This document shows, in pieces, positions 1 to 64,000 of a stretch of 64,000 nt of DNA (position 1 is the stretch's first letter; every line of letters starts with the position of its first letter). The notes under the pieces were generated by a model that saw only the letters and a list, made by a program, of their open reading frames with translations, made no database searches and was not told where the DNA came from. The position numbers were made by a program, and so were the translations under genes. The DNA is from Candidatus Lustribacter sp. (GTDB lineage: Bacteria > Vulcanimicrobiota > Vulcanimicrobiia > Vulcanimicrobiales > Vulcanimicrobiaceae), in assembly GCA_965277805.1 (NCBI GenBank), contig OZ255842.1:2912001-2976000 (forward strand). The letters run 5' to 3'.

Positions 1-155
1 TGGGGCGGCGGAGTCGGTGTGGGGGAGGGCGCCGGTGCAGGTTGTGCAGGAGCGGGTGCGGCTTGCGCCACCACTTCGTCTGCGCCCGCAGGTGATGCAT
101 TCCACATCGCAATCGCCCCAACGATTGCGGCGAGAGATGCTAGTCGTAGTTTCAA
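1..155 (-). CDS. Secreted protein, N-terminal fragment (runs off window)
   Basis: Manual translation from TTG at 155 after an AAAGGA RBS: MKLRLASLAAIVGAIAMWNASPAGADEVVAQAAPAPAQPAPAPSPTPTPPP. Signal peptide plus Pro-rich linker; absent from the ORF track. Confidence 0.7.
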   Translation of the reverse strand, partial: MKLRLASLAAIVGAIAMWNASPAGADEVVAQAAPAPAQPAPAPSPTPTPPP

Positions 156-390
156 GTGTTTCCTTTTCTCATAAAGAGCGTTCGCCCGTGCAAGGACCCC
201 ACAGCCACGCGGCTCCGGGGAAAACGGCCGAACGGAGACAAGGCTCCCCGCGCAGGCGCGCGAGGACTGACCTCCTGTTAATATTATCCCACGATTCGAC
301 TAGCGGCAACCACTATTGGTAGGAGAGGTCGCCTTTTTTTCTATGCAAATGGCGAGTCAGCAAGCAGGCGGGTCCTCGAACGGCCTGCGA

Positions 391-795
391 CTATTGCGTG
401 GGCGACTGCGCGGTGAAGCCGCTGTGCGCGTCGCCGGACGAGACCCAGCCGTAGTGGCCCCGATTGGGGCCGGAGGTCAGCTTGACCCCTACCGTATCCT
501 GAGCGACGGAGGAGTACCGCGGCTTGGAACTCAGCGGATCGCACGCAACGACGATCGCATGCGTGCCCGACTTGGAGAGCACCGTATGCGTGAGGACGTC
601 AGATGTGTTCTTCATGGCCCCGCTGACGTAATCGATCGCGCGCTGACGCGAATCCCACACGAGCACGTCAGGATCGAAATCGCTCGAGCGCAAAACGACG
701 GCGGCACCCGTCGACAACGAGCACGAACTCGCGTCAGCCGGTGGCGCCGAAAACCATAGCGCCGCCAGCAGTGCGGCGATGACCGAACGTACCAC
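391..795 (-). CDS. Secreted hypothetical protein (possible SH3-like C-terminus)
   Basis: Signal peptide MVRSVIAALLAALWFSAPPADA; C-terminal VKLTSGPNRGHYGWV is SH3b-like. Confidence 0.65.
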   Translation of the reverse strand: MVRSVIAALLAALWFSAPPADASSCSLSTGAAVVLRSSDFDPDVLVWDSRQRAIDYVSGAMKNTSDVLTHTVLSKSGTHAIVVACDPLSSKPRYSSVAQDTVGVKLTSGPNRGHYGWVSSGDAHSGFTAQSPTQ

Positions 796-886
796 GCGGC
801 CCTCTGCACCGAATGTCGACCGCTGTCCTGGCGCAGCCGCTGTTCTTGCTGGGTAACGCTCGCACTTTCAGGGAACGAGCAAGTAC

Positions 887-1834
887 GTGAAAAAATTCGT
901 TCGTCCGCTCGCAGCGGGTGCCGGGTTAACGGGCGCGCTCGCCGTGTTCAATCGCAGTGTGAGCAACGGACCCGAACCCATCAACGCGCTGGGCGGTACC
1001 GTTCGGCGCTGGAACTGGCGCGGCCACGGCATCTTCTCCACCGAATCCGGCACCGGTCCGCTGATCGTGCTCGTGCATGGCGTCTACGCAGGCGCATCGT
1101 CGTACGAGTATCGCAAACTCTTTCCGCTGCTCGCCGCAAACCATCGCGTAGTGGCGTTCGATCTGCTGGGCTGCGGTCTCTCCGATCGTCCGAATCTGGG
1201 CTATTCCGCCGATCTCTTCACCGAGCTCGTTATCGACGCGATGGCCGACGCCGGCGGTGCGGAGCCGGTGACCGTCGTCGGGTCATCGCTCGGCGCGGCC
1301 TTCGCTATTCGCGCCGCAGCTCGTTCGAAGCAACGCATCGCCGGCGTGGTCGCGATTTGTCCGACCGGCCTCGGCGGCGTGCTCGACCGCACGCCCAACG
1401 GCGCGCAGCTTGCGCTCACGGGCACCGTGCGCACGCCGCTGCTCGGAGAAGCGTTGTTCAACGGCCTTGCCTCGCGGCCGTCGATCCGCTACTTCTTGGG
1501 CCAAGCCAGCTACGCGGACCCCGCCAGCGCAACACCGGAGATCATCGATCATTACTACGCCGTCGCGCACCAGCCCGGCGCGCGTTACGTTCCCGCGCAC
1601 TTCGTCGGCGGGATGCTCAACTGCAACATCGCGCAAGATCTGCCGTTCGTCGACGCACCGATCCTGGTTGCCTGGGGCGAACACGCGTCGTCGTTCTCAC
1701 CGCTCGCCAATGCGGGTGAATTTCTCAAGCTCGCGCAGCACGCGAAGCTCGTGACGTTCGCAAATTCGGGCTTGCTGCCGCACGAAGAAGAACCCGAAGC
1801 CATGTGTGCCGCCATCGAGGCCTTCCAGAACTAG
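887..1834 (+). CDS. Alpha/beta fold hydrolase
   Basis: LVHG, AFDLLGCGLSDRP, nucleophile elbow GSSLG, C-terminal PHEE. Confidence 0.9.
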   Translation: MKKFVRPLAAGAGLTGALAVFNRSVSNGPEPINALGGTVRRWNWRGHGIFSTESGTGPLIVLVHGVYAGASSYEYRKLFPLLAANHRVVAFDLLGCGLSDRPNLGYSADLFTELVIDAMADAGGAEPVTVVGSSLGAAFAIRAAARSKQRIAGVVAICPTGLGGVLDRTPNGAQLALTGTVRTPLLGEALFNGLASRPSIRYFLGQASYADPASATPEIIDHYYAVAHQPGARYVPAHFVGGMLNCNIAQDLPFVDAPILVAWGEHASSFSPLANAGEFLKLAQHAKLVTFANSGLLPHEEEPEAMCAAIEAFQN

Positions 1835-2595
1835 GGGAGGCCGTTGCCGTTGCTCCACGGCAGCGTGGCCGGCGCGTCTTGCGGTGCGGGGTTGCTCGCG
1901 GCACACGAACCGGTTCCGGCCACGCACGAGTACACGACGTGAATCGTCGTGTCGTCGGGGGCGGGTGAAGCGAAGGCCGGTAACGGGCCGCTCCAACCCG
2001 CATCGTCGCCTTCGTGATAACCGGCCGGATTCGCCGCGTCGGTAACACCGCTGACGATGACGTACGGCGGCTGCGCGAAGAGGCGCAACGTGACCGTATA
2101 CCGCCCGTGTGCGAGCGGACTGACGGTGCCGTTTGCATCCGCCGGCCCGGCGTCGCTCGTGATCGCGAGCGAGAGCCGCGATTCTTGCACGAACGGCGAG
2201 CACTGGACGTCGATCGCGATATCCGGACCACCGCCGGCGGTGCCGCACAACGGAACACTCTGGGCCGTCGGCGTCACGTCGACCGCGATGCGCAGCGGCG
2301 ACGACGACGCTGCCGGAGCTTCGAGATCGTGCTGGACGCTCCACGCTGATGCGCTTTCGAGCGCGGGGATCGCCGCGGGCTCGGTCGTGAGCGTTGCGGG
2401 CGCCGCCGCGATTTGCGCACCGATCGTCGCGGCAACGTAGCGCTCGTAGCGGCCGAGCGCGGTCTCCACGCCGGGCACGATCAACGCTTTCGCTTCGGCA
2501 ACGCTCGCAGCGCGCGCCGTGCCGGCCACGCCCGCCACTGCCGAGACGGCCAAGATTGTCAGCATCGCGATCAGGACCAGCGTTTGCGCGAGCAT
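1831..2595 (-). CDS. PilX-like minor pilin/pseudopilin
   Basis: N-terminal hydrophobic helix LAQTLVLIAMLTILAVSAV; abuts two prepilin-motif genes. Confidence 0.6.
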   Translation of the reverse strand: MLAQTLVLIAMLTILAVSAVAGVAGTARAASVAEAKALIVPGVETALGRYERYVAATIGAQIAAAPATLTTEPAAIPALESASAWSVQHDLEAPAASSSPLRIAVDVTPTAQSVPLCGTAGGGPDIAIDVQCSPFVQESRLSLAITSDAGPADANGTVSPLAHGRYTVTLRLFAQPPYVIVSGVTDAANPAGYHEGDDAGWSGPLPAFASPAPDDTTIHVVYSCVAGTGSCAASNPAPQDAPATLPWSNGNGLP

Positions 2596-3126
2596 CTATT
2601 GCAGCGCCGGGTCTGCGATCGCCGCCGGCAGTTGCGTTTGCGGCGCGTAGCTCGCGGGCGCCAGCTGCGTTGCGAGCGTGACCGTCGACTGCACCGCAAC
2701 GTTGCACGGATTGGGCGGATAGGCGACCGCGACAGTCAGGGTATCGCTCGGCGCATCGTAGGTGAGGTTGACGTTCATCGAGACGATGCTCGTAGCATTC
2801 GCCGAACCGCAATACGCGCGATGCACGCGCACGCCCGCGACGTAGTTCGCGGCCGATGCGAACGCCCACGCGTGATCGGCCGTCGCCGTGGCGCGCTGCG
2901 CGGGATCGGCAACCTTCGCGGCGGGATAGTAGGCGGCGGCCGCGCGAGCGCGTTCGATCGCGTTGCGCGCGATGCCGGTAGCCGCGCCGCGCAGCAGTTG
3001 CGCCTGCGAAGCGCGAGCGAGTGAGGGCAACAGCGCAAGGGCGTACACGCTGCCCACGACGAGCAGCGCAACGCAGACCACGACTTCGATCAGGCTGAAC
3101 CCGCCGTCGCTGCGCTGCTCAGTCAT
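2596..3126 (-). CDS. Prepilin-type N-terminal cleavage/methylation protein (PilV-like)
   Basis: MTEQRSDGG|FSLIEVVVCVALLVVG type IV prepilin motif; start moved to ATG 3126, which overlaps the upstream stop. Confidence 0.85.
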   Translation of the reverse strand: MTEQRSDGGFSLIEVVVCVALLVVGSVYALALLPSLARASQAQLLRGAATGIARNAIERARAAAAYYPAAKVADPAQRATATADHAWAFASAANYVAGVRVHRAYCGSANATSIVSMNVNLTYDAPSDTLTVAVAYPPNPCNVAVQSTVTLATQLAPASYAPQTQLPAAIADPALQ

Positions 3127-4210
3127 CGAACGTCGGATCGGCGTGCATGTCCGCGCAGGCCGTGAGCGCGGCGGAGAAGGCGGCCGGTTCACCGAGGTCG
3201 CTCGCAACCTGCTGCGCGCCGCGCGCCTGCACGGCATTGCTCGCATAGTTGACGGGATACGGATCGGCGATGGTACCGGCCAGCGCAGACCCGGCCGGCG
3301 GCCACAGCGCAACCGGCCACGTCCGCTCGGCGTTGCCCGGCGCGGGACCGGTAAACGTGAACGTGTAGCCGCCCGTGACGCTATAGGCGGTGACGACGAT
3401 ACGCTGATTGCCGTTCGGCAGCGCCGAATAGCCGTACGCTGCGGGAACGTAGTACGCCGGAGTGTTTTGGAAATCGTACCCAGGCGCGCAATCGGTGAAT
3501 GCACCGTTGCGTATTTCCGGAAATGCGGTATTCGCTTCGCAGCGCCCATTACACGCGTACGTCAAGACTTGGGTGTAGGCCGACGGCCGGTTACCGGCGA
3601 CCAGATCGATCGTCGTCTGCACCGGATCGGCGTCGATGGTCACTTCGACGACGTCGTTACCGGTCGTGATGTGCGAGCCGTCAACGTCCAGCGCGTGCGA
3701 ATCGGCCGCGACCGCCGTGATCCCGGCTGCGTTGAAGAGCCCGCCATCCACGTTTCCCGAAACCGGGTCGGTGTGCGACGCGAGTGCCGGCGCCGGAATC
3801 GTGGTGACCGTCAGGCTTGCGATCGGCGAGACCGCAACTTGGGCTTGAAGCGCGGGATCGCATGGGTTCAACGGACCGGCCGCGGCAGCGCGCATGAGTG
3901 CCGGCGGCTGCGCCACGTAGAGCGCGAACGATGTGCCGCCGGCGTTGCGCTGCATGAATTCGATCGCGTCGCCGCAGCCCGAAGCGGGCTTCCACACCGC
4001 GACGGCCGAGAGCGCATCCGAACGCAGCATTCCGGAAACGACGTCGAGTTGGGCCGCCGCATCGGCGCGCTGCGCGAGCAGGTTCACGTTCCAGCCGATT
4101 TGGCGCACGGCCTCAAACCCGGCCAGCGCGACGAACACGAACAGCGCCGTCGCAACCAGCACTTCGATCAGCGTGAAGCCGGCCTCGCGCGATGTTCCGC
4201 TCGCGTGCAT
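3119..4210 (-). CDS. Prepilin-type N-terminal cleavage/methylation protein (PilW-like)
   Basis: MHASGTSREAG|FTLIEVLVATALFVFVAL motif; ATG at 4210. Confidence 0.85.
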   Translation of the reverse strand: MHASGTSREAGFTLIEVLVATALFVFVALAGFEAVRQIGWNVNLLAQRADAAAQLDVVSGMLRSDALSAVAVWKPASGCGDAIEFMQRNAGGTSFALYVAQPPALMRAAAAGPLNPCDPALQAQVAVSPIASLTVTTIPAPALASHTDPVSGNVDGGLFNAAGITAVAADSHALDVDGSHITTGNDVVEVTIDADPVQTTIDLVAGNRPSAYTQVLTYACNGRCEANTAFPEIRNGAFTDCAPGYDFQNTPAYYVPAAYGYSALPNGNQRIVVTAYSVTGGYTFTFTGPAPGNAERTWPVALWPPAGSALAGTIADPYPVNYASNAVQARGAQQVASDLGEPAAFSAALTACADMHADPTFDD

Positions 4211-4288
4211 GAGCGCAGCAGTGCCCGCTTCGCGATGCCGGTAGTCGCGGCAGGCATATAATCCTGACTCGCGGGCACTAGCCACGCG

Positions 4289-5380
4289 GTGAAGCCAACG
4301 TTCGTTGCGCCCATGGTCCTCGCGCTCGCCGCGTGCGGCGGAGGAACCGGCGGCATTTCGAGCGTGGGCGGCACATCCGCGATCGCGACTCCGAGCGCGA
4401 CCGGAGCCTCCACGACCGCAGCCCCGAGCGCGAGTCCCACAACTCCGCCCGGAGCGACGGTTGACGGTAGAGTGGTCACGATACCGGCGGATGCGTACGG
4501 ACCGGCGGCAATTGCCGGCGCAACGTACGCATCCGCGGATGCATCGCAAACCAGCCCGCTCGCCAACGCCACGGTGATTGTAGGGCCCGTGCCGATCGTG
4601 GGCGCCACGCCCCCGGCGCATCTGCCGGCCGGTGACGTCTCGGCGACGACCGATGCGAACGGCGCGTTCGCGTTGACTCCGCCGCTCGCACCGGCACCGG
4701 CATCGAGCGCCGAACCGTTCGTGATTCCACCGGATAATCTCACGGGCTTCGTATCGCCCGCGAGCGGCTACTACGTCCAAGTGTTCGGCGCAGCGACCGA
4801 CGGCAAGAGCGCCGGCGCTCCGCTTCCGCTGCATCGCTTCATCGCCGCAGGCACGGGCGTCGTGCTGCGCGTCTCAAGCACATCCACTGCCGAAGCCGCG
4901 GCGCTCACCGCAGTAAATGCCGATCGCGCCGCCAACGGCGCCGGTCCGCTGATCTTCGATGAATCCGCCCAAGAAGCAGCGCGGCTCCACGCAAGCGATG
5001 AATCGTCGGCCAATTACACCTGCCACTACGACACCAAAAACGTCGGTCCATCATCGCGATACCTCGCCGCCGGCGCAATCGGGCTTACAGGCGAGAGCCT
5101 CGCGCTCGTCTCCGGCACGGGTGCCATCGCATTCGGGTACTCCGAAGCGGGGTTCCTGGCCGAGAAAACGACAACTCCTCCCGGCGGTCACTATCTCAAT
5201 TTGGTTGACGGCGCACATCTTTGGGCCGGCCTCGCAGCCATCGTCGACGCGAGCGCTCCAGCCTTCGCAAACGTTGATTACGAACTGGTCACCCCGAACG
5301 CCATCGACGCAATTGCCGGCGCATCCGGTTACCCGGTATCCACACCTTGCCCGCCCGGAACCATGGTTAACAGTTCATAG
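4289..5380 (+). CDS. CAP/SCP-domain lipoprotein
   Basis: Lipobox LAA-CGGG; VNADRAANGAGPL, AARLHASD, GESLA, GHYLNL CAP motifs. Confidence 0.8.
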   Translation: MKPTFVAPMVLALAACGGGTGGISSVGGTSAIATPSATGASTTAAPSASPTTPPGATVDGRVVTIPADAYGPAAIAGATYASADASQTSPLANATVIVGPVPIVGATPPAHLPAGDVSATTDANGAFALTPPLAPAPASSAEPFVIPPDNLTGFVSPASGYYVQVFGAATDGKSAGAPLPLHRFIAAGTGVVLRVSSTSTAEAAALTAVNADRAANGAGPLIFDESAQEAARLHASDESSANYTCHYDTKNVGPSSRYLAAGAIGLTGESLALVSGTGAIAFGYSEAGFLAEKTTTPPGGHYLNLVDGAHLWAGLAAIVDASAPAFANVDYELVTPNAIDAIAGASGYPVSTPCPPGTMVNSS

Positions 5381-5496
5381 ATTGCGCAATAGTGCGCTAT
5401 ACTCGAATGGTTCCCGCGGGAAAGCCGCGACATCGGACCCGGCTCATGCTCGGATCCAAGGGACAGGTCTGCCGGTCCCTTAGTTTTTGGAAGCTG

Positions 5497-5985
5497 TCAC
5501 TTCAGGGTGAGATTCAGTTCCATCGGAATCACTTCCCAACGTTCTCCGTTGGATCGGATCTCCGTCGTGGCCGGGCCGAATTCGACGAACCCAACTGACC
5601 GGTAAAGTCTCAATGCCTGCGCGTTATGTGAGTACGCGGCAAGTTCGATGTATGTAGCTCTCCGTGCTCGTGCTTTCTCGATGGCCAACGATAGCAGCAT
5701 CCGGCCGATTCCCTTTCCGCGATACGCCGCCTCGATCACCATCGCCAAAGCCGCACGGTGCTCGCGAAAATATAGCGTGACTTCGCCGACGACGGCGCCG
5801 TCGATTTCAACAAAGATCGTGACCATATTTCCGGCCGCGAGCGCAATCGCAATTCGCCGCGCGCGTTCTTCCATGTCAAAGGGAAGCTCTGTGCGGATCC
5901 ATTGATTTTCGGCGGCAACTCCAGCGATCAATCGAACGATCTCTCCGGCTTCTTCCGGGCCGGCTTCGCGAAAGGTCGGATCCAT
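5497..5985 (-). CDS. GNAT family N-acetyltransferase
   Basis: YRGKGIGRMLL and NAQALRLYRSVGF motifs; start ATG 5985 (MDPTFREA). Confidence 0.85.
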   Translation of the reverse strand: MDPTFREAGPEEAGEIVRLIAGVAAENQWIRTELPFDMEERARRIAIALAAGNMVTIFVEIDGAVVGEVTLYFREHRAALAMVIEAAYRGKGIGRMLLSLAIEKARARRATYIELAAYSHNAQALRLYRSVGFVEFGPATTEIRSNGERWEVIPMELNLTLK

Positions 5986-6052
5986 CGTACCGACGCTGCT
6001 CGGTTTTCCGTCCGCATCCTGCCGACGAACGGCGCGCACCGATAATCTAGAC

Positions 6053-7270
6053 TTACGTATTGCTGCCCCAGGCTCCAACCGGCGGCTTGAGAATAGGATC
6101 GACCCCATCGTTTGCGAATGCCGGATCGTTCGTATCTTGCAAAGGTGTCGACACAGCGTTGCCGGAGCTCGGCGCGACCGCCGCGACGTAGAATACAAGC
6201 GTATAGGCCAATCCGCATACTTGCTGTGGGGGAATGAACGTGACATCCAGCCACTTCGACTTTACCTCACCGACCTCGATCGCGTACGAACCCCACGGCG
6301 CTCCGTCTCGCCAAACATCAAGGATGACTGAGAAACTGCCGCCTGGATCGGTGATCGGCGTATGCGTTCCGCAGCCCTGACGGGTAACCGCATTCCCCGT
6401 GATGTGAATCGGATTGGATTCGAGGCAACTCGAAAATCCGATTGGGTCCGGGGTGCTGGCAACGCAGGCGGCTGGCGCAATTGGCGTAGAGGTCGGAAGA
6501 GCATCGAACTCACAATTCGGCGGTTGACCGGCGTAGCCGGGCGGACACGTACTTGGTCCGCTCGGAGTTGGCACGGCGAGCACATCGCAGACACCTGGAG
6601 TCGTAAGATCGGCAGCGTACCCCGCCGGACACGACGCGGGCGGTGGCGTGATGAGCGCGAGCGTGCACGTTTCGGTGCCGGGACAGGTTGGGCTCGGAAG
6701 CGGCTGCGCGGACGGTGCTTGCGGCGGCGTCTCAAACGCGACCGGCATGCTGCTGCTGAGCGGGACCTGACAGGGGATCGTAACGTTCCGCACATCGGTC
6801 GCATAGGCGAGATGCAGAACAAACGCACCGCTTGCCGGACATGAGTGACTCGTTCCGTTTGTCCGGCCGGCGACGAAATTCGCGAACGCGGTGATCGAGC
6901 CGTGGCTGTCGATTGCGAACGCGAATCCCGGCGCGCCGAGCGGTGCGGCAGTTTCGCTGATTGCGACCGTGCTGTCGTACGATGGTCCGCTGCGCGCTGC
7001 AAACGCGGGATCGCCCGGCATGCGCGCGTAAACGCGTGCGCGATAACCGCTGCCGGTTTGCGCCGGCGCGAACACGACGGTCGCCGCATCAAAGGCAATC
7101 GCCGTGCGGCGCGCTTCGTCGAAAACCGCGCCGACGTCTCGGCCGGCGGACGCGACCGCCGGCGAAGCGCCGGCGAGAAACAACGTGCCGATCGTTCCGA
7201 CGACGATCACGACGATTGCCGTCACCACGATCGTTTCGATCAGCGTGAATCCCGCCTCGCCCCGCCGCAT
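6053..7270 (-). CDS. Prepilin-type protein (FimT/FimU-like) with Pro/Cys-rich C-terminal extension
   Basis: MRRGEAG|FTLIETIVVTAIVVIVVG; FDEARRTAIA helix; CPAGY/CPPGY modules. Confidence 0.8.
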   Translation of the reverse strand: MRRGEAGFTLIETIVVTAIVVIVVGTIGTLFLAGASPAVASAGRDVGAVFDEARRTAIAFDAATVVFAPAQTGSGYRARVYARMPGDPAFAARSGPSYDSTVAISETAAPLGAPGFAFAIDSHGSITAFANFVAGRTNGTSHSCPASGAFVLHLAYATDVRNVTIPCQVPLSSSMPVAFETPPQAPSAQPLPSPTCPGTETCTLALITPPPASCPAGYAADLTTPGVCDVLAVPTPSGPSTCPPGYAGQPPNCEFDALPTSTPIAPAACVASTPDPIGFSSCLESNPIHITGNAVTRQGCGTHTPITDPGGSFSVILDVWRDGAPWGSYAIEVGEVKSKWLDVTFIPPQQVCGLAYTLVFYVAAVAPSSGNAVSTPLQDTNDPAFANDGVDPILKPPVGAWGSNT

Positions 7271-7300
7271 ACGCGGCTTAGTGCCGCAACGGGCCCGCGA

Positions 7301-8272
7301 TCATTCCTTCGGCGTGACCGGGTTTACGGGAGCGCGGCCGGCGAGGACCGCGATGACGTTTTCAGCCGCCATCAGGGCCATCTTGGTGCGGGTTTCTGTG
7401 GTGGCGGATCCGATGTGCGGGGCAAGGACGGTATTCGGTGCGGCGAGCAGCGCCGGATCGACGGCGGGTTCGCGTTCGAACACGTCGATGCCGGCGCCGC
7501 GGATTGCGCCGGAGGTAAGCGCACGCGCCAGCGCCGTTTCGTCGATCACCGGGCCGCGTGCGGTATTGATGACGAACGCCGATTGCTTCATCAGCGCGAA
7601 CTCCGCATCGCTCAGGTAGTGGCGCGTAGCCGGCGTCAGCGGCAGATGCAGCGAGAGCACGTCGCTCGATGCCAGCAACGCTTCTTTATCGACAAAGTGC
7701 GCGCCCGTCTCTTCTTCGATCGCCTGCGCGACGCGGCGCGAGTTCGCATAGATGACGTGCATGCCGAACCCGCGGCCGCGGCGCGCAACCGCGGTGCCGA
7801 TCCGTCCGAAGCCGGCGATGCCGAGCGTGCGTCCGGCCAGCTCCGCACCGTGAAACTCCATCATCATCCACTCGCGGAACCGGCCCTCCCGCACGTAGCG
7901 GTCGGCCGGAACAACATTTCTCGCCACGGCGAGCAAGAGCGCCCAAGCGAAGTCCGCCGTCGCGTCGGTGAGCACGCCGGGTGTGTTGGTCACCGTCACA
8001 CCGCGGCGCGCCGCAGCCGCGACGTCGATGTTGTCGTAACCGACCGCAACGTTGGCCACAACTTTGAGCTTGGGACATTGGGCCAGGATAGAATCGTCGA
8101 TCCGATCGGTGAGCAGCGACACCATCGCGTCCGCGTTGCGCGCGTGCGAAACCAGTTCTTCCGGGGTATAGCCAACGTCGGCGCCGTTGGCGTCCACGGT
8201 TGCGTGGGTGGCAAGCAGCTCCAGCGCCTCACGCGGGACGGCTCGCGTGACCACGACCATAGGTTTCGCCAT
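7301..8272 (-). CDS. D-glycerate dehydrogenase/glyoxylate reductase (D-2-hydroxyacid dehydrogenase)
   Basis: VAVGYDNID, NTPGVLT, GFGRIG, INTARG, DVFEREP, PHIGSA. Confidence 0.93.
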   Translation of the reverse strand: MAKPMVVVTRAVPREALELLATHATVDANGADVGYTPEELVSHARNADAMVSLLTDRIDDSILAQCPKLKVVANVAVGYDNIDVAAAARRGVTVTNTPGVLTDATADFAWALLLAVARNVVPADRYVREGRFREWMMMEFHGAELAGRTLGIAGFGRIGTAVARRGRGFGMHVIYANSRRVAQAIEEETGAHFVDKEALLASSDVLSLHLPLTPATRHYLSDAEFALMKQSAFVINTARGPVIDETALARALTSGAIRGAGIDVFEREPAVDPALLAAPNTVLAPHIGSATTETRTKMALMAAENVIAVLAGRAPVNPVTPKE

Positions 8273-8298
8273 TTCACCCTCCGAAAGCGTGGCACCAC

Positions 8299-9651
8299 AT
8301 GCGCACCGAGATAGACACGTCGATCTTCAAGAGTTACGACATCCGCGGCATCGTTCCGGCGCAACTCAACGAGGATATCGCCTACGCGATCGGCCGCGCG
8401 TTCGTCGAGGTGCTCGACCGTAAGAATATCTGCATCGGCCGCGACATGCGGCCCTCGGGCGAAGCGTTCATGGCAGCCCTCTCGCGCGGCGCGACCGATG
8501 CAGGCGCCGACGTTACCCAGGTCGGCCTGATCTCCACCGATGCCATCTACTTCGCCGTCGGGCACTACGGCTTCGACGGCGGCATCATGATCACGGCGTC
8601 GCACAATCCGGCCCAGTACAATGGCTTCAAGTTTTGCCGCGAAGAAGCGATCGCGATCTCGATCGAAACGGGCTTAGCCGAAATTCGCGACAAAGCGATC
8701 GCGGGCGATTTCAAACCCGCCGCGGCGCACAAGGGCACGGTCAAGCAGCAAGACATCCTCGAAGGCTTCGCCGATCACTGCCTCTCCTTCATCGACGACA
8801 TCAGCGCGATCAAGCCGTTCACGATTGCGATCGACGCCGGCAACGGCATGGCGGGCGAAACGGTGCCGCGCGTGTTCTCGCGCTTGCCGTGCAAGATCAT
8901 TCCGATGTACTTCGATCTCGACGGCACGTTTCCGAATCATCCGGCGAGCCCGATCGAACCCGAAAACATGGTCGACTTACAAAAAGCGGTCACCGCGAAC
9001 AAATGTGATTTCGGGGTTGCGTTCGACGGCGATGCCGACCGGATGTTCCTGGTCGATGAGAAAGCGCAACTGATCGGCGGCGACATCGTCACCGCGCTCG
9101 TCGGCATCGATACGATCCGGCTCAATCCCGGCGCGAAGATTCTTTATAACCTGATCTGCAGCCGCAGCGTTCCCGAGGCGATCGAGAAAGCCGGCGGGGT
9201 TGCGGTTCGCTCGAAAGTCGGGCACTCGTTCATCAAGAAGACGATGCGCGACGAAGACATTCCATTCGGCGGTGAACATTCGGGGCATTTCTATTTCAAG
9301 CGCAACTGGTTCGCCGACTCCGGAATGATCGCGCTGATGCAGTGCCTGAACGTCTTCAGCCGCGCGTCGGGTCCGGTGTCGAGCGTGATCGCGCCGATCG
9401 ACAAGCGAGCGCGTTCCGGTGAAGTCAACTCGCAGGTCAAAGACATTCCGCAGACCTTGCAAAAGCTGCAAGATCATTTCAAGGGTGCGAAGATCGACTT
9501 CCTCGACGGCGTCACGATCCAGTACGACGACTGGTGGATGAACGTCCGGCCATCGAACACCGAACCGTTACTGCGTCTCAACGTCGAAGGTGACAGCCAG
9601 GACGTGATGGAGCGCCACCGGGACGAGGCGCTCGCCATCATCCGAGGCTAA
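8299..9651 (+). CDS. manB: Phosphomannomutase/phosphoglucomutase
   Basis: FKSYDIRG, TASHNP, FDGDADR, GEHSGH, RPSNTEP. Confidence 0.93.
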   Translation: MRTEIDTSIFKSYDIRGIVPAQLNEDIAYAIGRAFVEVLDRKNICIGRDMRPSGEAFMAALSRGATDAGADVTQVGLISTDAIYFAVGHYGFDGGIMITASHNPAQYNGFKFCREEAIAISIETGLAEIRDKAIAGDFKPAAAHKGTVKQQDILEGFADHCLSFIDDISAIKPFTIAIDAGNGMAGETVPRVFSRLPCKIIPMYFDLDGTFPNHPASPIEPENMVDLQKAVTANKCDFGVAFDGDADRMFLVDEKAQLIGGDIVTALVGIDTIRLNPGAKILYNLICSRSVPEAIEKAGGVAVRSKVGHSFIKKTMRDEDIPFGGEHSGHFYFKRNWFADSGMIALMQCLNVFSRASGPVSSVIAPIDKRARSGEVNSQVKDIPQTLQKLQDHFKGAKIDFLDGVTIQYDDWWMNVRPSNTEPLLRLNVEGDSQDVMERHRDEALAIIRG

Positions 9652-12441
9652 GTGGCGGACGCCCTCGCCCGCTACGCGTCGGCACGCGATGACGTCGCCG
9701 TGCTGCTCGAGGAATTGTCGGCGTCGCTCGAACCGGTCGCGCATTGGCACGGCGCCGACGACGATCTCCGCGAACTGCGCCGCTACGCCGAACGGCTGCG
9801 CACTGGGCGCTTCGTCTTGGCGGTCGTCGGCGAGTTCTCGAGCGGCAAATCGTTCTTGCTCAACGCTTTGCTCGGCAAGATCGCACTCGAGGAACGGGCC
9901 GGCTCGACGCGCATCACGGGTCTGCTCGCAACCGACATCAACCCCTCGACCGCGACGATCACCGAGTTGTCCTACGCCCAAGAAGAAACCGCCACGGCGT
10001 ACTATCCGAGCGGACGCACCGAACGCGTTCCGATGGCCGGCCTCGCGCGTTTCGTTGCGGTCGGCGGCGTGGGCGGCGAGGGAAAACTGCACGACGCGAC
10101 CGACGACGAGAGCGACGCGCCCTCACTCGTGCGCATAGGCGTCGCGTCGCCGTTTCTGGCCAACGGTTTTGTCGTTGCCGATACGCCGGGCCTCGCGTCG
10201 ATCAATCCCGCCCACCGGCGGGCGACGCTGTCCTACTTGCCCGGCGCCGATGCCGTCCTCTACCTGATCGACACGCAACAGCCGTTCACCGACGGCGACG
10301 CGTCGTTTCTCGGCATCATCCGCCGCTACATCGAGAGCATGTTCATCGTGCAGACGAAGATCGATCTGTGGCGCATGACCGATCCTGCCGGCGGACGCGA
10401 AGCGTGGCAAGCCGCGGCCGCGCGCATCGTCGCGCAAGCCGCCGTGCATGCGCCGGATACGCCGGTCTTCCCGCTCTCGGCGCGCGAGTATGCCGAAGGT
10501 TTGCTCACCGGCAACGCGGAGCTGATGGCGCAGAGCCGGTTCGCCGAATTCTTCGCCGCGCTCGACGCCTCGCTCGTCGCCACGACCGGTCGTTCGCGTC
10601 TGCGCCGCGCGGCGGCGGAAGCACGGCGCATCGCAACCCGCGCGGCCGACGCGCTGGCGCTCGACGTTGCGGCGCTCGCCACCGATGCCGCGACGCTCAC
10701 GTCCGAACGCGCCGCTCTCGAGCCGCTGCTCGCCGCCGTCGACTCCGCGGCCGAAGCGGGGCGCGACGCGCTGAACACGACGGGCACGCAACTGCACGCG
10801 CAGATCGCGGACGCCGGTTCGGCGATGCGCGACGCGCTGCACCGTATGCTCTCGCGCGCCTTCGACACGACCGACATCGCACGCTTGCGCGATCGTGCGA
10901 AGCTGCACATCGTGGTCGACGAAACGCTCGCCAGCGTGATGGGCCGCTTCGCCGGCGACGTCGCCGATCTCACCGCGAAGCGTCTGCGCGCGGCATCGCG
11001 CGCTGCCGTCGCGCCGATCGTCGCCGACGTCGCAGCCGGAACGCGCCTGGCACCGATTCTCGCCGCCGTCGCGGCCGAACGTCTACCCGTTACCGCTGAT
11101 GCGGCGCGCGCCTTCGGTGCCGATGCGTCGAGCGGCGCGTGGAGCGTGGATCTCGAAACGGGCTTGCGCGGCACGATCGTGCTCAGCGCGCTCGGCGGGC
11201 CGTCGGTTTCGCTCGTCACCGCAATCGGCGACCGCTTCGCCGGGTCGCCCGGCGGCCAGTACATGAAGCGCGAATTGATCGCCGACCTCAACAGCGGTCT
11301 CTACGATGCATTCGATGCCGAAGTCGCACGCTTCGTCGACGACGTGGGCGCGCGCGTCGAACGCGTTGCCGGCGGATTGGGCGAACGCGTTGCCGCGATT
11401 GCGCGCCGCGTGCGCAGCGAAGCGCTGGGCTCGATCGATCGCGCGCTCGCGGCCGGCGACGATGCCGCCGGCACCGCAGACATCGCGCAGCGCTTCAGCG
11501 CTTCAGCCGAGGCCGTTGCGAGCCTCGCCACCCGGATTGAGGCGCAGAGCGAGCGCTTCGCCCGCGAGAGCCGCGCCGAACGCAACGAACACGCCGACGC
11601 GGCCATTCCGCTCGATCCCGACGCCGGACGCGAGCGCGTCGATCCGTCCGGCGTGCGCTTCGATCCGCATACCTACGAGCACGGCCTGCGTCCCGAGCGT
11701 TGGCGTGTCGCCGTGATCGGCGCGTTCAAGCGCGGGAAGTCGAGTTTAATCAACGCCATCGCCGGTACGCGCGTGCTGCCGGACGAGGGGTCGGCGATGG
11801 AACTTCGCTTTCCGGTGCACATTCGGTACGGCGCCGTACCAAGGACGTACGCGCTGTCCGATGATGCCGCGTGGGACGAAATTCCCGTTGCCGTGCTGGC
11901 CGAAGCCGCGCTGCGCACCCCGGTGCTGGTCGAGACGCCGTGGGATCTGCCGCGCGAACTCGTGCTCGTACACGCGCCACCGTTCGACTCCGGCTTTCCG
12001 TTGGCCGAGGATATCGTCGGCGCGGCCGCGGCCGGTGCAAGCGAGATCCTCGCGCTCTTCTCGCGTCAATTCTCCGAACGCGAACTCGAATTGTACAGTC
12101 GGCTCGCTCCGCTCGGCAAGCCGATGACGTTTGTCCACACAATCGCGGACAACGAAACCCCCGACGACCGGCGGAATGTCGTACGGCTTGCAGACCGGTA
12201 TCTACGAGAACGCGGGATTGTGCCGCAGCGCATGCTTACGGTATCGACACGCGAAAATGGTGCCTGGAACGAATTAGGGGCGTTGCGCGCAACGCTGGTT
12301 GCCCATGCCGAGGAACATATGGAACGTCTGAGACGAGCCGACCGGGAACGCGCCGAGCAGGAACGCTTGGCCGCCGCCGTCACCACGGGGGGCGAAAAAC
12401 GGCGGCGTTCCCTCTTCGACCGGCTGCTGGGCCGGGCGTAA
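9652..12441 (+). CDS. Bacterial dynamin-like protein with two GTPase-like domains
   Basis: Domain 1: GEFSSGKS, DTPG, TKID; helical middle region; domain 2 P-loop GAFKRGKS. Confidence 0.85.
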   Translation: MADALARYASARDDVAVLLEELSASLEPVAHWHGADDDLRELRRYAERLRTGRFVLAVVGEFSSGKSFLLNALLGKIALEERAGSTRITGLLATDINPSTATITELSYAQEETATAYYPSGRTERVPMAGLARFVAVGGVGGEGKLHDATDDESDAPSLVRIGVASPFLANGFVVADTPGLASINPAHRRATLSYLPGADAVLYLIDTQQPFTDGDASFLGIIRRYIESMFIVQTKIDLWRMTDPAGGREAWQAAAARIVAQAAVHAPDTPVFPLSAREYAEGLLTGNAELMAQSRFAEFFAALDASLVATTGRSRLRRAAAEARRIATRAADALALDVAALATDAATLTSERAALEPLLAAVDSAAEAGRDALNTTGTQLHAQIADAGSAMRDALHRMLSRAFDTTDIARLRDRAKLHIVVDETLASVMGRFAGDVADLTAKRLRAASRAAVAPIVADVAAGTRLAPILAAVAAERLPVTADAARAFGADASSGAWSVDLETGLRGTIVLSALGGPSVSLVTAIGDRFAGSPGGQYMKRELIADLNSGLYDAFDAEVARFVDDVGARVERVAGGLGERVAAIARRVRSEALGSIDRALAAGDDAAGTADIAQRFSASAEAVASLATRIEAQSERFARESRAERNEHADAAIPLDPDAGRERVDPSGVRFDPHTYEHGLRPERWRVAVIGAFKRGKSSLINAIAGTRVLPDEGSAMELRFPVHIRYGAVPRTYALSDDAAWDEIPVAVLAEAALRTPVLVETPWDLPRELVLVHAPPFDSGFPLAEDIVGAAAAGASEILALFSRQFSERELELYSRLAPLGKPMTFVHTIADNETPDDRRNVVRLADRYLRERGIVPQRMLTVSTRENGAWNELGALRATLVAHAEEHMERLRRADRERAEQERLAAAVTTGGEKRRRSLFDRLLGRA

Positions 12442-12459
12442 AAGGCGGCGATCTCCAGG

Positions 12460-13662
12460 GTGCCGTTTTCAACCTCGCGAAATGAGGCGGGCGTGTCCGA
12501 AACCTCCTTTGTTCTAGGTCCGGCCCAAGTGGCGTGCGGCGACGGCACAACCGTGTACGGCCGCGTCGCGGTCGAGCAGGGGCGCATCACTCAGCTTCTC
12601 CCGGACGATGGCCCAAGCGACCTCGTTCCGCCGACCGGCGCGATCATCGCGCCCGGCTTGATCGACGTTCACACCAACGGCGCCGACGACGTGCTGTTCA
12701 ACCGCGATCAAGGCAACGCCGTCGACGTCGCCACGCGCGCCTACGCCCGCATGGGCGCCACCGGCTACGTGGCCGGCGTGATGACCGCGCCGTGGGAATC
12801 GATGATCCACGCCGGCAGCGAAATTTCGGAAGCGGCAAACCAGCTGGAAGAATCCGGACACTATCCGGGAGCGCGCTGTTTGGGCGTGCATTTCGAAGGC
12901 CCGTTCATCAATCCAAAATTCCGCCGCGTTCACCGTGCTGACTGGATCGTTCCGGCCACGCTCGATCGCGCGCACGAAATGATCGAAGCCTGCCGCGGCG
13001 CACTCGTGATGGTGACGATGGCGCCCGAGCAAGACGGCGTCGATGAACTGACACGCCTCTTCTTCGATCAGGGCATCGTGTGTTCGGCCGGCCACACGTC
13101 GGCGCATTACCGCGAAGGCGTGCTCGCGATCGGATTAGGCTTCCGCACGCTCACGCATGCCTTCAACGCGATGCCGCCGCTCGATCATCGCGATCCGTCG
13201 ATCCTCGCGGCATTCATGCAAGAAGAACGCACGACGGTGCAGTTGATCTGCGACGGTTACCATGTCTCGCCGCCGATGGTCGATCTGCTCTATCGCACGC
13301 TTGGCGACCGGCTCGTGCTCACCACCGACAACATGCCGCCGGCCGGCAGCAACTACCGCATCGAAGGCGGCGTCGTCCGCTCCGAAGACGGCACGATCGC
13401 CGGCAGCGCGCTGCACATCGATCAAGCCGTCCGCAATCTGATGATGTACGCCGGCATCCCGTTCGAGGCGGCGATCGTTCACGCCACGCGCAGCCCGGCC
13501 CGCCTGCTCGGCCTCGAGCGCGAGATGGGCACCATTGCGCCGGGACGGCGCGCCGACATCGGGGTGTGGAGCGAAGAGCATCAGCCGCTGGCGACGATCG
13601 TCGGCGGTTCGATCGTGCACGGCGCCGCCCACCTCTACCGCCCCACGCGCGCCCGCGCTTAA
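12460..13662 (+). CDS. nagA: N-acetylglucosamine-6-phosphate deacetylase-like amidohydrolase
   Basis: PGLIDVHTNG, HFEGPFI, GHT, THAFNAM, ICDGYH, IAGS. Confidence 0.8.
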   Translation: MPFSTSRNEAGVSETSFVLGPAQVACGDGTTVYGRVAVEQGRITQLLPDDGPSDLVPPTGAIIAPGLIDVHTNGADDVLFNRDQGNAVDVATRAYARMGATGYVAGVMTAPWESMIHAGSEISEAANQLEESGHYPGARCLGVHFEGPFINPKFRRVHRADWIVPATLDRAHEMIEACRGALVMVTMAPEQDGVDELTRLFFDQGIVCSAGHTSAHYREGVLAIGLGFRTLTHAFNAMPPLDHRDPSILAAFMQEERTTVQLICDGYHVSPPMVDLLYRTLGDRLVLTTDNMPPAGSNYRIEGGVVRSEDGTIAGSALHIDQAVRNLMMYAGIPFEAAIVHATRSPARLLGLEREMGTIAPGRRADIGVWSEEHQPLATIVGGSIVHGAAHLYRPTRARA

Positions 13663-13666
13663 CTGG

Positions 13667-14770
13667 CTGCTCGCCGCGCTCGGGCGCGGCACCGACGTCT
13701 ATCTCTTCCTGGCGGGCATGATGGCGCTGGCGGCCTATGCACAGCTCGCGGGCATCTTCGACTGGATCGCCGTGCGCACGTTACGCATCGCCGGAACGTC
13801 ACGCCTGCGGCTCTTCGCGCTCGTCTATGCGGCCGGCATCGTCACCACTGCCGTGCTCTCCAACGATGCGACGATCGTCGCGCTGACGCCGGCCGTCATC
13901 AGCATCCTGCGGCGCTATGATGCGCCGCCGCTGGCGTACGTCACCGCATGCGCGCTGGTCGCCAACGCGGCCAGCTTCGTGCTGCCGATTTCCAATCCGT
14001 CCAATCTGCTCGTCTTTGCCGGCCGGATGCCGGCGCTCACGACGTGGCTCGCGCTCTTCGGCTTGCCGTCGATTGCCGCAATCGCGATCACGTTTGCCGT
14101 CGCATGGTGGGCCTTTCGCCGCGATTTGTCCGGCCCCGGGGTCGTCGTCCCCGAGCGCCCTGCGCCGGCGCCGGAAGCGTTGCCGGTCGTGCTCGTGATC
14201 GCGTCGGCGATCGTCATCATCGCCACATCTGCGCGCGGCGGCGCGCTCGGGACGGCAGCATTCGCGTGCGGGGCGATCGCCTGCATTGCAGCGGCGTTGC
14301 GGCGCCCCGGCGACGCCGCAACGATCGTGCGTGAGATTTCGTGGCGCATCATCGCGCTGACCGCGGCGCTCTTCGTCATCGTCACGGCGCTTGACGACGC
14401 CGGAGGCTTCCATGCGAGCCGAAGCGCCCTCGCATGGTGCGCGGGCCTGCCGTTCCCAGGCTCCGCGCTCGCGGGCGGATTCCTCGTCGCGCTCGCATCG
14501 AATGCGATCAACAACTTGCCGGTCGGGCTGAACCTCGGCGAAACGCTGCCCGCCATGCACGCATCGGCGCACATGAGCGCGGCCGCGCTGATCGGCGTGA
14601 ACCTCGGACCGAATGCCACGGTAAACGGCTCGCTCGCGACGTTGATGTGGCTGCGCATCGTGCGGCGGGCGAACATCGCCGTGCCGCCGTTCGCCTTCGC
14701 GCGTATCGGACTGCTGGCGACGATTCCGGCACTCGCGGCAGCACTTCTGCTCAGCTTCCCGCCCCACTAG
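13667..14770 (+). CDS. ArsB/NhaD (ion transporter superfamily) permease; start uncertain
   Basis: DVYLFLAGMM, LSNDATIVALTP, ANAASFVLPISNPSNL, NNLP, GVNLGPN, GSLAT. Confidence 0.8.
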   Translation: MLAALGRGTDVYLFLAGMMALAAYAQLAGIFDWIAVRTLRIAGTSRLRLFALVYAAGIVTTAVLSNDATIVALTPAVISILRRYDAPPLAYVTACALVANAASFVLPISNPSNLLVFAGRMPALTTWLALFGLPSIAAIAITFAVAWWAFRRDLSGPGVVVPERPAPAPEALPVVLVIASAIVIIATSARGGALGTAAFACGAIACIAAALRRPGDAATIVREISWRIIALTAALFVIVTALDDAGGFHASRSALAWCAGLPFPGSALAGGFLVALASNAINNLPVGLNLGETLPAMHASAHMSAAALIGVNLGPNATVNGSLATLMWLRIVRRANIAVPPFAFARIGLLATIPALAAALLLSFPPH

Positions 14771-14804
14771 GCGACCCTTCTGCGGGCGCCGAAACCGACC
14801 GGCC

Positions 14805-15338
14805 GTGACCACGTTAGAAGCAATCGAACGGCTCTTCACGGAACCGGCCCTTGACCCGGCGTGGTTCAGCGCAACGTTCCTCGCGGCCGTGCCGATGGAG
14901 AAGGCAGCTTCGATTCTTTCCGACCTCAGCGGTACGCTCGGCGCGTATCAAGCCATCGCCCCGAACGGAACGAGCTTCGCGCTGACGTTCGCCAAAGGTT
15001 CGGTTCAGGCCGAGGCGACGCTCGATGACGACGGCGCCTTCGCGACGCTCACGTTCAACCGCATGCAATGCAAGATGGCCGAGGAACGCATCACCGCCCT
15101 CTTGCAGGCGAGCCAGGTTCCGACGGCCTGGTTCGACGATTTGTTTTTAGCGGCGGTGCCGATGGACAATATCGTCGCAATGCTCGAAGGCATCAAGGCG
15201 CAGTCCGGCGCGTTCCGGAACATCTTCCCCACCGGCGACGGCACCTACGACGTGATGCTTGCGAAGGGACGCTACAGCGCGCGCATCTACCTCGGCCGCG
15301 ACGGCAAGATCCTCGGCCTCATTTTCAACCCACGATAG
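14805..15338 (+). CDS. Hypothetical protein made of two tandem copies of one domain
   Basis: AWFSATFLAAVPM and AWFDDLFLAAVPM internal repeat. Confidence 0.75.
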   Translation: MTTLEAIERLFTEPALDPAWFSATFLAAVPMEKAASILSDLSGTLGAYQAIAPNGTSFALTFAKGSVQAEATLDDDGAFATLTFNRMQCKMAEERITALLQASQVPTAWFDDLFLAAVPMDNIVAMLEGIKAQSGAFRNIFPTGDGTYDVMLAKGRYSARIYLGRDGKILGLIFNPR

Positions 15339-15346
15339 GGGCGCAT

Positions 15347-15700
15347 ATGAAAGTCAACGGCATCGACGCCACGTACTATTACGCGAAAGATTTCGATCGT
15401 GCGGTGTCGTTCTACACCGCGTTGATCGGCGCGGCACCGGGCATGGTGGTGCCCGCGATGTTCGCCGAGTGGGAACTCGGCGACGGCGCGTCGTTCGGAC
15501 TCTACAAGGGTGAGGAGTACCAACACTGCGACGGCATCATGTTCGCGGTCGATGACGTTGCGGCGGCCGTGGCGGAACTTCGCGGACGCGGCGTGCAATT
15601 CGCCGGCGACGGCGCCATCGAAGACACGCCGGTGTGCTACATGGCCTTCGGTAACGACTCCGAAGGCAACGGCTTCATCCTACACCACCGCAAGAGTTAG
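15347..15700 (+). CDS. VOC/glyoxalase family protein
   Basis: KDFDRAVSFY, FAVDDVAAAVAEL, DSEGN; ATG 15347. Confidence 0.88.
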   Translation: MKVNGIDATYYYAKDFDRAVSFYTALIGAAPGMVVPAMFAEWELGDGASFGLYKGEEYQHCDGIMFAVDDVAAAVAELRGRGVQFAGDGAIEDTPVCYMAFGNDSEGNGFILHHRKS

Positions 15701-15702
15701 AT

Positions 15703-16176
15703 TTAGAAGCGGATCGAGAACGTCAGTGCGGGGTTGACCTTCGGCCCCTCGTTCGTGCTGCCCGGAATCGCCGGCTGCACGGTGCCGAAGCCGCCGTTGA
15801 GGACGGAGATGTCCCAGGTGCGGAACCCATACGCGATGCCGGCCGTGCCTTGCACGCCCGGATGCGCCGGGTCGTTGCTCACGTTGCCGTAGTACGGCAC
15901 GTAGACGTGCTTGGTGACGTTGAGCCGGCCGCCGATATTCATCCCGGTCTGCGCGCCCGGAAAGTAGAGAAACCCGTTGGGAATGCCCGTGCGTCCCTGC
16001 GCCGCGCCCGTCACGTTCGAGGGCTGCGAGTTCACGAGCGACGTCGTCCCACGCTTGGCTGCGGCCGCATGAGTATCTTGAGCGAACGCCGGCGCCGCGA
16101 ACGCAGCAATGATCGCCGCGGTAAAAACCGCCACGGACAAAGTACGCAAGCGCTGGGGGACCCGGAGAACCAACAT
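15703..16176 (-). CDS. Secreted hypothetical protein with C-terminal Phe beta-signal
   Basis: Signal peptide ...AAFAAPAFA|Q; ends LTFSIRF. Confidence 0.65.
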   Translation of the reverse strand: MLVLRVPQRLRTLSVAVFTAAIIAAFAAPAFAQDTHAAAAKRGTTSLVNSQPSNVTGAAQGRTGIPNGFLYFPGAQTGMNIGGRLNVTKHVYVPYYGNVSNDPAHPGVQGTAGIAYGFRTWDISVLNGGFGTVQPAIPGSTNEGPKVNPALTFSIRF

Positions 16177-16249
16177 AGTGGTACCTAGAGTATCGGCGAT
16201 TTGGCTGAGAAAATGATGAAAAACCCGGCCGCTTTCTTTCCCTCCTGGA

Positions 16250-16966
16250 TCACCCAGCCCCCCCTAGGTAGGCGGCGGCGACGGCGGGGCTCGCCTTCAG
16301 ATTCGCACTGCTGTCCTCGTGTGTGACGGAGCCCACTTCCAGTACATACCCGCGGTTAGCCACGGCTAGCGCTTGCGTGGCATTTTGCTCGATGAGCAAT
16401 ATAGTCGTACCACGTGCGTTGATTTCCCGGATCACCCCGAAGATGGTCTGGACGAGGAGCGGCGAGAGGCCGAGCGATGGCTCGTCGAGCAGCAGCAGGC
16501 GCGGGCGGCCCATGAGCGCCCGGCCGATCGCCAGCATCTGCTGCTCGCCGCCGGACATGGTGCCGGCTTGCTGGCCGAGCCGCTCGCGCAGGCGGGGAAA
16601 CGTAACGAGAACGTGCTCGGTGTCGGCCGCGATCTCGCTCTTGGACGAGCGGGTGAAGGCGCCCAGCTCGAGGTTCTCGCGGACGGTCATGCGCGGGAAG
16701 ACGCGCCGCCCTTCGGGTGAGTGGCCGATCCCCAGGCGCACGATCGCGTGGGGCGCGCGGCCATGCAGATCGGTGCCGTCGAAGACGACTCGGCCCGAGG
16801 CCGGGCGCACGAGCCCGCTGATCGCCCGCAGCGTCGTCGTCTTGCCCGCGCCGTTGGCGCCGATCAGCGCCACGATCTCGCCCTCGTCGACGTGCAGCGA
16901 GATGCCGGCCAGCGCCGTGATGCGGCCGTAGCGCGCGACGAGGTTCTCGACCTCGAGCAGGCTCAC
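16250..16966 (-). CDS. livF: Branched-chain amino acid ABC ATP-binding protein
   Basis: GANGAGKTT, SPEGRRVF, MSGGEQQMLAIGR, LDEPSLGL; GTG 16966. Confidence 0.93.
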   Translation of the reverse strand: MSLLEVENLVARYGRITALAGISLHVDEGEIVALIGANGAGKTTTLRAISGLVRPASGRVVFDGTDLHGRAPHAIVRLGIGHSPEGRRVFPRMTVRENLELGAFTRSSKSEIAADTEHVLVTFPRLRERLGQQAGTMSGGEQQMLAIGRALMGRPRLLLLDEPSLGLSPLLVQTIFGVIREINARGTTILLIEQNATQALAVANRGYVLEVGSVTHEDSSANLKASPAVAAAYLGGAG

Positions 16967-17724
16967 GCCGGCGCACCCAGATACGCTTCGATTACCTTCG
17001 GGTCGGCACACACGATGTCGGGCAGTCCCTCGGCGATCTTTTCACCGTGATCGAGCACCGTGATACGCTCGCTGATCTGCTTCACCAGACGCATGTCGTG
17101 CTCGATCAGGAAGATCGTTACGCCGAGGTCGCGGATGCGCCGGATCAAGTCGATCAGCTCGCCCTTCTCGTTCGCGTTCATTCCCGCCGCCGGCTCGTCG
17201 AGCAGCAGCAGCTTCGGTTCGGCCGCCAGCGCGCGCGCGATCTCGAGCCGGCGCTGCATCCCGTAGGCGAGATTGCGCGCGTAGTGTTCGGCGCAATGTT
17301 CGAGGTTCACAAAACGCAACAGCTCGTAGGCGCGTTCGCGCACGCGGCGCTCTTCGGCCCGTTGCGCGGGCGTGTGCAAGAGCGAATCGAGTACGTTGGC
17401 TCGCATCCGCGCGTGCTCGCCCGTCATCACGTTATCGAGCGCGGACATGAACGCGAAGAGCCGGATGTTCTGAAACGTGCGAGCGATACCGCCGGCGGCA
17501 ATCGTGCTCGTCTTCAGGCCCGAGATCGTGCGGCCGTCGAACGTGATCTTGCCGCCGCTCGGCGCGTAGATGCCGGTGATCAGGTTGAACACGGTCGACT
17601 TGCCCGCGCCGTTCGGTCCGATCATCGTCACGATCGAACCGGCCTCGACCGCGAAGTCGAGTTTGTCCACCGCGATGAGTCCGCCAAAGTGCAAGCTGAC
17701 GCTTTCGAGCTGCAGAAGCGCCAT
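16963..17724 (-). CDS. livG: Branched-chain amino acid ABC ATP-binding protein
   Basis: FGGLIAV, GPNGAGKS, ARTFQNIRLF, LDEPAAG, IEHDM; ATG 17724. Confidence 0.93.
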   Translation of the reverse strand: MALLQLESVSLHFGGLIAVDKLDFAVEAGSIVTMIGPNGAGKSTVFNLITGIYAPSGGKITFDGRTISGLKTSTIAAGGIARTFQNIRLFAFMSALDNVMTGEHARMRANVLDSLLHTPAQRAEERRVRERAYELLRFVNLEHCAEHYARNLAYGMQRRLEIARALAAEPKLLLLDEPAAGMNANEKGELIDLIRRIRDLGVTIFLIEHDMRLVKQISERITVLDHGEKIAEGLPDIVCADPKVIEAYLGAPA

Positions 17725-18755
17725 CAGGGTGCGGCCTCCGTGTAGAGCGTCTGCTCCGCCGCCACGGCGTCGGGTGTCGCGCGCAGTTCGGCTTTGCGCT
17801 GGCGGCTCGGAATCAAACCTTCGGGACGGAACAGCATCGTCAGTACCAAGATGACGCCGTAGATCATGAACCGCGAGTTCGTGAGGTCGATCGCGATGCC
17901 GAAGCCGTGCATGAAGTTCGTGAGCTGCGGCAAGATGAAGCGGTCGAGCGATGAGATCACGAGGCTGCCGACGATCACGCCCGGGATGTTGCCCATCCCG
18001 CCGAGGACGAGCATCGAGAGCACCGCAACGCTCACATTGAAGCCGAACTGATCGGGCGATACCAGCTGCAGTTTTGATGCGTACGCGCATCCGGCCAATC
18101 CGCTGAACGATGCGCCGATCGCGAACGCCGCGAGCTTCGTCGTCGTAGTGTTGATACCGGCGTGCGCGGCGGCGAGTTCGTCCTCGCGAATCGCCATCCA
18201 AGCGCGACCGAGGCGGCTCAAGCGCAGGTTGTTGGCCGCCAGCACGGCCACCGCGATCAAACCGAGGATCAGATAGTAGTACGGCAGCGCTTGGAAGCCG
18301 AAGCGAAAGTTGAAGATCGCGGGCTGATCGAGCGAACCGATGCCGTTTGGCCCGCCCGTCCACTGCGAGAGGTTGAGGAACGTCTGCGGCACGATCTCGC
18401 CGAAGCCGAGCGTCACGATCGCGAGGTAGTCGCCGCGCAAGCGCAACGTCGGCGCGCCGAGCAAAATGCCGAAGACCGCGGCCACGCCCGATGCGACGAA
18501 GAGCATCACCCAGAATGGAACGTGAATACCGAACTGCGGACTCGCCAGCATCGCGAACGTGTACGACCCGATCGCGAAGAAGGCCGCGTAGCCGAGATCG
18601 AGCAGGCCGGCGAACCCGACGACGACGTTGAGGCCGAGCGCGAGGAGCACGAACGCTCCCGCGTCGGCGAGAAAGTTGACAAAGCCGCCGTTCGAGAAAA
18701 TCAGCGGCAGCACGATCGCCGCCGCGAAGATTGCGAACGGCTGCAGGCGGCCCAT
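17724..18755 (-). CDS. livM: Branched-chain amino acid ABC permease
   Basis: LGLNVVVGFAGLLDLGY, LRLRGDYLAIVTLGFGEI; ATG 18755. Confidence 0.93.
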   Translation of the reverse strand: MGRLQPFAIFAAAIVLPLIFSNGGFVNFLADAGAFVLLALGLNVVVGFAGLLDLGYAAFFAIGSYTFAMLASPQFGIHVPFWVMLFVASGVAAVFGILLGAPTLRLRGDYLAIVTLGFGEIVPQTFLNLSQWTGGPNGIGSLDQPAIFNFRFGFQALPYYYLILGLIAVAVLAANNLRLSRLGRAWMAIREDELAAAHAGINTTTTKLAAFAIGASFSGLAGCAYASKLQLVSPDQFGFNVSVAVLSMLVLGGMGNIPGVIVGSLVISSLDRFILPQLTNFMHGFGIAIDLTNSRFMIYGVILVLTMLFRPEGLIPSRQRKAELRATPDAVAAEQTLYTEAAP

Positions 18756-19666
18756 TACACCTTGGCCGGCAACGATTCGCCGAGCAGGCCCGACGGTTTG
18801 AAGATCAACACCAGCACGAGCACCGAGAACACGACGACGTTGCTCCACTGATCGGAGATCAGCTGCGTCGTCATCGCCTCGATCAAACCGATCAGGAAAC
18901 CCCCGAGCATCGCGCCGGTCAGGTTGCCGATGCCGCCGAGCACGGCCGCCGTAAACGCCTTCAGCCCGGCACCGAAGCCGTTGAAGAACCACGTCGAGCC
19001 GTAGTACACGCCCGACACGAAACCGGCCGCACCCGCGAGCGCCGAGCCGATCAGGAACGTCAGCGCGATCGTCGTGTTGATGTCGATGCCCATCAGCTGC
19101 GCCGCATCGCGGTCTTGGGCGGTCGCGCGCATCGCCTTACCGAGCTTCGTGCGATAGACGAACGCGCGCAGCACGATCATCAGCGCCACGGCAAGCAGCA
19201 CGACGAGGATCTGCTTCGTCGCGATGGTGACGGCGCCGAGATGCACGTCGGGATTCGGAATGACTTGCGGAAACGGGATCGGCGAGGGACCGCGCCAGTA
19301 CTGCATCACGTTCTCGAGGATGAACGACATGCCGATTGCGGTGATGAGCGGCGCGAGGCGCGGGGCGTTGCGCAGCCGGCGGTACGCTAGCCGCTCGATC
19401 ACGACGCCGGTGAGCCCGCACAGGATCATCGCCCCCAGCATCGTCACGACCACGACGACGACCAGCAACGGCCCCGTGACCACGCCGGTGACGCCGAGCA
19501 GCGTGAGGATCGCGAGCGAGAAGAACGTACCGAGCGTATACACGTCGCCGTGCGCGAAGTTGATCAACTCGATGATCCCGTAGATCATCGTGTAGCCGAG
19601 CGCGATCAGGGCGTAGATGCCGCCCAGCGAGAGACCGTTGACGAGTTGCTGAAGGAAGAGGTCCAA
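18755..19666 (-). CDS. livH: Branched-chain amino acid ABC permease
   Basis: YALIALGYTMIYG, INFAHGD, KAFTAAVLGGIG. Confidence 0.93.
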   Translation of the reverse strand: MDLFLQQLVNGLSLGGIYALIALGYTMIYGIIELINFAHGDVYTLGTFFSLAILTLLGVTGVVTGPLLVVVVVVTMLGAMILCGLTGVVIERLAYRRLRNAPRLAPLITAIGMSFILENVMQYWRGPSPIPFPQVIPNPDVHLGAVTIATKQILVVLLAVALMIVLRAFVYRTKLGKAMRATAQDRDAAQLMGIDINTTIALTFLIGSALAGAAGFVSGVYYGSTWFFNGFGAGLKAFTAAVLGGIGNLTGAMLGGFLIGLIEAMTTQLISDQWSNVVVFSVLVLVLIFKPSGLLGESLPAKV

Positions 19667-19668
19667 AA

Positions 19669-20958
19669 CTATTTGAGGGTGAGCTGCGTGACCGTCTCGG
19701 TCTTGCCGCCGGCGATCATGCGCTTGAGGGTCAGGATCGGCGCCGTCGTGTCACCATTGGCATCGAAACCGATCTTGCCGATCGGTGTCGGAAAATCGCT
19801 GGTCGCGGCGATGTTCTTGAGCACGTCGGCGCGGGTCGGCATTTTGCCGCCGTCATCTTTGACCGCTTTCTCGATTGCGGCAATGATAATCTGCGTCGCG
19901 GCAAAGGCCGGCGCGCTGTAGGGGCCGACGTCGGCGTTGAAGCGCGCCTTGTAGGCCGCGACGAACGCTTTCGCCGAGGGAAGCTTGTCGGCATCCGGCG
20001 CGGCGAAGCTGTAGTACACGTTTTGCGACATCGTTGGACCGGCTTCTTTAACGAACTCGGCCGTATCGCTGATGCCGTCGCCGCCCATGTACGGCGTCTT
20101 CGTCATGCCCGCGTCGCCCATCTGACGGCGTAAGAGCCCGCCGCCGGCGGACGTCGTTCCGCCGAAGAATACCGCGTCGGGCGACGTGCTGGCGATCTTG
20201 GTAAGCAGCGCCTTGAAGTCTTGCTGGTTAGCCGTGAGGTGTTCGTGACCGAGCACCGTTCCGCCGAGCGACTTGAACGAGGACTCAAAGTTGTCGGCCA
20301 AACCCTTGCCGTACGTCTCGTTGTCGTCGACGATGAAAACTTTCTTGTAGTTGAGCTTCTGCGCGAACTGCGCGAGCGCCGAACCTTGACGGCTATCCTT
20401 CGTGCAGACGCGGAAATAGGCGTTTGTGTCGGGATGCGCCGTTCGCAATTTTTTGGCATCGTCGCCGACCGTCAAGCCGTCGTTCGTGTTCGACGGTGAG
20501 ATCTGCGCGAGTCCCGCATCGTTGGTGAGCGGGATTTCCGACTTCGCGACGTTGGAGTTGAACGGCCCGATCATTGCAAGCACGGCGGAGTCGGCGATGA
20601 ACGTCTTGACGTTTTGAGCACCCGCGGCCGGATCGTGCACGCCTTGCACCGCATCGTCGAGTAAGCTCGCTTCGAGTTTGAACGTGCCGCCGGTGAAGCC
20701 GTTCTTGTTGGCTTCCTCAATTGCAAGCACGGCACCGTTTTGCGTCGGCACGCCGATCGCGGCATCCGCACCGCTCACCGGCAAATCCACGCCGATCTTG
20801 ATCGTCCCGCCCGATCCGGCCGCCGCCGGCGCCGCGCTCGAAACGGGAGCACTCGATGCCGCCGTGGAGCTCGTCGAGGTGGTCGAGGACGAACACGCCG
20901 AGACGAGCGCGACGAGCGCACCCGCGAAGCACGCACGCGTGACAATCGAAAACCACAT
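19669..20958 (-). CDS. Branched-chain amino acid ABC substrate-binding lipoprotein (LivJ/K-like)
   Basis: Lipobox VSA-C; IKIGVDLPVSG, GPFNS, ETYGKGLA; first gene of the liv operon; start approximate. Confidence 0.88.
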   Translation of the reverse strand: MWFSIVTRACFAGALVALVSACSSSTTSTSSTAASSAPVSSAAPAAAGSGGTIKIGVDLPVSGADAAIGVPTQNGAVLAIEEANKNGFTGGTFKLEASLLDDAVQGVHDPAAGAQNVKTFIADSAVLAMIGPFNSNVAKSEIPLTNDAGLAQISPSNTNDGLTVGDDAKKLRTAHPDTNAYFRVCTKDSRQGSALAQFAQKLNYKKVFIVDDNETYGKGLADNFESSFKSLGGTVLGHEHLTANQQDFKALLTKIASTSPDAVFFGGTTSAGGGLLRRQMGDAGMTKTPYMGGDGISDTAEFVKEAGPTMSQNVYYSFAAPDADKLPSAKAFVAAYKARFNADVGPYSAPAFAATQIIIAAIEKAVKDDGGKMPTRADVLKNIAATSDFPTPIGKIGFDANGDTTAPILTLKRMIAGGKTETVTQLTLK

Positions 20959-21044
20959 AGAACTACTCCGGAAGGCGAGTCGGGCAAAGGTACGCGCGGG
21001 CGACCGCACCCCCCTTGTACCAACTGGCTAGTGCCCAAGCCGCC

Positions 21045-21995
21045 CTAATGCAAGGCTCCGGGATAAAAGAGGTCGGCGGCGGGGAAGGGCGCGCTGAGGG
21101 CGCCGTATTTTGCGCCGACGTCGATGACCGGTTGCACGACGCCCAGGTTCACGTGCTCGAGGAACGTGGCGCGGTGCATCTCGCGCACGATCGAGAGATC
21201 GATCTTGGTCGCAGCGCTCACCAGTTCAGCCGTCTTGTCGTGGTTACGATTTGCCCAGACGGCCGCTTGCTGCATCGCGTTGCTGAAGCGGCGCGCGACA
21301 TCGGGATTGGCGGTGAGCCACGCCTGACTGACGGTCCACGCATCGATCATCCACAAATCGGCGATACCATCGTAGGACTTACCGAGCATGCGCGTATCGT
21401 TGCGCGATTGCGTATATTGCGGTTCCGCAGAAACCGCGGCGTCGACGCGATTGGCGACGAGCGCGGCCGGCATCGCGGAGAACGGCAGTTCGATGAACTT
21501 CACTTGCTTCGAATCGCCGCCGTTCTTGTCAATCCACGACTCGGCCGAGACGTGCGCGATCCCTTGCAGCACGTTGACCGCAACGACCTTGCCGTTGAGG
21601 TCGCGGGCGGTCTTCAGCGGCGAGTTGTTCGGCACCAGCATCACGGTCGTCGGGTTTTTCGTCGTGTAAGTCGATCCCGACGCCGCGATCTTCAACGGCA
21701 GGCCTTTCTCATGCGCAGAGGCGAGCGAGAGCACGTTGATGCCGCCGCAATCGAGCGAACCCGACACGACCGCGGCCGCAATCGCGTTGCCGTTCGTAAA
21801 ATCCTGAATTTCGATCGCGATTCCGTTCTTCGCCAGAAAGCCGGCACTCTGTGCCGCGAAGATCTCGGAGCTCGAGTCGATCGGCACGTTGCCGACCCGC
21901 ATCGTCACCAGATCCGCCGGGCGTACGATCTGCACGTCCGCAAACGGCGAAATCAGCGCCGAACCGAGCCCCGCCAGAACCGTCCGTCTAAGCAT
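21045..21995 (-). CDS. ABC substrate-binding protein (SsuA/NMT1-THI5 type)
   Basis: Twin-Arg-like MLRRTVLAG; DLNGKVVAV, VKFIELPF, VDAAVSAEP. Confidence 0.85.
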   Translation of the reverse strand: MLRRTVLAGLGSALISPFADVQIVRPADLVTMRVGNVPIDSSSEIFAAQSAGFLAKNGIAIEIQDFTNGNAIAAAVVSGSLDCGGINVLSLASAHEKGLPLKIAASGSTYTTKNPTTVMLVPNNSPLKTARDLNGKVVAVNVLQGIAHVSAESWIDKNGGDSKQVKFIELPFSAMPAALVANRVDAAVSAEPQYTQSRNDTRMLGKSYDGIADLWMIDAWTVSQAWLTANPDVARRFSNAMQQAAVWANRNHDKTAELVSAATKIDLSIVREMHRATFLEHVNLGVVQPVIDVGAKYGALSAPFPAADLFYPGALH

Positions 21996-22018
21996 CCCCG
22001 ACCATACGAGCTACGTCT

Positions 22019-22651
22019 TCAGGACGCCTCGTAGAAGCAGCGACCGCAGGTTTGGATGTAGCGTACCGCGCCTTCGATCGCGACCTGTTCGCCTTCGGTA
22101 ATGCGCGCGCCGCGATCGTCGATGCGCACGTTCATCGTGGCCTTGCGTCCGCACGCGCAGATGTTCTTGAGCTCTTCGATATCGTCGGCGAGCGTGAGCA
22201 GGTAGGCCGCGCCGGGAAAGGGCTCGCCCAGAAAATCGCTGCGAATGCCGTAGCAGATCACCGGGATATCGGCGACGTGCGCGAGCTTGTGTAGTTGACG
22301 CACTTGTTCGGGATCGAGGAATTGCGCTTCGTCGATCAGCACGCAGGCGATCGGCTTCGCCGTCGTGGCCAAGTATTCGCGCATCCCTTCGTCGACGACC
22401 TGATTGTCGTCGAGAAAGAGCTCTTTCCCGTCCTTGAGCCGCTCGTAAAAGTTCGTCCAGCGCGTGAACGTGAGACCTTTGCGCGACACGCCCAGCCGCG
22501 AGGCGATGTTCGCATGGCCGAACCGGTTGTCGAGGTCCGACGTGAAGAGCACCACGTTCATGCCCTGCTCCTCGTAGTTGTGCGCTACTTGGAGCAGGGC
22601 CATCGATTTCCCGGCATTCATCGCCGAGTACCGGAAGTAGAGTTTCGCCAA
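22019..22651 (-). CDS. tdk: Thymidine kinase
   Basis: MAKLYFRYSAMNAGKS, IDEAQFL, YGIRSDF, Zn-binding CAC and CGRC. Confidence 0.95.
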   Translation of the reverse strand: MAKLYFRYSAMNAGKSMALLQVAHNYEEQGMNVVLFTSDLDNRFGHANIASRLGVSRKGLTFTRWTNFYERLKDGKELFLDDNQVVDEGMREYLATTAKPIACVLIDEAQFLDPEQVRQLHKLAHVADIPVICYGIRSDFLGEPFPGAAYLLTLADDIEELKNICACGRKATMNVRIDDRGARITEGEQVAIEGAVRYIQTCGRCFYEAS

Positions 22652-22653
22652 GC

Positions 22654-25600
22654 CTAGATCGAGACCGGCGCCGGCGTGCTCGGCGTAACAGTGCCCTCGG
22701 TGTCGCTTGACGCCGGCCCGTGCCGCGTGGGACGGAACTTATCCTCGATCGACGCGATGATCACGTAGAGCGTCGGTGTGATGAACAAGTTGAGAATGCT
22801 CGAGCAGATCATGCCACCGAACACGACCGTGCCGAGCGAATGCCGCGACGCGCTGCCGGCGCCGCTAGCAAACACCAGCGGCGTAACGCCGAAGATGAAG
22901 GCGATCGAGGTCATCAGAATCGGGCGCAACCGCGTTTCGGCCGCGCGCTGCGCCGCTTCGCGAATCGGCACGCCCGCCGCGCGCAGCTGGTTCGCAAACT
23001 CGACGATCAGAATTGCGTTCTTACTGGCCAAGCCGATCAGCATGACGTAGCCGACCTGCGCGAAGACGTCCGATACGCCTGAATCGACATCGAATGTACC
23101 GCGTATCTTGAGTCCGATGAACGCACCCAACAGCGCGAGCGGAACGGCCAGCAGGATGATCAGCGGATCGGCGAACGATTCGTACTGCGCCGCGAGCACG
23201 AGGAACACGAACACGATGCCGAGCGCGAAGATCAGAGCTGCGGCCCCGCCGCCCTCGATCTGTTCGAGCGAGATGCCGCTCCATTCGTACGCGAAGCCGG
23301 CCGGCAGATGCGCGGCAAAACGCTGCATCGTATCGAGCGCTTGACCCGAGCCGTAGCCGGGCGCAGCACTGCCGGAAATTGAGATCGAGCGATATTGGTT
23401 ATAGTGCGTGATCGTCGGCGCAGCTTGGATCTTCTGCACGTTGACGAGTCCGCTGAGCGGAATCGGTGCGCTGGGCGTCGTGACGCCGTTGACGGTCGTC
23501 GAGCCGGCGACGTAGATGTTTTGCAAATCGGCTAAACGCGAACGGTACGGCTGATCGGCTTGAACGTACACGCGATACGAGTGACCGCCGAAGTCGAAGT
23601 CGTTGACGTACACCGAGCCGAGATACACCTGCATCGTGTTGTAGACGTCGGCAAGGTTGACGCCCAGCGCCTGGGCCTTGTTCCGATCGACGTCGACGTT
23701 GACGACGGGCGAGTTGTTGGTGAACAGCGTGTACACGCCGGCTAAGCCGCTGTGTGGTGCGTACGCCTGACCGATCACTTGATAGGCCGCGCCGAGCAAT
23801 GGCCCGAGGCCGTTGTTACCCCGGTCCTCGAGTTCGAAGTCGAATCCGCCCTGGAAGCCGAGTCCCGGGATCGCCGGCGGGTTGACGGCAAACGCCTGAA
23901 TGCCCATCGGGTTGAGATACAACTGTCCGGCAAGCCGGCCGAGCATCGCGTCGAGCGTGTGCTGCGAACCCTGGCGCTGCTCCCACGGTTTGAGCAGCAC
24001 GAACATCAGGATCTTGTTCGAGCCGGTTCCGGTAAAGCTGAAGCCCGCGATATCGAAGACATTGAGGACTTCGGGCTGGCGCGCAATAATCGATTCGAGC
24101 ATCCGCTGCACTTTGTGCGAATTGTCGATCGAGGTACCCTCGGGGCCCTGCGCGCTGACGATGAAGTAACCTTGATCTTCATTGGGGATGAAGCCGGTCG
24201 GCGTGTTAAAGAAGAATAGTCCGGTAATCGCGAGCAGCACCGCAAAGCACGCGAACGTAATCGCCGGCCGGCGCAAAACGTTCGGTAGCCAGCTATGATA
24301 CGTGCGGCGGGTCGCGCCGATCGCGCGATTGACCGGTGTGAAGAAGCGTGACTTCTTCTCGTCTTTGATGTTGCCGAGGAAGATCGATGAGAGCACCGGC
24401 GTCAGCGTCAGCGCGTTGAAGAGCGAGATCGTGATCGCGCAGGCGATCGTGAGCGCAAACTGCTTGTAGAGCTGCCCCGTCGTGCCCGGGAAAAATGCGA
24501 CCGGAACGAAGACCGCCAGCAGCACGAGCGACGATGCGAGCACCGCGCCCGAAATCTCGGCCATTGCCTCGCGCGCGCCCTCGAACGGCGCCATCCCTTT
24601 TTCTTGGATGAAGCGCGCGATATTCTCGATGACAACGATTGCATCGTCGACGACGAGTCCCGTCGCCAGCGTGAGGCCGAAGAGCGTCAGCGTGTTGATC
24701 GAGAACCCGAGAACCTTCATCAGGAAAAACGTGCCCAATAGCGAGATCGGGATCGTGAGCGAGGGGATCAGCGTCGTGCGCCAATCTTGCAGGAAGAGGA
24801 AGATCACCAGCACGACCAGCGCGATCGCGATCAGGAGCGTCGTCACGACTTCCTTGATCGACTCGCTGACGAAGAGCGTCGTGTCGAACGCGACTGCGTA
24901 CTTCATGCCGGCGGGAAACTTTTGGGAAAGCCGGCTCAGCTCCGATTGCACCTGCTGCGAGACTTGCAGCGCATTGCCGGTGGGCAGCTGCGAAACACCG
25001 ACACCGACCGAGTCGATGCCGTTGTACCAGATGCTGCCCGAGTAGTCTTGCGCGCCGAGCTCGACGCGGCCGACGTCGCGCACCCGCACGTAGCCGCCGT
25101 CCGGCGTCGTGCGCAGGATGATGTCGCCGAAGCCGGCTGGATCGTGCAGGCGTCCGTTGGAGCGCACCGTGTACTCGTAGGGCTGGTTTCCGTTGGTTGG
25201 CGGCGCCCCGATGGCGCCCGCGGCAACCTGAATATTCTGATTCGAGAGCGCCGCCGTTACGGCAGCAGCCGTGAGACCGTTGTCGGCTAAACGTTTCGGA
25301 TCGACCCACAGGCGCATCGCATACTTACGCTCGCCGAAGACCTGCACTCCGCTTACGCCGGGAACGCGCTGTAAATCGTTGGTGACGTTGTTTTCGATGT
25401 AATCCGTCATCTGCTCTTTGGACAGGTTCGGATTGGTCGACCAGAACCCGATGCCCATGACGAACGTGCCGTTGTTCTTCGAAACGGCGACGCCGGTCAG
25501 CTTGACCTCGGCCGGCAGGACGCCTTGCGCGAGGTTGACGGCGTTCTGCACGTCGTTCGCCGCCTGGTTGAGATCGGTATCGAGTGTGAACGTTGCGGTG

Positions 25601-25869
25601 ATTGTGGATCCGCCCTGGTTCGTGGACTGCGATGACATATAACGCAGCCCCTGAACGCCGTTGATCGCCGTTTCGAGCGGCGTGGTCACGCTGGCCTCGA
25701 CCGCTTCCGCGCTCGCGCCGGTATATTCGGCGCTCACGGTCACGGTCGGCGGCGCGATGTTCGGAAACTGCGCAATCGGCAGAAGCGGAATCGACACGAT
25801 GCCGAGCAGGAGGATAACGAGAGCACAGACCGTCGCGAAGACCGGCCGCCTCAAGAAGAAATCGATCAC
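22654..25869 (-). CDS. RND efflux permease (HAE1/AcrB family)
   Basis: IDFFLRRPVFA, LVVDDAIVVIENI, KNAILIVEFA, RLRPILMT; GTG 25869. Confidence 0.93.
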   Translation of the reverse strand: MIDFFLRRPVFATVCALVILLLGIVSIPLLPIAQFPNIAPPTVTVSAEYTGASAEAVEASVTTPLETAINGVQGLRYMSSQSTNQGGSTITATFTLDTDLNQAANDVQNAVNLAQGVLPAEVKLTGVAVSKNNGTFVMGIGFWSTNPNLSKEQMTDYIENNVTNDLQRVPGVSGVQVFGERKYAMRLWVDPKRLADNGLTAAAVTAALSNQNIQVAAGAIGAPPTNGNQPYEYTVRSNGRLHDPAGFGDIILRTTPDGGYVRVRDVGRVELGAQDYSGSIWYNGIDSVGVGVSQLPTGNALQVSQQVQSELSRLSQKFPAGMKYAVAFDTTLFVSESIKEVVTTLLIAIALVVLVIFLFLQDWRTTLIPSLTIPISLLGTFFLMKVLGFSINTLTLFGLTLATGLVVDDAIVVIENIARFIQEKGMAPFEGAREAMAEISGAVLASSLVLLAVFVPVAFFPGTTGQLYKQFALTIACAITISLFNALTLTPVLSSIFLGNIKDEKKSRFFTPVNRAIGATRRTYHSWLPNVLRRPAITFACFAVLLAITGLFFFNTPTGFIPNEDQGYFIVSAQGPEGTSIDNSHKVQRMLESIIARQPEVLNVFDIAGFSFTGTGSNKILMFVLLKPWEQRQGSQHTLDAMLGRLAGQLYLNPMGIQAFAVNPPAIPGLGFQGGFDFELEDRGNNGLGPLLGAAYQVIGQAYAPHSGLAGVYTLFTNNSPVVNVDVDRNKAQALGVNLADVYNTMQVYLGSVYVNDFDFGGHSYRVYVQADQPYRSRLADLQNIYVAGSTTVNGVTTPSAPIPLSGLVNVQKIQAAPTITHYNQYRSISISGSAAPGYGSGQALDTMQRFAAHLPAGFAYEWSGISLEQIEGGGAAALIFALGIVFVFLVLAAQYESFADPLIILLAVPLALLGAFIGLKIRGTFDVDSGVSDVFAQVGYVMLIGLASKNAILIVEFANQLRAAGVPIREAAQRAAETRLRPILMTSIAFIFGVTPLVFASGAGSASRHSLGTVVFGGMICSSILNLFITPTLYVIIASIEDKFRPTRHGPASSDTEGTVTPSTPAPVSI

Positions 25870-25906
25870 GTTGAAGTAGACGTCGGTAAGCGGCTCAAGG
25901 TTGCTC

Positions 25907-26866
25907 TCAGCCCAGCGGTCGGGTGCGAACTTCTCCGACGATCCGGCCGGCCACGTTGCGGACGGGCGGCCGCGAATGGCCGCTGAGCCGCTCCTTCGCG
26001 GCGGCATCGAGAACGTCAAGGCGGGCGAGCAGCGCCAGGGTCGCCGGCGGGACAGCGCGCGCCGCGCCGTCGATGGTCTTGAGCACCAGCCCGGCCCCGG
26101 GTCCAAGCAACGCGCTTGCATGGACGCCTTCGGCGCCGCCCTTCGCCACGACGCGGCCGCCGGTGACGATCATGAGATCGGTATCGAAGCGGCCGCTACC
26201 GGCAACCATCAGCGGCTCGGCGGTCATCGCCGCGCGCACGGTCGCGAGCGCATCGCGATCGGCATCCCCAAAACCGCGCAACGTTGCGAAGCGCGCGAAG
26301 GTCCGCGCCGCGATTGCGAGCGTGACCGCAAACGTGGGAATGCCGCAGCCGTCGACCCCGATGCGGTCGGGCGTGAAGCGATCGCCGAAGCTGCGCTCGC
26401 AGAATTCGAGGATCTCGCGCTGCACGGGATGCGCGACGTCGAGATAGCCCGCGAACGGTTCGCCGCGCAGGCGCGCCAGCGCCAAGATGCCGGCGTGTTT
26501 GCCCGAGCAGTTATTGTAGAGCGCGCTCGGTTTGCCGCCGCACTGCAGATCGTCGATGCTCGCGCCGATCTTCGTCAGAATCGACGCAGCCGTTTCGAGG
26601 TGAACGGATTCAGCCATGTGCGATCCGCACATCAGCGCAAGTTCGGCCGGCGTCAACCCGAAGCGCTCGACCACACCGGCGCGCACGGCTGCGGCGGCGA
26701 TGAACGGCTTTGCCGACGAACGCAAAAACACGGGCACGTCGATCGTCCCGCGCTTCAGCAGAATCGCACCGGAATCGTCGCACGCGCACGCGGCGACGTC
26801 GTGGGTCGACTCGATGCGCTCGCCGCGCGTGACGTCGACCATCGGGATACCCGCAAGCTCGCTCAC
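25907..26866 (-). CDS. L-asparaginase II (Rhizobium etli type)
   Basis: RSSAKP, GSH, NCSGKH, DGCG, KGGAEG. Confidence 0.9.
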   Translation of the reverse strand: MSELAGIPMVDVTRGERIESTHDVAACACDDSGAILLKRGTIDVPVFLRSSAKPFIAAAAVRAGVVERFGLTPAELALMCGSHMAESVHLETAASILTKIGASIDDLQCGGKPSALYNNCSGKHAGILALARLRGEPFAGYLDVAHPVQREILEFCERSFGDRFTPDRIGVDGCGIPTFAVTLAIAARTFARFATLRGFGDADRDALATVRAAMTAEPLMVAGSGRFDTDLMIVTGGRVVAKGGAEGVHASALLGPGAGLVLKTIDGAARAVPPATLALLARLDVLDAAAKERLSGHSRPPVRNVAGRIVGEVRTRPLG

Positions 26867-26886
26867 GGGTATCCCGCGTTCGGTGA

Positions 26887-27849
26887 CTAGACTAAGGCTG
26901 CCTCGACCACCGGGTTGTCGATTTCGGCGTAGAGCGGGCTCGAGAGATAGCGCTCACCGGTGTCGCAGCCGATCGTGACGATCGTCTTGCCGGCGAACTG
27001 CGGCCGCGCCGCAACTTGGAGCGCCGCCCAGACGTTCGCGCCCGACGAGATGCCGAGCAGCAGCCCTTCTTCACGCGCGAGCCGGCGCGACGTTGCGATC
27101 GCATCGTCGAACGACACGGTGATCACTTCGCTATAGACCTTCGTGTCGAGGACTTCAGGAACAAAGCCCGGCGCGAAGCCTTGCAACTTGTGCGGCCCGG
27201 GCTTGCCGCCCGAAAGCACGAGCGAGGTGTCGGGCTCGACCGTCATGATCGTGACGCCCGGCTTGCGCTCCTTGAGGATCTGGCCGACGCCGGTGACCGT
27301 ACCGCCGGTACCCACGCCGGCGATGAACACGTCGACCTTGCCGTCGGTATCGCGCCAGATTTCCTCGGCCGTGGTGCGGCGGTGGACTTCCGGATTGGCT
27401 GGGTTCTCGAACTGTCCGGGCATGAAGTACTTGCCCGGGTTGCTCGCGTGGATCTCCTTGGCTTTGGCGATCGCGCCCTTCATGCCGTCGGCGCCGGGCG
27501 TCAGCACGAGCTGCGCGCCGTAAGCCTTGAGGAGGCTGCGCCGCTCGAGCGTCATCGTCTCGGGCATCGTCAGGATGATCGGGTAGCCCTTGGCGGCTGC
27601 CACGAAGGCGAGCCCGATGCCGGTGTTACCGCTCGTCGGCTCGACGATCACGGTGTCGGGGCGCAGGCGGCCATCGCGCTCGGCCGCTTCGATCATCGCC
27701 ACACCGATGCGGTCTTTTACGCTGCCGGCAGGGTTGAACGACTCGAGCTTGACCAGGACGGTCCCGCCTAGCCCCTTGTTCACCCGGGAGATTTTGACAA
27801 GCGGCGTGTTGCCGACGGTGTCGATGATGCTGTCGTAAATCCGAGCCAC
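26887..27849 (-). CDS. cysK: Cysteine synthase A
   Basis: [36 protein letters not shown]. Confidence 0.95.
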
Positions 27850-27975
27850 GGTCGTGGATTCCTCACTTCAATGATGGAGAGCGCCTTGAGGCAGTACCGA
27901 CTTAGACTACTGGACCGGTCCAAAAGCTGCAACAGGGCGCGGCGCCTGGGGCCCGAACGTACGTTCGCTTCCACC

Positions 27976-28959
27976 GTGTTTTCGCTGACCGACAAGTCGC
28001 TCTACGTAGCGGCGCTCGACCTCTGGATCGACTCCGCCCACGAGCGCAGCCGCTGCTACGTCTCGCACGGCCATTCCGACCACGCGCGCGAGCACGGCCG
28101 GGTCGTCGCGTCCGTCAACAGCGCGCGCATTTGCCGCCACCGCTTCCGCCGCAAAACCGCGGACGACGTGATCTACGAAGAGCACGCCTTCAACGAGCCG
28201 TGGACCGAGGGCGAACACCGGCTCACGCTATTTTCCGCCGGCCACGTGCTCGGCAGTTCGCAACTGCTGATCGAAGGCGCAGACGGCACGTGCGTGTACA
28301 CGGGCGACTTCAAGCTCGCGCCGTCGTACACGTGCGAAGCGCCGGAAGTGAAGAAATGCGACGTGCTGCTGATGGAGTGCACGTTCGGCTGCCCGCAGTA
28401 CGCGTTTCCGCCGCGCGACGAAGTCGAGGCGCTCATCATAAGCTACGCGATGCACGCGCTCGCCGACGGGTACGCACCGATTTTCTACGCGTACTCGCTC
28501 GGCAAAGCGCAAGAGGCGATCGCGATTCTTACCCGCGCCGGCATACCGGTGACCGTGCACGGCGCGGTGCATGCAATGTCGCGCGTGTATGAAGAAGCCG
28601 GCGTGCAGCTCGGCCCCTACGAGATCTACGACGCCAACACGTATGACGGCTCGAGCGCGCTGGTGTGGCCGCCGCCCGGCCGCAAGCGACCCAAGGGCGC
28701 GAACAAACGCGCGTTGCGAACGGTGATGCTGACGGGCTGGGCGATGGATCCCGGCGCGTGCTACCGCTATGGCGTCGGTTCGATGATCCCGCTCTCCGAC
28801 CACGCCGACTTTCCATCACTGCTCGCCTACATCGAACGTGCCGAGCCGAAGAAAGTGTGGCTCAACCACGGCACGCCGGAGTTCGTGCACCACCTCCGCC
28901 GCCTCGGCATCAACGCCGAATACCTCGAAGCGCACAAACAACTCGCGTTGTTCGGGTAA
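27976..28959 (+). CDS. MBL/beta-CASP exonuclease, ligase-associated type; start uncertain
   Basis: SHGHSDH, AGHVLGS, TGDFK, ECTFG, YSLGKAQ, LSDHAD; directly upstream of the ligase. Confidence 0.88.
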   Translation: MFSLTDKSLYVAALDLWIDSAHERSRCYVSHGHSDHAREHGRVVASVNSARICRHRFRRKTADDVIYEEHAFNEPWTEGEHRLTLFSAGHVLGSSQLLIEGADGTCVYTGDFKLAPSYTCEAPEVKKCDVLLMECTFGCPQYAFPPRDEVEALIISYAMHALADGYAPIFYAYSLGKAQEAIAILTRAGIPVTVHGAVHAMSRVYEEAGVQLGPYEIYDANTYDGSSALVWPPPGRKRPKGANKRALRTVMLTGWAMDPGACYRYGVGSMIPLSDHADFPSLLAYIERAEPKKVWLNHGTPEFVHHLRRLGINAEYLEAHKQLALFG

Positions 28960-28962
28960 CGC

Positions 28963-30696
28963 GTGTTAGCGTTTGCGCGGACGTGCGCGGCGATTGCTGC
29001 GACGGCAAGTAAGCTCGAGAAAGTCGCATTGCTCGCGGAGTATTTGCGCGAACTCGACGATGCGGATCTCGCGCCGGCGGCGCGGTATTTCACCGGAAAT
29101 CCGTTTGCGTCGGCCGATCAGCGTTCGCTCGGACTGGGCGGCCGGACCCTGGTGGCGGCGGCGCACGTTGCGTGGGGCGTCGGCAACGATGATTTGCGCG
29201 CGGCCTATCGCGGCACCGGCGATCTCGGCGCGGCACTCGGCCCGTTCGTGCGCCCTCCGGTCGACCTCGGGTTATTTCGCGAAACGCTGACGCCGGCCGT
29301 GCTGTTCGACTATCTCGTTGAAATTGCGGCGGCGTCGGGCAAGAGCGCGCAACGTCGCCGCCAGGTGCTGTGCGAACGCATTCTCGGCGCGTGCACCGAT
29401 CCGTTGGAAGCAACGTACGTCATCAAGATCGTCACCGGCGAGTTGCGCATCGGCTTGCGCGAAGGGCTGATCGGCGATGCGATCGCGCAGGCGTTTGCAG
29501 CGGAACCGGCAGCGGTGCGGCGCGCGGCGAGCGCGGCCGGCGATATCGGCGCGGTTGCCGTTGCCGCGAAGCACGGTACGCTCGATGCGATCGCAATCGC
29601 CTATCACGCCCCGATCGCGTTCATGCTCGCAACGCCGATCGCTTACGGCAGCGACTACAAAGACCTCGCCGCCGGAACGTGGCTCGTGGAGGACAAGTAC
29701 GATGGCTTCCGGGCACAAGCGCACGTCACGCCCGAGCGCGTCTCGCTCTTCTCACGCACGCACAACGACGTGTCCGCATCATATCCCGAAGTCGTCGCCG
29801 CGCTGCGCGCACTACCGGGATCGCTCATCCTCGACGGCGAGGTCGTCGCAATCCGCGACGGCCGCGTACTCCCGTTCCGCTATCTGCAAGCGCGGCTGCA
29901 ACGCAAAGACCCCTCCCCCGAACTCATGGCCGAAGTCCCCGTACAGTACATCGTCTTCGACGCCCTCGCCCACAACAGCGAATTCCTACTCGAAGAACCA
30001 TTGTCGGTCCGCCGGGCAATCTTAGCCGAAGCCGTCATGGTAGATGTGTCATCCCGAGCAAAGCCCGAAGGGCGTCCCGCCACCGTCGAGGTCGCCGAGT
30101 GGCTGCCCCTCGACCCGGCTCGGGGTGACATCGCCGAAATCTTCGCTGCGGCGCGCGAGCGCAGCCACGAAGGCATCATGTTCAAGCGCACCGATTCGCC
30201 CTACACGCCGGGCCGCCGCGGCAAATCGTGGCTCAAGCTCAAGCGCGAACTCGCCACGCTCGACTGCGTCGTCGTCGGCGTCGAATGGGGCCACGGCCGG
30301 CGCGCGCAAGTGCTCTCCGACTACACCTTCGCCGTCCGCGGCCCGCACGGTCTCGTGCCGATCGGCAAAGCGTTCAGCGGCCTCACCGACGCCGAGATCG
30401 CGGAAATGACGGCCTGGTTTCTCGCGCACCGCCTACCCGACGGCGACGCCGCGCGCGTCTACACCGCGCTCGGACTCGGCCGGCACGAAATCGTCGTCGA
30501 GCCGGAGATCGTAGTGGAAATCGCGTTCGACATCATCCAGCGCAGCGATCTCCACGCCAGCGGATTCTCACTGCGTTTCCCCAGAATCGTACGCCTGCGG
30601 CCCGACAAACCGGCCGCCGAGGCGGACACGTTAGCACGCGTGGTGGAAATCTACGAAGAGATGCTGACCCGCGAACGTGTTGACGCCGAACACTGA
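28963..30696 (+). CDS. ATP-dependent DNA ligase
   Basis: EDKYDG adenylation motif, LDGEV, EGIMFK, WLKLK, SLRFPR. Confidence 0.95.
   Translation: MLAFARTCAAIAATASKLEKVALLAEYLRELDDADLAPAARYFTGNPFASADQRSLGLGGRTLVAAAHVAWGVGNDDLRAAYRGTGDLGAALGPFVRPPVDLGLFRETLTPAVLFDYLVEIAAASGKSAQRRRQVLCERILGACTDPLEATYVIKIVTGELRIGLREGLIGDAIAQAFAAEPAAVRRAASAAGDIGAVAVAAKHGTLDAIAIAYHAPIAFMLATPIAYGSDYKDLAAGTWLVEDKYDGFRAQAHVTPERVSLFSRTHNDVSASYPEVVAALRALPGSLILDGEVVAIRDGRVLPFRYLQARLQRKDPSPELMAEVPVQYIVFDALAHNSEFLLEEPLSVRRAILAEAVMVDVSSRAKPEGRPATVEVAEWLPLDPARGDIAEIFAAARERSHEGIMFKRTDSPYTPGRRGKSWLKLKRELATLDCVVVGVEWGHGRRAQVLSDYTFAVRGPHGLVPIGKAFSGLTDAEIAEMTAWFLAHRLPDGDAARVYTALGLGRHEIVVEPEIVVEIAFDIIQRSDLHASGFSLRFPRIVRLRPDKPAAEADTLARVVEIYEEMLTRERVDAEH
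30048..30073. repeat. Remnant of REP-like palindromic element within ligase
   Basis: GTCATCCCGAGC (identical to 52954-52965) followed by a GCCC-GAA-GGGC mini-hairpin. Confidence 0.55.
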
Positions 30697-30711
30697 AGAC
30701 GACCGCACGCT

Positions 30712-31410
30712 ATGAGCGGCGAACCGCTACCCGCACGCTTCGCCGAATACATCGCCAGGTTCCGCGAACCCGGTGATGAGCTCTCGATGGCCCGCTATCC
30801 CGGGTTGCCGTCGAAACCGTGGTACGATCCGGCCACGATTCCGGCCGCGCGAGAACTCGAGCGTGCCGCTCCGCAGATCTCGGCGGAGTTTCGGCGGCTC
30901 TATCCGCGCGCGTTCGTGCCCGAAAACGAACCGATCAGCCGCGAAGGCGCGTGGGACGTGTTCATCCTCTACGAACGCGGCAAGCGGCACGACGACCGCT
31001 GCGCGTCATTTCCCACGGTCACGGCGATCGTCGAGGGGAACCGCACGGTGCGCAGCCTCGCCGGGCTCGTCTACTTCTCGCGCCTAGCGCCGCACACGCG
31101 CGTGGCCAGGCATTCCGGGCCGACCAACATGCGCGTGCGCGCGCATCTCGGCATCGATATCCCGCCGGACTGCGGAATCCGCGCCGGCGAAACGACGGCC
31201 ACGTGGCAGAACGGCCGCTGCCTCGTCTTCGACGATTCGTTTCCCCATGAAGTCTGGAACGAGAGCGATCGCGAGCGCATCGTGCTGGTGGTCGACCTCT
31301 GGCATCCCGATCTGAGCGACGACGAGGTGCGGCTCCTCGACGGCTTCCAGCGCTACGTGGAGCGCGCGGCAAAGGGGCTGCAGGGCTACTGGTTAGCGAA
31401 TGAACGCTAG
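30712..31410 (+). CDS. Aspartyl/asparaginyl beta-hydroxylase domain protein (2OG-Fe(II))
   Basis: FSRLAPHT..RHSGPTN.R.RAHLG, FDDSFPHEVWN, RIVLVVDLWHP. Confidence 0.88.
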   Translation: MSGEPLPARFAEYIARFREPGDELSMARYPGLPSKPWYDPATIPAARELERAAPQISAEFRRLYPRAFVPENEPISREGAWDVFILYERGKRHDDRCASFPTVTAIVEGNRTVRSLAGLVYFSRLAPHTRVARHSGPTNMRVRAHLGIDIPPDCGIRAGETTATWQNGRCLVFDDSFPHEVWNESDRERIVLVVDLWHPDLSDDEVRLLDGFQRYVERAAKGLQGYWLANER

Positions 31411-33283
31411 CGTGGACCGTTCCGCGCCGGCGCCGCTCATCGCCGTTCGTTACGCGCTGCTTTTGCTTACATCCGCGACTGCGCTGTACTATTTCCAGTG
31501 GCGCATCGGGGTGTTCAATCCGGCCCACCCGGTCTATTCGTGGATCGTCTTCGCGGCTGAGCTCATCGGCTTCGCGCGGACCTTTCTGTTTCTGCTGGTG
31601 TCCGTTCGCGTTCCAGATCGCGACGACGTGGCCACGGCGCCGCCGGGGCTCAGCGTCGACGTCTTCATTCCCACGGTTAACGAACCCGTCGACATCGTGC
31701 GGCGCACGGCGTTTGCGGCGCTTGGGCTTACGTATCCGCACGAGACCTGGATCCTCGACGATGGTGAACGCCCCGAGATGCGTGCGCTCGCCGCGGAGAT
31801 TGGTTGCCGTTATGCGGCCCGCACCGAACACAACGATACAAAGGCCGGCAATCTCAATCATGCCCTCGGGCTCGCGCAGGGCGACTTCATCGCGATCTTC
31901 GATGCCGACCACGTCGCCGATCCGCGTTTCCTCGAGCGCACGCTGGGCTATTTCAGCGACGAACGGCTCGCGTTCGTACAAACGCCGCAAGAGCTGTTCA
32001 ACACCGATTCATTCGATCACCTGAGAACCCAGCGCACGACGTCAAACGGTGCGTCGTTCTTCCACCGCGTGATCCAGCGCAGCCGCGACGCATCGAACTC
32101 GACGATCTACAGCGGCTCATCGGCCGTGCTGCGCCGCCGGGCACTCGATGCGATCGGGGGCTTTGCCACCGGCACGATCAGCGAGGACGTGCACACCTCG
32201 TTCCGACTGCACGCCGCCGGTTGGGGATCCGTTTTCCATCCCGAGATTCTCTCGGCCGGCATGGGACCGCTCAACGCCGCTGCCTACTGCGCGCAGCGTT
32301 TGCGCTGGTCGCAAGACACGCTGCAGTTACTGCTGTGCGAAAATCTCTTCGCACATCCGACGCTGACCTGGCGCCAGCGCTTGGCCTACATCATCCACGC
32401 CGCAAGCAACCTCGAAGGGTGGCGGCACGTCTTCATCTACGCGCTCCCGATCGCGATCCTGTTCACCGGCATCCTCCCGCTGCAAACGAGCGCGACGAGC
32501 TTTCTGCTTCACTTCGTGCCGTACTTTCTGGCCACGAACATCACCCTCAGCGAATTCGCGCGCGGGCATCTGCGCGTTGACGAAAGCGCAATCTTTAACC
32601 TCGCCCGCGCACCCGCATCAATTCTAGCGGTCTTCACCGCACACGGTGCGCACCGCTGGCGCGTGACGCCGAAAGCGCTCGGCGCTCCCGAACGCGCCGC
32701 AGAGATGCGGTTCGCGGAAGCCGTTTTGGCGCTCTCGTCGGCCGCGATCGCCTTCGCGTGCATCGAAGAGTTCAGCGGCCGCTCGCAACTCAGCCGCGGC
32801 GCGCTCGCGCTGGTCATCATATGGGCGGCGTATCACGTCAGCACCGGCGCGCGCCTCTTGGCGCTCGAATGGCGCTGCGCGCACAATCGCCGTGCGACGA
32901 CGCGCTTCGGCGAACGGCTTCCGGCGGTGATCCAGCGTACGGACGATCCGCAAACGGCCTATGCGGTCGACATCGTGGCCGCATCGGCCGACGGCCTCAC
33001 GTTGCAAACCCCCGATCGGTCTTCGATACCGGCCGCCGGTACGTATCACGGCGAACTTGCTGTTGGAGCGGCACGTTATGCGTTCACGATCGACCTTGCC
33101 GGCGTCCGCGCCGGCGGTCCCGTACGATGGCCTGACGACGCGACGCGCAGTGCCTTCGATCAATACCTGCACCAAAGGGCGATCGCACGCTTCGGGGCGA
33201 CGGACCGCGGCGACCGCGGCGGCATTTTCCGCGCCGCCGAAGCGCTAGGGCGGAACGACCTGGAAAAACATGCGCGTTCGTGA
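31400..33283 (+). CDS. GT2 processive glycosyltransferase, BcsA-like with PilZ-like tail
   Basis: LDDG, KAGNLN, DADH, FVQTPQ, SED, QRLRW, VTPK, RATTR. Confidence 0.88.
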   Translation: MNASVDRSAPAPLIAVRYALLLLTSATALYYFQWRIGVFNPAHPVYSWIVFAAELIGFARTFLFLLVSVRVPDRDDVATAPPGLSVDVFIPTVNEPVDIVRRTAFAALGLTYPHETWILDDGERPEMRALAAEIGCRYAARTEHNDTKAGNLNHALGLAQGDFIAIFDADHVADPRFLERTLGYFSDERLAFVQTPQELFNTDSFDHLRTQRTTSNGASFFHRVIQRSRDASNSTIYSGSSAVLRRRALDAIGGFATGTISEDVHTSFRLHAAGWGSVFHPEILSAGMGPLNAAAYCAQRLRWSQDTLQLLLCENLFAHPTLTWRQRLAYIIHAASNLEGWRHVFIYALPIAILFTGILPLQTSATSFLLHFVPYFLATNITLSEFARGHLRVDESAIFNLARAPASILAVFTAHGAHRWRVTPKALGAPERAAEMRFAEAVLALSSAAIAFACIEEFSGRSQLSRGALALVIIWAAYHVSTGARLLALEWRCAHNRRATTRFGERLPAVIQRTDDPQTAYAVDIVAASADGLTLQTPDRSSIPAAGTYHGELAVGAARYAFTIDLAGVRAGGPVRWPDDATRSAFDQYLHQRAIARFGATDRGDRGGIFRAAEALGRNDLEKHARS

Positions 33284-34744
33284 CGTGCTCGACAGACGAT
33301 GCAACCAGTTCGCCGGCACCGATCCGATACGCCTGAACCCTTGCGGGCCGGCGTCTAGGACGACCGGCCGGCAGCGCGCCCAATCCGGATACTCGCGCAC
33401 GTACTGGGCCGGCGAATCGTCGACGATGATCCGCGAGCCGAGCACTTTTTCAACCGCCGCGCCGTAGCCGAGTGAGTGGGAATCGGACCAGCCCGCAACT
33501 ACGATCGCACCGTCCGGGACGGTGCTCAGTACGTCGTCGATGGCGGACTGATTGCTCGGATACGTCCCTCCGAGAGGGAACGCCCGTGGAGAAAACGCCG
33601 CCACCAGCACGACGGCAACGAGAGCGATTGTCGCCGCCGCGGATGTTATCTTCTGCGGCACCTTCGGCAGCGCAAGGCGTGTACTCGTGGCCGCGAGTGC
33701 TGCGATCAGTGCCAACGATCCAAGCAAATAACCATGCACGTTGTCATCGTTGCGGTAGATCTGGGCAAATGCGATACCGCCGATGCTGCCGCAGGCAAGG
33801 ACGCTCAGGGAGCGCCGGTCGCTTCGCGCAAGCGCAACCAATCCGATCGCGCCGAGTACCAGGAGCCCGAATGAAAACTCTTCGCCGGCGGCTCTGAAGA
33901 CAAAGACGCCGGCTTTCGGATAGACGTTGAGATCGAGCATATGCGCAAGCGATGTACTCGCGTGTTCTTTGCGTCCCAAGACTTCATTGAGAAATCCGTC
34001 GAGCGTTCGCGGCTGGTTGGTATCCCAGTCGATCGATTCGACGCCGAACAGCGGTGCGGCCGCCGTCGGATCCAGATGTTGCGCGGCCACGATCGACGAG
34101 CGCAGAGGAAAATAGAGATAGAGCAGCAGAGGCGCGAGGAAGGCGAGCATGACGAAGCCGAGCGTGCGGCGGTCGAAGCGTTGGCGTTGCCACAGCGCGG
34201 ACACGATCACACCCGGCACGGCGAACAGCGCGAGCGGGTGCGCGGCGATCCCCAAGCCCGTGCACGCACACGCCGCAACGAATGTGCGGCGGTCGCCGGA
34301 GCGGGCGAACGAAACGCTCAGCGCCAGCGCGAAAATGATCGCGGGAACCGCGAAGACTTGAACGTTGGCTTGCTCGGCCTGTTGCCACGAGATAAGGCCA
34401 AAGGCAAACGTGAGACCGGAGGCCAGCGCCGCGATTGGTTGACTTTCAAGCGTCAGCGCGAGCACGGTTACACCCGAAGCGCAAAGCGCGACGGCCGCGG
34501 CCGTCAACACGTTTAGCCGCCATGCAACGGTTCCGAATGCCACGACGTGGGTGAATAGCCAACCGAGCAGCGTATATGCCGGAAAACCGGTCGCATGCGC
34601 GATGCCGAGGATGTAAGGAACGGTTTGGGCTTCGGCGTTGTCACCCGCCGAGACGGCCGATGAAAGCGAGGGTAGGTAGCAGATCAGCGCTCCGGCAAAG
34701 GCGACGATCGCCGCCGCGACGGCCTGCCGGCGCGCTTGCGTCAA
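33245..34744 (-). CDS. DUF2723/TMEM260-like GT-C glycosyltransferase, copy 1
   Basis: GDNAEAQTVPYILGIAHATGFPAYTLLGWLF, WRLN, multiple TM helices, YLYFPLR; TTG 34744 overlaps the upstream TGA. Confidence 0.8.
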   Translation of the reverse strand: MTQARRQAVAAAIVAFAGALICYLPSLSSAVSAGDNAEAQTVPYILGIAHATGFPAYTLLGWLFTHVVAFGTVAWRLNVLTAAAVALCASGVTVLALTLESQPIAALASGLTFAFGLISWQQAEQANVQVFAVPAIIFALALSVSFARSGDRRTFVAACACTGLGIAAHPLALFAVPGVIVSALWQRQRFDRRTLGFVMLAFLAPLLLYLYFPLRSSIVAAQHLDPTAAAPLFGVESIDWDTNQPRTLDGFLNEVLGRKEHASTSLAHMLDLNVYPKAGVFVFRAAGEEFSFGLLVLGAIGLVALARSDRRSLSVLACGSIGGIAFAQIYRNDDNVHGYLLGSLALIAALAATSTRLALPKVPQKITSAAATIALVAVVLVAAFSPRAFPLGGTYPSNQSAIDDVLSTVPDGAIVVAGWSDSHSLGYGAAVEKVLGSRIIVDDSPAQYVREYPDWARCRPVVLDAGPQGFRRIGSVPANWLHRLSSTSRTRMFFQVVPP

Positions 34745-35019
34745 TCGACGCCGATATCCCAAACTGCGTCGAGTTCGCGCTTCGCAAAGGCCCGGAACGC
34801 AATCATCGTTTCCGTACTCGTAATCCCGGGCCGATTCGCAATCACCTCGGTCACCAGATCGCTCAACTGGTCGTGTTCACGTACGCGCACGATCGCTATG
34901 AGGTCGAACGGCCCCGCGACACTGTATACCTCGGTCACCCCTTTGACCGAGAGAAGCTCCTCGGCGAGCGATTTGACGCGGCCCGGCTCGACGCTGAGCA
35001 TAACGAAGGCGGTAATCAT
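34741..35019 (-). CDS. Lrp/AsnC ligand-binding-domain-only protein
   Basis: GVTEVYSVAGPFDLIAIVR, PGITSTETMIAF; no HTH. Confidence 0.88.
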   Translation of the reverse strand: MITAFVMLSVEPGRVKSLAEELLSVKGVTEVYSVAGPFDLIAIVRVREHDQLSDLVTEVIANRPGITSTETMIAFRAFAKRELDAVWDIGVD

Positions 35020-35277
35020 TTAGCGAATCTTCCGTTCAAGGCGGCTCTTGCGGGCGGCACGCAGCCGCTCGACCTGGTTATAGACATCGGCCGTCCGGGA
35101 TTTCGTCACCTTGACCCGGTGGGAACGGATGCGCATGACGAACAGCAGCAGCACGATCCCGATGGCCCCGAATGCGCACGCCAGGCGCAGTTCCCAAGGC
35201 AGGAGGGCACCGGCCACGAGAAACGCAGCCACGATGGCCAGCGCGTTCTGCCACGGCCGCATCGGTGAAACGGTCAC
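35020..35277 (-). CDS. Small membrane protein
   Basis: Two hydrophobic helices and a basic tail; abuts the Lrp-domain gene. Confidence 0.65.
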   Translation of the reverse strand: MTVSPMRPWQNALAIVAAFLVAGALLPWELRLACAFGAIGIVLLLFVMRIRSHRVKVTKSRTADVYNQVERLRAARKSRLERKIR

Positions 35278-35582
35278 CCCGGCCGTGTTCGCCGCCCCTT
35301 GCCCGCCGCTTCTTCCCCGCGCCGGCGCCGTCGTCTGTCAAAATGCTTACTAAGGCTAACAATTTGACTAAGCGTGAAGTCACAGTCTAGCGGCTTGGCC
35401 AGGGCACGGTAAAAGCGGTCCCGTAAGAACGCTCGTCCGGTATGCGGGCAGCCAGTCGATTGCGTCGGCGCTAATGCTGAACGGGCATCGGGACGACTAC
35501 TAGAGTGGGGTGGCGGCTGCTAAGGCGGCCTTCAAAGCATACCCTTTGGGTGTTTTTCGATCGGAGTCGGGACACGAGCACG

Positions 35583-36722
35583 ATGACCAAGGAACGAAAT
35601 CTGATCGCTTTCGCCGTTATAGCGGTCCTTGCCGCGTGTGGCGGGGGCGGCGGCGGCGGCACGGCATCGCTTCCCAGCGGCCCGAGCTCCGTCACCGCGA
35701 CGCCGACGCCGGGCGCGATCGCCACATCCACGCCGGCGCTGCCGGCCGGCTACGCGGTCGACAGCGTCTCGATCACCATGGCGAAGGGCACCTATGTCGC
35801 CGCCTCGACCCGTAATGTCCAGGCTATCGGCACGGGCACGCAGTCGATCGTATTTACGCTCTTGCAGCAGAACGGGGTGCCGCTCACCGGCGCGCCGCAG
35901 ACCTTCGGTTTGACCGGCTCCAGCTCAGGGTGCACGACGAATCCGAACACCCAAGCGTTGACCTGCGTTCTGCCGGTCAACGCTCCCGTCGGACAGGACG
36001 TCTTCCTCGCGCAGACCTACTCGAATGCGAACGGCACGGGAAGCCTGACCGGAAGCGGGGCCGTAGCGCTCAGCGTCGGCATCAATTCCACGAATACCGC
36101 CTCGATCGTGCTCAACGCACAGGTCGCCTCGGTGCTCGTCGTCACCGGCAGCTTCTATCTCGGTAACTACGTGAACTCGCAGGCCATATCGCGACGCGCC
36201 GGCACGTCCGCGCTTCGGCAGATCGCGACTCAAGGAACAGTGTACCCGAACGTGTCGTCGACGCAGGTCTTCGTCGTGGCCGTCGATAGTTCGGGCAACA
36301 CGATTTTGAACCCATCGACCTACAGCTCGCCGGTCTACCTTCAACTCGCGTATGACTACACCGATGGCCTCTCCGGTGGCGTGCCGATGACGGCCGACGT
36401 CACCTTGACGGCGACCTATGCGGCGAACGATCCGGCCCCGTGCACGGGAGGCAGCGCGACGGCCGCGGGCTGGTATACGAGCTTTGCGCTCTGCTCGCCG
36501 AGCGACATCGTTACCGCCAGCATGACGCCGAACGTCCTCGCGAGTCCGTCATGGGACGCCTACGTTCTCGGACAGACCAACTCGAACTTACTGCTTCCGA
36601 CGCCGGCGCCAAACACGACCCCAGCGCCGATAGCCTCGCTCCCGGCAACGAACTCGTTTGCTGATATTTACGTCATCTATCCCACCACCCCGCCCGGCAA
36701 TATCACGGTGATCGGACAATGA
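35583..36722 (+). CDS. Surface lipoprotein A (Ser/Thr-rich beta-sandwich family)
   Basis: MTKERNLIAFAVIAVLAA-CGGGGGG lipobox; ATG 35583. Confidence 0.85.
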   Translation: MTKERNLIAFAVIAVLAACGGGGGGGTASLPSGPSSVTATPTPGAIATSTPALPAGYAVDSVSITMAKGTYVAASTRNVQAIGTGTQSIVFTLLQQNGVPLTGAPQTFGLTGSSSGCTTNPNTQALTCVLPVNAPVGQDVFLAQTYSNANGTGSLTGSGAVALSVGINSTNTASIVLNAQVASVLVVTGSFYLGNYVNSQAISRRAGTSALRQIATQGTVYPNVSSTQVFVVAVDSSGNTILNPSTYSSPVYLQLAYDYTDGLSGGVPMTADVTLTATYAANDPAPCTGGSATAAGWYTSFALCSPSDIVTASMTPNVLASPSWDAYVLGQTNSNLLLPTPAPNTTPAPIASLPATNSFADIYVIYPTTPPGNITVIGQ

Positions 36723-38254
36723 GGCGCAGCGGAATGCGAACGACATTCTACACTCTCGGAGCCGCAGCGGTAATCGGCAGCGTCCTGACGGCGTGCGGCG
36801 GCGGTTCGTCATCGTCGTCTCAGTCGACGGTGCCCCTGCCGTCGTCGTCGATCCCGCCGGTCGTGCAAGGCATAACGCCGACCGGACCGACCGCGCCGAT
36901 GACGATCACCATCGCCATCCCGCAACATGTCACGACGACCGCCGCAGCACACGCTTTGGTAAGCAAACGCATCCACGCGCTCTACGGAGCGAAGAGTTCG
37001 GATTCCCGGATCCGCACGATGGCCAACACATCGCCGTCGGCATCGATTCGTCAGGCCGGCGCGCAGTTGGAGAAGTCGGCGAAACAAATCGAGCTAAAGA
37101 CGGGCCGCAGCCCTGAGTACGTTTCGCCCGGCACGTATTATATGGAATTAGTGATGTCGTCCGGCGCGACGAACGTCTCCGATCAAACGGCCTACTGCTC
37201 GGTATCCTCTAACCAGTGCTCGGCAACGTTTAACGTTCCGGTGGGCACAGGTTTCACTGCAGCGCTTTACTTATACGACGATTGCGACTACTTGCTCTCC
37301 GCCGGCGCGGCATCGAACGTGACCATCGTCTCCGGTTCGAACGCGCCGCTCACGATCACGTTAAACCCCGTCGTCGCCTATTTCGACGTCACCGCAACCG
37401 CGACGACTCCGTTCATCGCCGATCCGTCGCAGGCGCAAACGTTCAACGTTTCGGTGACGCCGCTCGATGCAGAGTATTACAATAACAGCCAGCAGAACGT
37501 CGTCACCACGCCCGGCGTTCTGGTTGACTCGACGTTCCATCAAATCACCTCGGTGACGCTGGCGCTCTCATCGGCCTACCCCGACGTCACACCGTCGGGG
37601 CCGCAAACGTTGAACGTGCCGGTGTTGGCGCAAAACTCGATCAACACGTATACGTTCCCGACGACCTCGTACACCTTCGGTGGAACCGGTACCGAGGGGA
37701 GCGTCGTTTGGACGGCGACCCCCAACACCGTCGGAAGCCCGATCGTCCCGACGAACGAGCGCGGCCCTTATTCTGACGGCACGCCGAGTCCCGGCACAAA
37801 CGTCGGCTCCCTCTCCATCACCGACAATCCAGTGGCCCTTAGCTGGACCAATCCGCAGGGATACCCGCAAAGCAGTGGTGATCCGGTGATTGCGTCGCAG
37901 GGCACCGGTACCAACGTCACTTACTGGTCGGCCGAGTTCCCGAACCCGGCCAATACCAGCACGTACACCTTTGGGCTCAACGAGAATATCCCGTTCAGCG
38001 GAAACATCACGCTCAGCGATAACGGCCAGTGCGTATCGAGCGTCGTTTCCTCGTACACCCCAACTCTCGGTACCTATCCCTTCTCCCAGCTCAACACGAG
38101 CCCGTACGTTCTGATCACGATGAACTCCAGCAGTAACACGGCGGCGTGTATCGTCACGGCGACCGATGACGCGGCCACACCGCGCAGTACCCAACTGCAG
38201 ATCTTCGTCGACAGTTCTACACTGACTATTCAGAATAAAGCGAGGGCCCATTAA
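36719..38254 (+). CDS. Surface lipoprotein B
   Basis: LTA-CGGG lipobox; RSPEYVSPGT; ATGA overlap with A. Confidence 0.85.
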   Translation: MRRSGMRTTFYTLGAAAVIGSVLTACGGGSSSSSQSTVPLPSSSIPPVVQGITPTGPTAPMTITIAIPQHVTTTAAAHALVSKRIHALYGAKSSDSRIRTMANTSPSASIRQAGAQLEKSAKQIELKTGRSPEYVSPGTYYMELVMSSGATNVSDQTAYCSVSSNQCSATFNVPVGTGFTAALYLYDDCDYLLSAGAASNVTIVSGSNAPLTITLNPVVAYFDVTATATTPFIADPSQAQTFNVSVTPLDAEYYNNSQQNVVTTPGVLVDSTFHQITSVTLALSSAYPDVTPSGPQTLNVPVLAQNSINTYTFPTTSYTFGGTGTEGSVVWTATPNTVGSPIVPTNERGPYSDGTPSPGTNVGSLSITDNPVALSWTNPQGYPQSSGDPVIASQGTGTNVTYWSAEFPNPANTSTYTFGLNENIPFSGNITLSDNGQCVSSVVSSYTPTLGTYPFSQLNTSPYVLITMNSSSNTAACIVTATDDAATPRSTQLQIFVDSSTLTIQNKARAH

Positions 38255-39351
38255 TGAGCCGCCTCTCTCGGGCCGGTGCTGCAGCCCTAACGGCAGCGAT
38301 CGTCCTTGCGGGATGCGGCGGCGGCGGCGGCAGCAGTGCCGCGCCGCCGAGCAACGCGCAGTCCGCGCCTACCACCATCACGAAGGTTGCTCCGCCGGCG
38401 GCAGCCGGCCGCACGTCATACGGCACGGCGAAGCTTACCCTCGCCCTGCCGAAGGCGCTCCGCGGTAGCACGACGGCAAACGTGGTACGAGCAATTCCGC
38501 ACGGGAAGGCCACCACGGCGTCAACCGGTCGCCATGCGCAATTCGTCGATCCATCTCCCGCGCCGGGCGTGGGCGTCTGTCAAGGAAACGTCATCGACAT
38601 CTATGTCGACGGCTCACTCATTCCGGCAATCGATGGCCAGGGCGAACAACCCGATTCGCTTTGCGTTCAGAGCTCGATCGACGGAACGCAGACCGTTAAC
38701 GTCCCGCTCTTCTCCAGCAGCAACAACGAAGTCGTCGTGGTTGAGTGGGATCCTTACGTTTCGAGTATCCTGGCATTGGGAGAAACGAACTACGGCAACT
38801 TCAGCCCGGGAAGTGCAGTGAATCTGACGGTGACGATGCAGGAGAACGCGCAGTACATCGGCGTCACCGATCTCAGCTTCAACGGGCCGCAGCTGATGAC
38901 GGGCGGGACGTGGTACGACCTCGTTGGATCCTGTCCGGGAACATCGCAATTCACCGCCTTTACGGCGGACTTCAACGGCGTGTTTATTCCCGTCGCGGGC
39001 TACGGTGGAACCTCGAATCCGGTTCTCACCGGAACGTCGGACAATGGCGGTACGTCCAGGCTCACGCAATCATCTGCAGCCGGCGTTTACGTCGTCTCGT
39101 GGGATTCGAATTGCGACGGCGTCGAGGCATCTGCTACGGCACCGAACCCCGTGTATTCGATCTACGGTGACGTCACTAACACCAATTACTACAACTACTA
39201 TAACGACTACCATTATTACAATGAGGTAGGTTCGCCGAACCAGGGCATTTGGAACCTGGTCTACGTGTTCAACGACACGTTGGGCCAGAATTTCTATCAG
39301 CTCAGCACCCCGACTATCAACGGCACCATCGACATCCAAAACGACGGCTAG
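38254..39351 (+). CDS. Surface lipoprotein C
   Basis: LAG-CGGGGG lipobox; RHAQFVDP; TAATG overlap with B. Confidence 0.85.
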   Translation: MSRLSRAGAAALTAAIVLAGCGGGGGSSAAPPSNAQSAPTTITKVAPPAAAGRTSYGTAKLTLALPKALRGSTTANVVRAIPHGKATTASTGRHAQFVDPSPAPGVGVCQGNVIDIYVDGSLIPAIDGQGEQPDSLCVQSSIDGTQTVNVPLFSSSNNEVVVVEWDPYVSSILALGETNYGNFSPGSAVNLTVTMQENAQYIGVTDLSFNGPQLMTGGTWYDLVGSCPGTSQFTAFTADFNGVFIPVAGYGGTSNPVLTGTSDNGGTSRLTQSSAAGVYVVSWDSNCDGVEASATAPNPVYSIYGDVTNTNYYNYYNDYHYYNEVGSPNQGIWNLVYVFNDTLGQNFYQLSTPTINGTIDIQNDG

Positions 39352-39379
39352 AAACACAACGCTCGTCACCGCCGCCGTC

Positions 39380-40849
39380 GTGGCGGCGGTGGCGCTGGCC
39401 GTATACCTCCCACAGGTACCGGCGGGCGTCGGCGTCGGCGACGAAGCGGAAGCGCAAACGGTTCCCTACATCCTCGGGATCGCGCATACACCCGGCTTTC
39501 CCGTGTTCACGCTCGCGGGCTGGCTCGCTTCACATGCCATACCGTTCGCGAGCGTTGCGTGGCGAATGAACGCTTTCAACGCGGCATGCACGGCTGCGGG
39601 CGCTGCCGGCATCGTTCTGCTCGCGGTTGAACTCGGGGCCGGGATTTTTGCGGCGGCTGCAGCGGCGTTCGTTTTCGCATTCGGCAATACGATTTGGAAC
39701 GGCGCATTGCACGTGAACGTGCAAGTGCTTGCTGCAACGTTGGGGATCTACTCCCTCTGGGCCAGCGTCAGGTTTTCGCGTGACGGCAGCACGCGCACGC
39801 TCGTCGCCGCGTGCGGGTTCTGCGGACTCGGAATCGCGGCGCATCCGGCCGTAATCTGGATCGTCCCCGGCGTGATCGTGGCTGCGCTCATACAATGGCG
39901 GTGCTTATCAGTCAAGGTCGTGGCACTCGGCGTACTGGTACTCATCGTTCCGCTCTCGTTGTATGCCTACGTTCCGCTTCGCGCGCACGTGATCGCAGCG
40001 CATGGGCTCGACCCGCTGGCCGCAGCGCCCTTCGGCGGCTTGGGTTCGTTCGACTGGAGCACAGCCACACTACAGGGTTCCGGGAGCCCCGCGCAACGTT
40101 TTGTGGGACACGGCGATGTTGCGGTCCTCCGCTCACTCGATCCGGGCCCGCTTCCCCAGGCGGCGAACACCTGGATCGCGCTCGCACTCGCGCAATACCG
40201 TCTGCTATTCTTACTGCTCACCGGCGCCGGACTCGTCGCGCTCGCGCAGAGCAATCGTCGTGCGCTGGCCGTTCTCATCGCCGGCACGCTCGGCGGAATT
40301 GCCTTCGCGTACACGTACCGCCTCGACACCCACCTGGACCGTTACCTCATCGTTTCGTTTGCGGTTACCGCAGCGGTCGCCGCGGCGAGCACGCAACTGC
40401 GTATTCCGCGCGTGCCCGATATGGCCGTGCGAACCATTACCCTCATCGCGCTCGCGTTACTTGCGGTCAATGCCGGGACGAATAATGCACCGCTGCCCCC
40501 CAGCCGCCTCGATGTTCCGGGAGAAGCGATTATCGCGGCTGCTCGCCACGACACGCCGGCAAACGCGATCGTCGTCGCGCAGTGGAACGACGCGACCGCC
40601 CTCGGATACGGCACCTTCGTCGAGCATTCGCTGGACGGGCGAACGATCGTCGATGCGTGGCCGAATCAATTCAGCAACCGCTACGAATCCTGGGCGCGCA
40701 CGCGCCCGGTCATCCTCTTCGTCAGTCCGCTAGCGGCACTCCGAATCTATCCGATGTGGGCCAATCTGCGTGAGCTCGACAGCACCCTACCCACGTACCG
40801 CGTCTTTGCGGTAGTGGCGCCGCGCCCGCACCGGCACCGCAGGCGCTAG
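39380..40849 (+). CDS. DUF2723/TMEM260-like GT-C glycosyltransferase, copy 2
   Basis: GDEAEAQTVPYILGIAHTPGFPVFTLAGWL, WRMN, YAYVPLR; multiple TM helices; start approximate. Confidence 0.8.
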   Translation: MAAVALAVYLPQVPAGVGVGDEAEAQTVPYILGIAHTPGFPVFTLAGWLASHAIPFASVAWRMNAFNAACTAAGAAGIVLLAVELGAGIFAAAAAAFVFAFGNTIWNGALHVNVQVLAATLGIYSLWASVRFSRDGSTRTLVAACGFCGLGIAAHPAVIWIVPGVIVAALIQWRCLSVKVVALGVLVLIVPLSLYAYVPLRAHVIAAHGLDPLAAAPFGGLGSFDWSTATLQGSGSPAQRFVGHGDVAVLRSLDPGPLPQAANTWIALALAQYRLLFLLLTGAGLVALAQSNRRALAVLIAGTLGGIAFAYTYRLDTHLDRYLIVSFAVTAAVAAASTQLRIPRVPDMAVRTITLIALALLAVNAGTNNAPLPPSRLDVPGEAIIAAARHDTPANAIVVAQWNDATALGYGTFVEHSLDGRTIVDAWPNQFSNRYESWARTRPVILFVSPLAALRIYPMWANLRELDSTLPTYRVFAVVAPRPHRHRRR

Positions 40850-41241
40850 TCGTCGTCGGATTCGTGCAAGTGCAGATGCGAGCCGTCTTCGGCGTCATCG
40901 AGCACTTCGCGCGCTTCGCTGAGGACGCTCGCGGGTAACGTTCCGCCGCGTTCGACCGTGCCTTCGGGCGCGAGGAAGTCGAGTTCGTCCCAGTCTTCCC
41001 ACGTTTCCAACCGCTCGGTCTCGTCGTCGACTTCGCGACCGTCTTCGTCGGGGAAGCGCACGCAGTAACCCTGGTCGATGTGCAAGCCGGTCACGAGCAC
41101 GCGCGTCCCTTGCGGGTAATACGTCCCGTCTTTCCAGAGGGTGCCGGACGTGGTGTCGTAATAGGTGCCGATGCGTATCGGTTCGATGGTTCGGTTTCTC
41201 CGTTGCGCGACGTCGTGCGCGTTGGCCGAGTGTTTCCGCAT
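40846..41241 (-). CDS. Acidic hypothetical protein
   Basis: Coding-like codon usage; ATG 41241; divergent from the NUDIX gene. Confidence 0.65.
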   Translation of the reverse strand: MRKHSANAHDVAQRRNRTIEPIRIGTYYDTTSGTLWKDGTYYPQGTRVLVTGLHIDQGYCVRFPDEDGREVDDETERLETWEDWDELDFLAPEGTVERGGTLPASVLSEAREVLDDAEDGSHLHLHESDDD

Positions 41242-41265
41242 CGCGCTCGAAATTCCCCATAACGC

Positions 41266-41817
41266 ATGAGCGATCAACCGCTGCGCCACTGGACCGTACG
41301 CTCGTCAACTTATCGCGTAAACGAGCCGTTTCTGCGCGTTCGCAGCGATACGGTCGAACTACCCGACGGTACAGTCATCGAGAACTACTTCGTGCGGGAG
41401 AGCCGCGGCTTTGCGATTGTGGCCGCGATCACGCCGGACCGCCGGATCGTCTTGGTACGCCAATATAAACACGGTATCGCGCAGATCGTGCTCGAGCTTC
41501 CGGCCGGGATGATCGACCCCGGCGAAGCGCCCGAGGCGTGCGCGATTCGTGAACTCGCCGAGGAAACCGGGTACGCGGGCGAGCCGCCACGGCTACTCCG
41601 AACGCTCTTTGCCGACCCGACCAGTTCCAACGCCAGCTTCCACGTGTTCCTGATCGAGAACGCGGTGCCGAAATTCGCCCAGTCGCTCGACACGACCGAG
41701 GCGATCGTGGTCGAAACGGTGACCATCCAGGAGCTGCACACGGCCGTCCGCGACGGACGGATCGGCTCCGGTTCGCAGGTCGCAGCGGTGTACGTCGCCT
41801 TGGATCACATTCAGTAA
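41266..41817 (+). CDS. NUDIX hydrolase (ADP-ribose pyrophosphatase-like)
   Basis: LVRQYK, ELPAGMIDPGE...AIRELAEETGY Nudix box. Confidence 0.92.
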   Translation: MSDQPLRHWTVRSSTYRVNEPFLRVRSDTVELPDGTVIENYFVRESRGFAIVAAITPDRRIVLVRQYKHGIAQIVLELPAGMIDPGEAPEACAIRELAEETGYAGEPPRLLRTLFADPTSSNASFHVFLIENAVPKFAQSLDTTEAIVVETVTIQELHTAVRDGRIGSGSQVAAVYVALDHIQ

Positions 41818-41874
41818 CGGCCCGCTCCGGCAATACGGGGAAGCGCCCGGAAGCCGTCTAATCGGGATACGGTA

Positions 41875-43872
41875 ATGAATGCCCGGTTGCAGTCGTTGGG
41901 TTTTGCCGTTGGCGGTTCACTCGCGCTGGCCGCCGTAACGGCATGCGGCGGCGGTGGGGGCGGATCCGGCGCGCCAGGCGCGCCCGTGCCCAACGTCACC
42001 AGCACCCCGGGCTCCTTCGCCCAAGGCACTGCCGGGGCGTCGATCACGCTTTCGCTACGGCAATATTCGCCGGTCGACACCTCGGCGACGAAGCGCCGCG
42101 CGGCCTACGTGTCGCCGGCCACCGCGCAGATCTCGCTGACCGTCATCTCGGTGAACGGGACGCGCGTGACCGGGACGCCCACGACGTTTCCGGTCAGCCC
42201 GACCTCGCCCGGCTGCAGCGGAACGAACGGCGTCGTGACGTGCACGCTCAACGCAAACATTCCGATCGGCAACGACGTGCTCACCGCGAGCACGCTCGAT
42301 GCGAACGGACATTCGCTCGGCACGTCGACGATCACGGCGAGCATCCAGCAAAACCTGGCGAACAGCATCGCGCTCTCGGTCGGCGGCACGATCGCGAGCC
42401 TGCAGATGTATCTTTCGCAAACGCAATTCGCATCGGGCACGCCGGGCACGGCCAACGTCATCGTGGTTCCGCTCGATCAATCGGGCGCCGAGATCGTCAA
42501 CCCGGGCAACTACAACCCGTCGATCGCGTTGACGTCGAGCAGTTCCGTGAACGGCCACGTTTCGCTGATCACCGACGGCGTGAACACCGGTCAATCCGGC
42601 ACGATCGTCAGCCCCAACGACCAAATCGTCGTCAACTACGACGGCGTCGCGACGAGCGGCGGCAGCACGATCACCGCGAACGCCGGCGGCGGCATCACCG
42701 CGAGCCGCAACGTCTCCGTGAGCTCGCCCGGACTCGGCGCGAGCCCGTCGGGCGCGCAGTTCGTTTCGTCCTCCTCCTATGTGTTTACGGCGGTCGGACA
42801 GACCGGCACGATCAACGTTTCCGGCGGCACCGCGCCCTACACCGTGGTCTCGAGCGATACCGGCGTCGCGACGATTTCCGGCACCGGACCGTTTACCGTA
42901 ACCGCCGCGGGCTACGGCACGGCGGGGACGTCGACGATCACCGTGACCGATCATGTCGGCGCGCACACCACCATTCCGGTGACGTTCATCGCGCCGGCCA
43001 TTCTACTCACCGCGAGCGTCTGCGGCGGTACGACCTGTTCCGCCGGCGGCGTTTCGTATACGGTGCCGATCGGCGGCCCCACGAGCCCGCTCTCGCCGAC
43101 GACCGTCACGGCCGTCGGCGGCACCGGAACGTACGGCTACTTCTTCATCTCGAGCGGAACGACGACCAGTCAATACGCGACGGTCTCGCAAGGCGGCAAT
43201 ACGTTCACGATCACGCCGAGCGGTTTCGGCAACGACGCGATCATCGTTACCAGCGGCAATCAGACGGCGTACTATGCGATCGTCGCGAGCGCCGACGCGT
43301 TCGGATCGACGCTGCCGGCCGCGATCGGCATGCTCTTCGAGAGCAGCGGCGGCGGCGCGAAATTCTACTCGGCAACGCTGCCCAACGCGGTCACCAATGT
43401 CACGGCTTCTCCGCTGATCAGCGGCTTCATGTTCAACGCCGGCAGCCCGCCGTCGATCGACGCAACGCCGACGAGTCCGGGCAATGGAACGTTCTCGTTT
43501 ACCAGCGGTTTCGGCACGCCGACGACGATTCCGTACACGGTCTTCGGGCTTTCGTTCGGGTCATACCAGGGCAGCGGGTTCACGCAGAGTTCGGAAATGC
43601 CGGTTCCGGCCGACGAAGCGTTCACGGCCACCGGTGAATCCGATCTGCTCACCGTGAGCGGTTTGACGGCGAACTTCAACCTCAGCGCGCAATCGGCAAA
43701 CACCAGCGTCGTAACCGCCTCCGCGGCCGCAAATCACGTCACGGTCACGTCCGTCGGTTCGGGAACGACGACCGTGCTCTTAACCGATACCGGCAACGGC
43801 GCCACCGTGACATTCACCGTGAGCGTAACGAACACGCTGATTCCAATCGCCGGTCACCTGCGGAGCCGATAA
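41875..43872 (+). CDS. Surface lipoprotein D with Ig-like (Big_2-like) repeats
   Basis: VTA-CGGGGG lipobox; KRRAAYVSPAT; repeats VSGGTAPY..SSDTGVAT, VGGTGTY, SANTSVVT..VGSGTTTV. Confidence 0.85.
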   Translation: MNARLQSLGFAVGGSLALAAVTACGGGGGGSGAPGAPVPNVTSTPGSFAQGTAGASITLSLRQYSPVDTSATKRRAAYVSPATAQISLTVISVNGTRVTGTPTTFPVSPTSPGCSGTNGVVTCTLNANIPIGNDVLTASTLDANGHSLGTSTITASIQQNLANSIALSVGGTIASLQMYLSQTQFASGTPGTANVIVVPLDQSGAEIVNPGNYNPSIALTSSSSVNGHVSLITDGVNTGQSGTIVSPNDQIVVNYDGVATSGGSTITANAGGGITASRNVSVSSPGLGASPSGAQFVSSSSYVFTAVGQTGTINVSGGTAPYTVVSSDTGVATISGTGPFTVTAAGYGTAGTSTITVTDHVGAHTTIPVTFIAPAILLTASVCGGTTCSAGGVSYTVPIGGPTSPLSPTTVTAVGGTGTYGYFFISSGTTTSQYATVSQGGNTFTITPSGFGNDAIIVTSGNQTAYYAIVASADAFGSTLPAAIGMLFESSGGGAKFYSATLPNAVTNVTASPLISGFMFNAGSPPSIDATPTSPGNGTFSFTSGFGTPTTIPYTVFGLSFGSYQGSGFTQSSEMPVPADEAFTATGESDLLTVSGLTANFNLSAQSANTSVVTASAAANHVTVTSVGSGTTTVLLTDTGNGATVTFTVSVTNTLIPIAGHLRSR

Positions 43873-45704
43873 TGTACCGCGCACTCGCGCTCGTCGCATC
43901 AATCGGCATTCTCGCCGGTTGCGGCGGCGGTGGGAGCCACGCTCTGCCGAGCCCCGCATCCGGCTCATCCGGTTCGGGCACCAAAGGCGCGCAAGCGACG
44001 GCGCGGTTCAGTTTGACGATCCCGAACGCGAGTGCGGCACCCGCCGGCGCGCGCCGGGCGCAGTTCGTCTCGCCGTCGACGCTCTCCGGAACGATCGCGG
44101 TCAACGCCGGACCGGTAACCGAACTCGACCTCAGCCTCGCGAGCCCGAACTGTACGACGATTATTAACGGACGCAGTTGTTTGATCAGCGTCGCCGCCCC
44201 GATCGGCGCTTCCGACACCTTCACGCTGGTGCTCTACAACGGGTCGTTTACCAGCGGTATGCATACCGGTACCGCGCTATCGGGCGCGTCGAACTTCACC
44301 GCGGCGGTAACCGAAGGCGTCTCGAATATCACGACGCCGCTGATCCTCGGTGGAATTCCGAAATCGGTCGACGTCGTCATCAACGGGACGCTTACTGCGG
44401 GCACGCCCACGACGGTTCCGGTTGTGATCACCGCTTACGACGCGAGCAACAACGTGATCGTCGGCGCCGCGACCTTCGCCGACGCAACCGGCGCTGCCGC
44501 GCCGCTCACCCTCTCGCTAGGGACGCCGCAACAAGTGCTGCTCCACGACGGGGCTCAGGCCGCAACGAGCATCACCGTTGCGGGACCGGCCGATGCCGTC
44601 ACGTTGCAACTCCAAGCGCCGGCCAACGTGCTAGGCACGTATGTGTCGGTGAAGAATAGTTCGAGCCAAACGCTACCTGCGTTCAACCTGACGCGTTTCG
44701 TCGCGCTGAGCGGCACGTTGAACTCGACGCAGCTCGCGGCGTCGCTTACCTTCTTTCCGGATGACGTCTACTTCGCGCCGTCCGACAGCACGCTCGTCTC
44801 CGGCGTGCCGAACGGCTTCGCGTTCTCGTACACGACGGCGAGCGGCGGCGGATATCTCGGCTACTTCAACAGCGCGAACGAGGGTCTCTTATACTGTAGC
44901 GTCGTGAGCGGATTCACGCTCGGTATCGGTTCGATAACGAACGGCATCGTCAGCGCCTTCAATGGGGCCGATAACGTCGCGTCGCCCCCGACGGGGCTCG
45001 TCTATTACCCGCTGGGACAACTCACCAATACCGGGCCTGCGTGCGCGGGCGGCACGCCGTACACGAGCCCGGCGGGAGGTTTCGCCAAATCGCTCGCCTT
45101 CGATCCGAGCGGCAGCCAAGTTTTCGAAGGCGACAACAACGGCGACCTCGACGTCGATACGTTTACCGGACCGTCGACGCTCAGCGGTAACGCCGTCGTG
45201 CAGAACTACGGCGCGAACCACCCGCACGACTTGATCGCGCTCCAGGGAAGCCTCTACTTTCTCACCGGCACCACCAACAACACGCTCGACGGTCTCAACC
45301 CGACGATCGCCGCGACGGCGGGCAGCGACCACCTCACGTCGTTGCGCAACGGGCAAGACGGCCGCATCTATGCCCTCGGCGCTGCCAACAAACAAGTGTG
45401 GGTGTACAACGGCTCGCCTTCGATGCAGCAATACACGGCGGCGAACGCGTTCACGATCACGCCCTCGACGCAGCCGAACAACCTCGCGATCGGTCCGGAC
45501 GGCAGCGCCTACACGACGGACGGAGCCTCAACGATTCAAGGGGTCACGTCCGGCGGCGCCGCTTCGACGCTCGTCATCCCGCCGCCGGGCGGCAACATTG
45601 GATACCTCACGGGAATCTTCGACGGCCGCAACGGCTACTTGTATGCGGCCTACGACGACGGGCTCCACGCCGGTCACGAGTATTTCTATCGTATCTCGTA
45701 CTGA
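43872..45704 (+). CDS. Surface lipoprotein E with C-terminal beta-propeller-like domain
   Basis: LAG-CGGGG lipobox; RRAQFVSPST; blade-like motifs LAFDPSG, GQDGRIY, IGPDGSAY, GRNGYLY. Confidence 0.82.
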   Translation: MYRALALVASIGILAGCGGGGSHALPSPASGSSGSGTKGAQATARFSLTIPNASAAPAGARRAQFVSPSTLSGTIAVNAGPVTELDLSLASPNCTTIINGRSCLISVAAPIGASDTFTLVLYNGSFTSGMHTGTALSGASNFTAAVTEGVSNITTPLILGGIPKSVDVVINGTLTAGTPTTVPVVITAYDASNNVIVGAATFADATGAAAPLTLSLGTPQQVLLHDGAQAATSITVAGPADAVTLQLQAPANVLGTYVSVKNSSSQTLPAFNLTRFVALSGTLNSTQLAASLTFFPDDVYFAPSDSTLVSGVPNGFAFSYTTASGGGYLGYFNSANEGLLYCSVVSGFTLGIGSITNGIVSAFNGADNVASPPTGLVYYPLGQLTNTGPACAGGTPYTSPAGGFAKSLAFDPSGSQVFEGDNNGDLDVDTFTGPSTLSGNAVVQNYGANHPHDLIALQGSLYFLTGTTNNTLDGLNPTIAATAGSDHLTSLRNGQDGRIYALGAANKQVWVYNGSPSMQQYTAANAFTITPSTQPNNLAIGPDGSAYTTDGASTIQGVTSGGAASTLVIPPPGGNIGYLTGIFDGRNGYLYAAYDDGLHAGHEYFYRISY

Positions 45705-46722
45705 CGCGCCGGCAACGCCGACCGTCTCGGTCGTCATTCCGCTGCGGACGGCCGGGCCGAATCTGCGTGAGTGCCTCGCACACCTCACCCGTCAGACATA
45801 CCGGAACTTCGACATCTACGTTGTGCCGGATGCGCCGCTGACGCTCGGCGATGCACGATTGCACGTCATCGCCTCGGGACCCGTGCTGCCGAATCGTAAG
45901 CGCCAGATCGCCGCGGAAGCGAGTACCGCGGACATTCTCGCCTTCATCGACGACGACGCATACCCCGATCCGAATTGGCTCACCAACGCCGTGCGGCATT
46001 TCGACGACCCGAACGTCGTCGGTGCGGGCGGCCCCGCCGTAACCGCATCCAGCGATTCACCCCGGGAACGCGCGAGCGGTGCGATCTTCTCATCGGCACT
46101 CGTCACCGCTACGACGCGCCACCGCTACGTTGCGGAAGCGCAGCGCGACGTCGGGGCGCTGGCCTCGTGCAATCTGCTCGTGCGACGCGAAGCGTTTCTG
46201 CGCGATGCTGAGGCGAGCGTGCGCTACTGGCCGGGTGAAGACATTTTACTGTGCATGTTCGCCGCGCGTGACGGCGCGCGTATCGTCTACGACCCGACCG
46301 CGCTCGTCTACCACCACCGGCGCGCCGTCTTCGCCGGACATCTGCGCCAGGTGTGGGCCTACGGACGCTTCCGCGGCTTCTTCTTACGGCGTTTGAGCAC
46401 GTCGCGCAGCGATGCCGCGTATGCCGCGCCGGCAACGTTCGTGCTCGGACACGCGTTGCTGCTCGCAGCCCTCAGCCGGCCGCGCTGGCGCTTCGCCGGC
46501 GGCTTCATCGTCGGCGTGTATGCGGCGCTCGTCGCGTGGGAAGCGGTGCGCACGGCGCGTACCGAACGCGCCGATCCGTGGCTCGTCGCCGCCGGCATCT
46601 ACCTCACGCATTTCACCTATGGTCTCGGAACGATCGTCGGGTGGCTGCGCGGCTCGGCGATGTGGCCGCAATCAGCCGCTGTAACGCAAGCGGACGCGCA
46701 AGCCGAACAGCCGCCGGGCTAA
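45643..46722 (+). CDS. GT2 glycosyltransferase with C-terminal TM helices; start uncertain
   Basis: VSVVIP, LAFIDDDA, GEDILL, QVWAYGR. Confidence 0.85.
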   Translation: MRPTTTGSTPVTSISIVSRTDAPATPTVSVVIPLRTAGPNLRECLAHLTRQTYRNFDIYVVPDAPLTLGDARLHVIASGPVLPNRKRQIAAEASTADILAFIDDDAYPDPNWLTNAVRHFDDPNVVGAGGPAVTASSDSPRERASGAIFSSALVTATTRHRYVAEAQRDVGALASCNLLVRREAFLRDAEASVRYWPGEDILLCMFAARDGARIVYDPTALVYHHRRAVFAGHLRQVWAYGRFRGFFLRRLSTSRSDAAYAAPATFVLGHALLLAALSRPRWRFAGGFIVGVYAALVAWEAVRTARTERADPWLVAAGIYLTHFTYGLGTIVGWLRGSAMWPQSAAVTQADAQAEQPPG

Positions 46723-47631
46723 CGCTCGCAAACGCGCCTTCAGCGGTGACGGAAACGCGTACGGAATACGCGCCCGCTCGAGATGCCCGCGCTCGATCAA
46801 ATCAGCGGCGTAGGCTTCGAGCAGCGCTCGCAACCGCGGATGTTCGCTCGGCCGGATGCGTACGGGCAGCGCGCACAACCGGTCCGGGCGACGCGGATCG
46901 AAACCGCTGAAATGAAAGAACACCACCGGCTCGCCCGTGCGCAGCCGTAGCTCGTCACCGCTGTCGAGCATGCGCGCAGACAGATTCCAATACGCGACGT
47001 TACAACCGCGATGGCGTACGATATGCGTACGCTCGAAAATGCCGGGCACGAGATCGATCCAGCGCTGATCGACAAACAGACCGGACTGCACGTCGACCCG
47101 GCAAAACGCGGCCAGCCGCGCACTCCACCAATCCAACATCGCGCGCGCGTTGGCCGTATTCGCAACGCCGATGCAGCCGAGGTTGTACACGCCGGTCCGC
47201 AAAATCGCAAGCTCGATGCCCACCCGTCCGTCGATCGGGCCGGCATCGGTCGCGTGCGGGGTGAGTACGATGTCGTTGGACGCGAGCGGCTCGATCAGCG
47301 GAGTCAGCGGCGCGAAAACCTGAATGTCGGAGTCGAAATATACGACGCGATCGTAGCCCCGATCGAGTAGGTGCCGCACGAGCGCTGGCTTTATCGCCGT
47401 GGAGAGCTCGTTCGCGTCGTAGCTGCGCACCAACTCGTCGTAGTCTGACGGTGGAAATACAGCGGCCGGTCGCACGATCGTGCCCTCCGAAAGCGTTTCC
47501 ACCCTATCGACGTCATCGACGACGAAAGCAAAACGATCGCAATCCGGTTCGAACGTCGCCACGGACGCGAGCAACAATCGCACTTTCGCGAAATAATTTC
47601 GCGTGGCGATCGTACAGACGGCGATTCGCAT
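46672..47631 (-). CDS. GT-A fold glycosyltransferase (GT8-like)
   Basis: CTIATRNY, ELSTAIKP, YFDSDI, LTPH, YNLG, DQRWIDL, NVAYWNL, FFHFSG. Confidence 0.85.
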   Translation of the reverse strand: MRIAVCTIATRNYFAKVRLLLASVATFEPDCDRFAFVVDDVDRVETLSEGTIVRPAAVFPPSDYDELVRSYDANELSTAIKPALVRHLLDRGYDRVVYFDSDIQVFAPLTPLIEPLASNDIVLTPHATDAGPIDGRVGIELAILRTGVYNLGCIGVANTANARAMLDWWSARLAAFCRVDVQSGLFVDQRWIDLVPGIFERTHIVRHRGCNVAYWNLSARMLDSGDELRLRTGEPVVFFHFSGFDPRRPDRLCALPVRIRPSEHPRLRALLEAYAADLIERGHLERARIPYAFPSPLKARLRALARRLFGLRVRLRYSG

Positions 47632-47641
47632 CGCCGGTTTA

Positions 47642-47818
47642 TTAGGCTAGGGCGCTGATGTGTCCGCCGAGGCCGATCGAGCTGAACAGCGTCGCCATCT
47701 GCGCCGCTTCGGCGTTCTCGGTTTGGTTGATGATCGAAACGGCGATCGACGCTTGGGGTCCGCCCGCGCTCAATGCGGAAACGGCGGTGTCGATAGCTCC
47801 GGTGCTGCCCATAGGCAT
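47642..47818 (-). CDS. Small YjfB-like (putative motility) protein
   Basis: IAVSII...AAQMATLFSSIGLGGHISALA resembles the YjfB C-terminus. Confidence 0.45.
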   Translation of the reverse strand: MPMGSTGAIDTAVSALSAGGPQASIAVSIINQTENAEAAQMATLFSSIGLGGHISALA

Positions 47819-47894
47819 ATTGTGCCCCGCCGGGGCGGGAAAGGCAAGCCGGAACGGCATGACGCGCATCACCATCCGGTGAAGGGTCGCCCCG

Positions 47895-48200
47895 ATGAAC
47901 CTGTTCTACGTCGCCGTCGACGTTGCGGTCGCCATCTTAGCGATACGCTCGCTGGCCGTTCTCGGCACGCGAGCGCCGTGGACCAGCATCGGCTGGGTCG
48001 CCACGGCCGGTTACGGCCTCGCCGCCGGCTGGCGGTACGCCCACGACGGCCCGGTGCCGGGCATCGGCCTCGTGACGTCCGGCTGCTTCATCGTCCTGAC
48101 GGCCGCCTTCATCGTTGGGGTGGTGCGCGACGAACCCCAGGCCGAACCGTTGCTGTGGCCGACGCGCGTCGGCCCTACGCGGGCCGAGAAGCGCCGCTGA
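47895..48200 (+). CDS. Small membrane protein
   Basis: Three hydrophobic segments. Confidence 0.65.
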   Translation: MNLFYVAVDVAVAILAIRSLAVLGTRAPWTSIGWVATAGYGLAAGWRYAHDGPVPGIGLVTSGCFIVLTAAFIVGVVRDEPQAEPLLWPTRVGPTRAEKRR

Positions 48201-49248
48201 ACTGACCGAGGAAGTGCTCGAGCTCCGCGGGCGCGACACCGGCCGCGCCGGCCGCCGAACGCAGCCGGGCCAAGTCCGGGTCGACTCGCACGAGCAACGC
48301 GTCAGCCGGGCCGCCGAACGTGACTTGCGTGGCCGCCGCCGGGACGACGGCAGTTTCCCACGCCCGGAGGTCGACGGCGCCCGCTCCGCTTGCAGCCGTG
48401 AGCGGCGTATCCATGGCCATAAGCGCCAGCGGCCGGCCGCCCGTACCGATCGACGCGCCGGCGTTCGAAATGCGCAAGCGTTCCACGACGAAGCGCGGGT
48501 CGGCGATCGCGATGGTACGTTCGACGCCGCGCGCCGTGAAGGTCAACTGCGTCATCGCCCCCGGGAACGTCGCGCGGAAGTCCAGCACGTCACCGGCCTT
48601 GGCGACGTGCAGTTCGCGCGGCTTGCCGTCGGCGCCGGTGCGATTCCAGTCGAAGATGCGGTAGGTCAGATCGCTGGCTTGTTGCGTTTCGAAGAGCTGG
48701 ATCCCGGCGCCGATCGCGTGCAGCGTTCCGGCCGGTAAGTAGTAGGCGTCGCCGGGCTTGACCGGCACGCGGCGCAGGATGTCGCCGAGCGTACCGTCCG
48801 CGACGCGGCGTTCGTATTCCGCGCGGTCGGTGTCGCGCGTCCAGCCGAGCACGAGTTCCGCGCCGGGTTCGGCGGCCAGAATGTACCAGCACTCCGTCTT
48901 TCCGACGGGCTGATGTTCAACGCGCTGCGCATACGCATCGTCCGGATGCACTTGCACCGAGAGCGCCGCATGCGCGTCGATGATCTTCGTCAGCACCGGG
49001 AAGCGTTGCGTGGGATCGGCGGGTCCGGTGAGATCGCGGCCGAGCTGCGCGCGCACCGCGGCCAGTGTTTCACCGCTGTACGCGCCGCCGGTAACGGTGT
49101 TCTCATCCCAGCATTCCCACGACTCACCGAGCAATGCTGAGGCGTCGCCGGGTTTGCCGTAGCGCTTAACGAGCGCATCCCCGCCCCAGATGGCCGAAGC
49201 CATTTTTGGAGCGAGGACGAGCGGGGCCGTTCGTGTTGTGCTGATCAC
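48175..49248 (-). CDS. manA: Mannose-6-phosphate isomerase, class I
   Basis: IWGG, GESWE, LSVQVHP, KTECWY, GTLHAI, QQASDLTYR. Confidence 0.92.
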   Translation of the reverse strand: MISTTRTAPLVLAPKMASAIWGGDALVKRYGKPGDASALLGESWECWDENTVTGGAYSGETLAAVRAQLGRDLTGPADPTQRFPVLTKIIDAHAALSVQVHPDDAYAQRVEHQPVGKTECWYILAAEPGAELVLGWTRDTDRAEYERRVADGTLGDILRRVPVKPGDAYYLPAGTLHAIGAGIQLFETQQASDLTYRIFDWNRTGADGKPRELHVAKAGDVLDFRATFPGAMTQLTFTARGVERTIAIADPRFVVERLRISNAGASIGTGGRPLALMAMDTPLTAASGAGAVDLRAWETAVVPAAATQVTFGGPADALLVRVDPDLARLRSAAGAAGVAPAELEHFLGQFSGASRPA

Positions 49249-49257
49249 CCCTAACGG

Positions 49258-49464
49258 TTAGGGACTCTCGGCGCCGATTCCGCCGTGCAGTTGCGTCTGC
49301 ATCTGCTTTTCGCAGGACGCGTGTCCGCATCCGCAACGGATGTTCGCCGGATCGCGCCCTTCAGGCGAGTCGCAATACGCGCTGCACGTGGCGTCTGCGA
49401 GCGGAACCTCGCAGAGGCACGCTAGGTTATCGCAGCGTTTGCGTTCGCTGCCGGAATCGGTCAT
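49258..49464 (-). CDS. Bacterial metallothionein-like protein
   Basis: CxxxxCxCxV...CSxxC...CxCGHxxC; 8 Cys in 68 aa. Confidence 0.75.
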   Translation of the reverse strand: MTDSGSERKRCDNLACLCEVPLADATCSAYCDSPEGRDPANIRCGCGHASCEKQMQTQLHGGIGAESP

Positions 49465-49790
49465 CAGCTCACGATTCGCGTGGTGTTGCGTCCGTTAGCG
49501 GCGATGATCCCGACGATCGCAACCAGCACGACCGCACCGACAACGATCCAGAGCCACGGCACGTTGCTCGTGGTCGTGGTGGTCGTCGTCGTACCATCGG
49601 TGGTCGTCGTCTTATCGGCCGACGAACCCGGTGCGGTTACGGTGGTCGAGGTCCCGGCTGCGGGCGCCGACTGCGTCGTCGTGGTCGAGTTCGTATTCGA
49701 CGTACCCGTGGTTTGCGCGAGCGTCATCGCCGGCGCGATGGCCAGGAATAGGGCTAGAAGAATAAGGCTGAGTCTAAAGATCGGGCGCAT
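49464..49790 (-). CDS. Thr-rich exported protein with C-terminal membrane anchor
   Basis: Signal peptide, poly-Thr stalk, WLWIVVGAVVLVAIVGII anchor. Confidence 0.75.
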   Translation of the reverse strand: MRPIFRLSLILLALFLAIAPAMTLAQTTGTSNTNSTTTTQSAPAAGTSTTVTAPGSSADKTTTTDGTTTTTTTTSNVPWLWIVVGAVVLVAIVGIIAANGRNTTRIVS

Positions 49791-49885
49791 AGGGTTTCTC
49801 CTCGGTGGTAATCGGCGTTTGCGCTTCCTTGCCCAGGAAAACCCCAGTGCCAAACCTCCCTTTGGTCTCTCCGGCTTGCGCTCGC

Positions 49886-51037
49886 CTACTGCTTGGGCAG
49901 CGTCTCCCACACGCCGTTGTGGTCGATCACGATGCGGATGTCTTGCGCGTTGAACCCGTTGTGGTCGGTCGGGGTAAATTTATACGTGCCGGTGGTTCCG
50001 GTGTACGGCTTCATCGTTTCGAGCGCGCTGACGAGCTTGTCGCCCTCGGTGCTCTTCGCGGTGCGCAGTGCGCCGGCAACCAAATGCACGGCATCCCACG
50101 CAAATGACGCGAAATTATTCGCACCGGCGTTGTACGCCGAACGGTACGCCGCGAGCAGCTTCTTCTGGATTGCGTTGGGAAACGTGCGGTCGAGATCCAT
50201 GTCGGCGTAGACGCCGTCGCCGTCTTTGCCCGTAACCTTGAGGAAGTTGTCGGAGACGATACCGGTCGTACCGATCAGGTGCGTACCGACCGCGAGCTGA
50301 TGCACTTGACGCACGAGAATGCCGGCCGACGGCGCGGCGGTGTAGATCAGGATCGTGTCGGCGCCGGCGCCTTTGACTTTTTGCAGTTGCGGCGTTACGT
50401 CGGTCGCGGTGACGGCGTAGGCTTCTTCATCGACGATCGGTACGTTCTGCGCCTTCGACTCGGCCTCGGCAACTTGTGTGCCCTGCGTTCCGTAGAGCTG
50501 ATCGTCGTGCAGCACCGCGAGCTTCTTCGCATGCAGGGTATTCTTCATGAACGTGAAGAGCTTCGTCACTTCCAGTTCGTTGTGCGGCGTCGCTTCGAAC
50601 GTGTATTTGCGGATGCCGTCTTTCGCTTGCCACACGCTGAGCGTCGGCGTGAGATAGACCTGAAGGATCTTGGCGTCATTGACGGCGCGCGCGATCGCTT
50701 CGCTGGTGGGCGAAATCGAACCGCCGACGATCGCGGCGACCTTCTGCCCGATCAGTTGCGTCGCGAGTTGCTGTGCGACGTCGGCCTTGCTCTCGTCATC
50801 CAGAATCGTAACCTGCAGCGGTCGTCCGTTGATGCCGCCCGACGCGTTGATGTCGGCGACGGCGATCTGGATCGCGTTGCGCTCGGGCTCGCCGAGCGGC
50901 GCGTAAGGCCCGGTGATCGAGAGGATCGCACCGATCGTCACCGGCGCGCCGGACGGCTTCGTCGCGCCGGTCACCGGAGCGGTGAAGAGTGCCAGCAGCA
51001 CCGCGCCGCACGTCAAATTTCGCAGTAAACGCATCAA
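49886..51037 (-). CDS. ABC substrate-binding protein (LIV/PBP1 type)
   Basis: IGAILSITG, GGINGRPL, DDES, YG; divergent from liv permeases. Confidence 0.88.
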   Translation of the reverse strand: MMRLLRNLTCGAVLLALFTAPVTGATKPSGAPVTIGAILSITGPYAPLGEPERNAIQIAVADINASGGINGRPLQVTILDDESKADVAQQLATQLIGQKVAAIVGGSISPTSEAIARAVNDAKILQVYLTPTLSVWQAKDGIRKYTFEATPHNELEVTKLFTFMKNTLHAKKLAVLHDDQLYGTQGTQVAEAESKAQNVPIVDEEAYAVTATDVTPQLQKVKGAGADTILIYTAAPSAGILVRQVHQLAVGTHLIGTTGIVSDNFLKVTGKDGDGVYADMDLDRTFPNAIQKKLLAAYRSAYNAGANNFASFAWDAVHLVAGALRTAKSTEGDKLVSALETMKPYTGTTGTYKFTPTDHNGFNAQDIRIVIDHNGVWETLPKQ

Positions 51038-51093
51038 GATAAGCCCCTTAGCACACAGGAGAAAGTTTCTTCCATTCGGATTCTAGGCCAGCT

Positions 51094-51978
51094 ATGCTCC
51101 AACTCCTTGTCGCGGGACTGACCGTCGGCAGCGGTTACGCGCTCGTGGCCTTGGGAATTCACATCATCCTTCGGGCCACCCGGATCGTGAATTTCGCCCA
51201 AGGCGAGTTCACGATCGTCGGCGGTTTGCTGGCGCTGACGTTCGTGCAGCTCTTCCACGTCAACACGTGGTTCGCGCTAGCCGGGGCGACGATCGCGGGC
51301 TTCGTGCTCGGCTTGCTCTACGAACGCTTGGTGTTGCGGCCGGCCGGGCGCTCGGGCGAAATTCCGCTCACCATCGCGACGCTGGGGACGGTCTTCATCC
51401 TCTTGTACGGACACGCGCTGATCCCGGGCTGGGGCAGCTTGCCGCAGCCGCTGCCGGCCTTCACCGGCGATGCTTCCGACGCGATCGTCATCGGCGGCGT
51501 CTCGATCCAGGTCCAGTCGATGTGGGTGCTGGCACTGCTGCTGGCGGCGCTGGCCGCGCTCTATCTCTTCTTCGAACGCACGTACTACGGCAAGGCGATT
51601 CGCGCGGCGGCCAACAACCCGACCGGGGCAAAGCTGGTCGGGATCGACGTGACCAGCGCTCGCGCAGTCAGCGTCGGGCTCGCGATCGCGCTTGCAGCGT
51701 ACGGCGGGACGATCATCGGCCCGATCACGCTCGTGGGCGGCGCGGGCGGGACGGCGATTGCGATCAAGGGCTTCGTCGGGGCAATTATCGGCGGACTGGA
51801 GTCGCCGTTGGGCTGCGTCGCCGGCGGTCTGCTCGTGGGCGTGGTCGAGAAACTGATCCAAGGGCTGCCCGGCGTTTCGTACGGCGTGTCCGATCCGGTC
51901 GTCTACTCGCTCTTGCTCGTCGCTCTCTTGCTGCGACCGCAAGGGCTCTTCGGCGCGCGCAGCGCGGTGCGCGATTGA
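51094..51978 (+). CDS. LivH-type ABC permease
   Basis: YALVALG, VNFAQGE, KGFVGAIIGG, RPQGLFG. Confidence 0.9.
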   Translation: MLQLLVAGLTVGSGYALVALGIHIILRATRIVNFAQGEFTIVGGLLALTFVQLFHVNTWFALAGATIAGFVLGLLYERLVLRPAGRSGEIPLTIATLGTVFILLYGHALIPGWGSLPQPLPAFTGDASDAIVIGGVSIQVQSMWVLALLLAALAALYLFFERTYYGKAIRAAANNPTGAKLVGIDVTSARAVSVGLAIALAAYGGTIIGPITLVGGAGGTAIAIKGFVGAIIGGLESPLGCVAGGLLVGVVEKLIQGLPGVSYGVSDPVVYSLLLVALLLRPQGLFGARSAVRD

Positions 51979-53795
51979 TCGCGCGGCTGCGCGCCGACAC
52001 GCGCACGTTGCCGGTGCTCGCGCTGATCGTCGGCGTCTTCGGCATCTTCGCGGCCGGCAACGCGACCTTCGCCCAAGCCGGAACGTATGCTGCAATATTC
52101 GCGATCGCTGCGATCGGGCTCTCGCTCTTGCTCGGCAACGTCAACCAGATCTCGCTCGGTGCAGCGGGTTTTTTCGGCATCGGCGCCTACGCGGTTGCGT
52201 CGCTGACGACGTGGTGGAATCTGCCCGCGTGGCTCTCGTGGCCGCTCGCGACGCTGATCGGGATCACCGGCGCAATGCTGGTGGGTCTCGGCCTCGGGTT
52301 CATCGCGCTGCGCTTTCGCGGGCACTATCTCGCGATGGCAACGCTCACGTTCGGCTTGATCTGCGCCGGCATTTTTCACGAAACGAAATTCTTCGGCGGC
52401 GCGATCGGCATCGAGGACATCCCGTATCCGCGCTTCGGCGCATTGACGATTTCCGGTTATCCGGCCTATTGGTTCGCGTGGATCATCGCGCTCGGCGTTG
52501 CGCTGCTCACGCTCAATCTGTTGCGCGGCCGTTCCGGACGCGCGTTCGAAGCTATTCGCAACGACGAACTCGCAGCCGAAGTGCTGGGCGTGCCCACGCG
52601 GCGCTACAAAATTCTCGCCTTCGCATACTCGGGCGCGCTCGCGGGACTCGCCGGTGCGGTGTACGCCGCATTTCTCGGGATCGTCGTGCCCGACGCCGTC
52701 GGCCCTCAACTCTCGTTCAGCTTGCTCTTGATGGTTGTGCTCGGCGGCAGCGGCGGTGTGTCCGGCGCGTTGATCGGCGCAGCACTGCTCGGTTTCCTCG
52801 ACATCAGCGGCCATCAGTTCGAAAACACGCGCGAAGTCGTCTACGGTATTCTCGTGATCGGCGTCGTGATCGCCGCCCCCGGCGGAATGTTCGGCCTGAT
52901 CCGCTCCCGCTTCGCAGCGCGCGGCGCCGGCGCGCGCGAAGTTGGTGTCATTCGTCATCCCGAGCTTGTCGAAGGACCGCCACCAAAGTCGGCGATCGAG
53001 GCGGCCCCTCGACAAGCTCGGGGTGACAGCAGCGCCGCGCCGCTCGAGGTATCGCACGTTACCCAGCGGTTCGGCGGACTCGTTGCGGTGAACGACGTCA
53101 GCTTCGCGCTGACGCGCGGCACGCTGACGTCGCTGATCGGCCCCAACGGTGCGGGCAAGACGACGCTGTTCAACGCGATCAGCGGCATCGGCCGCCCGAG
53201 CGAGGGCCGCGTGAGGATCGGCGGCGCCGACGTCACCGGCCGGCAGCCGCATCGCGTCGCCGAGCTCGGCGTCGGACGGACGTTTCAGAACGCGCGCCTC
53301 TTCGGCGAAATGACCGTGCTCGAAAACGTCGTCGCCGGGGCGTTTCGCACCGAACGCACGTCCTTCGGCAGCGACCTGTTCGCGCTGCCGTCGTCACGCC
53401 GTTCCGAACGCGAGGCGACCGACCGCGCCCGCGCCACGCTGGCACGCCTCGGGCTCGAACCGCTCGCAGCGACGCTCGCCAAGGACCTCGCCTTCGGCGA
53501 CCGCCGGCGCGTCGAACTCGCGCGCGCGACCGCCTCGGATCCGTGGCTCTTGCTCGTCGATGAGCCCGCCGCCGGGTTGAACGCCGGCGAACGCGCCAGG
53601 CTCACGGCCGACCTATTGAAGCTGCGCGATGCCGGCATGACGCTGCTCTTGATCGAGCACGACATGCGGCTCGTGATGTCGATCAGCGAGCGTGTGATGG
53701 TCTTGAAGTTCGGCACGATGATCGCCGACGGCACGGCCGATGCCGTGCGCAACGATCCGGCCGTGGTCGCGGCCTATTTGGGAACGGCGAACTGA
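51975..53795 (+). CDS. Fused LivM-type permease/LivG-type ATPase
   Basis: LRFRGHYLAMATL permease half; GPNGAGKTT, RTFQNARLF, DEPAAG ATPase half; TTG 51975. Confidence 0.9.
   Translation: MIARLRADTRTLPVLALIVGVFGIFAAGNATFAQAGTYAAIFAIAAIGLSLLLGNVNQISLGAAGFFGIGAYAVASLTTWWNLPAWLSWPLATLIGITGAMLVGLGLGFIALRFRGHYLAMATLTFGLICAGIFHETKFFGGAIGIEDIPYPRFGALTISGYPAYWFAWIIALGVALLTLNLLRGRSGRAFEAIRNDELAAEVLGVPTRRYKILAFAYSGALAGLAGAVYAAFLGIVVPDAVGPQLSFSLLLMVVLGGSGGVSGALIGAALLGFLDISGHQFENTREVVYGILVIGVVIAAPGGMFGLIRSRFAARGAGAREVGVIRHPELVEGPPPKSAIEAAPRQARGDSSAAPLEVSHVTQRFGGLVAVNDVSFALTRGTLTSLIGPNGAGKTTLFNAISGIGRPSEGRVRIGGADVTGRQPHRVAELGVGRTFQNARLFGEMTVLENVVAGAFRTERTSFGSDLFALPSSRRSEREATDRARATLARLGLEPLAATLAKDLAFGDRRRVELARATASDPWLLLVDEPAAGLNAGERARLTADLLKLRDAGMTLLLIEHDMRLVMSISERVMVLKFGTMIADGTADAVRNDPAVVAAYLGTAN
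52954..53027. repeat. REP-like palindromic element inserted in frame
   Basis: 22-nt arms GTCATCCCGAGCTTGTCGAAGG (52954-52975) and CCCTCGACAAGCTCGGGGTGAC (53006-53027), 20/22 complementary. Confidence 0.85.
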
Positions 53796-54517
53796 TGCTG
53801 CTCGACGTTTCCGGCTTGCACGCGGGCTACGGCGAACTCGAGGTTTTGCGCGGGATCAATCTCAGCGTGGCGGCCGGCGAAATGGTCGCCGTGCTCGGCC
53901 CGAACGGCGCCGGGAAGTCGACGCTGCTGCGCACGATCTCGCGCATTGACACGACCGTACGCTCCGGTGCGATCGTGTTCGACGGTCACGATCTGCTGCG
54001 CGCATCGACCGTGCAAGGCGTCGGTTTCGGCTGCCTCCACGTGCCTGAAGGCCGGCAGCTCTTCACCGAACTCTCCGTGGACGACAACATTCGCCTGGGC
54101 GCCTTCAGCGTCGACCGCAAGACGATCGAGGCCGACGCCGCCGCCGTGTACGCGCAGTTCCCCGTCTTAGCCGAGCGCAAATCGCAAACCGCGTTCTCAC
54201 TTTCGGGCGGCGAACAGCAGATGCTCGCGATCGGCCGCGCGCTGATGGCCAAACCGAAAATGCTGATGCTCGACGAACCGAGCACCGGCCTCGCTCCCCA
54301 AGTCGTCGCAACGATTTTCGACATCCTCGCCGCCCTCAAACGCAGCGGCACCGCCATCCTCATCGTCGAGCAAAACGCCTACCTCACGCTCCAACACGCC
54401 GACCGCGCCTACGTCCTCGAAAACGGCGAGATCGCGTTGTCCGGACCGGCAACAGAACTCAGCGCCGACCCCCGAGTCCGAGCAATCTACCTCGGCGGCT
54501 CACCCGACGAGCAATAA
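53795..54517 (+). CDS. LivF-type ABC ATP-binding protein
   Basis: GPNGAGKS, VPEGRQLF, LSGGEQQMLAIGR. Confidence 0.92.
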   Translation: MLLDVSGLHAGYGELEVLRGINLSVAAGEMVAVLGPNGAGKSTLLRTISRIDTTVRSGAIVFDGHDLLRASTVQGVGFGCLHVPEGRQLFTELSVDDNIRLGAFSVDRKTIEADAAAVYAQFPVLAERKSQTAFSLSGGEQQMLAIGRALMAKPKMLMLDEPSTGLAPQVVATIFDILAALKRSGTAILIVEQNAYLTLQHADRAYVLENGEIALSGPATELSADPRVRAIYLGGSPDEQ

Positions 54518-54522
54518 GGCAG

Positions 54523-55746
54523 TTAGCCGGTGATGACGGTGGCTTCGTAGCCGCGGGCGGCGATGTTGGTGAGGATTTGTTCGATGTCTTCGGGGCGCTG
54601 CAGCTCGCAGGTCAGATCGAGCTGCGCGTATTTGGCGGGGACGCTGCCGAAGAGGCGATGGTGCAGCACGTCGAGCACGTTGGCGTGGGCGTCGTTGACG
54701 GCGGTCGCGATTGCGACCAGGCCGCCCGGTTTGTCGACCATCAGCACCCGGATCTGGACGACGCGGCCGGCGCGCATGCGCGAGCGCACGATCACCGATG
54801 CAAGCATGCCGAGATCGAGGTTGCCGCCGCAGAGCAGCGTACCGACGCGTTTGCCGCGGAAGCGTTCGATGTTGCTGCGGATCGCCGCGACGCCGGCCGC
54901 GCCCGCGCCTTCGGTGACGAGCTTCTCATCCTCGAGCAGGAACGCGATCGCGCCCTCGATCGCGGGTTCCGAAACGAGCAGCACGTCGCGCACGACATCG
55001 CGCACGATCGAGAGCGGGATGCGGCCGACCTTCTCGACCGCAATGCCTTCGGCGATCGTCACGCCGCCGATGATCGGAATCTGGCCCTTCATTTCGGCGT
55101 AGAGCGCCGGGTAGAACTCGGTCTCGACGCCGATCACTTCAGCCTTCGAGCCGAACAGCTCGACCGCAAGCACGGCGCCCGAGATCAAGCCGCCGCCGCC
55201 GACCGGCACGACGATCGCATCGAGATCGGTGCCCGCGTCCTCGAGCAATTCGAGAGTGGCCGTCGCCTGACCGGCGATGACGTTGAGATCGTCGTAGGGG
55301 TGGATCAGCGTGGCGCCGGTCTTCTCGACCAGCTCGTAACCGTATTTCGACGACTGCTCGAACGTCGCGCCGTGCAGCACGACCTCCGCACCGTAATCGC
55401 GGGTGCGCCGCACTTTGAGAAACGGCGTGCCGTCGGGCATCACGACCGTCGCCTTGATGCCGAGCCGCGCCGCATGGTAGGCCACGCCCTGCGCGTGATT
55501 TCCGGCCGACATCGTCACGACGCCGCGCTGCCGCTGTTCTTCGGTGAGCAGCAAGAGCGCGTTGAGCGCGCCGCGTTCCTTGAACGAACCCGTGACTTGA
55601 CGGGTCTCGAGCTTCAAGTAGCCTTCGCCGTCGATCGCTTGCGAGAGCGCGCGCGAGCGATTGGTCGGCGTCCGGATGACGCCGCCGCGCAGCCGTTCGG
55701 CAGCCGCCTGCACCGCGCCGCGCAATTCGGAATTGGTCGAAATCAC
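54523..55746 (-). CDS. ilvA: Threonine ammonia-lyase with C-terminal ACT domain
   Basis: GSFKERGA, SAGNHAQG, PVGGGGL, DKPGGL. Confidence 0.9.
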   Translation of the reverse strand: MISTNSELRGAVQAAAERLRGGVIRTPTNRSRALSQAIDGEGYLKLETRQVTGSFKERGALNALLLLTEEQRQRGVVTMSAGNHAQGVAYHAARLGIKATVVMPDGTPFLKVRRTRDYGAEVVLHGATFEQSSKYGYELVEKTGATLIHPYDDLNVIAGQATATLELLEDAGTDLDAIVVPVGGGGLISGAVLAVELFGSKAEVIGVETEFYPALYAEMKGQIPIIGGVTIAEGIAVEKVGRIPLSIVRDVVRDVLLVSEPAIEGAIAFLLEDEKLVTEGAGAAGVAAIRSNIERFRGKRVGTLLCGGNLDLGMLASVIVRSRMRAGRVVQIRVLMVDKPGGLVAIATAVNDAHANVLDVLHHRLFGSVPAKYAQLDLTCELQRPEDIEQILTNIAARGYEATVITG

Positions 55747-55781
55747 CGGGCCTGCTTCGGGTTTTGGACGAAGGGTGCCTC

Positions 55782-57518
55782 GTGACGCTCGTCGATCTCG
55801 TTAGCGCTGCGCTTTCCGGACCCGACCGCCCCGTCTTGTGCGAACGTGCAGCAGACGGCGACTGGAGCGCACTCGGCAGCGCCGACGTTTTGGCCCGTGT
55901 GACGGCGATCGCTGCAACGCTGCGTCATCGCGGGCTCGCGCCCGGCGATCGCGTTGCGCTGATGTCGCCCAACCGCGTCGACTGGATCCTCGCGCACCTC
56001 GGCATCCTCTTCGCGGGCGGTGTGACGGTGCCGATCTACGCGACCCAAGCCATCGACCAAGTGCGCTTCATCATCGCCGATTCCGGCGCGCGCGAACTTT
56101 TCGTCGACACCCCGGCCGTTGCCGGCCGCTTACGCGCCGAGGGGATCGCGCTCGAGCCGATCGTCTTCGACGGCGCCGCCGAAGATCAAAATTCGCTGAG
56201 TGCGGTGATCGCTCACGGCCGCGGAATGCCCGGCGCACAACCGGCGGCCATCACCGCCGGCGACCTCGCGGTCGTCATCTACACCTCAGGCACGACCGGT
56301 TCGCCGAAGGGCGTGATGCTCTCGCACGGCAACCTCAGCTCGAACGCGCACGCGGCCTTCGATCCGATTCCCGACTTGATTCGGCCCGGCGATCCGGTGC
56401 TCTCGATCTTGCCCTACGCGCACATCTACGAAAGCATCAACGTCTTCGGTTACCTGATCCGGGGCGCGCAAATCTACGTCAATCGGCAGATCGAGACGCT
56501 GCTCGACGACCTGCGCTCGGTGCGGCCGGTGATCGTGTTTTGCGTCCCGCGTATCTTCGAACGCACCTTCGCCGGCATCGTCGCGAAAGCGCGCGCAGCC
56601 GGCGGACTCACGGCCAAACTCGTGCCGTGGGCCCTTACGATCGGGCGGCACTACAAGCGCGCCGAACTCAACCGCACCGCGCGCGGCCCCGGCCTGCGGC
56701 TACAGTACGCGCTCGCACGAAAACTCGTGCTGTGCAAACTCCGGCGGCAACTCGGTTGCGACCGGCTGCGCGTTTTCGTCAGCGGAAGCGCGGCGCTGCA
56801 TCTCGATATCGCCCTGACGTTCGAAGCGGCCGGAATGCCGATCATGGAAGGCTACGGGCTCACCGAATGCTCGCCGGTCGTGACGGTGAACCGTCCCGGC
56901 GCGTCACGCCTGGGTACGGTCGGCCGCGCGATTCCCGGCGTCGACGTGCGGATCGCGGAGGACGGCGAGATTCTGGTGCGGGGCCCGAACGTGATGCAGG
57001 GCTACTTCCACAATCCCGACGCGACCGCCGCGCGCATACGTGACGGCTGGCTCGCGACGGGCGACGTCGGCACCCTCGATGCCGACGGCTACCTGCGCGT
57101 CATCGACCGCAAGGACGAGATCTTCAAAACGAGCGGCGGCAAATTTATCTCGCCGACCCGGGTCGAGGCCGCGGTCATGCGTTCCCCGTTCATCGCGCAG
57201 GCGATGGTGTTCGGAAATGGGATGCCGCATCCGGCGGCGCTGATCTCGCCGAACTGGGCGGCGCTCTGCAGTCGCATGGAGATTCCACCCGGCACGCCGG
57301 CCGCGGAACTCGCCGCGCGCGACGACGTCCGGCGATTCGTCGCCGCCGAATGCACCCGCAAAACCGCCGACCTGGCGACGTTCGAACAGATTCGCTGGGC
57401 CGGCGTATTGGTCCGCGATCTTACGATCGAAGACGGCGAACTGACGCCGACACTCAAGTTGAAACGGCGGGTCATCGAAACCCGATACGCATCGCTGGTC
57501 GACACCACGACGGCGTGA
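55782..57518 (+). CDS. Long-chain fatty acid-CoA ligase; start uncertain
   Basis: YTSGTTGSPKG, EGYGLTE, TGDVG, ELTPTLKLKR. Confidence 0.92.
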   Translation: MTLVDLVSAALSGPDRPVLCERAADGDWSALGSADVLARVTAIAATLRHRGLAPGDRVALMSPNRVDWILAHLGILFAGGVTVPIYATQAIDQVRFIIADSGARELFVDTPAVAGRLRAEGIALEPIVFDGAAEDQNSLSAVIAHGRGMPGAQPAAITAGDLAVVIYTSGTTGSPKGVMLSHGNLSSNAHAAFDPIPDLIRPGDPVLSILPYAHIYESINVFGYLIRGAQIYVNRQIETLLDDLRSVRPVIVFCVPRIFERTFAGIVAKARAAGGLTAKLVPWALTIGRHYKRAELNRTARGPGLRLQYALARKLVLCKLRRQLGCDRLRVFVSGSAALHLDIALTFEAAGMPIMEGYGLTECSPVVTVNRPGASRLGTVGRAIPGVDVRIAEDGEILVRGPNVMQGYFHNPDATAARIRDGWLATGDVGTLDADGYLRVIDRKDEIFKTSGGKFISPTRVEAAVMRSPFIAQAMVFGNGMPHPAALISPNWAALCSRMEIPPGTPAAELAARDDVRRFVAAECTRKTADLATFEQIRWAGVLVRDLTIEDGELTPTLKLKRRVIETRYASLVDTTTA

Positions 57519-57542
57519 AGTGTTCCGCATCACGCGCTCGGG

Positions 57543-57571
57543 TTGCACAAAATCCTCCTGCATGATATAAC
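57543..57571 (+). promoter_or_regulatory. Sigma70-type promoter of the basic-protein gene
   Basis: TTGCAC-17 nt-TATAAC with extended TG; GGAGAGGA RBS-like sequence upstream of ATG 57658. Confidence 0.7.
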
Positions 57572-57657
57572 GTGTGCAACACTAGCCGGCGGATGCCCGC
57601 ACGGCCCCGTCGGTAGCACCACTCGCGCAAGCGTTTGGAGAGAGGACTATCGAAACG

Positions 57658-57951
57658 ATGGCAGTTCGTAAGAAAGCCACGCGTAAGAAGTCGACTTCGG
57701 CTAAAAAGACCACGAAGAAGTCGGCCTCACGCAAGAAGGCAGCTCCCCGTAAGAAAGTCGCCAAGAAAAAGGGCGCAAAAAAGACGGCTCGCAAGAAGAC
57801 CACGCGTAAGAAAGCCGCCAAGAAAACCGCTAAGAAAACCACTCGGAAGAAGAAAACGTCGCGCAAGAAGGCGGGGGCCAAGAAGGTCGTCCGCAAGACC
57901 GCTCGCCGGAAGAAATCCGCTCCTCGCCGTAAAAAAGCAGCAGCGGCCTAA
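57658..57951 (+). CDS. Histone H1-like/Hc2-like basic protein
   Basis: About half Lys/Arg in xxRKK/xxAKK repeats with no acidic residues; has its own promoter and terminator. Confidence 0.85.
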   Translation: MAVRKKATRKKSTSAKKTTKKSASRKKAAPRKKVAKKKGAKKTARKKTTRKKAAKKTAKKTTRKKKTSRKKAGAKKVVRKTARRKKSAPRRKKAAAA

Positions 57952-57970
57952 CTGCGACCACGGAGGTTAC

Positions 57971-58005
57971 GAGCGAGTCGCTAAAACCGGCTCGCTCTTT
58001 TTTTT
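57971..58005 (+). terminator. Rho-independent terminator
   Basis: GAGCGAG...CTCGCTC stem followed by T8. Confidence 0.85.
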
Positions 58006-58009
58006 ATAT

Positions 58010-58717
58010 ATGTATCTCGACGGATTCCCAGAACTCGCCTACGCCCGCCTGGTGCGGAAACGCGCTCGGGGCGTGCCGATTCGCGACGGCGGCCGCGCCG
58101 TCGCCATCGCCTGGATGGCGGACGGCACGATTCATTCCGCCGACACGATGGTGCGGTTCGACGTCACCGAGGGCGAGAAGGCCCCGCGCCGGATGGCGGA
58201 TGCGTTCCAGCAGACCAACGCCGGATCGGTTCGGTACTTCGGCGGCGACGATGTGATCCGCGGCGCCCTGAAAGGGCTCGAACTCGACGTCACGATCGAC
58301 GGCTACGCCTTTGTCTTCCGCCACGCACCGCCGCTGCCGGTCAAGGTGACGCTGCGCGAAGGGTCGATGCGCGACTCCCTGGTGCTCGGCGAAATGGCCC
58401 GGGAGCAATCCGGTGCCATGGACGACCCCAAAATCCTCATCGCCGAAATCGGGCATGAAGCCGTCGGCGTCGCGATCACCGACGTGATCGACAAGAATTG
58501 GTCGGAGCTGCGGATCGCGGTCCACCAGCCGCACCGCGGTAACGGCTACGGCGCGGCGATCGCCGCGACGGCCGCCGATCGGCTCGTTGCGACCGAAGGG
58601 CGCCTCGTGTGCGCCGGCATCCACCTGCTCGACGAACGCGCCCGCCTCTCGCTCGAACGGGGCGGCTTCCGGCTCGTCGACTACTACTTCGTCGCGTCCC
58701 GCAAACTGCACAACTAG
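58010..58717 (+). CDS. GNAT family N-acetyltransferase
   Basis: HRGNGYG and SLERGGF motifs. Confidence 0.78.
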   Translation: MYLDGFPELAYARLVRKRARGVPIRDGGRAVAIAWMADGTIHSADTMVRFDVTEGEKAPRRMADAFQQTNAGSVRYFGGDDVIRGALKGLELDVTIDGYAFVFRHAPPLPVKVTLREGSMRDSLVLGEMAREQSGAMDDPKILIAEIGHEAVGVAITDVIDKNWSELRIAVHQPHRGNGYGAAIAATAADRLVATEGRLVCAGIHLLDERARLSLERGGFRLVDYYFVASRKLHN

Positions 58718-60300
58718 TCTAAGAGAAGGCGCGATTCGGCGAGGTCGATGTCGTATTGCATGCGGCGGAAGACCTCGTCGGCGATCTCTCCGGCATGCCG
58801 CATATCATCGAGCGCGGTACGTTCGGCGTCGATGGTTTGGCGGATGAGGTCCCGTTCGAGGTTGTGTTGCGAGTCATCGGCCTGCGCGCTGTAGTGCTCG
58901 ATCGTCTCTTCGAAACGGAACCGCAGCCGTCCGGCGACTTCCCACTGCGCGGCCGTCGCAAAGGTGTCTTCCAGCTCTTTCAGCCGGGCGAGCGCGGCTT
59001 CGGCCACGCGCACCTGCGCGGTCGCGCGCGGCCGCTCGCCGGTGTCGTCATCGACGACGTGAAACCAGCGGATAAACCAGGGTAGCGTGAGGCCCTGTCC
59101 GAGCAACGTGACCAAGATCACCGCGAACGTAATGAACAGGATCAGATCGCGCGCGGGAAACGGTGAGCCGCCGTTCACGTCCTCCGGAATCGACAGCGCC
59201 GCCGCCAGCGAAACGATGCCGCGCATCCCCGACCAGCCCAAAACGAACGCCCACGACCACGGCAGCGTGCCGCCCTCGCGGGCGACGGTGCGGACGTTGA
59301 ACCGCCGCGTCAGCGCGGCCACCGCCACCCATGCGAGCCGCACCGCGATCACCGTGCCGGCGATAGCCCCGGCGTACTGCGCGAGCGTCGCCGCCGGGAA
59401 GATCGCCAACTCCGTAAAGATCGAGCGCAGCTGCAGGCCGAGAATGATGAACAGTGCCCCGTTGAACACGAAGAACAGCGTGTTCCAAACGCTGCGGCCG
59501 ATCAGGCGCGCCTCGGGCGTATACATGCCGCCGCCCTGACGGCTGAGGTACATGCCGCCCGCCGCCGCCGCCAACACACCGGAACCGCCCAGCCGGTCGG
59601 CGGCGAGATAGACGAGGAACGGCGTGATCAGCGTGATCGTCACAGAGATCACGTCGTCAGTGAGGTTGTGATCGTAGAGAAAGCGCGTGACCCGCCGGGC
59701 CACCACGCCGCCGGCGATGCCGATCGCGATCCCGACGATCGCGACGTAGGCGAATTGCGCGACCGCGCTGCCTAACGAGAACGTCCCGATCATCACCGCC
59801 GCGACGGCGAACTTGTAGAGCACGAGCCCGGTCGCATCGTTGATCAAGCTCTCGCCGCCGAGCACGGTGAGCAGACGCAGCGGCATGCCGGTTTCCTCGG
59901 CAATCGCGTCGGTGGCAACCGTATCGGTCGGCGAGAGGATCGCGCCGAGCACGAAGCCCACGTCGAGCGGCAAGCCGATGACCCAGTGGGCAACGAACGC
60001 CACGCTCACCGACGTCAGCACGACGAGCCCGGTCGCGAGCTGCACGATCGGCTTGATGAAACGTTTGAATCGGCGGAAATCAGTGACAAACGCGTCGCCG
60101 AAAATCAGCGGCGGCAAGAACACGAGGAAGACCAGATCCGGCGCCAGCTTGATGACCGGCACGCCGGGCACGAACGCCAGCGCGATGCCGCCCAGTAAGA
60201 ACACGATCGGGTACGGCTGACGCGTCCACTTCGCCACGACCGCCAGCGCCGCGATCAGCGCGAGGATCAGAAAGATCGTGACCTCGCCCGCTCCGCTCAA
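58714..60300 (-). CDS. Na+/H+ antiporter (CPA1)
   Basis: FLPPLIF, SPTDTV, GESLINDA, GMRGIVSLAAAL. Confidence 0.93.
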   Translation of the reverse strand: MSGAGEVTIFLILALIAALAVVAKWTRQPYPIVFLLGGIALAFVPGVPVIKLAPDLVFLVFLPPLIFGDAFVTDFRRFKRFIKPIVQLATGLVVLTSVSVAFVAHWVIGLPLDVGFVLGAILSPTDTVATDAIAEETGMPLRLLTVLGGESLINDATGLVLYKFAVAAVMIGTFSLGSAVAQFAYVAIVGIAIGIAGGVVARRVTRFLYDHNLTDDVISVTITLITPFLVYLAADRLGGSGVLAAAAGGMYLSRQGGGMYTPEARLIGRSVWNTLFFVFNGALFIILGLQLRSIFTELAIFPAATLAQYAGAIAGTVIAVRLAWVAVAALTRRFNVRTVAREGGTLPWSWAFVLGWSGMRGIVSLAAALSIPEDVNGGSPFPARDLILFITFAVILVTLLGQGLTLPWFIRWFHVVDDDTGERPRATAQVRVAEAALARLKELEDTFATAAQWEVAGRLRFRFEETIEHYSAQADDSQHNLERDLIRQTIDAERTALDDMRHAGEIADEVFRRMQYDIDLAESRLLLD

Positions 60301-61562
60301 CTGGCGCGCAACTTCGGATGGGCGCTAAACGTCCACACCCCCACGGCCGTGCAGATGATCCCCGCCACGATGAAGACCAGCCGCAAGTCGGTGAAGCGCG
60401 CGAGCGTCCCGATCACGAGCGCTCCGCCGGGAACCAGGCCGAGCGCGATCATCGAGTAGACCGAGATCACGCGTCCGCGCATCTCGTCGGGCGCCAGCGT
60501 CTGCACCAGCACGTTCGAGGAACCGATGAAGCTCTGCGTGCCGAGCCCGACGAAGCCGAGCACGAGCGAGCCCCACAGGACGCTGTCGGTAACGCCGAGC
60601 GTCGCGACGCCGAGCGAGGCGATGCAGCCCGAAACGAACCACAGCACCGCGCGCTTGCGCACGTTGAACGCCGCGATCAGGAGCGCGCCGACGACCGCCC
60701 CGATTCCGGACGCCGCCATCAACGCACCCAATCCGCGCGCGTCCGTGTGCAGCACGTGCACGGCGTACGCCGGCAGCAGAAACGTATACGAGCGCACGGA
60801 AAGCGCGGTGACGATCATCATCAAGTAGATCCAGCGCAACGCCGAATGCGCGTAGATGAAGCGCACGCTCTCGAGAAAGGCCGGCCAAAACGGCGTACGT
60901 TTGGTGGAACTCGGCGGCGAGGGCCGCATGAAGATCAGCGCCAGCACCACCGCGAACTTCACGATCGCGTTGACGATCATGCACGGTGCGATGCCGGCCG
61001 CGAAGATCAGGATTCCGGCCAGCGGCGGGCCCGCGACCGCCGGCGTGTTAAACGCGAACGAGTTCAGCCCAATCGCATTTCCCACCAGCTCGCGCGGCAC
61101 GAGGATCGAGACCCAGCTCTGCCGCGCCGGCGCATCGAACGATTGCGTCGCGGCCTGCATCGCGCTGATCGCTAAGATCACCGGCAGCGACGCGGTGTTG
61201 GTCAGCAGCGTCCCGGCGAGGATCACGGCCAAGATCATCGTCATGATGTTGGTGCTGAGCAAGATCGGACGGCGCGAGTAGCGATCGGCGAGAACACCTG
61301 CATAGGGCGAGGCGAGCAGGACCGGGATCATGCGCGATGCCCCGAGCAGCCCGATGTAGAACGAGCCGAGGCCGGCGTTCGGCGCGAGCCGCGCAACGTA
61401 GTAGCCGAGCGCGGTGAACTGGATCCACGTCCCGATGTTGCCGACGAACAGCCCGCTCCAGAGCAGCGAGAAGTCGCGGTAACGGAACGGTCCGAGCAGG
61501 CTTCCCTGGATGTTGGGGACGGGGCGTTCGCCCGCGCCGATCGCTTTTTCGGCCGCCGTCAT
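60297..61562 (-). CDS. MFS transporter (MFS_3/EntS-like)
   Basis: GVLADRYSRR, FDAPARQS, PDEMRGRV; ATG 61562. Confidence 0.9.
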   Translation of the reverse strand: MTAAEKAIGAGERPVPNIQGSLLGPFRYRDFSLLWSGLFVGNIGTWIQFTALGYYVARLAPNAGLGSFYIGLLGASRMIPVLLASPYAGVLADRYSRRPILLSTNIMTMILAVILAGTLLTNTASLPVILAISAMQAATQSFDAPARQSWVSILVPRELVGNAIGLNSFAFNTPAVAGPPLAGILIFAAGIAPCMIVNAIVKFAVVLALIFMRPSPPSSTKRTPFWPAFLESVRFIYAHSALRWIYLMMIVTALSVRSYTFLLPAYAVHVLHTDARGLGALMAASGIGAVVGALLIAAFNVRKRAVLWFVSGCIASLGVATLGVTDSVLWGSLVLGFVGLGTQSFIGSSNVLVQTLAPDEMRGRVISVYSMIALGLVPGGALVIGTLARFTDLRLVFIVAGIICTAVGVWTFSAHPKLRAS

Positions 61563-62170
61563 CCGATCGTGCCGCGCGCGGCATCGATCAGCGCGATTGC
61601 CCCCGCGACACCGAAGCGCGCGACGTCCAAGACCAAATCGTAGTAGTGCGGATCGCCCCAGTCGAAATCGTACTGCTCGCGCGCGTAATTGCGCCGGCCG
61701 CCGTCGACGCGCGCGATCTCGGTGCGCGCCGCAGCCGGGGTCATGCCGAGCGATTCCGCGATGTGCGCGATGCGCCACTCGAGCGGCGCGGTGAGAAACA
61801 CGCGCAGCACGTCCGAGCGTTCGCGCAGCACGACGTTGCCCAGCCGCCCGACGACGATCACGTTGCCGCCGTCGGCCGCTTCGTGGATGAGGCGCTCGAT
61901 CTCGCGCTGGGTGATCGCCTCGAGGTCTTCGACCTCCGGGGCCGGCTGAAACGCTTCGGGCATCGCGACGCTGAGCGAGCGCAAGAGGCGCCGTCCGAAA
62001 CCGGTATTCTGGTACTCGATGCCCTCGACGGCTTCGGGCGAGGTGCCCAGCCGCGCGGCCACGACGACCGGCAGATCCTCGTCGAGCAAGCGATACCCGA
62101 GCAGCTCGGCGAGCCCGTGGATGACGGCCCGGCCGGCTGCCCCGTACTCGCGCGAAATCGTGATGATCAC
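61559..62170 (-). CDS. Cytidylate kinase-like family protein
   Basis: IITISREYGAAG, VIVVGR, VFLTAP, YDLVLD. Confidence 0.87.
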   Translation of the reverse strand: MIITISREYGAAGRAVIHGLAELLGYRLLDEDLPVVVAARLGTSPEAVEGIEYQNTGFGRRLLRSLSVAMPEAFQPAPEVEDLEAITQREIERLIHEAADGGNVIVVGRLGNVVLRERSDVLRVFLTAPLEWRIAHIAESLGMTPAAARTEIARVDGGRRNYAREQYDFDWGDPHYYDLVLDVARFGVAGAIALIDAARGTIG

Positions 62171-62222
62171 GAGCCCCTGCTTCCGCGGATGGACCGGCAG
62201 GTCCGGGTCGAAACGCAAACCC

Positions 62223-63236
62223 ATGCCGATCATCGAGACGCGCGAGCTGCGGAAGGTCTTCCGCTCCGTCAAGCGGACTCCGGGGGCCGGCGGCGCGCTC
62301 AAAACGCTCTTCTCCCGCGAGTACGTCGACAAGGTCGCCGTCACCGGCGTGACGATGTCGCTGGACGCGGGCGAACTGGTCGGCTACATCGGGCCGAACG
62401 GCGCGGGCAAATCCACCACGATCAAGATGCTCACCGGCATCCTCGTCCCGACCTCGGGAGAGGTGCGTGTCGCGGGCATCGTGCCGTATGAAAAGCGCAG
62501 CGAGAACGCGCGCAACATCGGGGTCGTGTTCGGGCAGCGCTCGCAGCTCTACTGGGATCTGCCGCTCGTCGAGTCGTTCGAACTTCTGCGCGCGATCTAC
62601 GACGTTTCGGCGCAGCGCTATCGCGAAAACATGGACTACTTTACCAAGCTGCTGGAAATGGACGACTTCCTCAACACGCCCGTGCGGCAGCTCTCGCTCG
62701 GTCAGCGCATGCGCGGGGATTTTGCGGCGGCGATGCTGCACGACCCGCGCGTCGTTTTCCTCGACGAACCGACGATCGGGCTCGACGTGGTGGCCAAGGA
62801 AGCGATTCGCACCTTCATCGCCGACATCAACCGCGAACGCGGCACCACGTTCATCCTCACGACGCACGACTTGGCCGACGTCGAGCGCTTGTGCCGGCGC
62901 ATCGTGCTGATCGACCGCGGCACGCTGATCTTCGACGGCGCCGTCGAGACGCTGCGCGATGAGTACGGCACGCACCGCACGCTGGTGGTCGAGCTTTGCG
63001 AACCCCAAACGCACGTCGAGATCGAAGGCACGGAGGCCGAACTCACGACGCCGACGATCGCGCGCTTCCGCTTCGACCGGCGCACGATGTCGGCCGAGGC
63101 GCTGGTCCGCCGCGTCACCGAATGCTACGCGGTCAGCGACATCTCGATCGAGGAGCCCGAACTCGAGTCGATCATTCGCCGCATCTACCGCGACGGGTAC
63201 GTCATCGAGCCCGACGGAGAACCAGCCGCCACGTGA
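62223..63236 (+). CDS. ABC exporter ATP-binding protein
   Basis: GPNGAGKST, FGQRSQLYWDLP, LSLGQRMR, LDEPTIGLD. Confidence 0.92.
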   Translation: MPIIETRELRKVFRSVKRTPGAGGALKTLFSREYVDKVAVTGVTMSLDAGELVGYIGPNGAGKSTTIKMLTGILVPTSGEVRVAGIVPYEKRSENARNIGVVFGQRSQLYWDLPLVESFELLRAIYDVSAQRYRENMDYFTKLLEMDDFLNTPVRQLSLGQRMRGDFAAAMLHDPRVVFLDEPTIGLDVVAKEAIRTFIADINRERGTTFILTTHDLADVERLCRRIVLIDRGTLIFDGAVETLRDEYGTHRTLVVELCEPQTHVEIEGTEAELTTPTIARFRFDRRTMSAEALVRRVTECYAVSDISIEEPELESIIRRIYRDGYVIEPDGEPAAT

Positions 63237-64000
63237 AGTTCCGCGCCGCCCCGTATCTCGAGTTTGCCAAAAAGGCGTTCGCGCGTGAAGCAACCTACCG
63301 CATGGAGGTCTTCACCAATGTCGGTTCGCTGCTCGCACGTCTCTATTTAATGAAGATGGTGTGGGTTGCGCTCTACGCGCAGAACGTCGCGCCGGCGGGC
63401 GTACCGTTGCACGCTATCCTGACGTACACCTCGATCGCGCTCTTGATGTCGCTGGTACTCGAGATCGACGGCACCCGCATCATTCGCGACCGCGTGCGCG
63501 AAGGCTCGATCGCGACCGACTTGATGAAACCGATCAACCTGCCGCTCTACTTCTTCAGCGACGGCTTCGGCCAAACGCTGCTGCACGCGGTGCTGATCGT
63601 GCCCTCGCTACTGCTCGCGCTCTTTATCGTGCACATCGACGTGCCCTCAGCGCCGGTGCTGCTCGCGTTCGCCGTGAGTTTTGCGCTCGGCTACATTGTG
63701 AACTTCTTGATGAACTTCCTGATGAACTCGATCGCGTTCTGGACGCTCGAGACGTTTGCCATTCAGCTGATCATCCGCTGGGTGAGCGATCTGCTCGGCG
63801 GCCAGATCGTACCGCTGATCTTCTTCCCGGGCTTTCTGCAGCAAATCGTGCTCGCGCTGCCGTTCGCAGCCGTGTACTCAACGCCGCTGCTGATCTATCT
63901 CGGAAACATTCCCCCGAGCGCGTACCCCGCCGCCTTCGCAACGCAGCTCGCCTGGACCGCCGGCTTCGCGATCCTGGCGATGTTCGTGTGGCGCGGCGCG
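63233..64000 (+). CDS. ABC-2 family (DUF990-type) permease, partial
   Basis: GTG 63233 MKFRAAPYLEFAKKAFAREATYR..., REGSIATDLMKP, LPF; runs off the window. Confidence 0.85.
   Translation, partial: MKFRAAPYLEFAKKAFAREATYRMEVFTNVGSLLARLYLMKMVWVALYAQNVAPAGVPLHAILTYTSIALLMSLVLEIDGTRIIRDRVREGSIATDLMKPINLPLYFFSDGFGQTLLHAVLIVPSLLLALFIVHIDVPSAPVLLAFAVSFALGYIVNFLMNFLMNSIAFWTLETFAIQLIIRWVSDLLGGQIVPLIFFPGFLQQIVLALPFAAVYSTPLLIYLGNIPPSAYPAAFATQLAWTAGFAILAMFVWRGA

Follow-up and report, generated by a model that had tools for sequence, protein, structure and literature searches.

Type V pili, such as those built from FimA-E and Mfa1-5 in Porphyromonas gingivalis, are composed of lipoprotein subunits with beta-sandwich domains that are encoded by clustered genes. 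In the available portion of their description (PMC13655056), subunits fall into anchor, stalk and tip classes, and the anchor subunits are those without a cleavage site. A conserved Arg lies in the loop that comes after the N-terminal anchor strand, and C-terminal donor elements, each a ~20-residue strand pair, occur in some subunits and are absent from the heads. Pairing of terminal modules is also described for other donor-strand systems, including chaperone-usher pili, archaeal cannulae and haloarchaeal Tat-fimbriae, and for cohesin-dockerin cellulosomes, in which enzyme-like heads are held on an anchored scaffold. A different kind of relative is represented by lipoproteins in which a lipobox is followed by an Ig-like domain and a propeller, such as Leptospira Lp49 (3bws), Bacteroides BT_3476 (3tc9), BACOVA_00264 (4hw6) and 3hrp. 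To our knowledge, none of these has a conserved Arg loop or a tail-bearing partner. Lipoproteins may also be glycosylated; for example, actinobacterial PMT O-mannosylates them. The human GT-C enzyme TMEM260 acts on IPT domains, and its sequon, as given in the accessible parts of two preprints, spans strands A and B of an extended Ig-like domain (bioRxiv 10.64898/2026.03.17.711096, 10.64898/2026.09.21.753134). The excerpt of PMC10214176 considered here names its bacterial homologs only as 'distant homologs in bacteria'.

We analyzed a window of 64,000 nucleotides from a soil bacterium of the Vulcanimicrobiota, Candidatus Lustribacter sp. Five neighboring genes in this window (A-E, Table 1) encode surface lipoproteins, in an order as if each tail plugs into the next head, an arrangement that would resemble type V pilus assembly. 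Shared with these pili, as far as their available descriptions go, are lipoprotein subunits, gene clustering, beta-sandwich domains, a first strand followed by an Arg loop, candidate tails that are missing from the head and, at other loci, anchor-like proteins without the putative cleavage site. Some operons elsewhere also mirror the anchor, stalk and tip classes of PMC13655056. In contrast to the type V strand pair, as described in part, the candidate donor element is an Ig-like module with a tail of 5–8 residues. The heads are enzyme-like propellers, unlike those of type V pili, and the host belongs to Vulcanimicrobiota rather than Bacteroidia. A search for a gingipain-like gene, whose control failed, returned no match. 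Cellulosomes and donor-strand systems share no homology with the parts found here, all of which are lipoproteins; cohesins gave only generic Ig-like matches (4uyp, Z 5.7; 2vo8, Z 5.2).

Organization of the locus

The initial annotation had placed five lipoprotein genes at 35583-45704, and these limits proved correct, as did the lipoboxes (LAAC, LTAC, LAGC, VTAC and LAGC in A-E), each followed by a Gly run. All five genes lie on the forward strand. Omp85 and LspA (signal peptidase II) are present in the genome, and an outer membrane is described for the cultured relative Vulcanimicrobium in the available text of PMC9758169. The products of the five genes are Sec/signal-peptidase-II lipoproteins, and the bacterium is a diderm. 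The genes form two translationally coupled series, A-B-C, followed by a TMEM260-like gene, and D-E, followed by a GT2 gene. The start codon of B overlaps the stop codon of A by 4 nt (ATGA), and B/C and D/E overlap by 1 nt each.

Table 1. Features of the locus, numbered by position in the window
Feature	Position (nt)	Strand	Description	Basis
Cellulose-synthase-like GT2	31400..33283	+	Conserved left flank of variable cassette	
TMEM260-like GT-C glycosyltransferase a	33245..34762	-		PF11028 E 2.7e-14
Gene A	35583..36722	+	379 aa; lipoprotein, atypical N-module (TRNVQAIG)	
Lipobox Cys19 codon of A	35637..35639	+		Sequence
A first strand (residues 57-66) and loop to conserved Arg77	35751..35813	+		Model, alignment
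A C-terminal tail GNITVIGQ	36696..36719	+		Sequence, alignment
Gene B	36719..38254	+	511 aa; lipoprotein, N-module (Arg130) and C-terminal C-module	
Gene C	38254..39351	+	365 aa; lipoprotein, N-module (Arg93)	
TMEM260-like GT-C glycosyltransferase b	39380..40849	+	28 bp downstream of C	PF11028 E 1.9e-13
Gene D	41875..43872	+	665 aa; lipoprotein, N-module (Arg74-Arg75), Ig-like repeats, C-module	
D C-module and tail	43594..43869	+		Alignment; HMM E 8.4e-15
Gene E	43872..45704	+	610 aa; lipoprotein, N-module (strand 41-51, Arg61-62), second Ig-like domain, beta-propeller	
E beta-propeller, residues ~284-609	44721..45698	+		AlphaFold2 model, pLDDT 85
Lipobox Cys codons equivalent to that of A	B 36794-36796, C 38314-38316, D 41944-41946, E 43920-43922	+		Sequence
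GT2 glycosyltransferase	45706..46722	+	Directly 3' of E; start codon uncertain	PF00535 E 5.8e-15
Class I mannose-6-phosphate isomerase	48175..49248	-		TIGR00218 E 5.1e-28, below curated cut-off

In protein A, the N-module is followed by a second beta-sandwich domain, from which a Pro-rich linker leads to a last strand and the tail. The AlphaFold2 model of A (pLDDT 76) has domains at residues 55–177 and 180–367 and ends in two short strands with Pro-rich linkers between. The A tail is conserved in ~20 orthologs, and in longer relatives the first strand of an extra C-module aligns with it. In B, a 60-residue Lys/Arg-rich insert precedes the conserved Arg, and the C-module tail STLTIQN is followed by NKARAH. 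Protein C has a C-terminal domain rich in Tyr and Asn and ends in the tail GTIDIQN, and the D tail (TLIPIAG) is followed by HLRSR. The alternating strands with which A-D had been said to end are present as sequences, but the last 8 residues of A are not a strand in the AlphaFold2 model (pLDDT ~62). No tail is present in E, in which the suggested propeller-like domain was modeled as a beta-propeller, with filamin-NHL, virginiamycin B lyase and WD40 proteins as its best Foldseek matches. The four Ig-plus-propeller lipoproteins named above, which have the same plan as E, are also among its matches (E 1e-8 to 4e-6, identity 9–12%).

The gene set varies from one species of the genus to another. One genome (G002) has neither D nor E; in another (G004), D is absent and the only match to E is a 127-aa ORF. 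In a third (G003), the lipoproteins are 33–43% identical to those in the window, compared to 92–95% for the flanks. Of 41 related genomes, 12 contain relatives of A, and most of these 12 belong to one genus.

N-modules and C-modules

The lipidated Cys and a tether lead straight into the N-module. Its first strand ends in Pro and is followed by a flexible loop, in which an Arg is near-invariant; QYVSPST, a Cys pair, PxG and a beta-sandwich come next. All five proposed first strands and Arg motifs (TRNVQAIG, RSPEYVSP, RHAQFVDP, RRAAYVSP and RRAQFVSP in A-E) were recovered, and in A and E the strands were modeled at residues 57–66 and 41–51; A, B, D and E also have the Cys pair and P(V/I)G, whereas C departs from this pattern. 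An N-module profile matched 16 ORFs in the 5.53-Mb genome (five here and 11 elsewhere), 98 of the 113 genomes sampled from the same taxonomic family, and 3677 cluster representatives among 1.84 billion proteins (E<=1e-3). This pattern is far beyond chance. The five genes are members of a large lineage-restricted family with two unannotated modules. The N-module mostly precedes propeller domains: heads in 77 scanned proteins included Vgb_lyase (18), NHL (14), Reg_prop (14), SGL (9), TEN_NHL (8), PQQ (4), arylesterase (3) and subtilase (1).

The Arg is at least 90% conserved among 44 relatives of A (R77), 32 relatives of E and 15 paralogs. In both AlphaFold2 models it lies in a stretch with pLDDT <50 (residues 74–81 in A and 55–63 in E). 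The Pro-to-Arg spacing does not vary, and QYVSPST is strongly conserved, features that would suit a structural or recognition motif too.

The second module, the C-module, is a C-terminal Ig-like domain of ~90 residues that ends in VxVxVTTT-x-x-V-Q/N/G, often with a few basic residues added. It stands, with a tail, at the end of B, of D and of many small lipoproteins. Many of the C-only proteins have hardly more than a lipobox, a Pro/Thr tether and a C-module or two; 21 of 24 had a lipobox, and the Cys lay a median of 35 aa from the module.

Neither a Pfam search with the five proteins, type V pilin families included, nor a PDB sequence search gave a match. Best structural neighbors of A domain 1 included N-terminal domains of type V pilin relatives (5cag, Z 6.0; 3liu, 5.8; 3r4r, 5.6; 3gf8, 5.5; 4qdg, 5.4; Mfa2 5nfi, 5.3), but all fold matches are below Z 8, the noise band named by the tool, and those with pilins equal the scores of CBM and FN3 domains. 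The pilin-like reading of the initial annotation is partly borne out. Membership in a pilin family found no support; what stands is an architectural analogy, strengthened by the gene order and the Lys/Arg-poor cores.

Gene order and charge

Wherever a gene ends in a C-module or tail, the next gene on the same strand almost always starts with an N-module. Nine ORFs of the genome matched the C-module profile; six of them end in the module, and all six lie directly upstream of an N-module gene. Elsewhere, an N-module gene came next on the same strand at 15 of 20 loci, taken as the first-listed C-module match in each of 20 genomes, although the gene-order counts are not independent because the sampled genomes are related. 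In these sets, none of the C-module-ending genes (six and 15 of 20, respectively) stood last in such an array. Some operons are ordered as a small C-only lipoprotein gene, an N+C gene and an N+propeller gene. Two loci (L025 and L030) have a four-gene series of C-only, N+C, N+NHL and N+NHL, and a similar series of C-only, N+C, N and N was found at a third (L021).

The cores behind the Arg are also poor in Lys and Arg. Lys and Arg account for 6.3–13.4% of residues in neighboring proteins, compared to 0.4–1.8% after the conserved Arg in the five lipoproteins and 3.4–11% between Cys and Arg. Among 99 representatives, Lys and Arg made up a median of 7.5% of the stretch before the Arg, 2.1% of the core and 8.3% of the last 12 residues, and the pre-Arg stretch was richer than the core in 92%. 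Tethers of C-only proteins had 15 Lys or Arg in 1392 residues (1.1%), versus 85 in 1503 (5.7%) in pre-Arg segments of N-module proteins of the same loci. However, Asp and Glu are lowered too in the five proteins (3–9%), and exported proteins here may be low in charge in general.

A possible head-to-tail assembly or independent lipoproteins

These features suggest a model in which the tail of one product would dock on the N-module of the next, giving short stalks that present heads such as the E propeller. That the proteins form a head-to-tail assembly of any kind on the envelope is a tentative reading, to which we give slightly less than an even chance. In a more specific version, a trypsin-like protease would cut after the Arg and release the first strand, and the tail of the partner would take its place. 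This mechanism fits the near-invariant Arg in a disordered loop and the Lys/Arg-poor cores and anchors, yet we regard it as rather doubtful. Its logic would be that of type V pili, built here from non-homologous parts; if true, type V-like assembly, so far known only from Bacteroidia, would occur outside that group.

Several observations count against an assembly. No C-module was found within ~5 kb at 12 of 20 loci chosen by N-module, approximately 9 of the 16 N-module genes of the genome have no upstream partner, and the gene set varies among relatives. Some tails are Gly-rich (TTGGGQ, VGGN) and not strand-like, and they are shorter than the first strand (10–11 residues) that they would replace. 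The proteins could instead be independent stalked lipoproteins, in which the N-module is a membrane-proximal spacer for varied heads, the Arg is structural and no N-to-C assembly takes place; adjacency would then stem from tandem duplication, domain loss and shared regulation. We consider this a serious alternative, plausible but clearly short of probable. The unrelated heads behind N-modules and the 130 of 146 representatives that are N-only, with no C-module, agree with it, as do the generic Ig/CBM fold matches and the likeness of E to Lp49 and BT_3476. On the other hand, it leaves unexplained the order of C-module and N-module genes, the existence of minimal C-only lipoproteins, the near-invariant Arg in a low-confidence loop, and a Lys/Arg depletion that affects cores and anchor tethers and not the pre-Arg segments. 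A long type V-like pilus, the full reading of the initial annotation, in which A-D, once cut at the Arg, would polymerize as stalk subunits by exchanging C-terminal strands and E would be the tip adhesin, also draws on the evidence for Arg-triggered strand replacement. Moreover, A-D combine an acceptor-like N-module with a tail, which E lacks, and the two end strands of A parallel the two donor strands of stalk pilins in the available description (PMC13655056). We nevertheless find such a pilus improbable: an anchor-like C-only gene is missing from the locus, the gene set lacks conservation, pilin family membership is lacking at the sequence level, and the series elsewhere comprise only 2–4 genes and end in enzyme-like propellers, suggesting short stalks and not filaments.

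The glycosyltransferase genes allow a further reading, in which the co-encoded TMEM260-like O-mannosyltransferases would use the conserved strand A/B motif of the N-module as their acceptor sequon, a bacterial counterpart of human TMEM260 acting on IPT domains. Two of the three PF11028 genes of the genome lie within this cassette, beside Ser/Thr-rich Ig-like lipoproteins; one starts 28 bp downstream of C, a GT2 gene directly follows E, and a phosphomannose isomerase gene is close by. However, phyletic coupling is absent: in family f6, PF11028 occurs in 19 of 19 genomes and the N-module in none, and five genomes (G131, G143, G185, G020 and G213) have 10–19 N-module matches each and no PF11028 match at E<=1e-5. 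The bacterial homologs have no known substrate and match only approximately the first 200 residues of the human enzyme, so the peptide-binding TPR part is not seen. In addition, a polyprenyl-phosphate mannose synthase was not identified, and Pro/Thr tethers are more usual targets of O-glycosylation. We hold this reading to be quite unlikely; O-glycosylation by the enzymes of the locus as such is likely, though secondary. The TMEM260-like protein b matches the human TMEM260 structure (9rql, E 6.7e-13), and it diverges along with the lipoproteins, with identities of 43–54% compared to 82–95% for the flanks in G003 and G004.

Arg-loop lipoproteins sharing an N-terminal module

The five predicted lipoprotein genes A-E have the limits given in the initial annotation, with overlaps of 4 nt between A and B and of 1 nt between B and C and between D and E. 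The lipoprotein plan that had been read from them holds: each of the five products begins with a lipoprotein signal peptide, followed by a Cys and a Gly run. A lipobox was present in all five, as in the precursors of type V pilins, and lipidation is predicted from it. Signal peptidase II (LspA) and an Omp85 protein are both encoded in the genome, and sections of one report describe an outer membrane in a cultured member of Vulcanimicrobiota (PMC9758169).

Features in the window; positions count within the window
Feature	Positions	Strand
Upstream genes	28963-33283	
Cassette, TMEM260a to E	33245-45704	
TMEM260a	33245-34762	-
Gene A	35583-36722	+
Second disordered loop of A (residues ~201-216)	36183-36230	
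Gene B	36719-38254	+
Lys/Arg-rich insert of B (residues 61-130)	36899-37108	
Gene C	38254-39351	+
TMEM260b	39380-40849	+
Gene D	41875-43872	+
Gene E	43872-45704	+
Putative 319-aa ORF	46672-47631	-

The shared N-terminal module (N-module) consists of a first strand, an Arg-ending loop, a Cys pair and a P(V/I)G motif, as had been proposed, although C deviates in the Cys pair. In AlphaFold2 models, the first strand comprised residues 57-66 of A and 41-51 of E, and in both models the conserved Arg fell within a stretch with pLDDT below 50. This Arg is at least 90% conserved. The four C-terminal tails noted earlier are present in A-D, but the last 8 residues of A form no strand in its model. The C-terminus of E is a beta-propeller, as claimed (model pLDDT 85; top Foldseek matches were filamin-NHL, virginiamycin B lyase and WD40 proteins). 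The model of A has two beta-sandwich domains, the second of which contains another disordered loop with R204, R205 and R212. These are the only other Arg residues of A, and their pattern (AR-G-GAQA-RR) is kept in orthologues; this loop could be a second processing site. In B, the first strand and the conserved Arg are separated by a 60-residue insert rich in Lys and Arg, which A, C, D and E lack.

An N-module profile matched 16 ORFs in the same genome and, among 1.84 billion proteins, 3677 cluster representatives at E≤1e-3 (2476 at E≤1e-10). Across the phylum, 107 of 201 sampled genomes contained it, a tally which, like those of A relatives, PF11028 spread and C-module loci, includes genomes flagged as unpublished. 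It occurred in most genomes of the family of the host (98/113), in two neighbouring families (3/3 and 4/15) and in one further sampled family, f18 (1/3), and was absent in the other 16 sampled families (0/66 genomes). Among the best 146 representatives, 124 had a lipobox among residues 1-60 and 120 a Pro...Arg..(F/Y)VSP motif, with a median distance of 42 residues from Cys to Arg. A Pfam scan of 77 representatives revealed that the majority bear propellers of various kinds; one of the 77 bears a subtilase domain (Peptidase_S8), and four have a match to the pilus formation protein N-terminal region (PF13629).

No Pfam family matched any of A-E at E≤1, no NCBIfam match passed its cut-offs, and the N-module profile found no pilin among PDB sequences at E≤10; these searches gave no sequence match to the type V pilin superfamily (FimA/Mfa). 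Structural comparison gave a best match of Z 6.7 for model A, all matches being below Z 8, a level which the comparison tool rates as common. Domain 1 matched the N-terminal domains of type V pilin relatives (5cag, Z 6.0; 3liu, 5.8; 3r4r, 5.6; 3gf8, 5.5; 4qdg, 5.4; Mfa2, 5.3; rmsd 2.7-3.8 with 89-106 residues aligned), tying with CBM41, CBM20 and FN3, and domain 2 resembled GH2 Ig-like and macroglobulin domains. With Foldseek on model A, the best E value was 1.2e-4 at TM below 0.25 (integrin alpha-V, Gram-positive pilins and Fabs), and the type V relatives 3liu and 3r4r appeared at ranks 40 and 49, which is not decisive. The ESM Atlas gave weak leads for A, a Big_7 lipoprotein cluster (0.83) and Big_2 clusters (0.79), all under the 0.9 level. 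Complex prediction for a dimer of A truncated to residues 78-379, downstream of Arg77 (alignment supplied, no controls), scored 0.00, the mark being 0.42; the tool classed this as no answer, and we draw no conclusion from it. The literature searched on Eremiobacterota lipoproteins and on type V pili yielded nothing on such proteins.

The C-module and its gene order

Among the neighbours of the 11 scattered N-module paralogues, we found small lipoproteins encoded directly upstream with C-termini resembling those of B and D. These define a C-module, an Ig-like domain of about 90 residues that contains a Cys pair of its own and closes with a tail of the form ...VxVxVTTT-x-x-V-Q/N/G, after which basic residues often come; some long proteins carry 9-11 copies of it in tandem. 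In the same genome, the C-module was detected in 9 ORFs, and all six ORFs that end in it lie directly upstream of an N-module gene. The seeds of the C-module profile were partly found through N-module neighbours; the six of six carries weight because a whole-genome search gave no further protein ending in a C-module.

Among 20 loci chosen by the N-module alone, a gene ending in a C-module was directly upstream in 6, another arrangement was seen in 2 and none in 12. The reverse test, on the first-listed C-module match from each of 20 genomes, placed a same-strand N-module gene directly downstream in 15 of the 20; the misses were loci L037, L041 (divergent orientation), L047, L049 and L050. Since kin genomes are not independent, these gene-order counts overstate the rule. 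Some loci contained ordered series: in L025 and L030, a product with C-modules only (C-only) was followed by one with both modules (N+C) and by two with an N-module and NHL (N+NHL), and in L021 a C-only and an N+C gene preceded two more genes classed by their N-module. A lipobox was present in 21 of 24 C-only proteins, many of which comprise just a Pro/Thr tether and one or two C-modules.

The tandem C-module giants, with 9-11 copies, lie at 5403-8324 in L039, 5823-9035 in L047, 3398-5974 in L048 and 5521-8604 in L049. An N-module gene comes next after two of these four, and the other two end in ...LSINVKRS and are without partner. In one family representative, P0115, an N-module starts 22 residues beyond a C-module tail, and the stretch separating them has no lipobox; this single case may be a natural C-to-N fusion. 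Another candidate fusion, P0086, was rejected, as a second lipobox at the junction indicates read-through of two adjacent genes. A regular expression for tail-like C-termini, which missed the tail of D, matched 12 of 15286 ORFs in the genome; the only lipoproteins among these were A, B and C, and the tail is therefore no sorting signal used across the genome.

Lys/Arg composition and possible assembly

Past the conserved Arg, Lys and Arg are scarce in A-E (0.4-1.8%, compared with 3.4-11% from the lipobox Cys to that Arg), and 17 neighbouring proteins contain 6.3-13.4%. The leftover residues of A are in its second disordered loop, and in B and D the final ones come after the tail. In 99 representatives, median Lys+Arg was 7.5% before the Arg, 2.1% in the core and 8.3% in the final 12 residues; C-only tethers had 1.1%, versus 5.7% for the segments before the Arg in N-module proteins of the same loci. 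Exposure to a trypsin-like protease, with cut sites placed by design, would give such a pattern, and part of it could stem from a generally low charge (Asp+Glu 3-9%). The genome encodes four trypsin-fold genes, a family also detected in 11 of 14 control genomes. No gingipain (Peptidase_C25, PF01364) was found in the genome by a search whose control detected it in 0/14 genomes, and LolA (PF03548) was likewise not found, by a search that also missed Bacteroides in the control. Pfam-scanned ORFs of the window included no protease, usher or sortase gene.

According to sections of PMC13655056, type V pili combine an anchor that lacks the cut site, a tip that lacks the donor and, in the stalk, subunits carrying both, and protease-mediated strand exchange has been described so far only for these pili of Bacteroidia. 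By the label of relatives whose cysteine synthase is 97% identical (Candidatus Lustribacter), the host here belongs to Vulcanimicrobiota (formerly Eremiobacterota), which agrees with the setting outside Bacteroidota that had been put forward but separates these proteins from type V pilins by lineage. The likeness lies elsewhere. By analogy only, the C-only, N+C and N+head series of L021, L025 and L030 parallel the anchor, stalk and tip classes; a conserved Arg, with predicted cleavage, follows the first strand; and the tails of A-D and of C-modules would serve a putative strand exchange. A trypsin-like protease would cut the N-module lipoproteins at the Arg loop off their lipid anchor, and strand replacement would then fix the released protein to the tail of the C-module protein encoded directly upstream. 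The products would be stalks of anchor, adaptor and head presenting propeller enzymes or binders.

Head-to-tail assembly of the lipoproteins is favoured by the order of the genes, by the anchor-like partners pared down to a minimum, by a flexible loop whose Arg is invariant and by the distribution of Lys and Arg; against it, the majority of N-module genes lack a nearby partner, a number of tails are short or rich in Gly, and the residues after the Arg are strongly conserved. On balance, we consider such assembly tentative, with slightly less than an even chance. Strand replacement as its mechanism appears rather unlikely, and a long filament with E as tip adhesin, as first pictured, has become improbable in its filament part. 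It is also doubtful that the type V pilus mechanism has a counterpart in Vulcanimicrobiota that is non-homologous and arose by convergence. If true, the assembly grammar would cover thousands of unannotated proteins, and its second, independent origin, in a soil phylum both distant and hardly studied, would show a general route to lipoprotein surface structures. Whatever the mechanism, two large domain families without Pfam model are defined and connected by a strong gene-order rule, and together they offer an initial entry point to the Vulcanimicrobiota surface.

Locus variability and TMEM260-like genes

The genes form a cassette between conserved flanks: in the related genome G003, the flanks were 92-95% identical and the lipoproteins 33-43%. 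In G002 both D and E are missing; G004 is without D, and its sole match to E is a 127-aa ORF. Judged from these comparisons, A-E are a variable and probably exposed protein set. Compared with loci L001-L003, the stretch from TMEM260a to E is hypervariable across species of one genus (flanks 63-95% identical), and the divergence of TMEM260b parallels that of the lipoproteins.

Two of the three TMEM260-like GT-C genes of the genome sit in the cassette. Both match PF11028 above the cut-off (E 2.7e-14 and 1.9e-13), and one of the products matched 9rql (E 6.7e-13). A GT2 gene directly follows E, and a phosphomannose isomerase gene is near. As stated in portions of two preprints, human TMEM260 recognises a sequon that extends over strands A and B in IPT domains, which are Ig-like (bioRxiv 10.64898/2026.03.17.711096 and 10.64898/2026.09.21.753134). 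A-E are candidate acceptor substrates of the TMEM260-like proteins on the strength of gene context, but phyletic patterns disagree; the mismatch between PF11028 and the N-module also lowered the case for the N-module motif as a general TMEM260 sequon.

The GT2 gene is adjoined by a putative 319-aa ORF with no Pfam, NCBIfam or PDB sequence match. Upstream of the cassette are genes for an ATP-dependent DNA ligase, an OlsC/LpxO-like lipid hydroxylase and a cellulose-synthase-like GT2, the last two of which point to an envelope-related neighbourhood.
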